Shown: positions 1 to 40,681 of the stretch, in pieces
How the letters are laid out: each line of letters opens with the position of its first letter
Numbering within the stretch: the stretch's first letter is position 1
NCBI GenBank assembly: GCA_011109175.1
Contig: RDEW01000090.1
Location: 70,094-110,774 of the forward strand
Direction: 5' to 3'
Length of the DNA stretch: 40,681 bases
Source: Dicyema japonicum
Taxonomy: Eukaryota > Animalia > Dicyemida
Translations under genes and position numbers: made by a program
The notes under the pieces: model-generated
What the model was told of the DNA's origin: nothing
Seen by the model: only the letters and a program-made list of their open reading frames with translations
The model's database searches: none

Positions 1-419
1 CTCAAATAAAAAATGTTTTCTCTTGTGGTCATTCAGAAGGTCAATAATTGTATAACACAAAGAGATAAATCTGTTCAATGCGTCTCCTTTCTAAACAAAC
101 TTAAACTAACTAAAAATGCAACCAATATTTTCTACAGTTTGTTGTATTTTTGTTAAAAAGTAATCTGTTGATATAATTACCTTTAATTTTCAAAGTATTT
201 GATAAATTTTTCACGTTTAGACGGATCCAAAAGACCAATTAATTTGATGACTTTATTGGTGTATGTCGCGATCGCGGAGCACACAACAGAATTTTAAACT
301 AAAAAATTACGGCGACAAATTTTATAGGACCCAAGAACAACAACCAAGAAAAAACCGAAAACCAAATTTATTCCATAGTAAGTAAGGAGATATTTTAAGG
401 ATATTTAAACGTGTCCGTT

Positions 420-870
420 TATGCGGCCTGGACACTTCCGATGCATCCACACTCCATTTAGTTACCTTCTATCGTTGGATCCTATAGATTCTTTTCTCTA
501 CAAAGCTTTTAACAAGAGTTAGAATCATGTCTTCTTCAGTACTGAGAGCATCCCAGAGCCTTTTCCCCAAAGCCAACTTTATTGCCGACTTTCTGGTTTT
601 TTCCATGAGAAACATTATTCTTTCTCTTTGGCAAGAGAAAAACGATGCTTCGCATCCATATAGCAGTTCCGGTAGGATGATCCTCATGAAGATGAACAAG
701 AAGGTTTCCAGGCTTACAAACAACGTTTTTGTACATAAGAGTGCTTGAAGCGCCTTCTTCCTTCTTCGTCTTATGTCCTCCATGGAGGAACCATTCCCAT
801 CAATTGCTCCCGAGGTAGCGCATTGAGTTTACTTTAGAAATCTCTAATGAGTAAGGCTGCTTCTGATGCC
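420..870 (-). mobile_element. Non-LTR retrotransposon RT C-terminal (thumb) fragment
   Basis: Minus-strand MRYLGS followed by IILPELLYGCEA (LINE YLG and P-x-L-x-YGxxxW-type motifs). The downstream RKSAIKLALGKRLWDALST matches the same-family copy at 27740-28050. Confidence 0.6.
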
Positions 871-1019
871 TCCTTAGGCGACTTACTTGTAGGGAGCTAA
901 ACTTCTCCGTAGACAATCTCATCCCTCTTTTTGTGCACCATATCACTATTAGATTTTTTTGTAAATTAAATAATAATTTATAATTATAAATTTTTACATT
1001 TATGATTATAAAAATATAA

Positions 1020-1860
1020 AACTTAAATCTTTCGACAAGGCCCCAAAGGAAATTCTGATCAGGACGGTCTCTGCCTCAGATATTCTGAACAAACGGAAGT
1101 TTTGGATTGCAAACTTCCTGAGTGATCGGAGAGGAAGAATTGTAACATGCTCGGCCAAATCCGTGACAAAATCCCTACCAAAGACTACCACAGTGTTCTC
1201 TATTCTGTTCAGCATCTTCCATAGCCAGTACCAGCGATAACACACTACACTGACGATATAATCGTCGCATCAAAAGACAATTGTGTTGAGACAGCCTTGG
1301 AGGACTGCAATACTTACTTGACCCCATAAACATTTTACTTGAGAAGACTTTACTACAGACAAGGTCTGAAAAGTCCCCAACAACATTATTTACCAACGAT
1401 TTAAAAATTACAAACTCTGCACAGACCTTAGTAATTAGTAATGTATCTCCAACTCTAATTATGTAAATATTTTGGGGGTCTTTTAGCAAGCACATCAGGA
1501 ACACTAAATCTTCGTCTCAAAGAAAACTGAAAAGGATTTTCTGGGTCACTATGGAAGTTGCTTGAACTCACTCTTCACCTAATACATAAAAACAACGATC
1601 AGCTATGGATGTGCTGCATGGGGTACGACCTATTTTAATCTAACATGAAGATCATCGACTACTAAGTTGCAGTTACTAAAACCCTTTAACATTCCTCGAT
1701 TATCCTGTTACAGCCGACACAATTCGAGACCCCTCTGAAGAGAACAGGCTCTCAAATAATACCCCCGATGTGTTCCCCGAGTTTATACATACTGCCTTGG
1801 ATTACGGGTTGAACATCAAAAAAAGTTTTAAGGCTTCCAGAGGAAGCTAAAATTACTTAG
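1020..1860 (+). mobile_element. Degenerate Jockey/I-like LINE reverse transcriptase fragment
   Basis: Across frameshifts: KSFDKAP...FWIANFLSDRRGRIV, then HYTDDIIV (YADD-like), then YIKTTISYGCAAW. Multiple stops. Confidence 0.7.
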
Positions 1861-2365
1861 TGGGAGTTTATCCTACATAACCAGCGTCATGTGATCTTCC
1901 TTTCTCAGATGGGAAGCAAAAAAGATCATTTGCTTCCCCCCACTCCAGTGGTGGAGTTCCCACAACTGCAAAAAATGGACTTCTTTTACAATTTATGCTG
2001 GTTTTGGATGAGCTTGTGTGACATTGAAAGGACTCTGTGGAAATAATGAAATGAATAAAGAATTCCCTTCTAAAAGATTTCTCGTTGTTAAACACAGGTC
2101 ATAACAAATATCCAAAGACATGTGAATCTAATCTATAAGGACTATGTACTCGTGTTTGACAATTCTAAGTAAGCTTCCCTATCCGATAGAAAGATCAAGT
2201 AGTACATTGTATGACCATCCTCAAAAAACATCATCAAATTATTTTAAAATTTCCGACTTGTATATGCGAGAACAAGAGATGTAATACGGAGGAATTGGGA
2301 AACCAATAAAGAGTAAAAGCTGTAGAGCATGATCTAAATAAAAATCCCTGTCTTCACTTTTCATC

Positions 2366-2607
2366 TTATTTTCTTGCTTTACGGCGTTAAAGCAAAAATA
2401 TAGGGTTTCCCTACAATTAACGTAACTTTCCCGATCTAGCGTACCTTTTTTTTATATTATTATTATTAATAGCACTTTCAAAAAACCAATTATTTTCTTG
2501 CTTTACGGCGTTAAAGCAAAAATATAGGGTTTCCCTACAATTAACGTAACTTTCCCGATCTAGCGTACCTTTTTTATTATTATTAATAGCACTTTCAAAA
2601 AACCAAA
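2366..2607. repeat. Tandem duplication of a ~124-bp unit containing two hairpins and a (TTA)n run
   Basis: 2366-2489 is repeated at 2490-2607, near-identical apart from a small indel in the TTA run. Confidence 0.9.
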
Positions 2608-2639
2608 AAAGTTATTTATTTAATTAAGGTTTCTCTTGT

Positions 2640-3945
2640 GCCGTATTTTTCTTTCTTTCACAATTCTCTTAACCAACTTCCTCCATGCTTCACGGTTACT
2701 GGCAATTATTTGAGCGTATCAAAATCCTCTCCTGTTTTCGTCTTACATTAGTCAAGTCCTTGTGTAGGACCTCCGGCAAAGTTGTTCGACGTTTTCCACA
2801 AAACCTTGTATTTACTTACAGGCAGAAATCGTTCTCCATTGCTATTTTAGCAAACGTCATCTGGCTCATCCGAAGGATGTGACCAAATAGACGCCATCTT
2901 GATTCAAGGAACTCCAGACTCAATGGTCTTGTATTACATATTTTGTACAGATTTTTGTTTGGATTATTTTTGGCTTGTTGATGCCAAGCAACAGTCGGAG
3001 TTGTTTACGATGGAAGGCATCTAGTTTGTCCATTACCGCTTTTGAGACTCCGGGGTTGCAGCGTTGTTCATTAGGACCGGTTTTACGAAGGCATTGTATG
3101 GTCGTAATTGTGTACTAATTTGTTTACGATGATTCCAGACTACTCTCATTTTTCTAAAGGCCTCGACGGCCAATATTTTCCTGTTAGTGATATCCTCAGC
3201 GTCTCCGAGCTACGACTTCAATTTTTACAGTATCTCCATTTTTCATCAGTTCGGGTTAATTCACACCGTATGGTTATTGTATCCGTCTATTCCGTATTGA
3301 TTTTGATGAACCATTTTTCTAGCACATCTGGCATCCTTGTCCGTATATATTCTAATGTTTTCTGGTCGCTGGATATATAGTCGATATCATCTGCATAAAT
3401 CACTTCAGTTTGAGGTAAGTCGCCAATTAATAATCTTAGGTCTCAGTGCAGCTTCCAGATATGTCACAAAAAGTACCAGTGACAAGGAATCTCCCTGTGG
3501 TACCCCGAACGATGTCTCAAATGGGACAGACTCCAAATTTCCAAAACGTACACTTAGCTGTGTTGTTCCAAGTAATAGACGGATCCCCGTTAACAGGTCT
3601 TTACTTTTTTATGGTGGTTAAGTATACCATATTTTGTATTGATGCAAAATGACTGAAATTTATGTTTCTGATGGCCCATTCAGGAATGTAGGAAGAAATC
3701 CTTAAACAGCTCTTACACGTCCTGGCCTTAAAGATAATGAAAATTTCACCTCATAAATTACGAATATGTGGTTTTGACTCAGCGGTTAGTTTGGTCCTAC
3801 TGTCACCATCGCGAGTTGCTGTGAGTAGACCCTGTTTCGTAAATTTTGAAACAATTGTTTTGGAATATTCAACATACGTGAAATGGCAGTATTGTCACGA
3901 CCATTTTTGGCGTGTTCTACTATTAATTTCTAAAGTCATCTGAGA
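2640..3945 (-). mobile_element. RTE-like LINE, 3' half, pseudogenised
   Basis: Minus-strand GVPQGDSLSLVLFVTYLEAALR, EVIYADDIDY (3386-3397), KINTDKTEY, YNAFVKPVL, RWRLFGHILR. Frameshifts and stops. Confidence 0.85.
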
Positions 3946-4395
3946 TGGGTCTTCTTTTATCACCGGGATCACTTGCCGTATTGAATCTTTTTAAAAATAA
4001 AAAATGACTTTTTATAAAATTTTATTTTAATTTCATGAGTTTCAAGATGCTCTTTAATCCTAAAAATATATTTACTTATGAATTATTAGAAAGTGACGCT
4101 ATCGGTCGAGAAAGTTACGATAATGGTCGGGAAACCCTATAAATATGTGGAATATAATATTGTTGAACTCAGATATGCCATGAATTATATTGGTAAATGT
4201 ACCCAGTTCATACGACAAGTCCCAACAAACAAATTTTGATGCTCTCCTGGTGCTGGATAGGTCTATCACATTAGCTACTCTAAATAAAAAATCAGAATAT
4301 AGTAAAAAATTATAAACCAAGAGTCAACTAAGCGGATTAGACCCAGATTCACTGTTACAGGTAAGACATTACTGAATCTGATTAGGTTTGTCCAA

Positions 4396-4888
4396 GACAG
4401 TATACAATGACTATATGTTCAGTAACATGGTATTTTACTGATTTTTATATTTGTTTATAACGAATAAATTAACTAATTAAGATTTTGATCCAGATTGTTG
4501 GTAATCCCTCTTTTTCTCTTAGAAGAGAGTGTGCCATAAACTCCCTGTAACTCATCATCTCCACATCAAATTCAGTTAAAATATCTCCGTTAGAGTCCAG
4601 TGGGCTGTCCTCACGGTATGCCAGTTCCACAAGTTGGGAGGTAGCAAAAGCGTACTCTTCATCGTATACCTTCATCCCATGCTTATGTTCAATGAGCAAA
4701 CTTTCAAGCTTCTCTTCAGAACAATCGACTGGATGTAATTCCTCGTTGATTCTTCAATAGAAATTTTTCCATGTGATTCTTGAAGCATCTTGAGACGACT
4801 CCATCCCATGTCAAAACCACTGGAATAATCTTCACTTAGCATTCATAAAGCAACAAAAGTTCATTTGCAAGCAAATCATATTTGTCAC
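4396..4888 (-). mobile_element. C-terminus and 3' UTR of an REL-endonuclease (R2/R4-like) non-LTR element, copy 1
   Basis: DKYDLLANEL...IIPVVLTWDGVV...YIQSIVL...ESLLIEHKHG is typical of the end of a PD-(D/E)xK REL domain. Confidence 0.7.
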
Positions 4889-4900
4889 CAAAAACCAAAA

Positions 4901-5600
4901 CTCAGCATCACCCAAAAACTAGCCGAGCCTTTTAGTAAACCTCTATTTCTCATCAATCCGTATCGATTACCGCTGAATTGAAGTTAAGTCTGTTTTTTTG
5001 AATTGATCTTTAAAGACCACTTCTCGAGAACCGTTGTGGTTTTATCTACAGCAGTTCTTAGTACCTCCACATCCTCAGACACAAAATCGATGTCATCAGC
5101 ATATATTAATTCCACAAAATGATTAAAGTGACCCAATTCTTTTCTAACGTTTCTCAACGTACCTTCCAAATAGATTGCAAAGAGATCTGACGAAAGCGAG
5201 TCCCCTTGCCGAGTACCAATCCCGATCGTGAATTATTCCGAATAGCCCACTTTCACTATGAGGCTCGTGTCAGCCGGTAAAAAACGCACAATCCTCAAAC
5301 AGTCCTCATCAAATAAGTCTTTGAGAACTTAGTAGTTTATCTCGGTAGATACAGTAGAATTCTTTCGATAAGTCGACTCCCAGAATATACATTGTTTTTC
5401 TGTACTTCTGACATATTCCCGTAAGCAACCAATGACTCCATACTATATAAACGGTCGATTTTCCTGGTCCGAATCCGCTTAGACTCAGTGAAAAGTATTG
5501 GTCAACTGAATTTGAAATTCGATTCAATGTTGTAATCGACAATGTTTTTCGCAAAGTGGTCAAAAACACGATCGGCCTGAGATTTTCAATTGAACCTNGA
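4901..5600 (-). mobile_element. RTE-like RT fragment, copy 1
   Basis: ENLRPIVFLTTLRKTLS, LGVDLSK, GTRQGDSLS, ELIYADDIDF, KWSLKINSKK. Confidence 0.85.
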
Positions 5601-5628
5601 AAAGGCTTTATTATTATTATTATTATTA

Positions 5629-6236
5629 AGACAGTATACAATGACTATATGTTCAGTAACATGGTATTTTACTGATTTTTATATTTGTTTATAACGAATA
5701 AATTAACTAATTAAGATTTTGATCCAGATTGTTGGTAATCCCTCTTCTTCTCTTAGAAGAGAGTGTGACATAAACTCCCTGTAACTCACCATCTCCACAT
5801 CAAATTCAGTCAAAATATCTCCGTTAGAGTCCAGNCCCATCCTTTCTCAAATTGTTGAAGACTTCGAATACTAGTCGATCAATTTGAATAGAAATAACTC
5901 CCCATCTCCACATCAAATTCAGTCAAAATATCTCCGTTAGAGTCCAGTGGGCTGTCCTCACGGCATGCCAGTTCTACAAGTTGGGAGGTAGCAGAAGCGT
6001 ACTCTTCATTGTATACCTTCATCCCATGCTTATGTTCAATGAGCAAACTTTCAAGCGTTCTCTTCAGAACAATCGATTGGATGTAATTCCTCGTTGATTC
6101 TTCAATAGATAATTTTTCCATGTGATTCTTGAAGCATCTTGAGACGACTCCATCCCATGTCAAAACCACTGGAATAATCTTCACTTAGCATTCATAAAGC
6201 AGCGAAAGTTCATTTGCAAGCAAATCATATTTGTCA
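5629..6236 (-). mobile_element. REL element C-terminus and 3' UTR, copy 2, ending next to a (TAA)n run
   Basis: Near-identical to 4396-4888 (ORF 5879-6184 KIIPVVLTWDGVVSRCFK). (TTA)6 on the + strand at about 5610-5628. Single N at 5836 with a short local repeat. Confidence 0.7.
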
Positions 6237-6249
6237 CCAAAAACCAAAA

Positions 6250-7020
6250 CTCAGCATCACCCAAAAACTAGCCGAGCCTTTTAGTAAACCTCTATTTCTC
6301 ATCAATCCGTATCGAAGTAAAGTCTGTTTTTTTTGAATTGATCTTTAAAGACCACTTCTCCAGAACCGTTGTGGTTTTATCTATGGCAGTTCTTAGTACC
6401 TCCACATCCTCAGACACAAAATCGATGTCATCAGCATATATTAATTCCACAAAATGATTAAAGTGAACCAATTCATTTCTAACGTCCCTCAAAGTAGCTT
6501 CCAAATAGATTGCAAAGAGATCTGGCGAAAGCGAGTCCCCTTGCCGAGTACCAATCCCGATCGTGAATTATTCCGAATAGCCCTTCGCCACTTTCACTAT
6601 GAGGCTCGTGTCAGCCAGTAAAAAACACACAATCCTCAAACAGTCCTCATCAAATAAGTATTTGAGAACTTAGTAGCTTATCTCGGTAGACACAGTAGAA
6701 TGCTTTCGATAAGTCGACTCCCAGAATATACATTGTTTTTCTGTACTTCTGACATATTACCGTAAGCAATTAATGACTCCATACTATATCAGCGGTCGAT
6801 TTTCCTGGTCCGAATCCGCTTTGACTCAGTGACAAGTATTGGTCAACTGAATTTGAAATTCGATTCAATGTTGTAATCGACAATGTTTTTCACAAAGTGG
6901 TCAAAAACACGATCGGCCTGAGATTTTCAATTGGACTTGCAGTTTATCCATGTTTTTGTAAAGGAAGTAGAACTTTCATCGCGATGTCAATTTAACATAA
7001 AGTCCTAAATATCTCGTTGA
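6250..7020 (-). mobile_element. RTE-like RT fragment, copy 2
   Basis: Near-identical to 4901-5600 (ORF 6292-6504 ELIYADDIDF) and extends slightly further 5' (KVLLPLQKHG). Confidence 0.85.
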
Positions 7021-7260
7021 ATGTAAAAGTCATTTTTTTTCTGCTAGCTGGGTTGGTCCGTATTATAACAACTCTACACAAATATTTTCATAGTCAGCTG
7101 TCTGTTGTTATTCCGGAGAAAGAGTGCTCCGCGAATCTCGGAATCCACAAATACATTATTAAGTGAACGAGGATGTTCTTCGAATTATGTGAGGGGTAAA
7201 ATATCCTCTCGATTAAACTGCTTGCTAAAGCGTCGGGTAATTAGTCTAGCAGAATAGTTG

Positions 7261-7600
7261 GCGTCCAATGCAAAGTGACCGAATTCATTTGAATCTTTAA
7301 ATTGGTTTTAGCTGACCCGCGGTTTAGTAAACTTACATCCATAAACATTTTTGCACCAGATTGTAATCTTTCCACTTCCAATACTCGTTGGACCAAGCGT
7401 CCAATACAAAGTTACCGAACTCATTTCAATCTTTAAATTGGTTTTAGCTGACCCGCAGTTAAGTAAACGCACAGGGATAAACATTTTTGCACCAGATTGT
7501 AATCTTTCCACTTCCAATACTCGTTGGACCAAAAAGACCGACCATGATCGGAGCACATTCTTCTTAATTTCGTGTTGGATTGTATTTCGCAATTTTTTTA
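7261..7600 (-). mobile_element. RTE-like APE-RT linker fragment with a 136-bp internal tandem duplication
   Basis: LQSGAKMFIPVRLL resembles LKDNAQMFVAVRLM of the RTE ORF at 19630-20956. 7261-7396 is repeated at 7397-7533. Same family as 9107-9835. Confidence 0.6.
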
Positions 7601-8069
7601 NNNNNNNNNNNNNNNNNNNNNNNNNNNNNNNNNNNNNNNNNNNNNNNNNNNNNNNNNNNNNNNNNNNNNNNNNNNNNNNNNNNNNNNNNNNNNNNNNNNN
7701 NNNNNNNNNNNNNNNNNNNNNNNNNNNNNNNNNNNNNNNNNNNNNNNNNNNNNNNNNNNNNNNNNNNNNNNNNNNNNNNNNNNNNNNNNNNNNNNNNNNN
7801 NNNNNNNNNNNNNNNNNNNNNNNNNNNNNNNNNNNNNNNNNNNNNNNNNNNNNNNNNNNNNNNNNNNNNNNNNNNNNNNNNNNNNNNNNNNNNNNNNNNN
7901 NNNNNNNNNNNNNNNNNNNNNNNNNNNNNNNNNNNNNNNNNNNNNNNNNNNNNNNNNNNNNNNNNNNNNNNNNNNNNNNNNNNNNNNNNNNNNNNNNNNN
8001 NNNNNNNNNNNNNNNNNNNNNNNNNNNNNNNNNNNNNNNNNNNNNNNNNNNNNNNNNNNNNNNNNNNNN
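7601..8069. other. Assembly gap
   Basis: Run of N. Confidence 1.
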
Positions 8070-8456
8070 TAAGTGGTATAAATCGAGTCATAAATATGGT
8101 GAGGCTTGATGAAGAGACAAGTGAAATGGCTGATCATAATAGAAGCTTAGTATTTTTCATTTACACTTGATACTCGAGCCTGAGAGACCGCTTCCGTTTT
8201 TTCCAAACGTCTTCGAAACCTTTCAATTTAGCTAATAGAATATCGTAAGAGTTTTTCTAAATTGCATTGAGACTTTCGAGAGTTAAGATGGTTGATCATC
8301 AGCTAGCAAAAGTCATTGTTTTAAAATGCGTCAATAAAATTTAGTTCGAATATCACAGCTGCCCATTCCGATTGAAAGTTCGATGGATCAATAATTCCTT
8401 CTGGGATGACTAGTGACCCCTTCAGCATTGATTACCAACTGCGGACTGAATTGTCT

Positions 8457-8921
8457 ACTGAAAGTTGCATCCAACCAAAATGAAAAAAAGACTTTTTTGA
8501 TCATTCTTAATTGCTTGTCCCCTTCCTACTATTTATTATTGTTATCTTTTCAAATAAAAATTGGAGTCTAAGAACTACAACACTATGTTCTCACATTTAT
8601 GACTTCATAAAAAAAGAATGAGGGTAACGTAACGCCGTAGGAACTTGAAGGAATATCATAATTCTTTTCAACTCGTTTAAGTAATTCTNACTGAAAGTTG
8701 CATCCAACCAAAATGAAAAAAAGACTTTTTTGATCATTCTTAATTGCTTGTCCCCTTCCTACTATTTATTATTGTTATCTTTTCAAATAAAAATTGGAGT
8801 CTAAGAACTACAACACTATGTTCTCACATTTATGACTTCATAAAAAAAGAATGAGGGTAACGTAACGCCGTAGGAACTTGAAGGAATATCATAATTCTTT
8901 TCAACTCGTTTAAGTAATTCT
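8457..8921. repeat. 232-bp direct duplication separated by a single N (likely scaffolding overlap)
   Basis: 8457-8688 equals 8690-8921, with N at 8689. Confidence 0.9.
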
Positions 8922-9106
8922 GGAATATGTGCAAAACGAGAAACTAGCAACAAAGTCATCTTTCTTCACTTAACCATGGAGTATCCAAGGTCTAATTTAC
9001 CTGTGGATAAATGAGGGATCTAATTGGACAAAAAGACAACCTTTGAATGGGTTTCACTAAGTTTTTCATTCATTCTTTATATAAAAAAGGAAATAGAAGA
9101 CTGTTG

Positions 9107-9835
9107 GCGTCCAATACAAAGTTACCGAATTCATTTCAATTTTTAAATTGGTTTTAGCTGACCCGCAGTTAAGTAAACGCACAGGGATAAACATTTTTGC
9201 GTCCAATACAAAGTTACCGAACTCATTTCAATCTTTAAATTGGTTTTAGCTGACCCGCAGTTAAGTAAACGCACAGGGATAAACATTTTTGCACCAGATT
9301 GTAATCTTTCCACTTCCAATACTCGTTGGACCAAAAAGACCGACCATGATCGGAGCACATTCTTCTTAATTTCGTGTTGGATTGTATCTCGCAATTTTTT
9401 TAATTCGGATTTTTGTTCATGATCACAAGCTTCAATTTGAAGTCTTATATCTCGTTGACGGATAGACAATCGATTGACTGTCGAGTTATGTGCTCCTTTA
9501 TATCTTCCTTTCATAGTATTTTCGCGAATCCCACTGCTTCTTCGGCAGCCGTCATTATGGTTTTAGAGATTCTTTCCTACACAATGTGGAGTAGGCCATC
9601 CATAGAAATATCGGATAGATGATGGTCCATTCGCTGCTGGTATCTCGTGAGGAGTACAGGATTATTAACTAATTCTTCTCCCGCTATCATCTGTGTTTTT
9701 CTGGGACGTGCATGATTCGCATATAATATTCCATAATGCCTGCTAAGATTCAACCGACAGACTACGATCTTATGATTTGTCAATGATCTTCCATACGAAC
9801 GAAAGTCCACTAATAATCTCTTGTGCGACACCTAC
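9107..9835 (-). mobile_element. RTE-like APE end plus linker fragment
   Basis: LLVDFRSYGRSLTNHKIVVCRL (end of the APE domain) followed by the linker ORF 9143-9514. A 92-bp internal duplication starts at 9107/9199. Confidence 0.7.
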
Positions 9836-9839
9836 TCGA

Positions 9840-11940
9840 CGTAACGATAAACCTATTTCTATCGACATCTCATTGTCATCACCGTCCTTGGCAATTTTAT
9901 TGACTGCTCAGTGAAGTGTGACTCCAGAAGTGACCACAATCCAATATTTTTGGAGGTCAAAACAAGGTCACGGATAAAGTGACAATGCCCAACGATAACT
10001 AACTACAGCCTTGCGAATTGGAGATGATTCCGTCGATAATTGTATTGGACTATTAAATTTCCCCACTCCTCCATCAGTCGAACAATTAGTGAAATGGTTT
10101 AACTCCACCATAAACGCTGCCTATGGGGAAACAATCTACGTCATCAAAACGTTTCAACACAACGACGAAACATCTGATCAGAGGACGAAATAATCTAAAG
10201 ATGGTAAAATCGCCAACAGAAGAAAACATCAGAAAAAAACGAGAATTGAACAGAGAGATCGACAACAACAGAAAGGCAGAGATTGCAAATAGATGAACGA
10301 GGCTATCGAAGGCTTTCTGCAAGAACCACCCAATGTAGAGAGTGTGGAAGTGGATCAAGAACATCAAAAGATTCTCTCCAGAGAGAATTGTCAAAGTCTA
10401 CATAAAACCAGACACTCTGATAAAATATTACACGTCTATCTCCTACAAGAAGTACACTAAGTATTCCTGAATAAGATTGAAACGAAACGCTCCGATGACT
10501 GGATCCTATTTACTAGTCAGGATGTTCGCAGAGCCATATTAAAGGCCAACAACTCAGAGGCCAAAGGACCAGACAACATAACCACATGTGAACTGAGGCA
10601 CCTAGGTCATCGAGCCCTGGAATTATTAGCCTATATCTTCAACCTATCCATTAACACAAATACAATCCCTGGAAGATGGAAGAAGTCTCTAATCAGACCT
10701 ATCCGAAAACCCAACAAACCAATAAATGAACCATCTTTTTATCGCCTAATATATATTCTAAGTCCGGTCTCAAGGATCCTTGAAAGGCTTGTTTTGGAAA
10801 AAAATACAAAACTCAATCTCAATACCTCCGACCCAGCACGGATTCCGGGATAATCATTTGACAACAACACACCTTACAACCCTCACACAATTCATTGCGG
10901 AAGGATTTAACTCCCCCAAACCCCACCAGAGGACAGTAATTATACCCGTGGACATCTCAAAAGCGTTCGACTCAGTCCCTAGAAAACTCCTAACAAAGAA
11001 AATATTTGAAACCAACATCCATCCGAACCTGAAACTTTGGCTTGGAAACTTCCTAAATGGAAGACGAGCACAAGTACTCTGCAACAACATCAAATCAAGA
11101 TCTCGCTATTTCCCAAATGGAGTCCCTCAAGGATACTCAGTCCGCTCAACAAATGCTTGACAAGCTAACTATGACTCTCGAAGCGGTCTTTTGTCACACT
11201 GTTTACCACCTACAAAAACAGGTAACCAAAAAGAACGAAGCTATTCCTATTAACAAAACACAGAATATTCTGGGAGTAACCTTTGATCAGGGACTCACCT
11301 TTATCCGACATGTTGAAAACAAAGTAACTTCTGCTCTGAAAAAAATGTGAATTTTAAAAGTGCTCTCAAAAATACTTAGAGACCGAACTAGTGGCCTTAC
11401 CACGATTTATGAACAATTTATCCGACTAACGATGACGTATGCAATCCTTCATGGGAAATGCAGATTTCACTATCCTCCTCATTGAAACTATCTGCAATCT
11501 AGGGGACTGAATAAAGTTAATTGACCAGAACACAAAATCCAGCCTATTGAAAATTTCTTAATCGAATTACAACGGAAACTCTTAAAGGAGGCTATTTTAC
11601 CGAGCTGCCCTCTATTCCATACACCATTGAAATATCTACAATCATCATAAATTTTGAGATCAGAACACAAAATCCAGCCTATTGAAAATTTCTTAATCGA
11701 ATTACAACAGAAACTCTTAAAGGAGGCTATTTTACCGAGCTGCCCTATATTCCATACACTATCGAATTATCTACGATCATCATAAGTTTTGAGCCGATGC
11801 CATGTCCAATGAGAAGATTCTCGACCCAACTGGACTCGTCCTCTCGTTTGTCGGTCTAGGATCACTTAGTTAGATGAAAACTTTTATTTCTTTTCTTTGA
11901 CCCAGTGATCCTGGGGGTAATAATAATAATACTAATAATT
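9840..11940 (+). mobile_element. Jockey/I-like LINE ORF2 (APE end, RT, thumb), pseudogenised with the YADD region deleted
   Basis: SDHNPIFLEV, AKGPDNIT, WKKSLIRPIRKPNKP, QHGFR, VDISKAFDSVP, GVPQG, then a direct jump to ILGVTFDQGLTF. (TAA)n-like tail at about 11918-11940. 135-bp duplication at 11526/11661. Confidence 0.85.
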
Positions 11941-12052
11941 CATAGGTATTAAAGACTGTATAATCAAGTCAAAGAGATACTCATGANGAGAGCCAAAATG
12001 TCTATAGCTACGCATAGGCAGGACACACACTTTATTTAAGTAAAGAACAATT

Positions 12053-12101
12053 GATTGCAAAGAGAACTGGCGAAAGCGAGTCCTCTTGAGGAGTACCAAT
12101 C
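12053..12101 (-). mobile_element. Isolated ~50-bp RTE RT domain-4 fragment
   Basis: Closely matches the sequence at about 6508-6557; minus strand reads IGTPQEDSLSPVLFAI. Confidence 0.5.
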
Positions 12102-12576
12102 TAGGCTCCGTTGATTTTTTTGTTCCCTCGAAACTTTTGGAAAAACGTCAGCGGCTGGTTGGGATTATTTGGATGGACCTATATTTTAATAAAATATAAG
12201 AACCCTTCGTAAATGCTGACTTAATCTAGAAAGCTTCATAGCCTCGTTAAAAAATGACTTTGAGCATAATATGTCGCGAGAGCTACCTGCAACTACGCGC
12301 TACTTGCAATATCGATTTTTTTCCTCGAAATTAAACGAATAGTCTTATGACACTCACAAGTCGAACTCAGTAAAAGAAACCAGTTTTCTCAAAAAAACAT
12401 GAAACTAAAATAATATAAAGATTTATGTTATGCTTTAAAAATTATAAAATTGAATTTATTTTTTAAATCCAATATTTTAAACAATTTAAAATCCCAGGTT
12501 AGACGATTGTATTCATTTAAGTTTCAATTAAGACAAAAAATTCAAAAAAAATATTTTATTTATAAGAAAGGATAAG

Positions 12577-13122
12577 TCACTTCTTTTTAAGCTTTTTAAC
12601 GCGACTCATGTGGACGATCTCGGTATGTCCCTCATTCGATTGAAGTGTCATTCGCTTGTTAGACAATATATCTACGACTTTCACTTTTTCACTGTAGGGA
12701 AATTCAAATTTCCTTAACTTAGCGAGGGATTGTTGCTAATATATGATTTTCTTCATCATATTCCTTAAGACTTTTGGCAAAAAGACATGTCTCACAATTG
12801 GAAACAACATCGCGAATAACATCTCTTTTCACAAAAAATATCGTTCTTTACAATATGTTTCTAGGTTGTTTTGGCCACAATGTGTTAAATCATGAATTTG
12901 AGTAGCGACAAACTTCATTTCCTCAACGTTGTCCGAATCAATAACCAATTTATCGCCTTCTGGGTCTTTTAGATACATTCTTCCTTCTTTAAGAACGAAG
13001 CTCTTGGACTTTTTTCGGATCCTGCACATAGCACATGCAGGCACATCAGTAGGTAAGCCTCCTTCCAGAATAATTTTGAGATTATCATATTCAACAGATG
13101 TCTTAACAAACAAGCGTGACAT
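12577..13122 (-). pseudogene. Integrase remnant: HHCC zinc-binding domain joined to the C-terminal module, DDE core absent
   Basis: QIHDLTHCG...KERYF, then a frameshift to VKRDVIRDVVSNCETC (H-x3-H...C-x2-C). Next in another frame is KVKVVDILSNKRMTLQSNEGHTEIVHMSRVKKL, with TGA at 12577-12579. Confidence 0.8.
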
Positions 13123-13132
13123 AACAATTCAA

Positions 13133-13495
13133 ATTATTATTATTATTATAAGCAACTACATAGAATCATATAAACTATAATTCTATTCGTGCCGCGTCTG
13201 AACAATCCTCTTAATTAGCCTTTCCCATCCCCTCCTGTCCTATGCCAAGTGCCGCAGACTACTAAGGTCTTCACCGTCCTTTAGTAGTCTGGTTACTGAT
13301 CTCAGGTCACCATTAAGGACTTCCGGAAGAGTTATTCTTGGACGACCTCTGAACTTCTCCCCTGACGTATCGAAGTATTCTTCCATGACGACGTTTGCTG
13401 GCGTGTCTTGTTCCAATCTGAGAATATGGCCAAACAATCTCCAGCGAGCCTTCATGATCATGGTGCTCAGAGGTCCGGAACCGCATCTTCTATAT
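13133..13495 (-). mobile_element. 5'-truncated RTE-like insertion nested in the Ginger-like element
   Basis: KARWRLFGHILRL...FRGRPRITLPEVLNGDL. (TAA)n tail at about 13133-13150, roughly 10 bp upstream of the integrase ATG. Confidence 0.85.
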
Positions 13496-13904
13496 AATTA
13501 GTATTAATAGTTTATAATAATTTTATACAATAAAATTAATATTTTATATTACTAAAAATTAGAATTTTAATCCAAAAGAACAATTTTTATAGATTCAAAA
13601 AAATTCAAAAAATTCAAAAAATCGATATTGCAGGTAGCGCATAGTTGCAAGTAGCGCTCGCGACATAATAAACAGAAAGGTTATTTCCATCATTAGTAGA
13701 TGCGATGAAAACATATTTTAAATATTAAATATTACATAAAAAATTTTTTTTATTTAGTGTCTTTTGCTCCATTGTTATACAATACCTATACACCGCAAAT
13801 GACGCTAGTGTCAATTTGAAAATACAGGTTCACAATACTAAAATTCTATTTCTGTAAACATTTTTACCGCAAAATCAACGAATTAGAAAAAGTTAAAAGT
13901 TAAC

Positions 13905-14445
13905 TACTAACTAAGTTATCCCGGTTTTCCGGGTTCTGGCTCTCGTTCGGGTCCTCGAAGATCCTACAGAATTGATAAAAACGGGGACGGTCTCATTCTC
14001 CATAGATTCCCCGCATTTTCAAGATAGTCAAATATAGAGTGAAAGCGGACAGCCGTTTTTCATAGCCCACTGTAGAAATAACTTCATTCTTTACCTTAGA
14101 TGTTCTTTAAGATTCATTACGTTATTCACATTTTTCTTATTAATTATTTTTAAGGCAGTTGGTTGTGCGGCTTCTAATTTTTGAGACTTTTGAGACGACG
14201 ATTCAGGTATCAGCTTCAGAAAGGACATGCGTAATCGATTGCTGGCAGTATGTATTGTCTGTAAATTTTCTGTAGTAAGAAGGTGTTGTGCCCAATTGGT
14301 GATCGGGACATAATTTTCAATATGCTGGTTATAATGTCATTGAAGTGTTCGCCGAATGTCAAGAGAGTATCCAACTTTAATCCTAGTGAAATATATGGAG
14401 TCGAATAAAGGAGGCGGAAGCGATTGGTTAACAAAATCATCAAAG
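13905..14445 (-). mobile_element. Jockey/I-like LINE 3' fragment
   Basis: YISLGLKLDTLLTFGEHF...IYRQYILPAIDYACPF (RT domain 7 and thumb). Confidence 0.65.
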
Positions 14446-14599
14446 TGCTAATAGTAAGTGAAAATAAGACATTTTATTAAAAAGTAAGTTAAAATTAAAG
14501 TTGTTATGAGGTCTCCATTATGACCTGGAAATATTGAACACGCGATGGGAGATACCTTTTATAATCTCGAGCACAATGTTCTGGAAAAGCCATCGCGTC

Positions 14600-14810
14600 A
14601 TTCTAGGTTCACCCTTCCTCTTCTTTACAGCTGCCCGATTAACCTGATAAACTCATTAACCTGATCCGATTTCGCAGTGAGATGTTCACTGATGACGGCG
14701 TCATTCGTCAAGCCAAAGCATTTTATATGCGTGGAACTTTTATCCGGAATGTACAGCTGCGAGATTCGAACTATGATTCCTCAGGCCATTTACAGCTCTC
14801 ATAACAACGC
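14600..14810 (-). mobile_element. Putative tRNA-derived SINE, copy A
   Basis: Minus strand has the B-box-like AGTTCGAATCT followed by a 31-bp core identical to 29931-29961. Confidence 0.55.
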
Positions 14811-14959
14811 CAAATCGGAATGTAATATTATAGTTTATTGAAGATAATGTTAATTTATTGTATTTTATGATTTTTTAATAAAATGTAATATAAAGTAATT
14901 TATTTATTTTAAGAATATGAAGGTTATTTTGGTTGAGGTGGTGACGTCCCTCTCGAAAA

Positions 14960-17950
14960 GTATGTCTGAAAAACACGAAAATTGCAACCTAAATGACTTC
15001 TCTCTTTTAACGTTCAACGTCAGAGGACTCTCTAGTGCATGGAAAAGAAAAGAACTTTGTGAAGACCTTTCAAAATACAAGATATCATTCGGATGTTTCC
15101 AAGAGACAAAATTATCGAAGGAGTTTGAAGAACACGGAATGTTTCAGTTAATCTTTCTCTCTGAGGATCAAAACATTACGGACTTGGATTTCCTGTAAGA
15201 AAGGACCTACTCCGGCGCATATACCGTTACTGGACTATCAATGAAATGATTGGGATTTTACAAATAACATTGTACGATCATAACTCTCCGAAGAGTTATC
15301 TTACAATTATTAACGCATATGCTCCACATAGTGGATGGATCAATAAGAAACCCGAGGAAATTGACGACTTTTATGCGAATCTGTCTGATGTTTATTCCAA
15401 TTATGCAAATTCCACATTAATATTGATTGCCGGTGATCTTAATGCAAAAGTTGGAAATCGAATCACTATAGAAGAAGCATTCATTGGAAGACATGGAAGG
15501 GGAAAAAGGAACATTGCAGAAACCTTGTTAGCTAGCTTTTGTCAAGCAAATTATCTATTTTTTGTAACACGGACTTTATCCACTCTGCAAGACACAGGAC
15601 AGCTTGGTCAGGCAATAGAACTAAGTCTGACGGAAGCATTGCGAAAATCTACAATCAAATAGACTACATTATTTGCAGACAAAAAGACCGCAGTATTGTC
15701 ACTGATGCCCGTGCTTATGAAGGGTCTATAATTGACAGCGATCACAAGATGGTTATTGGCAATATGTCGATAAAGAAACTTATGGATTTGTAAGGGATGA
15801 AAAGAAAGTGCAATGGACACACGGACTGAGGGGGAAGGGATAAGTTTTAGACCATTTAAAGAACAATACTATCCGGGGAGAGGAATTCTGAAAATACCTC
15901 GATGAGGGATTGGAAGAAATATCAGCAGATTTGGCACCGCAAATTGCGTGGACCTTGGTCAAACAGAAGATCATGATTGCTGCGGATATATACCTGAAAG
16001 AGGACTACGTAACTAATACACCTACTGAAGAAGGGACCGCTTTGAAACGCCTTGCTAATCAACAAAAGGCGATATGGATACATTGTCTAAAAACAGATGA
16101 CAAAAATACGAAACAGCGGATACAAAAGAAAAGAACAGTCATCAAAAACAATAAGAAAAGCTGCACGTCAAATTTAAAGAACGAAACAACAACAAAAATA
16201 GAGAAAATCGAAGGCCTTTAAAGACAATGCGAAGTTTTTATGAAGCTGTCGGACAAATCAGAAAACTTCCAAGGAAAACATTGACTTTACGATATGAAAA
16301 AGGAAAACATATTGCTAACCAACAAAAAATGCAGAACTTATAGCGGATTATTTTGAAGCACAATTTGTATCAGAAAATAGGAAAAAACTCACCATTAACA
16401 GGGATCAGGGAAATTTGGACGAAGAATTAACTTTGGAAGAAGTATTGAGAGCAAGTTTCAAACTGAAGGACAATAAGAGTCCTTGCCAAGATGGCTTAAA
16501 TGGTGAATTTTTCAAATATGGAACTCAAAAACTATACATGGTAATTGCCTGGATTCTAAACGAAACGTATACTGTAGGAGCCACTTTGTCACTTGGAGAA
16601 GGACTATTATACCAGTACAGAAGCCAAACAAAAAATCGGGTAATGTTGAGAACCTAAAATCAGTGGTCTTAACCAACAAACTACGAAAGATACTAGCCAA
16701 ACAAATGGAGAAGTGCGACTGTTCAAAAATTTAAAATAACGACAACCATTCTGGGGATTGATATGTCAAAGGCTTTTGATTACATCAACAGGATCAAGCT
16801 GCTGCAAATACTGGAGCACTTTTTGGAAAGCTCAACGATTAGGATGGTCAGGACACTCGTGACGGACACGAGTTTGATGGTCAGGACTGCTAAAGCTTTA
16901 TCGAGGACATTTGGTTCCTCTCAAGGAAATCCATTATCCCCGATTTTGTTTATTTGGAAAGCTCAACGATTAGGATGGTCAGGACACTCGTGACGGACAC
17001 GAGTTTGATGGTCAGGACTGCTAAAGCTTTATCGAGGACATTTGGTTCCTCTCAAGGAAATCCATTATCCCCGATTTTGTTTATTATTTATCTGGAGGCA
17101 GCTCTACGAGACTTGAAGCCTCATATCAGAGAAGGAAAGAGCATAATAGCATATGCAGACGACGTGGACTTTATTTTGAATAACATATAAGAGTTAATTG
17201 CACTTTTTGTAGAAAATGCCTGATAAAATGGCTGAGTGGTCATTAAAAGTAAACACAAACAAAACCGAAATCACGGAGCTAAAAAGAAGTGAGGAAAGGA
17301 CCGAGGATCACTGGCGTAGATCAAAAAACTAAAAATGCCTGATAAAATGGCTGAGTGGTCATTAAAAGTAAACACAAACAAAACCGAAATCACGGAGCTA
17401 AAGAGAAGTGAGGAAAGGACCGAGGAACACTAGCGTAGATCAAAAAACTAGGATCCCTTCTCGGTGACACCGAAGATACAACACGAAGGAAGACACTAAC
17501 TAATCTCCCGTTCAACAAAATGAATAAGATCTGGCCTCTGCACAAAGGGTTTGACCCTAAAACTCGAATGAGACTATTCAATGCCCTAGTGAGGCCAAAC
17601 CTATTATACAATGCCGGTACATGGGCATGTACAAGGCAGGAACTCGAAAAGTTGAATTTTTTTCACAGAAATCATCTCCGACGCCACGATATGGGGAGGA
17701 GTATTTTGTCTTAGAAGCTTATCGTTTCTGCTGCCGGACGAGGACAACACTGCCGGGTATTCTAGATGAAGATCTCAAGAGGATTGGAAAGTGCCTTAAA
17801 GATGGGGACGATCTAGATATACTACGGAACATGGCAACGGATCGAAAAAGATGGGGGACGTTAATTAGATTGATAACTTTTTGTGTTGCACATGTTTTGT
17901 CATGATCTTGGCATCGCTTACGTGCCTACAATAATAACATGAAGGTTATG
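14960..17950 (+). mobile_element. Near-full-length RTE-like LINE (APE + RT), pseudogenised
   Basis: LLTFNVRGL, FQETK, NAYAPH, AGDLNAKVG, NQIDYII, DSDHKMV, NKSPCQDG, IDMSKAFD, SQGNPLSPILF, AYADDVDF (17152-17163), LLYNAGTW. Frameshifts, plus duplications of 131 bp (16823/16954) and 119 bp (17213/17332). Confidence 0.9.
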
Positions 17951-18359
17951 ACTAGACTAACGTGTCCTTCTTCTTTTGCAAGATCTTAACCAGCCATCCA
18001 CATGACTACTTCATCGGATCCGGGTTTGTCTTCATCTTGCCACCCGATATTCTATTCCTCTTGAAACAAAATGCTTATGTTCTCCTAAAGTAAGAATAGG
18101 ATTACGTCAAAGATGAGAGGCCTCTGTTAACTCCGTTTTCAGAATCTATATCATCTTTTATGATTTAACTCCCATAAGTATACCTGCTGATAAAACCGAA
18201 TATTTCATGATCACCCATCATTAAGAGAGCTATGGTGTATGCATTATGTTGACAAGCAATGCTTATTTTAAATTATTTATGTTCGATATATTCGATTGTT
18301 TCTTCACTAACGATCATTTTCAACTCAGTCAAAGCTATATGAAAACAATCTATTATTTA

Positions 18360-19000
18360 TCTAATCCTGAAGCCTGGGAAACCAAAGGAAGACTCCGGCT
18401 CCTAGGGACCGATGTCGCTTCTGTATTGTGCAGACAAGAATTTCAGAAAGACTTGTTATGACACTCATCCGCCCTTTCCTCCCTGACGCATGGTTTCAGC
18501 ATGGCTTCAAAGAGTGAACGTCGACTGTCTTTGACACCTAAATGCATTAAAGGAATTCATAAAAGATTGCCTAAACGACGACGATTATTTGCTTAGTTGA
18601 AAGAGTGAACGTCGACTGTCTTTGACACCTAAATGCATTAAAGGAATTCATAAAAGATTGCCTATACGACGACGATTATTTGCTTAGTTGACAAATTTGA
18701 CTCTGTCGTAAGATCACCACAAAAAAATTATTCGTCGATCAATGACGCAAATCTAAGTTATGGTTGGGGAATTTCTTGAGATGTCTCCGAGGGCGAGTAC
18801 GCCAGGGTAATCGATGTTCATCATCCAGACTATTATTACCAAACGAGGTTCCTTCGGGTTCCCCATTATCTCCAGTCATATGCAATCTAATTACGAATGA
18901 CTTAACAATTCAACAAGATGACGACACATTAAGGTCCTACGCGGATGATATTGTTGTTTCACAACCATCAATAAAGCTAATGAATTCTTGAAGTATTTTT
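18360..19000 (+). mobile_element. Jockey/I-like RT fragment
   Basis: ILKPGKPKEDSGS, FQHGFK, EVPSGSPLSPVICNL, RSYADDIVV (18938-18949). 91-bp duplication at 18509/18600. Confidence 0.75.
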
Positions 19001-19093
19001 TTTACGAAAGCTCCTTTTTCTCAATTTCGAGTGCAGGGAATCCACCATAAAATGTTAAAATTCAGACTAAAGGCGATTCTTTGTGAAAGTCCT

Positions 19094-21160
19094 TTATTTC
19101 AAAACAATCTTTTCAGAGATATAGAATACATACATCAATAGCGATTTTCTCCTTATTAGAGAGCTTGAGACAGAAATTCGGTGTNNNNNNNNNNNNNNNN
19201 NNNNNNNNNNNNNNNNNNNNNNNNNNNNNNNNNNNNNNNNNNNNNNNNNNNNNNNNNNNNNNNNNNNNNNNNNNNNNNNNNNNNNNNNNNNNNNNNNNNN
19301 NNNNNNNNNNNNNNNNNNNNNNNNNNNNNNNNNNNNNNNNNNNNNNNNNNNNNNNNNNNNNNNNNNNNNNNNNNNNNNNNNNNNNNNNNNNNNNNNNNNN
19401 NNNNNNNNNNNNNNNNNNNNNNNNNNNNNNNNNNNNNNNNNNNNNNNNNNNNNNNNNNNNNNNNNNNNNNNNNNNNNNNNNNNNNNNNNNNNNNNNNNNN
19501 NNNNNNNNNNNNNNNNNNNNNNNNNNNNNNNNNNNNNNNNNNNNNNNNNNNNNNNNNNNNNNNNNNNNNNNNNNNNNNNNNNNNNNNNNNNNNNNNNNNN
19601 NNNNNNNNNNNNNNNNNNNNNNNNNNNNNATCTTTGAGCCGTTGCACACCGCCACCTGTGGCTCCACAGAATGTCCGCTGTCGACCTTCCTTCACGAAAT
19701 CCACTATGGCATGCTGATAGGTAATTTCCTGCAGGATGTTTTAAGCGGTCCAAAGCAACAGATGCAAGAACTTTTCGTAATGTGTTTAACAATATGACTG
19801 GGCGTTTGCTTTCTAGTGGTCCCTTTGGTTTGTTAGGCTTTTGTATAGGTATCAATGTCCCTTTCCCCAGTGGTATGACAGAGTTGGATGTAAACATTCC
19901 ATTTAACAATGTCGCAATGGTTTCGAATAGACGCATAGGTCCATATTTCAGCAGTTCGGGAGGGATGTTGTCTGGTCCAGCGCTCCTGTGATTCTTTAGC
20001 TTACTGCACGCACTCTGAACTTCTTTAGATGTGATAATTGTTTCCAGCATCCGCGGTTCTCCGATGAAAGGGGCCAGTTCTTGGCCGTTCGCATTGAACA
20101 GTTTTTCAAAATGGGCAGCAATCAATTCGATCTGTTCATCTGGTTTTAAGATAAGTTTCCCCTTCCCATCCATAACATGTACTGTCGCTTTTTTCTTTCC
20201 TCGCATTAGTCGGACTGCAACGAACATTTGTGCATTGTCCTTTAGTTGCTCCAGCTCTCTAAGATGTGATAGGAAGACATCCTTCGAGTGTTCATTATTA
20301 AGCTTCATGATTCTTCTCTTGATAATATTTCGTTCAGTTCGTAGTTTGTTTTTGATATTTATATCTGTCGTGTTTAGACTCTGTATCCATATTTCTCGTT
20401 GTTGTTTTGCCAGTGATAAGGAGTCTGGATGGCCAAGTGACATATTTCCGGTTGTCTGCCGTCTCACTCCAAGGTGGGTGTTTGCGGCAAGGCAAATAAT
20501 GCTTTTGGTCTGATCCCATAGGTCTTGTATAGTCATATTAGCTGGTAATGTATATAGGTGGTTCTCTATATGTTTTTGGAAGTTTGTCACCAGCAGCGGC
20601 TGAGACCAGAGCTTCTCAGTCATATATACATGGGTATGGTAAGGTGGTATCGTTTTGCTTAGACTCAGGTTCTTCCTACCAATGTAGTATTTCTTCAAGG
20701 AGAACTTGCCAATAACCATTTTATGGTCACTATTTATCATCGACCTTCCATAAGAACGGGCATCATTCAGTAGGTGTTTGTTCTTGGTCCGACAAATGAT
20801 GTAATCAATTTGATTATAAATATTGACACTTTTGTTTTCCGAGTTCGTTCTATGGCCAGTCCATGTGCTCCTGTGGCGAGCTGGGTGCATAAAGGCAGTT
20901 TTTCCTATGAAAAGATCATTCGCTTGACAGAAAGTGTTCCCGGGGTGTTTCTCCACCCCCGTCCATGCCTGCCGATGAACGATTCCTCTCCACTGCGTCG
21001 CATCCCAACTTTAGCGTTAAAGTCCCCGGCAATAAATATCAACGACGAAGATTCGTATTCCATATATTGATTGACCTTGAAAATTGTATTGAGAAACTGG
21101 AGTTTTTGTTGAATGACGATTAGTTTCTTAGTGTTTTTTGTTAGATTTGCATTCATATGT
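19094..21160 (-). mobile_element. RTE-like LINE (APE through RT domain 2) running into a gap
   Basis: FIAGDFNAKVG, then a frameshift into an uninterrupted frame at 19630-20956 with YNQIDYII, SDHKMV, RSAGPDNIP, IPIQKPNKP, RPVILLNTLRKVL, SGFREGRSTAD. Confidence 0.9.
19185..19629. other. Assembly gap
   Basis: Run of N. Confidence 1.
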
Positions 21161-21199
21161 AAATTCGGTGATTTTTAGTCCAGTAGTTAAGTTTTTTTA

Positions 21200-21720
21200 C
21201 CGATTTCCGTAAAAACCATTGAACATTCAACGGAGACATAGATTGGGAGTTGTCTTAGAGGGGGAGATAATTAGATGGACTATCAGAGTTTGTTGCAACA
21301 GGGACAGTAAAGGACGATACGCTGCTGTTTATTTTTCAGGTTGCAACTCTATGGCATCAAAGTGCACTCGTGCAGCACTCGAGACAATCTTCAGAACTAA
21401 CTTCTTCCAATTTCCTCGATCGTAAGACAGTTTTCTCAACTTGTCCAAATCGTTTCCACTTTTTATACTTTTTTCATAAGCTTTAAAACTACATCAAGTG
21501 TTTCTGGAAGTGTAATATGACGGTGACGGGGAAACTCGGTTTCTCTGCGATTGTCTGACGATATATAATTCCGATTGTTTCATTTATATTTACTGGGGTT
21601 TTCTGGCTAAGAGCCCGTGTGACATTTATTTTCTGCAGTCTTTTGGCGAGAACTTTTTTGGCATGGAAGGTAAAATTAAGCAGCCTGTCGTAAGTCATTT
21701 TTAGGATTGTGGGTTTTCCT
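21200..21720 (-). mobile_element. Jockey/I-like LINE 3' fragment
   Basis: ILKMTYDRLLNFTFHAKKV...INVTRAL...GIIYRQTI resembles ILGVTFDQGLTF...TTIYEQFI of the 9840-11940 element. Confidence 0.55.
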
Positions 21721-21759
21721 TTGACAGGTATTCGAGTATGTCCGATGAAGATTTATGGT

Positions 21760-22700
21760 CTTTCTTTGCACCGAAAGGAGGAGGTGAATGGAGTGCATGA
21801 TGTGTTGCAATTACCTCCTTTTGCTATTCAGCAATCAGTTGTATCTTGCCATTTTTGTCTTCGATTATTATTCGTTTTTTTCCGGTTTGTGTGGCGTAGT
21901 AAGCGAGCGGCCATATACAATTGTGAATTATCTCTTAGTTTGGATACTTCATTGATTTTGCAAAGCAGGTCTGCTTGGTGGAGTGTCTTGTTCAAAATCC
22001 TGATTTTTTACGGATTTGGTCCTGCCCCTGAAGGGCTTTTCTCTTGTTATAGTCTTTTTTCGTTTAGTTTTTTTTGTATGGATTTCTATTAACTCTTTTG
22101 CTAGTTCTGTATGTATCGTCCAATCCTTACTGTCCATCTCCCAAGTGCCGAGGTACTGACTGGCTGCTTCGTTTATTATATACTTTGTGCGATTCCAAGA
22201 ACTTCCAACTGTTAGGTCCTTTAGATGAGAGCAGATATATTTTTGGTAATTTATGACTGTATCTGGATGAGACATCAGTTATTCCGTTGCGTATCCATTT
22301 CTTGTATTCTCATTATTATTGTTTGTTGTTATGTTTCTTATGTTTGATACATGGTTCGCCAGGCTGAATGTTACAATAACCATTTTGTGATCGCTGACAG
22401 TTGTTGAACCTTCGAATGAGCGTGCGTTTATAAGAGAGCGTTTGTCGTTAATATAATATAATCAATTTGGTTGTACATAGGGATTAGTTTTCCATCTGGG
22501 TTTATTCGTTCGCTCATCCAAGTTGTTATGTGGCATGCACGATGAGAGAATGCAGTGTTGCACAAGAACAATTTGTTACCGTTCAGAAATGGCCAAGCTC
22601 ATTGCCTAAAAGGTCATAATGAAGACTGAGCAGATCACTTCAATGCCACCTAAGATGTTGATAAAATTGACAAAAGGCAAAAAATATAAAGCGGCAGTTT
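21760..22700 (-). mobile_element. RTE-like APE end plus linker fragment
   Basis: FLCNTAFSHRACHITTW, MYNQIDYII, ARSFEGSTTVSDHKMVIV, SWNRTKYIINEAASQYLG, QLYMAARLL. Confidence 0.75.
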
Positions 22701-22749
22701 CCTCGGTCCATTTTTACATGAATTGCTTTCAACTATATTATTTCTAAAA

Positions 22750-25700
22750 TATATTCCAAAGTATAAGCCTATTCATTATCAGACAGAAAGCCTGACGATG
22801 TCAATTTTATTAATTTGTTTTTTCTCTACTGGAGTCAAATTTTGAATATAAAATACAGATAAGACAGAATTCCTTCCCCTCTATTTACTTTTCAGACAGT
22901 ATTGAATCTGACCAACTCCCATGAGGAATCTAGCGAACCCAACTTCAAGGCTGATAGAAATATGACAAAAATCAACATAGATTTCATGTTCATTAGTAGA
23001 ATCATGAGTTAACTGAACGCATCAAGTTTACGAGATAAAGGATTCTCCCTGCAGTATGGTCTCATGAATTTTTAATTGTCGGCATTTTAGCAAATCATAA
23101 CTTCAATTAGTAAAATTAATTATTATATTGAGCGACTTCAATAGCCAGGTATTTTACCTTGCAAAATACAATTTCGAAACAATCAGTCTTACTAGATCCT
23201 AACCGATATTAATGATCTTCGTCGTCATAAACTGAATATCAGCCAAATTTGTTGGAGAGTGTTTTTAACACGTGTAACGCACTAAACCATGTTTCCACCA
23301 TTATCGAACGGGAAAATAGTTATCCCTTCGGGGCGTTGCCATCGCAAAGAGAAACTAGTTGTGGCCAGCATAGAAAGTGCATTTTTTAATGTCAAGTAGT
23401 GACATCATGTATGGGAACAGCCATAAATCAGCTTAAAAGATGATAACCATCGATCCACCGTCCTCGAGGATATTTCAATTTAACACAAAATTAAGGTTAA
23501 GACAGAGCGAGGCAGCTATTCTCACTGCTTCGTCGTCAGAAGGTTGCTAATTTTATCACATGAATATACATTCAAACAAGCAATTGTTGAATCATCTTGA
23601 AGCAGATCTTAAGAGTACTAATAGCATCTATTGTCATCAAATGTATATTTAAAATTACTTTAACGGTTGACCTAATTTTACTGTCAAGGAGAAATATGAC
23701 CTATTTTTACTCTCAAGTAAAAAGAACATCGGAAATTGAAAATCTTTCAGTCCTGNACACATCGTAATGAGATTTCAGATTAATTCGGTCATTTAGATCA
23801 TTAAGGAAATATTCTCCTTAACGTCCACAGATCCAGAAATAAGAGTGAAGGGTAAGGTCAGTATAAACCATGGCATCCACATTTGGTTGCGAATAATAGT
23901 AAGGATACTAATAGCATATATAGTCATCAAATATAGTTAAAATTACTTTAACGGTTGACCTAATTTTACTGTCAAGGAGAAATATGACCTATTTTTACTT
24001 TTAAATAGAAAAGAACATCGGATGGTGAAAAGCTTTTGATCCTGATAGATCAATCTGTAGCCAAAATAGCACAATAAAATTATTTTGTCATCAAACGATC
24101 ACTTTTAATATTTCACATAAAACCAATTCGAGAGTGCGAATGCTGATAATTCGTTACTTAGAACAATATCATCTATTTGATTCTAAAAGAGGCAAAAGAT
24201 TCTCCCATCATACTCTGGCTAACTACTTCATACTGCTGTGTTAACATCACGTATAATCCTCCAAAATTAGACCAATATATTACATTGCAGTACTCTTGTC
24301 TGAAAAAAATAATTTCAATTATCCTGCAGTACTCTTGTTTGAAAAAGAATTAGATATCATCATACTTCAAAACCAAAATCCAGGTCATCCGCATATTTAA
24401 TTCCTAGATAGAAGTAGGACAATTTTTAGCTCTCAGATTACGAAGAGCAGCTTCCAGATAGACAACAAGAAGATTGGTTATTGTGAGTCACTTCTTAAGT
24501 GTCAATGTGCGTAGCCTCTCTTCAGATTCACTTAAAATTTTATTTTTGCGTAAATTGACCTGTAATTAAACATTATTCAAAAGGTATTAAACTTTTGACA
24601 CAATTTCTAGACATTTTGATAAAGCTATTAAACATTGTGGCAAAGTTATTAGACATTTTTGACAAATTTATTAAATTTTATGGTAAAATTATTAAACAAA
24701 TTGGAAAACCATGTTAATTGTGTAAATTTAATTAAATTATTTTTTAATTTTATTTATTTAATCCAACACTTTATTTAATAAAATTAAATTAATTATGACG
24801 ACTGTAAATCATGTAATAATTTTAATTTCTTGTGGTTACTAGTATATTCATCATTTTGGTATTTAATTTTATAGATGTTCAATTTCATCATCTTATACCT
24901 TCCATTTGGCATTTTGACACAGAAAAATTGTCAAGAAATAAATCAGGTGCGATCTCTGTATTATATATTAATTATTAAGATATTTGATTAATTGTACATT
25001 TTCTGGCCTACAAGTTGATTCTAAAGTAATTTTTACGAATTCAATACATCACATTTGAACATGGTTTCAATTTTTCTATTATGCGATCGAATGTGACCGA
25101 TTTGTATTAAATATTAGTTAATATAGTTACTGTTGGGAAGAAAGTTTAAAATATGTAATCAATAATACTTTTCCATCTACTATTTTTACCTTGTTATATA
25201 TATTATTAAATTAATAGGATTTGAACATGCAATTCCCTCATATACATCGCAATCAATTTTGCCGAACATTTAACATCACTTTTCGACAATGTAAATTTTT
25301 TTAATTTATGTAGTTTCTTTCCACAGAGAATAGAGGTTATTCAAGAATTTAGAATTAGTTCCTTTAGTGTTTCATTAATTAAGTATTTTCAATAATAATT
25401 AGTGTTATTGTGTGCATGGATTCATTCGATGATGCAGAAGCGTATGATAGTATATTTATCATAGGTACACATCACGTCTACCTAATCTATACATGTTTCT
25501 CAAAAATAATAATATGTATATGTTCGAAAGTAATATATTTAGACGAAACAGCAAGCAGACAAGTAAAACATGTAATTAATAATGTTATTTCAGACTGCAG
25601 TGCCATTGCGAACAAGTACAATGTAATGGGTACTTGCGGAGTTACTAACATTGTACTAACTTAATCGGTTCTTTTTGGAAAATAAAAATTGGTGTTAATT

Positions 25701-25950
25701 AATTCAAATTTATTATGATTTAAATAATTTCCTGGTTGGCCAAATGAATCACATATCTCTACTCTTGACTTGGAAAGAATAATTTTATTTAAAAAAACGA
25801 TGAAGAAATGAATCGAATATGGTGGGTTGTAAAGAACGGATAGGTTTCCTTAGATTTATGAATGACGTGAGCATTATCCCAATTAATTTATTTAGTTTTG
25901 ATCCCAGTCCATATAATTGTAACTTAGTTCTTTCTCAAGATATTCAAGGA
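22750..25950 (+). pseudogene. CKAP5: CKAP5/XMAP215 homolog, TOG1-TOG3 part, disabled
   Basis: Manual translation versus recalled human CKAP5, in collinear order. LSDFNSQVFYL (23128-23160) vs LSEFGSKIILL. SKDTN and VLIASIVIKCI vs GKDTNVMLVALAAKCL. FK*KRT vs FKEKKP. HKTNSRVR vs NKNPTIK. FPQRIEVIQEFR (25318-25353) vs WKERLACMEEFQ. VKHVINNVISDCSAIA vs VKCGNNAKEAMTAIA. ISWLAK vs LNWLSN. Many stops and frameshifts. Confidence 0.6.
24370..24480 (-). mobile_element. Small RTE RT fragment inside the CKAP5-like locus
   Basis: Minus-strand LLVVYLEAALRNL and IKYADDLDF. Confidence 0.65.
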
Positions 25951-27000
25951 ATTCAATTATATGAACACAATTGTCTTTGAGAGAGTCAAGCGTCCAACTT
26001 TCTTAAGAATATTCCTGAATATCGCAAGTGTTTTCTTCGTCATGCATATACCACCGTCTGGTTTATTTTATATAATCTTTTCTTCCCCCGACTTCGTACA
26101 CCTTATCTTCCGATAGTATTTCCAAAATAGGGATTTTTACATAAATCTTCGCACCCTCAGCCTTTCATATACGGTCCGTTTATTATTTCCATCATTATAC
26201 ATGAATACCCTATAGTGACCCCAATCTAAATGTGATATGTTAAACCTCAAGAAAACTAAAGTAATGCTAGTTCATTATGCATTTTCCTTAAGGATCAAGC
26301 ATTCACTAGCAATATAATCCTTGTTTCAACATTTGATGACCTTGCTTCTTCAAAACCAAGCTTACTCTCTATTAAATCCATCTGTGTATTTGCGGACAAA
26401 TAGTTAAGCTGTGAAATAATCTTTGATATTTCTGTATATACCTTCTCTGATAGATTGGGTGTGACTTCATTCGATTTCGACAAATTTTGGTGACGTCTTT
26501 GACGTAACTGTCTTTGCTGTCCACGTTCTCCCAATATCGCTTATTATCACCTGTCCATCGTTTTACCCTACTCTCCTATGATCAGACTTTTTGGCGAATG
26601 GACATCCATCATATCTATCACAATGTGAGGACGAGCCACAATTTATGCAATTAATTGTGTTCCAGGAATCTTTCACACGCAGACAGATCGTGTTCTCCTC
26701 AAGTGAGACATCTTGTATTCTTACTGAAGCAGGATATATGCCCATAGCGTTGGCAGTTGAATCATTTATGAGGGCTTCTTCCGTACAATTCGCATGTAAT
26801 GGTACGTGAGAAATGTTGAAACAATGTCCGACAAGCGAAGTAGCCTCCGCCTATGATCCAACTAGAACCCTTATAAAAGGGAGTCTCCATCTGCCTTGTA
26901 GAAATGGCATAAGCTCGTTGTAGAAGAGGATAATTCCTTTACAAATTCATGAAGGTCGTTATCATATACCCATAAAAGCAGGTTGTTAACACAATTTCGA
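25950..27000 (-). mobile_element. 5' part of a two-ORF LINE: ORF1 with three zinc knuckles plus the start of ORF2 APE
   Basis: *FNCQRYGHISC, RCLT*GEHDLSAC, CINCGSSSHCDRYDGCP. Then IILLVNA*SLRKMHNEL and AEGAKIYVK (APE N-terminal motifs). Confidence 0.75.
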
Positions 27001-27169
27001 AAAATCTAGTCGGATTTAACTAAAGCAATGGTTTCCAAGAACATAAGGAGAAGTAGCATCCACATGTTCATATAAATTCCTTTGTCCCCTCCTTTCTGAA
27101 TTCGAGGCGGAAGTTCCCGGAGCCTTTGTGACTCAATCTGATAGATCCCGTCAAGTCGAGGAGTACAGC

Positions 27170-27720
27170 ACGTTATAAATTTTGATAGCTCTCATATTCG
27201 ATGTGACAGAAATCTGTATAAACACATTGCCAGAGTATTCAAAAGCTGGCTAGAAGAATTTCCCGAATGCGAGCGAAAGAAAAGTATCGACATTTCATCC
27301 ACTATCTTGGGGTTGATCAAAGAAAAAAATCGACTGATAACTAAACTAAGATGTGTTGACCGGATAGACCGAATGGCTCTCAACGATCGGCTCAAGATGA
27401 CGAAAAGAGCCATCGAAGAGGGAACGAGATTGGTTCTGGGGCAAAGATGGAAACCTCGGCAATCTTCAAAAGACAATTAGACCAAATCCAGAGAGTAAAC
27501 CCAATGTTGTTGATCCCAGTGAAGTGATGGAAGCATCGCAAGAACTTTGTAACTATTCTCTGAACGACCTCAAGAATGACGAGATAAGAATCACCCTCGA
27601 GGATGTCATGAATGCAATCAGAATATGCACAGCAAATACTCCAGACCATGACCACGTTATCATGAGTATGTTCAAAGAAGGCCAAGAGGCCTTGTTGCTC
27701 GTCAGAAGATCTTCTGCACG
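27170..27720 (+). mobile_element. LINE ORF2 linker / RT domain-0 fragment
   Basis: RITLEDVMNAIRICTANTPDHDHVIMSMFK resembles the IT-x2-EV-x2-AI...APGxDxI motif. Confidence 0.5.
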
Positions 27721-27739
27721 CGCAAGTTGGCTGTCAATA

Positions 27740-28050
27740 CGGAAATCTTCCTCTTCACGAGGATAATCCTACCGAAGCTATTGTATGGGTGGTAACATGG
27801 TATCTATCCACTAAGAAGGAAAGGAAATAATCACTGCTGAAGAAGTCTAGAAAATCTGCCATGAAGTTAGCCCTGGGGAGGAGACTAGGTGACGTCTTAA
27901 GCACCAAAAAAAACAAAATGCTTGCTCCAATGGAGAAAATAGAGGGAAACAGGATTTATGGATCCCTACGTAAAGACGCATACTAATGATGGAGATGGGG
28001 GTCGTCAGAAGTGTCCAGGCTGAAAGGTGGATTAGATAAAGCCCGTATAC
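27740..28050 (+). mobile_element. LINE thumb fragment, same family as 420-870
   Basis: ILPKLLYGW and SRKSAMKLALGRRLGDVLST. Confidence 0.65.
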
Positions 28051-29829
28051 CTAACTCCTAATCCGGTTTTGTAATAAAGTTTTTCAGTTTTTTAGTATAA
28101 GGTTTTCTCACAACTTACCCGAAAGAAGAGCTATTGGATCCACCATATGTAACCAAAACTCAAAAAATTAAGGTCCGAAGACTCCAGAAAATCGTTGGGT
28201 CAATATCCCTTACTGTGCACAAGTGGTCCAGTCAAGCTTTAGGCCATCAGCCATTACCTTTTAAAACTGTTATCCGGGAGAGACCAGTCTAGTCATACCG
28301 CTACTTCACTACTTCCAAAAACTAAGCTCTGTGAAGTCCATAAAAACTAAGCTCTGAGTAAGTCCGGAAAATGGTCGAGTCGTTTGCCACTATTATTGAA
28401 CACACGTCGGGTAGGGTAGACCAGTCATGCACTAAAGCTTTTTGCCATTTCATCCAAAAGTAAGTGATCTCTGTTGCGATCGCTGAGGAAACCCAACGTT
28501 GATTATGTCGATGGAATCATTTTTGATTGATTTTTTTGTGTTTATACAGATGTAAAGCAAAAGAAGTCCTGATTTATATATGCAACTCTATCAACTCTTA
28601 TGTATTCACAAACAACAGACTGCACTCAATGAATATTCTGAAATGTTATAGACCTTTCTTGTTACTAAAGTAAGAGGTTATCGTAATACCTCAATATGTC
28701 CCCACATATAGGCATATTGCCTTAACGCTCCACATTTTTTGATAATCCCATATATACCTGAAATAGGTTTTATCCATTTCCCCAAGTTCAAAGTAGACGT
28801 ATTATTTTTAAATATTATTCTTCTATCCACCATTTTGGAAAACCTTTGAGTTGTATGACATATATGTATCGGAGTGGTAATCGACCCCACAGATAACAGA
28901 TAAATTTTTATTTAACACCCAAGACCACGGTAAAACCAAACTAACTATCACGTGATCCCGATGCGATCCACCAAAATCTTCTCCCGGTGCTCCACCTTCT
29001 TACCCCAGGATCTTCAAACATTTGCTGAAGGGGATTTCAACGTTGTCCAATTTTAAGGTGACAGTCTTCGTCCCCAACCTTTTGTCCGAAGATAAATGCG
29101 ACTCTTTAATATAAACACAGAACCATGATACGAGAGAACTGTAGTATTTTATTTATTATTTAATAATATTAAAAAATACACTAATCACAAATTTTATTAA
29201 TCCTTTCAAATTTATTAATCACATCATTAATACAAACATTAAGCCTTTTACCAGATTCCTTACATCTCAAAATAACTGTTCCATTACACCTTTGTCTGTC
29301 CCCTAAAATCAATAAAATACAAACTGACTGTATAATTATAATTATCATCTCAATAATAATCCATATAACGGTTGAACCCTTCATTCCTCAATTTCTGCTA
29401 AGCCTAAATATGCCCACCATAACTCAACCTGACTAGCATAATCATTAGATGACTCTCCAACCAAGATAATAATGCATTGGAAAGAGCCTATTATAGTTTT
29501 ACCACCAAAATCAAGTTCCATTATAACTTTCACACAGAATGGCAAACTTCCGATCGAATGACCCAAGGATCGCACGATGAATGATGACTGGTCGCTCAAA
29601 TTCTTGCTAATCACTAAATAATATCACATAAATCTCAATGACCACGATTATTTGATCTTACATTGTATACACAAGTTCGAATTGCTCAGGAAGTTAAAAG
29701 TCAAGTTTTATGGTACCACGCTAACGAGGTTTTCCCCGGGATTCGTGAATAAACATATCAATCTTTACTAACACAACAACATTACTTTCGGTCTATAAAA
29801 TAATCCATCCCCCTTGGGATAGGGGTAAG

Positions 29830-29990
29830 TAAAGAGTGTCAGGCAAAAGGCCTGATGGCCCCTAGTTCGAATCTCGCTGCTGTACATTCAGGTTGAGGTT
29901 TTACGTATCTACGTTGTTTGGTTTAAAGAGTGACGCCGTCATCAGTGAACATCTCACTGCGGAACCTGGTCGTCTAAAAAAGGACTCACA
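29830..29990 (+). mobile_element. Putative tRNA-derived SINE, copy B
   Basis: TCAGG-CAAAAGG-CCTGA (5-bp stem, 7-nt loop, anticodon-arm-like), B-box-like AGTTCGAATCT at 29864-29874, and the 31-bp core at 29931-29961. Confidence 0.55.
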
Positions 29991-30479
29991 TTCATCAAAA
30001 AGTTTATCTTCTGTTCCTTTTGTAGCCTCTCTGAGTTGACAGCAAATCACCCTTTTTGAATGTCCCGAGTTTGTAAAATGTTTTTCTACAATGCTAAACT
30101 GTCCTTTTTATGGCAGCCACCGGCATTTGTAGCGCCCTACTTAATAGCCACCGATCTTCTACATATTAATGAAACCGGGGTTACTTTACTGACTATTTAC
30201 ATTTTGTGTAACCTCACTTACTTTGATCAATTCACCTGACCATTAGACCAACTACTTTTACATTCCACAAATAAGAGAATGAATAGTTCACTTTAGACAT
30301 CACAGTTTTCTCTTCCTATAATTTACTGTCGCATGCCATCGCGTCCGCCAGTGCCATAATGTCAAGCCAAATTCTTAAGCTTGTTTAATCACTAAGTAAA
30401 AATTTGATTTTTTGATTTTAAATAATATTCGATTTAAATGATTAATTTTTTAAATATTTAATATGTTATTTTTGGACGA

Positions 30480-31010
30480 TGATTCTTTGAGGATTGGAAT
30501 CGGACAAAGGCTGGAACTAGACGTTTGCCAGGAGCACCGATGCCGATGCGGGAAAACAATCGATGTGAAGGGATTGCACCCGCTGTCCTGCAGAAAAAGC
30601 GCCAGAAGAGGACCACGAAGCACCTGAACGATTTGATCGTCAGAGCTCTGAAGGCTACAGGCTTCCTAGCACAGCTTGAACCAGTTGGTCTTGATCGAAA
30701 AGATGGAAAGAGACCTGACGGGATGACCCTTTTCCTCTTCACGCCTGGACAATCTTTGGTCTGGGACGCAACTTGTGTAGACACGTTCTCAAGCACGAAT
30801 ATTTTCAAATCTGTTCAGACACCTGGAGCTGTTGCTTCGACTGCGGAGAACCTAAAACTCAAGAAATATTCTTGCCTCGGGGACCGCTACCGATTTACTC
30901 CTGTTGCGACCGAATCATCGGGAGCCGTTGGTCCAATGACAACTGAATTCTTGCGAGAACTCAGAGGAATGCTTGCCAGAGAGAAAAGGGATCAACGAGA
31001 AGGGTTATAG
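30480..31010 (+). mobile_element. CRE-clade non-LTR element: CCHC finger plus REL endonuclease
   Basis: HRCRCGKTIDVKGLHPLSC, a frameshift, then HLNDLIVRAL...LEPVGLDRKDGKRPDGMT...LVWDATCVDT...KLKKY...FTPVATESSG. Confidence 0.85.
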
Positions 31011-31369
31011 TTTTGCAAATGTAAGTCCTTGGTCAAACGTCACTCCCAGGATGGTTGTCTGGCCGTAAAAGAGATTGCCACATCATCGTTAATCAAGGAA
31101 GAGTAGTTGTCGGATCTCTGGCGAGGCAGCACAACATGGATATTAATGAAAACTATTTTTCGGAGTGTGTTCAATAATTTCTCCAAATTTATACTTCCTA
31201 TAATTTAGTTGAATGTCAGCCATTCTTATTCTTTCTCATCTAACTCGAATCACTTCTATTTTCTTCCTTATCTTGAATTCATACAGGTCTCTTATGGTAA
31301 TAAATTATAGTAGGTTAAAATCTAACAAATAAAAATTCTGATTTTATGGTAAACAAATTTATTTAATAG

Positions 31370-33420
31370 CCCCTTAAATGCGTAGCTATTCTCTTACAGG
31401 ATAGCAAGGGAGATTCGCTCAAATAACCAGCAGCGCTCACGGAGATCTCATGTGCGTGCATAAATCCGATTCTCTTAACGACTCAGAAATTTCAGCGTTG
31501 TAGCGCAAAGGAACCGGCAGTTTCAATTGCGAGCGGAAGAAACAAAAAATCTACGGGTAGGAACGCGTATTTTGCTCGTTTTGATTTATTGGCTTTCTCA
31601 GAGGAGGCTTTAGACGAACTCTGATGTAGTTTGCAAGGAGTAAATGTATAAGTGCAGTGACTTCCCAGACAACAGATTTCCCGGCTTTAAAGGCGAAGAT
31701 GGTCACTCCATCGGGTTGTTTACAGTCACGTCAGCAAATGTCGACTGGTTTGAACATAGAAGGATGTCTAGAAGATCTTCGAACAAAGTTCTTCTGACTA
31801 CTTCGGTAAATCCCACGTGTTTGGAATATCTTTCTCGCACTCTCCCTGCAGGAGTGTTGATGATGCCAAAACAGTCAATCTGGTTCCTAAATTTGCATGG
31901 ATGCGGTACACAGTCTTTCAATCCGAGTCGTAATGAGATCACAATGCGAACACATTCATCATCGAGAATGGTCACAACCCCACTTGGAATGACGTAGAGC
32001 CAGGCTCCACTTTCGGGAGAAGACTCCAAAAACGAACAAGCACGGCGGCGTTGGTTAGATGACACCAGTAGATCTTCAAATAACTTTCGACATATGTCAT
32101 CGTCAGACCCCGTTAAGAGTTCAAGGAAGGTGGAAAAACAGGTAGGTACGATTCTAGGCTTCACGTGCATGATCGAAATCCTGGTCAATAAAAAATTCTG
32201 CCAGAATCTGCTAGAGTAACGTCGTTTTTCCCGTATGGTCCCCCATTGTACGAATGGTGATTGGGGATCCGAGAAATATAAGGTCTTTGTTGGGGATGGA
32301 AAAACTTCCGGGAAGCAAATTCGTGAACAATGAGATAACTTGTGAATATTTTTCATTGAAAGTCCACAATTGTAAAGCCAGAATTAACATCTGAATGTGG
32401 ACTGTATCTGGGGGTCCTCATCCAGATACAACTGGTTTATGAACCATTGGGGAAGTTTGGTGAATCCTTTGATTGCGAGATAGAATAGCAGATGTCTAAA
32501 AAATCTCCTTGTTTACTCTGGAAGACGAAGAGATTAGGTATCTCTGAAAAGTAAAAATGAATGTAGACTACAGGAAAGATTCATCATTTCGAAAATATTA
32601 CGACATTTTTCCATACACGCTTCCAGAATATCATCTCTCTTCAGATTGTTGAGCGTTCTTGATATCTAGTTTCCTTGGAAATCTTCTATGCTTCGGTTTA
32701 AGAGTAAACTCTCCCCCTACTTGAGGAAGATTTAAAAATTAATAGAATATCTGGATTTTTGCAGACAGCCTCCTGTATACAAACCCGACCACAATTTGGA
32801 GTACTCTACCTCCTTTTTTAACAAAGGCGATATGGTTCGTGGAAAACAGGACGTGAGGGAACACTTCGGGAAGTAGTCCAGGTATAATTCGGTTCATAAG
32901 TGAGGTAACTGAATTCGTATGACAAAGTTCTGATTCTCCAACTGACAAAGAAGTCAGCTCTTTTAGATGAACAGGTCTCAGTCCTCCCAACCCGGCATTG
33001 CTACTGGGGACAAAATTCCGTATTGCAAGGAGTATTTTATCATTTGATGCGGTCGTTCCGCTTGAAGAAAATGCCTTAATTATTGCACGAGTTCCATCTT
33101 CGGTTAACTTCGAGCGATCAGTTTTCTTGAGAGGGAACACTTCTACTTCCTTGTTCTGACTATGCGTCTCCCGCATTTTGTTAAAGGTGTTGGTTAACCG
33201 AGGAATGGGTTCCTTTAATAAAAACGAATGGTTGTCTTCATGGTGACAGCGAGAGACTCATTTCAGTTACCTTTGCGATTAAGTCTCAGCGCGACGAACC
33301 CAGTCTTGTATTGAATTCGTCAGGAAGGCATCCTCGATCGTACTAGATAGGTCCTCCCCAGCGACTGGGAGCGCGGCATTGATGATCTTCACCAGAATAG
33401 TCCGTGATGATGAGAAGTAA
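31370..33420 (-). mobile_element. CRE-clade non-LTR element (RT through C-terminus), degenerate
   Basis: GLGGLRPVHLKEL, FVKKGGRVLQIVVGFVYRRL, QLYLDE (about 32417-32435), SPESGAWLYVIP, VRIVISLRLGLKDCVPHPC, ERCWLFERISLAIL. Confidence 0.85.
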
Positions 33421-33549
33421 GATTGATTCAGAGTACGCGGTTAATAAAAAACAGATTTTATTGACCTAAAAATTAAATTTCAATCAAATTTGACAAATTT
33501 TTGACTCTATTTATATTATTAGCAAAAAACAATATTTTTGAAAGTTTTA

Positions 33550-34345
33550 ACGATTTTAAAAAACATATGATTTCAGTCCTCCGAGGCATACATGTCCTCT
33601 TCGTCCACTTAAGAAATTTTTTATCCAAAGTTTAAGCTTCCCCGGGATCTCGGACTGGAAAATTTTCTTTGATAGTATTTTTCTCGAAATAGAATCAAAG
33701 GCCTTGTTAATATCAATGGAACATAAGACTGTCTTCAAATGCCTTGGTTTGTTTGAAAAACCATCTCTAATAAAGTTGGTTAATTTCTGTAGGTACGTTG
33801 ATGTATAACAATCGCTCTTGAATCCGTGTTGAAAATCCTTATCTGGTAAGAAAGCCTTGATTCTCACAAGCACAAGCCTTTCCAGAATTTTCGATATGAA
33901 CATAACAATGACTCATGTCTAAATGATGCTGGATCTTCCTTAGGTTTCCCATGTTTCAGTATAGGTCGTATGTTGGCTTGTTCCATAACAACGGTATTAC
34001 ATTACAATTAATTGAATAGTTATACACCGACGTTAGAAAACCGACTCCAATATCTCCAAGGTTCTTTAATAACACTGCTGGAATGTTGTCGGGACCGGCA
34101 GAGTACGTTGTTCTTGTAAAATGCAGCTCATTCATCACGTCCTCATCCGAGAAGTAAACTGGGTTAGAATCCTTCTTCAGTTTTCTCCATGAGGAGAGAA
34201 GCACTCCCGACTTCCTGTGTTCCTTGTACGAAATTTTTGTGTAGAATTTTATCAAATTGTTAACGTCTCGTTGAGTATAGTCATCCTCGGGGGAGGTTTC
34301 TTCTCCCTTTGCAACATTTCGGATGGTTTTCCACACGTCTATTTT
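33550..34345 (-). mobile_element. Jockey/I-like LINE linker plus RT domains 0-3
   Basis: SAGPDNIPAVLLKNLG, ISKILERLVL, FQHGFK, SIDINKAFDSI, WIKNFLSGRR. Confidence 0.85.
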
Positions 34346-34399
34346 CTACTGCTCCTAACTCCAAGACCGTAATCCATCTCCGCCATCTGCTGTGAATTC

Positions 34400-34700
34400 T
34401 GGTCTATTGGTGTTCGTTGAGAGAGTTTGTTAATTAATACTGGTCGACTTTACTCTAAGAATCTGGAGTAGAAATTGTCATTGACCAAGTTGCACTCGCA
34501 TATGTCAATACTGGGTGGAAAACTGTCTGTAGATAGTAGAGAGGGATCCAGCATTGTTTCCGAAAGCTACATCGTTAAGATTTTCATTTTTTTCCTGATT
34601 TTCACATGTTTAGCTAAGGAAGTCCCTGATCAAACATGACTCCCATGTTGTTTGACGTGGTATTGACTTGAATAATCGTATTGTATAAAAGGATTCTTGG
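34400..34700 (-). mobile_element. Jockey/I-like thumb fragment lying upstream of the RT N-half fragment
   Basis: MGVMFDQGL, AKHVKIRKKMKIL, STIYRQF, PVLTYASATW. Confidence 0.65.
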
Positions 34701-36530
34701 TTTAATATATTTAGTCCATTTTACGAGTGGACTTGTATTCCTTTCAGAAGTTGATCAGTAAAAGTTTAATATTCAACATTCGGTTTGAATGAATTTTTCT
34801 TGATACCGAGTCGAATATTTCGTTTACATCGAGTGATTCCAGGAATGATAGTTGATCTGGTCTCATTGCATTGACACACTTTCTCTCCATTGCAAGCAAC
34901 TATTTATTGGTTTATTTGATAGTAGCTACGAGATAAGCGCCAAACTAACGTCAACAGTTCCTTCTATTGATATTCTTAGATGACGTATAGCAAAACCCTG
35001 GACCGGCTTCCTCTGTTCGAAGGATGACTGTCCTCTAACTATTCTACATTGTAATATTATAATTTCAAATATAATAAAATAAAATATTTAATTAAAAAAT
35101 ATATAATAAATAGCGGCATTTTCATTCATTCTGGTGTGATACTAGCCATGGAAGAAATGATACAAACTATTCCTAAGAGCTCAGAATATTCCGAAAAATT
35201 AGTTGACTTTCGATATTTTAAATAGAAATCACAAAGATATAATGATAGATATTAACAATTATCGAATCTACAAACGTTTTTGTCGAAGTTCAATTTTCTG
35301 ATTACTATTGACGAAATTCTCAAAGCCTTTTATAAAAATATTATGAATGTATTTAATAATATGTGTTATTTAGGTGATTACCAAAGACAAGATCCATGTC
35401 TTAATCGGAGTGGCGGTTGAAATGGTGGAGACAATCCATCTAAACTTGGGTGACCAATTTAAAACGTTCTTTTATTTTGTTTAAAAATTATGTTATTTCT
35501 TAGACCATATTTATTATACTTAAGGGTGCAGGTCATGTGAAATCTGAAATCATTCAACACCTGCGTGATTTGACGTTAAAATTGGTTTATTTATTTTTAT
35601 CATATTTTTTGTTTTATTGTGCTTTATACAATTAACCTCATATATTTTATTTGTATTTTTCAGTCACAATTATGATCTGGGAAATATTTTGTAATTAATC
35701 ATCATAATAGCTTACACTGCTTTTCTAATGTTATAACTTTAGACGAACCCTGAGAGTTATTTGAATAATTGATAATTTTTTTTGATGAGAAAAACACGTT
35801 TATACTTATTTAGACCACAAATTTCATTTATCAATATCTGTTGTGTCTCCGTAACCAACTTTCAACGAAAATTCCACAAATAATATTATTTTCAATCCTA
35901 AAAAAACTTGTTAAAGTTTGTTTTGTATAATTTCTAAAGTTGACTTGCAACTCTTTGGATGAAGTAAGGACTGCTTCTTTCAGTGAAATTTATGCCTTTG
36001 TTGTTGTTTTGAGATAGTGTGTAGAAAAAATACATTTCAAATTTAAACAACCACAAACTAAAGAAAGTCAAACTAATTTATAAATTTAGAATGATCATCT
36101 CGTGGAATTTGAAAATTCCAAATTACGGATTGAGTCTTAAAATCTAACCGGTTTTCTGAAATTTTCATTTTAGTCTGAAATATCGGCCAGTTGGGGAAAG
36201 TCTATCTGGGTTGGAAAAGGAAGCGACTCCTCTTATTCAAAAATTCAGACGCATAGAACGAATAACGATTGTAATTGATAAATTTTAACATTTAGAATAC
36301 TTCTGACGAGGATCAACAGGAGGGAAATACAAAATTTGTTTATCCACTTTTTAATTTTAGAATTTTCCAGCCAATACGAGTTCCATGACAAAACAAGTGA
36401 CTGTATTTCCAAGTTTTATTAAAATAGTTCACAAAATGGAAATTTGACAAACCGAGTGCTTTGCATTTGGAAGAACTAAAATTATATTTTAACCAGAATT
36501 TCCCAGCTGATGTTTCAAACAAGCTACTTT

Positions 36531-36907
36531 NNNNNNNNNNNNNNNNNNNNNNNNNNNNNNNNNNNNNNNNNNNNNNNNNNNNNNNNNNNNNNNNNNNNNN
36601 NNNNNNNNNNNNNNNNNNNNNNNNNNNNNNNNNNNNNNNNNNNNNNNNNNNNNNNNNNNNNNNNNNNNNNNNNNNNNNNNNNNNNNNNNNNNNNNNNNNN
36701 NNNNNNNNNNNNNNNNNNNNNNNNNNNNNNNNNNNNNNNNNNNNNNNNNNNNNNNNNNNNNNNNNNNNNNNNNNNNNNNNNNNNNNNNNNNNNNNNNNNN
36801 NNNNNNNNNNNNNNNNNNNNNNNNNNNNNNNNNNNNNNNNNNNNNNNNNNNNNNNNNNNNNNNNNNNNNNNNNNNNNNNNNNNNNNNNNNNNNNNNNNNN
36901 NNNNNNN
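36531..36907. other. Assembly gap
   Basis: Run of N. Confidence 1.
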
Positions 36908-36989
36908 AAAAAAATTAAATTTTTAAGATGTGTAAAACTAAGTACAAAAATTGGTAATTTAATGCCCAAATTTTTATTAATAAAAAAAT

Positions 36990-37430
36990 GAATTCTTAAT
37001 TATTATTGTTTTTGCATATATCATCAATATCAGGTCGAATGGTTGACAAAGGCACTCTCATTTCAGCACAAATCGGACGAGAAACAGTATTATCTGACAA
37101 AGGTATCTTCATTATTTTTTGTTCATATTTATGACCAAACATAGTCCGAGCAATAATACGACAAGCAGGGATTATCAAGTTTTCGCCAATAGTGTGAGGT
37201 TTTAGTTGTTTTGCTATCACTTCTGAGATCAGGTATGAACATTTCAATGATTCCTTTGTGTTTAAAAAAGTTTCACTGAACATCAGCGAGCAATAATACG
37301 ACAAGCAGGGATTATCAAGTTTTCGCCAATAGTGTGAGGTTTTAGTTGTTTTGCTATCACTTCTGAGATCAGGTATGAACATTTCAATGATTCCTTTGTG
37401 TTTAAAAAAGTTTCACTGAACATCAGATCT
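36990..37430 (-). mobile_element. hAT transposase fragment (Buster/Charlie, ZBED5/8-like) with a 140-bp tandem duplication
   Basis: SYLISEVIAKQLKPHTIGENLIIPAC...IPLSDNTVSR. 37147-37286 is repeated at 37287-37426. Confidence 0.85.
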
Positions 37431-39139
37431 ACGATTCATAGTAAAAACTAAATAATACTTAATTTGTTTTTTTCAAATGGATAAAATAATCCACAGATTT
37501 TTCGGAATAGTCCGGATGCTTGGAAGTAAAATGTCTCTTTAGTTTGCTAGGAACCATAGCATCATTTGCCGAGACTTCAATGCAAATTAGACATTGAGGT
37601 AGTTTATTTTTATCTTTGCATATAAATCCAAATGACAAATAAGAATCCCTCGAATCTAGGGCTTTCCTCGAACGTTTTTTAATGATGATAAAAGTAAAAA
37701 TGTGGAGATTAAACTGACTTTCTCAATTTTTAATAAAAATGTCGAACCTATAGTGAGCTGGTTAATTGGTTGCATCCGGTTTATTATTTGATATATTTTA
37801 GTTGATTAAGAAAGCTTGTCAATGTGGACTTGATACTGGAAAATATGAAAAAATCTCTTTGCAGACAGAGAAAATTTGTTTTCTTACTTTGATGGATAAT
37901 TTAAAAAAATTGTTGTCTTCAATTATTCATGAATCATTCAAGTGTTACACAGATGTTCAAGTGGTAATTGAATTCCGATAATTGTACTATGAGATGATCA
38001 TGAATGCAATTAATTATACTCCCAGAATTCTGGAGAAGGTTGTCATGCGGTCTGTTAGTCTTATTGTCGATAATTTATTGGATTGCTTAAAATTCAAATT
38101 TGGTAGAATATTGTAACGAATGTATTAAATTTATTATAGTTTGAGTTTAAATAAATTTTAGTATTTGATATCTAAAGGTCACGTTTCTGGTAATAATCTA
38201 ATTGGTGCAAAAATTTATAGCAGTTCTATGATTTTATACTCCAATCATGTGATGAAACAGTTGTCGAAACTTGAAAAGTTTTTTAGCACTTATTTTGAAT
38301 GAATAGTTAGATAAAATTTTGTTTTTTTATTTAGTTTTAGATTTCATTTTATAAAATATGAACTATGATAATAGAAAATATAGTTCATGTTATTATCACC
38401 AAGAGAGAATTAGTTGATGTTGCATGATATTACAGGTAACGGTGGTAATTAGGTCAGTTTTTTATTTTGTACTAATAAAAAAGATCACTGACCATTTTAA
38501 ACAGCATTGGATCGCTCATCTCGAAAATGGAAATTGATAGAAAAGAAAGGAGGTGCCTAATTAACCTCATTTTCTTGCAAATCGTCTTGGGCAGTGCGTT
38601 CTCGATTATGAGAGAAGCCACTAATCGGCCAAGTGGTAAATTGGTGTGCCATTAATGTGTCATTATTTTTTCTTGTTATTAATAATCTTTTTTTTCTTAG
38701 TTTTTAAATGAATAAAATAACAAAATGTTATCTCCGTTTAATCCTTGAAATAAGCCACAGATGGATTGCTAGAAAGTAAGGGAACATGATCTCATCACAC
38801 CCGAAGTCTCGACCGTGAAAGGCTTTGAATACGAAACGTCCTCTGAAGCTTTCTTACTGCAACAAGCGGAGATAAAACATGATATTGAAATCGTTTTGGG
38901 TTTCGCACATGTCGAATATAACTTTATAAGTTAATAATAAACAAAATGTTAATGGAGAGTCAATATTTACGACCACTCAGAACTGATTGAGAGTTACCTT
39001 TCATATGACCAATGTTTTGAAGACTCGCTCTGCAGTTCTGGCATTCACTCATTTGAGTTCTTGTAAGCTGAGCGAATGTTTCAGCGAGTTCCATTAATTA
39101 AACTGAAATTATCTTAATATCTTTAAAAGGTTTATAATA

Positions 39140-39530
39140 CAGTAAACCCTCATTAATCCGAAAATTTCGATGAGTCAGCGAAATTTTACAAAGTTTCCTT
39201 AGAAATAAGCTTCAATAGACCGAAGCTTCATAATCTGCAATCCGAAAGGCAATTATTAAAAATTTCGAATTAATTTATTTTGTTTTTATTCTAAATGTAA
39301 ATGAATTTACTTTTTAAATTTAATGTCTTACAATGCTACGTGGTCAGAAAGAATACCCAAATTTATATTGAACGGAAAAGAAAGATTTCAAAAATAACTT
39401 AATACTTTATTCTTAATTCTCCGATAAAAGAATTATCCCATATCCGATAAAGAAACTTAAAAATTCTTAAAAACAGTGAAACACTGGAAGACTATGAACT
39501 TGATAATTCGCTTGTTGAATGAATCTCAAG
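39140..39530 (+). mobile_element. pogo/Tigger-like element 5' end, truncated
   Basis: TA followed by CAGTAAACCCTC, a pogo-type left terminus. Weak CENP-B HTH-like EDYELDNSLVE*I near 39490-39525. Confidence 0.5.
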
Positions 39531-39544
39531 GAATTCTTAAGTCG

Positions 39545-39680
39545 TCTAGGGAAACGGATCGCTACGCAAAAAGGAGACCCTTGTGAGCGCTGCTGGTTAT
39601 TTGAGCGAATCTCGCTCGCTATCATGAGAGGGAATAGCCACGCAGTCAGGGCACCTTCTATATAACCGTTACTCTATTTC
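39545..39680 (+). mobile_element. CRE-clade C-terminal fragment
   Basis: GDPCERCWLFERISLAIMRGNSHAVRAPSI*; closely similar at the DNA level to the reverse complement of 31372-31450. Confidence 0.7.
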
Positions 39681-39975
39681 CTTTCTTCCTGAGTTCAAGG
39701 TCACTTGGTAGATGTCCATAAGGGCCCGCAATCCGTTTGACGCAAGGTTTTAGATGATATATGCATATTTCGTGTCGACTTTTAACGAGGGAGCTCGTCC
39801 CATTCATTTTCAGGGTACGTATATCAGTCTATTTTGATTGGGAAACACTCGATGACGGAGGGGGGGGTTTAGCTTCCGGACACTATATGATTTATACATA
39901 TTCATCTGACAATTATTAGTGTAATTTACATACATAGTCGCATACATAATCGTCTCGTTATGACATTTTTGAATA

Positions 39976-40681
39976 CAGTTTACCCTCTGTTGCTCGCCAT
40001 TTCTATTTCTAATCTTTTTCTATGGAAAAAGATTCCAATTTTACTAAAGAAATTCCATTACTCGCCACGTTTTAGCATTAATAAATTAAAATTTATTATT
40101 TAAAAAAATAGTTTTTTCAAATATTTATGCCGCCTGTCTTTTTTTGTAACATGAAGAAGTGTTCTAGATTATCTTATGATCAAAAAAAGAAATCATAAAT
40201 TATCCTATTGATAACTCTTCTATATGTTTAAGGCGTGTCTCAGAAATTTTTTCAATGCGTTTCAAAAAATCAATTTCGAGACGTGCAATAAGCGATCTTA
40301 AATTGAATGAAGAGAAGATTCTTGAAATTAATCCAATTTATGGGACAAGTTCTCGTTTTTTGAAACTCAGATATTTATCAATTAATACTGAAATCATTAC
40401 TTGAATGGATTGCATAGAATCAATTGGATTTTGCCTTATTGATAAGATAATTTTATCGAAAGCAACTGAATTTGCTGCATTAAATGGAGTCTCTGAATTC
40501 AAATCCAGTAAAGGATGGCTGGAAACGTCTAAAGAAAGCACAATGTAAAATTACGAATTTTTCATGGTGAATTGGGATATACTGCGGATGAGTTTAAAAT
40601 AGAAATTGAAGACTAAAAAAATTATCTTCTCAAAAATAAATGAATATGGTGCCGAATATGTTTATAATGGTGACGAAACCG
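39976..40681 (+). mobile_element. pogo/Tigger transposon 5' portion (TIR, CENP-B HTH, start of DDE), running off the window
   Basis: TA followed by CAGTTTACCCTC. Then FKKSISRRAISDLKLNEEKIL, DKIILSKATEFAALNGVSEFKSSKGWL, FHGE, and VYNGDETG at the window end. Frameshifted. Confidence 0.85.

What the first reader, a model, noticed from the sequence alone, without database searches (positions are those of the whole stretch)
12267..13670. Ginger-like integrase DNA transposon with TIRs, 5-bp TSD and a cleanly deleted catalytic core
Seen: 50-bp TIRs (TGTCGCGAG...CTCGCGACA, 46/50 identical), a perfect TAATA target duplication, an HHCC finger (H-x3-H...C-x2-C) and an integrase-type C-terminal module (...EIVHMSRVKKL) abutting each other with no DDE core and no LTRs. 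Established: Ginger1 and Ginger2/Tdd are cut-and-paste transposons with Gypsy-related integrases, TGT termini and short TSDs. Inference: a non-autonomous derivative (about 1.0 kb without the nested RTE) of a probably undescribed family, mobilised in trans. The TIRs and TSD are invisible in the ORF track.
Basis: partly seen in the sequence, partly recalled or inferred. Interest (0 to 1): 0.75.

Follow-up and report, generated by a model that had tools for sequence, protein, structure and literature searches.

The report
Gutted Ginger-type transposon in Dicyema
This is a dead, internally deleted copy of a small cut-and-paste jumping gene whose enzyme is built like a retroviral integrase. The family (about 40 copies) is real and I found no description of it for the octopus parasite Dicyema japonicum, but it is a new member of a known class, not a new kind of element.

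Summary
Window 12272-13665 is bounded by 50-bp inverted repeats (46/50, TGTCG...CGACA) and a perfect TAATA duplication.

- **Family:** the assembly holds 73 such termini. Of 14 paired copies, 11 have perfect 5-bp duplications, never 6, and the target is TAWTA.
- **Empty sites:** by coordinates, seven paralogues of the repeat it landed in are empty sites.
- **Long copies:** copies of about 2.0 kb encode a roughly 424-aa HHCC + DDE + SH3-like integrase. The gene is split by six GT-AG micro-introns of 24-28 nt. All copies inspected are damaged.
- **This copy:** it lacks 867 bp (end of exon 1 to start of exon 7, all of D, D and E). It carries a 5'-truncated piece of a very young LINE.
- **Other deletion subfamilies:** they share breakpoints at many loci, so trans-mobilisation is shown for the family, not for this copy.
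- **Relatives:** they are nearly all stand-alone 400-470-aa proteins without RT. The nearest named ones are mis-annotated microsporidian 'Gag-Pol'.

By structure it fits Ginger2/TDD. In my tree it sits in a supported clade apart from OTU-bearing (Ginger1-type) and KRBA2/SCAND3-like proteins. Repbase references could not be included.

The scan flagged this family before on other DNA (s1-573895, s1-579333, s1-309995, s1-360666, s1-293887).

The parts
12267..12271 (.). Left copy of the 5-bp target-site duplication (TAATA)
   Evidence: In seven paralogous repeat copies the left-flank and right-flank matches overlap by exactly these 5 bp.
12272..12321 (+). TIR at the 3' (ORF-distal) end of the element. 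It starts TGTCG and holds two 13-bp subrepeats GCTACYTGCAA-type, 17 bp apart.
   Evidence: 46/50 matches to the other arm; 73 such termini in the genome.
12322..12576 (-). 3' subterminal non-coding region. It has an 85-bp deletion relative to long copies at about 12469.
   Evidence: reference 1702|1788.
12577..12731 (-). Remnant of exon 7: the last ~50 codons of the transposase (SH3-like C-terminal module ...FEFPY...EIVHMSRVKKLKKK) plus the stop codon.
   Evidence: Collinear with the C-termini of relatives.
12731..12732 (.). Deletion junction: reference 573-1439 (867 bp) is missing. That stretch holds the end of exon 1 with the first D, exons 2-6, all six introns and the start of exon 7.
   Evidence: The same junction occurs in C157:94092-95486 and C348:97133-97503.
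12732..13122 (-). Remnant of exon 1: start codon at 13120-13122, N-terminal extension domain and HHCC zinc finger. A 1-nt frameshift lies near 12829-12832.
   Evidence: Integrase_H2C2 scores 1.7e-4 on the unbroken C312 copy.
13132..13495 (-). Nested 5'-truncated 3' end of a very young LINE: the last 84 codons of its ORF, a short UTR and a (TAA)n tail. It sits in the transposon's 5' UTR, 10 bp upstream of the ATG. The ends are uncertain by about 5 bp because the tail and a possible TAATT duplication overlap.
   Evidence: at least 40 copies at 98-100% identity; in other copies the same peptide ends ORFs of up to 995-1013 aa.
13496..13615 (-). 5' subterminal region of the transposon, upstream of the transposase gene.
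   Evidence: reference 51-169.
13616..13665 (-). TIR at the 5' (ORF-proximal) end. Its first 30 nt match the family consensus perfectly.
13666..13670 (.). Right copy of the 5-bp target-site duplication (TAATA)

Best explanation
Window 12272-13665 is a non-autonomous, coding-dead copy of a multi-copy TIR DNA transposon family of the Ginger/TDD type in Dicyema japonicum.

Shown:
- The full-size element is about 1.95-2.0 kb. It has 50-bp TIRs (TGTCG...) and one gene of seven exons and six 24-28-nt GT-AG introns.
- The gene encodes a roughly 424-aa integrase-type transposase: N-terminal extension, HHCC finger, DDE RNase-H-fold core and an SH3-like C-terminal domain.

Inferred from the retroviral/Ty3 integrase paradigm and from the TSDs:
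- The enzyme binds the paired subrepeats in each TIR and cuts at the TG...CA ends.
- It joins the 3' ends to target phosphates staggered by 5 bp at TAWTA. Repair then gives the 5-bp duplication.

This copy:
- It inserted at a TAATA inside another repeat.
- It lost 867 bp, including all three catalytic residues, probably by microhomology-mediated or abortive gap repair.
- It acquired a frameshift and an 85-bp deletion.
- It was then hit by a young LINE, and the whole locus was later duplicated (or survives as a second haplotype) on C157.
- With both TIRs intact it could only have moved using transposase from another copy. No intact source copy was seen, so the family looks extinct or nearly so.
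For: - **TIR and TSD in the window:**
- **Family size:** 73 termini against 0 in the control, 47 of them perfect over 30 nt.
- **TSDs:** 14 paired copies, 11 with perfect 5-bp TSDs, none extending to 6 bp. TAATA/TATTA flanks 22 of 32 independent ends. The non-consensus TSDs TACTT, GTATA and TAATG are also duplicated.
- **Empty sites:** left- and right-flank matches overlap by exactly 5 bp in seven paralogues.
- **Core in long copies:** rve scores 7e-15 and 1e-11, with H2C2 hits. D, D and E align with invariant columns of relatives.
- **Introns:** GT-AG, 24-28 nt. Removing them restores frame and collinearity with intronless homologues at introns 1, 2, 3 and 6.
- **Deletion map:**
- **Shared-junction subfamilies at many loci:** 1096|1343 in 7 loci; 189-191|insert|1393-97 in 7 loci.
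- **Relatives:** 5891 hits. Among the top 150, 60 are 380-480 aa and only one exceeds 700 aa; most full-length matches start near residue 1. 1 of 80 carries RT/RNase H. TIR-bounded 2.4-3.5-kb metagenomic contigs encode relatives.
- **Structure:** the AF2 model of a relative best matches full-length PFV integrase and then Ty3 integrase.
Against: - No intact autonomous copy was found. The longest open frame in same-family copies is 257 aa, but only the best-scoring candidates were examined.
- Excision itself (cut-and-paste versus copy-in) is not shown. The empty sites are paralogues, not excision footprints, and were inferred from coordinates because no more genome sequence could be fetched.
- Splicing of the micro-introns has no RNA evidence here.
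- For this particular deletion derivative, only one independent TSD-flanked locus is documented.
- Assignment to Ginger2/TDD rather than to a separate lineage was not tested against Repbase or TDD-4 sequences.
Confidence: 0.88

Rival explanations
1. It is a remnant of a Gypsy-type LTR retrotransposon (an integrase fragment between rearranged LTR pieces), not a DNA transposon.
For: The enzyme is of the Gypsy/retroviral integrase type. TG...CA termini and 5-bp TSDs are also typical of LTR elements (PMC2836005).
Against: - The repeats are inverted, not direct, and only 50 bp long.
- The 2-kb full-size copies have no room for gag, PR, RT or RNase H, and none was found.
- The gene keeps six introns in all copies, which an RNA-mediated cycle would be expected to remove.
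- 79 of 80 relatives lack RT.
Confidence: 0.02
2. It is a pseudogene of a domesticated host integrase gene (GIN1, KRBA2 or Imagin type) that happens to lie between inverted repeats.
For: Host genes derived from Ginger transposases exist and carry introns (PMC2836005, PMC3575427, PMC12863088).
Against: - About 40 copies share the same TIRs at the same distance from the gene. Each has its own TSD and flanks.
- All copies decay independently.
- The deletion derivatives have amplified.
Confidence: 0.02
3. The family is a Ginger1 element (a close Gypsy/Athila relative), not Ginger2/TDD-like.
For: The C-terminal domain has a GD-x-V ... F-P-Y ... VH-x-S-x-VKK pattern reminiscent of the GPY/F module. 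A roughly 75-aa region precedes the zinc finger, where Ginger1 has the YPYY motif.
Against: - The TSD is 5 bp and AT-rich, not 4-bp CCGG/CCGT.
- There is no OTU or Ulp1/PHD domain: the protein ends about 60 aa after the SH3-like start.
- In the tree, all six OTU-bearing proteins fall outside the 49-row clade that holds the Dicyema family (UFboot 95 / SH-aLRT 92).
Confidence: 0.07
4. It belongs to another integrase-bearing DNA transposon group: IS3EU/GingerRoot or a Polinton/Maverick fragment.
For: These groups also encode integrase-related DDE enzymes and have TIRs.
Against: - IS3EU/GingerRoot elements have TA...TA termini and 6-bp TSDs, and lack the HHCC architecture seen here.
- Polintons have 6-bp TSDs, AG...CT termini and are 15-20 kb with pPolB (PMC6839031, PMC10045372).
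- Here the termini are TGT...ACA, the TSD is 5 bp, the element is 2 kb and it has one gene.
Confidence: 0.01

Closest known systems
Ginger2/TDD DNA transposons (TDD-4, TDD-5 of Dictyostelium; metazoan Ginger2 families; Bao, Kapitonov and Jurka 2010, PMC2836005)
   Same: - TIR-bounded single-gene elements with TGTNR termini.
- TIRs of about 50-300 bp.
- H2C2 + DDE integrase-type transposase with no protease or PHD add-ons.
- AT-rich, quasi-palindromic target.
- TSD of 4 or 5 bp (5 bp in TDD-4/5; PMC10045372).
   Different: - Metazoan Ginger2 families were reported with 4-bp TSDs at RTATAY. This family makes 5-bp TSDs at TAWTA.
- At about 2.0 kb it is smaller than any listed Ginger2 (2.8-6.6 kb).
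- The gene has six 24-28-nt introns.
- It has an SH3-like C-terminus with an F-P-Y motif, whereas Ginger2 is said to lack GPY/F.
- In my tree it is not inside the clade holding KRBA2/SCAND3-like (Ginger2-derived) proteins. TDD-4 and Repbase sequences could not be included.
Ginger1 DNA transposons and their domesticated GIN1/GIN2/Imagin genes
   Same: - TIRs and TGTNR termini.
- Gypsy-like integrase with a zinc finger, DDE core and a C-terminal SH3/GPY-F-type module.
- Introns in the transposase gene.
   Different: - Ginger1 makes 4-bp CCGG/CCGT TSDs.
- Its transposase is 500-800 aa with an OTU or Ulp1 (+PHD) domain.
- OTU-bearing relatives fall outside the clade of this family.
Retroviral and Ty3/Gypsy integrases (PFV intasome 3OYM/3L2Q; Ty3 7Q5B)
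   Same: The predicted four-domain layout of a close relative (N-terminal extension, HHCC NTD, RNase-H-fold CCD, beta-barrel CTD) aligns over its whole length with PFV integrase. A 4-6-bp staggered strand transfer explains the TSD.
   Different: The enzyme stands alone in a TIR element, with no RT, LTRs or RNA intermediate. Sequence identity to the solved integrases is only 13-18% over full-length alignments, up to 28% over the catalytic core alone.
Internal-deletion non-autonomous derivatives of class II elements (Ac/Ds, P element KP, MITE precursors)
   Same: Both ends are kept, the catalytic middle is removed at a junction with short microhomology, and such derivatives amplify using transposase made elsewhere.
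   Different: Nothing unusual. For this particular derivative, amplification is not demonstrated.

Membership tests
Ginger superfamily sensu lato (TIR element with Gypsy-type integrase) | Terminal inverted repeats ending in TGTNR...YNACA | tested here: met
   The termini read TGTCG...CGACA. The TIRs are 50 bp in the window and the same termini occur at 73 sites genome-wide.
Ginger superfamily sensu lato (TIR element with Gypsy-type integrase) | Transposase with an H2C2 zinc finger and a DDE integrase core; no RT, RNase H or LTR | tested here: met
   In long copies rve scores 7e-15 and Integrase_H2C2 scores 1.7e-4, which is below Pfam's cut-off. H, H, C, C, D, D and E align to invariant columns of relatives. 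The 2-kb elements hold only this gene. The window copy itself lacks the core.
Ginger2/TDD | TSD of 4 or 5 bp | tested here: met
   The TSD is 5 bp in 11 of 14 paired copies and never 6.
Ginger2/TDD | Preference for an AT-rich palindromic target (RTATAY in Nematostella Ginger2) | tested here: inconclusive
   The target is TAWTA (T 84%, A 98%, W, T 98%, A 84%). It is AT-rich and quasi-palindromic, but the motif and stagger differ.
Ginger2/TDD | [quoted passage not shown] | tested here: inconclusive
   An SH3-like C-terminal domain with F-P-Y (relatives: S-F-Y) is present. Whether it counts as GPY/F, and whether the pre-finger region is YPYY, could not be judged without the reference alignments.
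Ginger2/TDD | Transposase groups phylogenetically with TDD-4/5 and Repbase Ginger2 | not testable with these tools
   No reference sequences were obtainable by reference. In my tree the family lies in a 49-row clade (95/92) that excludes the proteins labelled KRBA2/SCAND3-like. Deeper nodes are unresolved.
Ginger1 | 4-bp TSD, CCGG or CCGT | tested here: not met
   The TSDs are 5-bp TAWTA.
Ginger1 | C-terminal OTU or Ulp1 (+PHD) domain on a 500-800-aa transposase | tested here: not met
   The gene model gives about 424 aa and ends right after the SH3-like module. There is no OTU hit in the clade, and the six OTU-bearing relatives lie outside it.
IS3EU/GingerRoot | TA...TA termini and 6-bp TSD | tested here: not met
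   The termini are TG...CA and the TSD is 5 bp.
Gypsy LTR retrotransposon | Direct LTRs and a pol with RT/RNase H upstream of the integrase | tested here: not met
   The repeats are inverted, the elements are 2 kb, and there is no RT. Introns are retained.
RTE-clade LINE (the nested insert only) | Single long APE-RT ORF of about 1 kaa, short 3' UTR, short tandem-repeat tail, RT in the RTE clade | tested here: inconclusive
   The same peptide ends ORFs of 995-1013 aa in other copies. A (TAA)n tail and variable 5' truncation are present. Pfam and Atlas gave nothing on the 84-aa piece. The RT clade was not examined.

The most novel reading that the evidence does not exclude
The Dicyema family and its relatives may form a distinct third lineage of Ginger-type transposons. 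Its members would be compact stand-alone integrases of about 420 aa with a PFV-like four-domain layout, and (shown so far only for the Dicyema family) 5-bp TAWTA duplications. It would be separate from OTU-bearing Ginger1 and from the KRBA2/SCAND3-type Ginger2 branch. Its closest named members sit in microsporidia (Dictyocoela, Nosema, Pseudoloma). That pattern would point to horizontal transfer among parasites of marine or aquatic invertebrates. The six host-sized micro-introns would then have been acquired or reshaped inside the transposon after it arrived in dicyemids.
Probability: 0.25. Interest if true: 0.55.

Novelty: new member of a known kind. Interest (0 to 1): 0.35.

Why it matters
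**For genome annotation.** About half of the D. japonicum genome is repeats, and the genome paper's main text mentions only LINEs among the mobile elements. This adds a curated class II family with exact ends, a TSD rule, a gene model and deletion subfamilies.

**For transposon biology.** Ginger-type elements are the DNA-transposon cousins of LTR-retroelement integrases and remain sparsely described. Three features are useful data points for how integrase-type transposases diversify and adapt to a host's splicing regime:
- a metazoan family with TDD-like 5-bp duplications;
- the smallest element size so far;
- a transposase gene broken by six 24-28-nt introns.

The sister relationship to microsporidian copies is a testable lead for horizontal transfer.

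None of this overturns current understanding.

Tried and rejected
- **Intact autonomous copy.** I searched the genome with the N-terminal and core peptides. The best same-family open frame is 257 aa, so none was found among the scored candidates.
- **Empty-site sequences.** A reconstructed empty site found no paralogue among the loci already held.
- **Contigs of the closest relatives.** It gave TIR-bounded contigs, mostly for more distant relatives. One in-clade contig has 194-bp terminal inverted repeats cut by the contig ends. One distant relative has TGT termini and a 4-bp TSD.
- **Tiled alignment.** Including exons 4-6 misaligned and they were dropped.
- **Spliced protein.** The joined (spliced) protein was never submitted to a search or fold. 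Exon pieces were used by reference, and a full-length natural relative (P0001) was folded instead.
- **Classifying the nested LINE piece.** Pfam and the ESM Atlas gave nothing.
- **Names as clade markers.** 'KRBA2-like' names proved unreliable: one such protein is a fragment of an OTU-bearing protein.
- **Recurrent insertions near the ATG.** I considered this and rejected it for my sample. The foreign DNA at reference 189-191 in at least 6 loci is one shared sequence, inherited from a single event.
Full report
**What is at the coordinates**

The sequence shows TAATA at 12267-12271 and again at 13666-13670. Between them lie two inverted arms, 12272-12321 and 13616-13665. They match at 46 of 50 positions, begin TGTCG, and lose all similarity at position 51. 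Each arm contains two 13-bp direct subrepeats (GCGCTACYTGCAA type), 17 bp apart.

On the minus strand there are three coding remnants:
- an ORF from an ATG at 13122 that ends in ..IHDLTHCG.. (H-x3-H);
- after a one-base frameshift, ..SNCETC.. (C-x2-C);
- about 30 codons later, in another frame, ..FEFPYSEKVKVVDILSNKR...EIVHMSRVKKLKKK-stop.

No DDE core lies between them.

**Which genome**

The assembly has 67,542,437 bases in 377 contigs. This is exactly the published Dicyema japonicum assembly: 67.5 Mb, 377 scaffolds, 49% repeats, mean intron 38 bp (PMC6736024). Earlier notes of this scan had reached the same identification. It is not human.

**It is a family, and the ends and duplications are real**

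Both ends of the element recur throughout the genome. A 30-nt TIR consensus with up to 3 mismatches occurs 73 times (34 forward, 39 reverse), 47 of them perfect. The reversed control pattern occurs 0 times.

In the loci I could fetch I paired 14 copies:
- 11 have perfect 5-bp duplications;
- the other three match at 3-4 of 5 positions;
- none extends to 6 bp.

TAATA or its complement TATTA flanks 22 of 32 independent ends. The symmetrised profile is T(84%) A(98%) W T(98%) A(84%). The non-consensus sites TACTT, GTATA and TAATG are duplicated just as exactly. The duplication is therefore not a side effect of target preference.

The element in the window landed inside another repeat of about 350 bp. 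In seven paralogues of that repeat, the match to the left flank (ending with TAATA) and the match to the right flank (starting with TAATA) overlap by exactly 5 bp. That is the signature of empty sites with a single copy of the 5-mer.

**The full-size element and its gene**

Copies of 1.95-2.0 kb carry the missing middle between the same TIRs: C13:1300355-1302338, C201:662517-664461 and C312:617500-619469. A 2.28-kb copy, C345:193227-195509, carries it too.
- Pieces of the middle hit Pfam rve at 7e-15 and 1e-11.
- The unbroken N-terminal piece hits Integrase_H2C2 at 1.7e-4, below Pfam's cut-off.

An alignment of 16 copies shows six short segments bounded by GT and AG, 24-28 nt long. Removing them restores one reading frame of about 424 codons.

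At introns 1, 2, 3 and 6, removal also restores residue-for-residue collinearity with intronless homologues. Examples are ..PRSQG|IVERFNQT.. and ..GDE|VCVKKDHGTNPSLKL.. Introns 4 and 5 lie in a variable linker and rest on GT-AG, length and frame only.

These are host-type micro-introns. Their persistence in all copies argues for DNA-mediated transposition. There is no RNA evidence here.

Every copy I inspected has frameshifts or stops. The longest same-family open frame is 257 aa.

**What happened to the window copy**

Relative to the C13 reference (copies are 93-96% identical), the window copy has this layout:

| Segment | Content |
|---|---|
| 1 | reference 1-169 |
| 2 | a 364-bp foreign insert |
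| 3 | reference 170-572 |
| 4 | deletion of 573-1439 (867 bp) |
| 5 | reference 1440-1702 |
| 6 | an 85-bp deletion |
| 7 | reference 1788-1984 |

The large deletion runs from just after ..ATRP in exon 1 to ..GTN|PSL.. in exon 7. It removes all three catalytic residues, exons 2-6 and all six introns. The junction (about 12731/12732) has at most 4 nt of microhomology.

The same junction occurs in two other places:
- C157:94092-95486, whose flanks are 97.8% identical to the window over 2.7 kb. This is a segmental duplicate or an unmerged haplotype, and it also carries the nested insert.
- A truncated fragment at C348:97133-97503, in a different downstream context.

**The nested insert**

The insert (13132-13495, minus strand) sits 10 bp upstream of the transposase ATG and ends in (TAA)n.
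- It is 98-100% identical to at least 40 other copies.
- Its last 84 codons are the C-terminus of a single ORF that reaches 995-1013 aa in other copies, with every degree of 5' truncation.

It is therefore a 5'-truncated piece of a very young LINE, much younger than its host element. The 'RTE' label is plausible. Its RT clade was not tested, and Pfam and the Atlas were uninformative.

**Trans-mobilisation**

Other deletion derivatives share exact breakpoints at many loci with different flanks and TSDs:
- 1096|1343 at seven loci;
- a lineage in which a foreign sequence replaces everything from codon 4 to reference about 1393, at seven loci, down to 637-bp MITE-like copies.

These coding-dead elements must have been moved by transposase supplied in trans. 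For the window's own derivative this is only suggested.

TIR ends are better conserved than the interiors. 64% of termini are perfect over 30 nt, against about 21% expected at 5% divergence (my calculation). This is consistent with selection on the ends during amplification.

**Relatives**

The spliced protein has no reference, so I did not search or fold it. Instead I tiled ten unaltered exon pieces from different copies (A2) and ran the profile against 1.84 billion representatives.
- There were 5891 hits, 33 of them below 1e-30.
- Among the best 150, 60 are 380-480 aa and 50 are fragments under 300 aa. Most full-length ones match from about residue 1.
- Only one is longer than 700 aa.
- Of 80 relatives scanned with Pfam, 79 have rve, 41 H2C2, 6 OTU and 4 chromo. 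One has RT/RNase H.

Full-length relatives share the whole architecture with the Dicyema protein, including the N-terminal EY..I..L motif and the C-terminal GD.V.V.KDFD.N..TKK.KL.SFY...LSNNR...V...VKK module.

The only named close relatives are microsporidian proteins annotated 'Gag-Pol polyprotein' or 'transposable element' (Dictyocoela roeselum and D. muelleri, Nosema granulosis, Pseudoloma). They are 360-458 aa and 40-55% identical to the Dicyema pieces. Further out come 'KRAB-A domain-containing protein 2-like' and 'SCAN domain-containing protein 3-like' proteins, and OTU-bearing proteins.

An AlphaFold2 model of P0001 (pLDDT 80.5) is most similar over its full length to prototype foamy virus integrase, and then to Ty3 integrase. 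It has an N-terminal extension domain, HHCC domain, RNase-H-fold core and beta-barrel C-terminal domain.

**Tree**

I built an IQ-TREE careful search (LG+C20 PMSF) on 245 profile columns of 80 relatives plus six unaltered Dicyema pieces entered as fragments.
- The Dicyema pieces are monophyletic (100/100).
- They are sister to the two Dictyocoela proteins (100/99).
- They lie inside a 49-row clade (95/92) that contains no OTU-bearing, KRBA2/SCAND3-labelled, chromodomain or RT-bearing protein.

Relations among the big clades are unresolved. The labels are imperfect: one 'KRBA2-like' entry is a fragment of an OTU protein. The 49 rows were chosen as best hits. No Repbase Ginger or TDD sequence could be included.

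Metagenomic contigs encoding relatives are often bounded by 40-190-bp inverted repeats at 2.4-3.5 kb. One contig, whose own ORF found no tree match, shows TGT...ACA termini with a 4-bp TSD.

**Classification**

By the published criteria (PMC2836005, PMC10045372):

| Group | Result |
|---|---|
| Ginger superfamily | Definition met: TGTNR termini and a stand-alone H2C2-DDE integrase |
| Ginger1 | Fails: 4-bp CCGG TSD and OTU/Ulp1 domain both absent |
| IS3EU/GingerRoot | Fails on termini and TSD |
| Polinton | Fails on termini, TSD and size |
| LTR elements | Fails: no LTRs, no RT |
| Ginger2/TDD | Fits on TSD length (5 bp, as in TDD-4/5), AT-rich palindromic target, TIR size and lack of accessory domains |

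Open points for Ginger2/TDD:
- whether the F-P-Y SH3-like module counts as GPY/F;
- whether the family groups phylogenetically with the reference Ginger2 sequences.

I file it as a new family of the Ginger/TDD kind, most like Ginger2/TDD. There is roughly a one-in-four chance that its clade deserves separate rank.

**Novelty and literature**

The genome paper's main text mentions only LINEs and says nothing about DNA transposons or integrases. Text searches for Ginger together with dicyemids or microsporidia found nothing relevant. Repbase could not be consulted.

The scan's own earlier readers flagged the same family on other stretches of this genome. I confirm their points on micro-introns and the 5-bp TA-N-TA target.

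**Verdict**

This is a correct and careful first reading of an ordinary kind of object: a gutted, LINE-interrupted copy of an apparently undescribed Ginger/TDD-type transposon family. It is worth a Repbase/Dfam entry and a line in a dicyemid repeat annotation. The microsporidian link and the intron-laden transposase gene are the only leads with wider interest.

Noticed in passing
window 12100-12271 plus 13666-13850: The transposon sits inside another repeat of about 350 bp with at least 12 paralogues at 82-94% identity. Its nature (SINE or MITE) was not examined.
   Followed up: partly
window 11990-12056 and 13861-13960: Two short high-copy repeats: a 67-bp unit with at least 20 copies at 91-93%, and a ~100-bp unit with at least 25 copies at 92-94%. 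They may be SINE parts.
   Followed up: no
window 13132-13495 (-), and C1:1391546, C18:68928, C113:189556 and others: A very young LINE family: at least 40 copies at 98-100% identity, with a single ORF of up to 995-1013 aa and a (TAA)n tail. It is probably still active.
   Followed up: partly
window 11802-14668 and 18800-19184, against C157:92592-96986: A 97.8%-identical duplicate of this locus lies on another scaffold (an unmerged haplotype or a segmental duplication). The window has an extra ~4.1 kb at 14668-18800. C157 has an extra ~1 kb at window 11986/11988.
   Followed up: partly
L023/L028 (C1:2257253-2258928), L025/L039 (C68:638847-640533), L010, L007, L030, L022: A non-autonomous subfamily in which a shared foreign sequence (starting CCCACGTTGTTGTGG) replaces the gene from codon 4 onward, at 6 or more loci. 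This is one capture event that was inherited.
   Followed up: partly
L043, L044, L042 (C24:898160, 902209, 906252): A 637-bp MITE-like copy with identical TSD and flanks occurs three times at ~4.05-kb spacing. This is a tandem segmental triplication.
   Followed up: no
G000: C354:128177-128572, C46:1122229-1122621, C112:231101-231514, C43:33273-33671 and many others: Several other families of the same integrase type occur at 43-73% aa identity. Some have many stop-free copies and open frames of 328-382 aa, so the genome may hold younger or active Ginger-like families.
   Followed up: no
P0001, P0155, P0152, P0156 (microsporidian proteins): Stand-alone 360-458-aa integrase-type proteins of Dictyocoela, Nosema and Pseudoloma are annotated 'Gag-Pol polyprotein' but lack gag, PR and RT. 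The Dictyocoela proteins are the sister group of the Dicyema family (100/99).
   Followed up: partly
L126:842-3603; L104, L112, L125, L136, L142: Metagenomic contigs encoding relatives are bounded by 43-194-bp inverted repeats. L126 has TGT...ACA termini and a 4-bp TGGT duplication. Several ~2.9-kb contigs begin and end inside their TIRs.
   Followed up: partly

Follow-up and report, generated by a model that had tools for sequence, protein, structure and literature searches.

XMAP215, normally the product of a single-copy essential gene, is represented in animals by five-TOG microtubule polymerases (XMAP215, ch-TOG or CKAP5, and Msps), in C. elegans by the three-TOG protein ZYG-9, and in fungi by Stu2, Alp14 and Dis1, which have two TOG domains, retaining TOG1-TOG2 together with a dimerisation coiled coil; the N-terminal TOG1-TOG2 pair is required for polymerase activity. 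The DNA analysed here (a stretch of 40,681 nucleotides, hereafter the window, from Dicyema japonicum, a parasite of roughly 30 cells with a 67.5-Mb genome, half of it repeats) very probably carries a dead, unprocessed copy of a lineage-specific XMAP215 paralogue. Like the five-TOG animal polymerases, that paralogue displays TOG-type HEAT-repeat exons in family order, and it shares with Msps and XMAP215 a TOG5-type N-terminal extension and core and a C-terminal region; it differs from them in being without TOG1, TOG3 and TOG4, in going unrecognised by the Pfam TOG model and, in the window copy, in being broken. Two TOG domains are likewise found in the fungal proteins, but the pair seen here combines a TOG2-like with a TOG5-like domain, and a coiled coil was not identified in the paralogue.

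A normal and apparently intact XMAP215 gene lies on another scaffold (C24). Its 15 collinear open exons, joined by introns of 20-25 nt, cover positions 1-493 and 1153-1754 of a profile made from an alignment of 20 full-length XMAP215 proteins, giving the layout TOG1-TOG2-TOG5 with TOG3 and TOG4 absent. ZYG-9 has the same reduced TOG1-TOG2-TOG5-class layout, and the TOG5 exon on C24 matches ZYG-9 TOG3 (2OF3) at 8e-11; the direct TOG2-to-TOG5 junction would have been inherited by the paralogue from this canonical gene, with TOG1, still present in ZYG-9, additionally lost. The open gene on C24, which would supply the cell's microtubule polymerase, makes the window copy an ordinary duplicate pseudogene. 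A sequence-only reading of the window had left two possibilities, a dead duplicate or the decaying remains of the only copy: the first was borne out by the canonical gene and by at least seven truncated paralogue copies, while the second, a reduced parasite losing its sole XMAP215, was refuted by the open, collinear gene on C24, and the significance of what remains is modest.

Within the window, 11 exon remnants keep the family order on the plus strand between 35148 and 38301, with introns of 22-25 nt bounded by GT..AG; the TOG2-like exons (p00-p05) span 35148-36075 and the C-terminal exons (p09-p11) 37865-38301.

35148-38301, plus strand: whole pseudogene, dead 5'-truncated XMAP215 paralogue copy (TOG2-like, TOG5-like and C-terminal region)
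35148-35201, plus strand: p00, opening with an ATG where the TOG2-like domain begins; then a 24-nt GT..AG intron (35202-35225)
35226-35364, plus strand: p01, interrupted in frame by a TAA (35253); followed by a 22-nt intron (35365-35386)
35387-35478, plus strand: p02, open, profile positions 327-362; followed by a 25-nt intron (35479-35503)
35504-35584, plus strand: p03, open
35743-35915, plus strand: p04, profile positions 392-449, interrupted by a 1-bp deletion and by stops (35751, 35766, 35811); followed by a 24-nt intron (35916-35939)
35940-36075, plus strand: p05, last TOG2 exon, profile positions 444-494
36428-36530, plus strand: p06, N-terminal start of the TOG5-like domain, profile positions 1153-1202, open, cut by the gap
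36531-36907, unstranded: assembly gap
36908-37647, minus strand: fragment of a young non-autonomous hAT element
37666-37841, plus strand: p08 remnant, end of TOG5, with a TGA at 37803
37865-37963, plus strand: p09, open; followed by an intron (37964-37987)
37988-38138, plus strand: p10, C-terminal region, with a 2-bp deletion; followed by a 23-nt intron (38139-38161)
38162-38301, plus strand: p11, with deletions of 7 bp and 2 bp

Judged by its sequence, this copy is an ordinary unprocessed duplicate pseudogene of an XMAP215 paralogue. It would have been copied as DNA, because its introns are retained, and it shares with other unprocessed pseudogenes the combination of introns, stops, frameshifts, lesions common to sister copies and a transposable element insertion, being unusual only in the copy number attained by derivatives of an otherwise single-copy essential gene. 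Its reading frame is not open: there are at least seven in-frame stops (at 35253, 35751, 35766, 35811, 36010, 36022 and 37803, the TGA at 36010 lying in a shifted frame) and at least seven frame-breaking indels, distributed over p04, p05, p08, p10 and p11, so that a functional protein would not be expected from it. GT..AG is retained in five of its six tiny introns, the exception being the intron after p09, where the acceptor AG has mutated to AC.

Comparison with sister copies on C68 and C347 separates older from younger lesions. The p04 stops at 35766 and 35811 are absent from the C68 copy, which has both the 2-bp deletion of p05 and its TAG at 36022; in p08, the two 1-bp deletions and the absence of the first 33 codons are all found again in C347. 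Since some lesions are thus common to sister copies, the window copy appears to have been dead before the last duplication. That the locus might instead be a live gene, its stops and frameshifts having arisen through assembly or sequencing errors, would be in keeping with the several gaps and single-N joins in the scaffold and with its mostly retained splice sites; it is nevertheless highly improbable, in view of the number of lesions, the recurrence of several of them in independent copies, the truncated start of p08 and the transposable element fragment inside the gene.

The family to which this pseudogene would belong, with its layout of TOG2-like domain, TOG5-like domain and C-terminal region, occupies at least seven multi-exon loci, and most copies now contain stops. 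In the best-preserved one (C235, at approximately 194.4-197.4 kb on the minus strand), every recognisable exon is open, and canonical introns of 22-25 nt span 9 of the 12 junctions. DNA homology between the window and the C235 copy extends over 34873-36530 and 37666-38790 at 82-94% identity, and tblastn matches of the window to its exons have E values of 1e-9 to 2e-27. The paralogue and the canonical gene of the same genome are only 22-30% identical; the canonical exons nonetheless gave six collinear, same-strand tblastn matches to the C235 copy, and the two share intron positions. TOG1 was found neither in the window nor in any other paralogue locus, and homology starts at the start of TOG2.

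Evidence that the family derives from XMAP215 came from several comparisons, all of them run exon by exon. The XMAP215 profile scored 16.0 bits (positions 445-493) and 12.3 bits (1212-1271) on C235, 25.1 bits (440-493) on C25 and 10.4 bits (1212-1271) on C112; matches of at least 1 bit in four loci all lay on the gene strand, their order broken only by a 1.3-bit match in C235. When alignments of individual exon families were compared with the XMAP215 alignment using hhalign, the strongest matches were those of p07 (P 4.4e-6), p06 (1.9e-5) and p05 (2.3e-5), followed by the weaker p04 (4.5e-3) and p02 (0.03), and the paralogue exons fell where the canonical exons of C24 lie on the profile. Seven exon families (p02, p04, p05, p06, p07, p08 and p10) fall at profile positions 327, 392, 444, 1153, 1213, 1317 and 1594, collinear with XMAP215, the match of p10 (1594-1634) being weak. 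The sole PDB match of the C235 TOG5 exon was Msps TOG5 (5VJC, residues 84-145), in the register of the canonical exon. Structural work has established a tubulin-contact Trp in the first HEAT-repeat loop of the TOG domain; read directly from the sequences, this position is Trp in the canonical TOG2 but Tyr in both the C235 and the window copies (in the latter, in the HR-A loop of p01).

None of the window's own exon pieces scored significantly with Pfam TOG, with PDB sequences or with the XMAP215 profile; it was the sister copies, rather than the window, that matched the profile at TOG coordinates. PF21041 matched none of these pieces at E values up to 1-10, a test limited by their shortness and great divergence, and it matched none of the C235 and C25 exons either; tblastn of the canonical exons against the window reached at most 22.7 bits, with no enrichment over controls. 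In six-frame scans of the whole genome PF21041 detected C24 and C306 only, and neither it nor PF12348 returned anything on this contig; since the canonical TOG2 and every paralogue escaped these scans as well, they are too insensitive to serve as negative evidence. Because the window's own pieces fall below significance, the link to XMAP215 rests on the sister copies, and the homology of the window, as read from these comparisons, is transitive, via C235. A no-homology reading of the right half was overturned by this better-preserved copy. The broader proposition that XMAP215 homology is wholly lacking, and that the matches arose by chance in AT-rich repeat DNA, agrees with the noise-level results of direct window searches, yet it has almost no probability: five exon families are collinear at canonical profile coordinates with P values down to 4e-6 each, the profile matches are one-stranded and (but for one) ordered, intron positions are held in common with the canonical gene, and the reversed window yielded no collinear chains.

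The extent of the pseudogene proved to be much smaller than had been proposed. The sequence-only reading had described one intron-containing CKAP5 pseudogene of 16 kb, with TOG1-3 at 22.8-25.9 kb, TOG4, TOG5 and the C-terminal region at 35.1-39.1 kb, and a 9-kb nest of transposable elements splitting the two. The plus strand at 35.1-38.3 kb does hold a pseudogene derived from XMAP215, whose introns keep their splice sites, which has stops and frameshifts, and whose exon remnants are in the right order; however, its first TOG domain corresponds to TOG2 (profile positions 327-494) rather than TOG4, its size is approximately 3.2-3.7 kb, and the features to its left are of a different nature.

22750-25950, unstranded: AT-rich, non-coding dispersed repeat outside the pseudogene, with units at 23009-23610 and 23757-25887
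33556-33903, minus strand: reverse transcriptase fragment of a non-LTR element (PF00078, E 4.6e-9, 36.7 bits, above cut-off)

The supposed TOG1-3 segment is an unrelated high-copy repeat, for which 265 candidates were seen at first look, with copies at 77-96% identity, and a larger block containing it (21070-27249) recurs on C332, C124 and C315. Against the canonical exons it gave tblastn scores of at most 18.5 bits, no higher than those obtained with the minus strand or with a reversed control, and against the XMAP215 profile approximately 0 bits; six further copies of the repeat gave no XMAP215 signal by either method, and the repeat is missing from all the other paralogue loci. The tract at 26-35 kb does consist of repeats, blocks of which were found again at other loci (31010-34858, holding the reverse transcriptase fragment, is also in C347), and a second, weak reverse transcriptase match lies at 19631-20956 on the minus strand. 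This tract splits no gene, and neither 25.95 kb nor 35.1 kb is a junction: C332 is collinear across 22046-27249 and C347 across 31010-40681. A single 16-kb pseudogene, possibly the only copy, is thus scarcely tenable. Its right-hand part is real, and, the weak scores of that half having proved genuine, the left could not be dismissed on score alone; what weighs against it is the dispersed nature of the left interval, its lack of collinear or profile signal, the collinearity of sister copies through both supposed breakpoints, the absence of TOG1 from every paralogue copy and of TOG3 and TOG4 from the canonical gene, and the open gene on C24 itself.

The preferred history, in which the window holds a dead copy of the paralogue, would begin with the duplication of part of the XMAP215 gene of this species, which has three TOG domains (TOG1-TOG2-TOG5), the copied part starting at the linker between TOG1 and TOG2. 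The resulting unit may then have diverged to its present identity with the canonical gene and spread to its multi-exon loci; the window, C68 and C347 copies would represent a young clade that received several lesions from a common ancestor, after which the window copy would have acquired stops of its own and a hAT insertion in its TOG5 region. How the unit spread is a separate matter, and capture by a transposable element (transduplication), rather than segmental duplication, is an unlikely alternative that is compatible with this history. In its favour, paralogue-derived sequence occurs at no fewer than 13 loci; a p05 piece of about 220 bp is found alone at C201, C180, C246 and C38, within a repeat of 1.1-1.3 kb adjoining another repeat family, and the multi-exon copies C365, C235, C68 and C347 sit among repeats. 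It is weakened by the lack of common termini among multi-exon copies (homology to C235 begins differently in C112, C113 and the window), and no inverted ends or target duplications were seen bounding the multi-exon unit.

The C235 copy, perhaps together with the better-conserved one on C25, might conceivably be a live, miniaturised two-TOG derivative of XMAP215 with a new or regulatory role, although this is doubtful; if C235 were live, the window copy could, with similar reserve, be regarded as one of its dead duplicates. The dN/dS values of 0.4-0.57 and the small lineage counts of N and S changes do not discriminate between a constrained parent and neutral copies. The significance of the locus would be greater if any family member were expressed. 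In this genome XMAP215 appears to have given rise to a truncated TOG2+TOG5 family, nearly all of which has decayed; its copies should be neither named as genes nor counted as orthologues in annotation, and they illustrate on a small scale how gene fragments are duplicated in a compact genome whose introns are 20-25 nt long.

The real interruption of the pseudogene is not the 9-kb tract but a 0.74-kb fragment of a truncated hAT element (36908-37647) together with the assembly gap. The left edge of the gap (36530) falls within p06, and its right edge (36908) corresponds to position 75 of the element, so the two sides are neither continuous nor in frame. Beyond the point at which p06 is cut, sister copies have 18 further codons, an intron of 22 nt and then the exons of the TOG5 core; the gap probably conceals the rest of p06 and core exons p07 and p07b, along with the initial 74 bp of the hAT element. 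Full copies of the latter measure 918-1051 bp and have inverted ends (CAGAG... / ...CTCTG) and 8-bp target duplications, which are perfect in three of five full copies and match at 7 of 8 positions in one more; over 40 copies have 91-99% identity. The copy in the window carries a 140-bp internal tandem duplication, is missing approximately 254 bp of its right end, and so shows neither terminus, one lying in the gap and the other having been deleted. As to a transposase-derived coding remnant in the element, the only hit was a weak, sub-threshold one to a zinc finger (PF18658, E 0.006), which may resemble Buster/Charlie-type N-termini.

A compact, canonical XMAP215 gene was identified on contig C24 of the same genome (approximately 243319-239010, minus strand; loci L006/L007), where, on a profile that we built from 20 full-length family members, 15 open, collinear exons span 1-493 and 1153-1754. 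At its N-terminus the gene has a Met exon, and TOG1 comes next, its exons scoring 42-64 bits each in Pfam. GT..AG introns of 20-25 nt, the intron length of genes in this genome, join the exons, and the PDB matches of the TOG5 exon are Msps TOG5, ZYG-9 TOG3 and XMAP215, at 1e-9 to 2e-11. The same profile found the TOG3/TOG4 region (positions 494-1152) absent from the gene, the layout of which is TOG1-TOG2-TOG5, without TOG3 or TOG4. The existence of this gene, with its open and collinear exons, is by itself sufficient to refute the suggestion that the window contains the decaying remains of the only XMAP215 copy. Six-frame scans with PF21041 and PF12348 across the assembly (67,542,437 bases in 377 contigs; the published Dicyema japonicum assembly has 67.5 Mb in 377 scaffolds, with a mean intron of 38 bp and 49% repeats, PMC6736024) returned TOG matches on C24 and C306 only. 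The C306 match (positions 1-2100 of a 2.1-kb contig; L002) is a rearranged copy of the C24 TOG1 region, 92% identical and with in-frame stops, and represents either another type of XMAP215 pseudogene fragment or a haplotig of poor quality.

Within the window, the GC content of which is 25-41%, the following features bear on the claimed pseudogene:

Features of the window
22750-25950: left interval, claimed as TOG1-3
33556-33903, minus strand: reverse transcriptase fragment
35100-39110: right interval, claimed as TOG4, TOG5 and the C-terminus; a low-copy unit, a young element and further low-copy sequence
36908-37647: the young element, of hAT type

No TOG match was returned from Pfam or the PDB by stop-free pieces of the two claimed intervals, and 17 C24 exon pieces, used as tblastn queries against the window, scored at most 22.7 bits, no better than on the minus strand, elsewhere in the window or in its reversed sequence. 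To read the XMAP215 similarity as an artefact is nevertheless wrong for the right interval, as comparison with a sister copy on contig C235 shows.

The low-copy unit of the right interval is common to contigs C235, C68 and C347, and the C235 copy (L009) is 83-86% identical to it. That copy displays six collinear, same-strand tblastn matches to the canonical TOG2, TOG5 and C-terminal exons, and TOG HEAT repeats can be read from its pieces, which are open. Against C235 the 20-sequence profile scores 16.0 bits at 445-493 and 12.3 bits at 1212-1271; a more divergent copy on C25 gives 25.1 bits (440-493), and C112 gives 10.4 bits. In these loci no profile match of at least 1 bit falls on the strand opposite the gene, and only one match, of 1.3 bits in C235, is out of order. 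Protein searches were run exon by exon, and the exons of this shortened paralogue (p00-p05 TOG2-like, p06-p08 TOG5-like, p09-p11 C-terminal) were placed by comparing profiles of their exon-family alignments with that of the XMAP215 alignment:

Placement of paralogue exons on the XMAP215 profile
p02: 327-362, P 0.03
p04: 392-449, P 4.5e-3
p05: 444-494, P 2.3e-5
p06: 1153-1202, P 1.9e-5
p07: 1213-1272, P 4.4e-6

These coordinates and boundaries are those of the canonical C24 exons, and in the PDB the TOG5 exon of C235 matches Msps TOG5 alone, in the register of its canonical counterpart. The homology claimed at 35.1-39.1 kb is thus real by way of C235, C25 and C112, but what had been called TOG4 is TOG2-like.

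The window exons match those of C235 at E values of 1e-9 to 2e-27, and GT..AG is retained in five of six introns of 22-25 nt, as the sequence-only reading had claimed for splice sites. The stops and frameshifts that it described are likewise present: stops lie at 35253 (TAA), 35751 (TGA), 35766 (TAA), 35811 (TAG), 36010 (TGA), 36022 (TAG) and 37803 (TGA), frame-breaking indels occur in p04, p05, p08, p10 and p11, and p08 is without its first 33 codons. The window copy is very probably dead. Several of its lesions are shared with sister copies (a 2-bp deletion and TAG in p05 with C68; the p08 truncation and two 1-bp deletions with C347), which makes sequencing error an unlikely source and indicates that the last common ancestor of the three copies was already a pseudogene.

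The left edge of an assembly gap (36530) falls inside p06. Past this point C235, C68 and C347 carry 18 further codons, then a 22-nt intron and then the exons of the TOG5 core, all of which are missing from the window's read sequence. At the right edge of the gap (36908) the sequence resumes at position 75 of a hAT element of the non-autonomous type. The sequence left of the gap is therefore not continuous, or in frame, with that to its right, and the unread part plausibly includes the TOG5 core exons together with the left end of the element. More than 40 copies of this young element are 91-99% identical; full copies (L015:4595-5512, L016:4578-5628 and L017:4538-5488) measure 918-1051 bp, have CAGAG... 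ends and lie between 8-bp target duplications, which are perfect in three of five full copies, and the element's minus strand carries a putative remnant of a zinc finger and transposase N-terminus. The window copy carries a 140-bp tandem duplication and lacks the right 254 bp.

In the paralogue, as in the canonical gene, TOG2 is followed directly by TOG5, and TOG1 was not found in any paralogue copy; the shared junction suggests that the paralogue arose after the loss of TOG3-4, through duplication at the DNA level, with the copied part probably starting in the TOG1-TOG2 linker. Multi-exon copies reside on C235, C365 (the window), C68, C347, C112, C25 and C113, with stops also in those of C112 and C113, and single p05 fragments on C246, C38, C201, C180, C322 and C224, four of them within another repeat. 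Because the copies have no common termini, segmental duplication is favoured over their transposition en bloc. Every recognisable exon of C235 is open, and canonical tiny introns occupy 9 of 12 junctions; dN/dS (0.4-0.57) and the small lineage counts are compatible with both a constrained and an unconstrained gene. The C25 copy (L020; approximately 30.4-32.8 kb, minus strand) is the most divergent and has the top general-profile score; its matched exons showed no stops, large N gaps occur at the locus, and it is possibly the oldest member of the family or one still under constraint. An approximately 220-bp piece of the last TOG2 exon stands alone in C201 (L025:~4960-5250), C180 (L026), C246 (L027) and C38 (L028), enclosed by a repeat of 1.1-1.3 kb that is 95-98% identical among C201, C180 and C246 and, for C38, 85% identical over 355 bp. 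The C201 piece adjoins a repeat that also occurs at window 1886-2054 and in the region upstream of the C24 gene.

The TOG1-3 claimed for the left interval found no support. This is repeated DNA, with dozens of copies at 77-96% identity (265 first-look candidates), and six other copies (three at ~90% and three at ~80% identity), examined as a transitive test, scored at most 2.5 bits against the XMAP215 profile and gave scattered tblastn matches without collinearity; the repeat adjoins no paralogue locus. Other loci run collinear through the claimed breakpoints (22046-27249 in C332, 21070-26343 in C315, 31010-40681 in C347), so that no split-gene junction lies at 25.95 kb or at 35.1 kb. The intervening tract, read earlier as a 9-kb transposable element nest splitting the gene, is indeed repeat-rich, with at least the one reverse transcriptase fragment and blocks common to other loci, but lies upstream of the pseudogene, not inside it. 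Non-LTR retrotransposon remains occupy 19631-22598 (minus strand), with endonuclease-like pieces, identified by eye, at 22000-22600 and a 442-aa open frame whose end includes the first part of a reverse transcriptase domain, where it meets an N gap (19185-19629). A 146-bp stretch of the left interval (23610-23755), present once in other copies of the repeat, precedes a single N at 23756 and is duplicated 290 bp downstream (23900-24044) at 81-94% identity; this duplication at a single-N join may be a scaffolding artefact.
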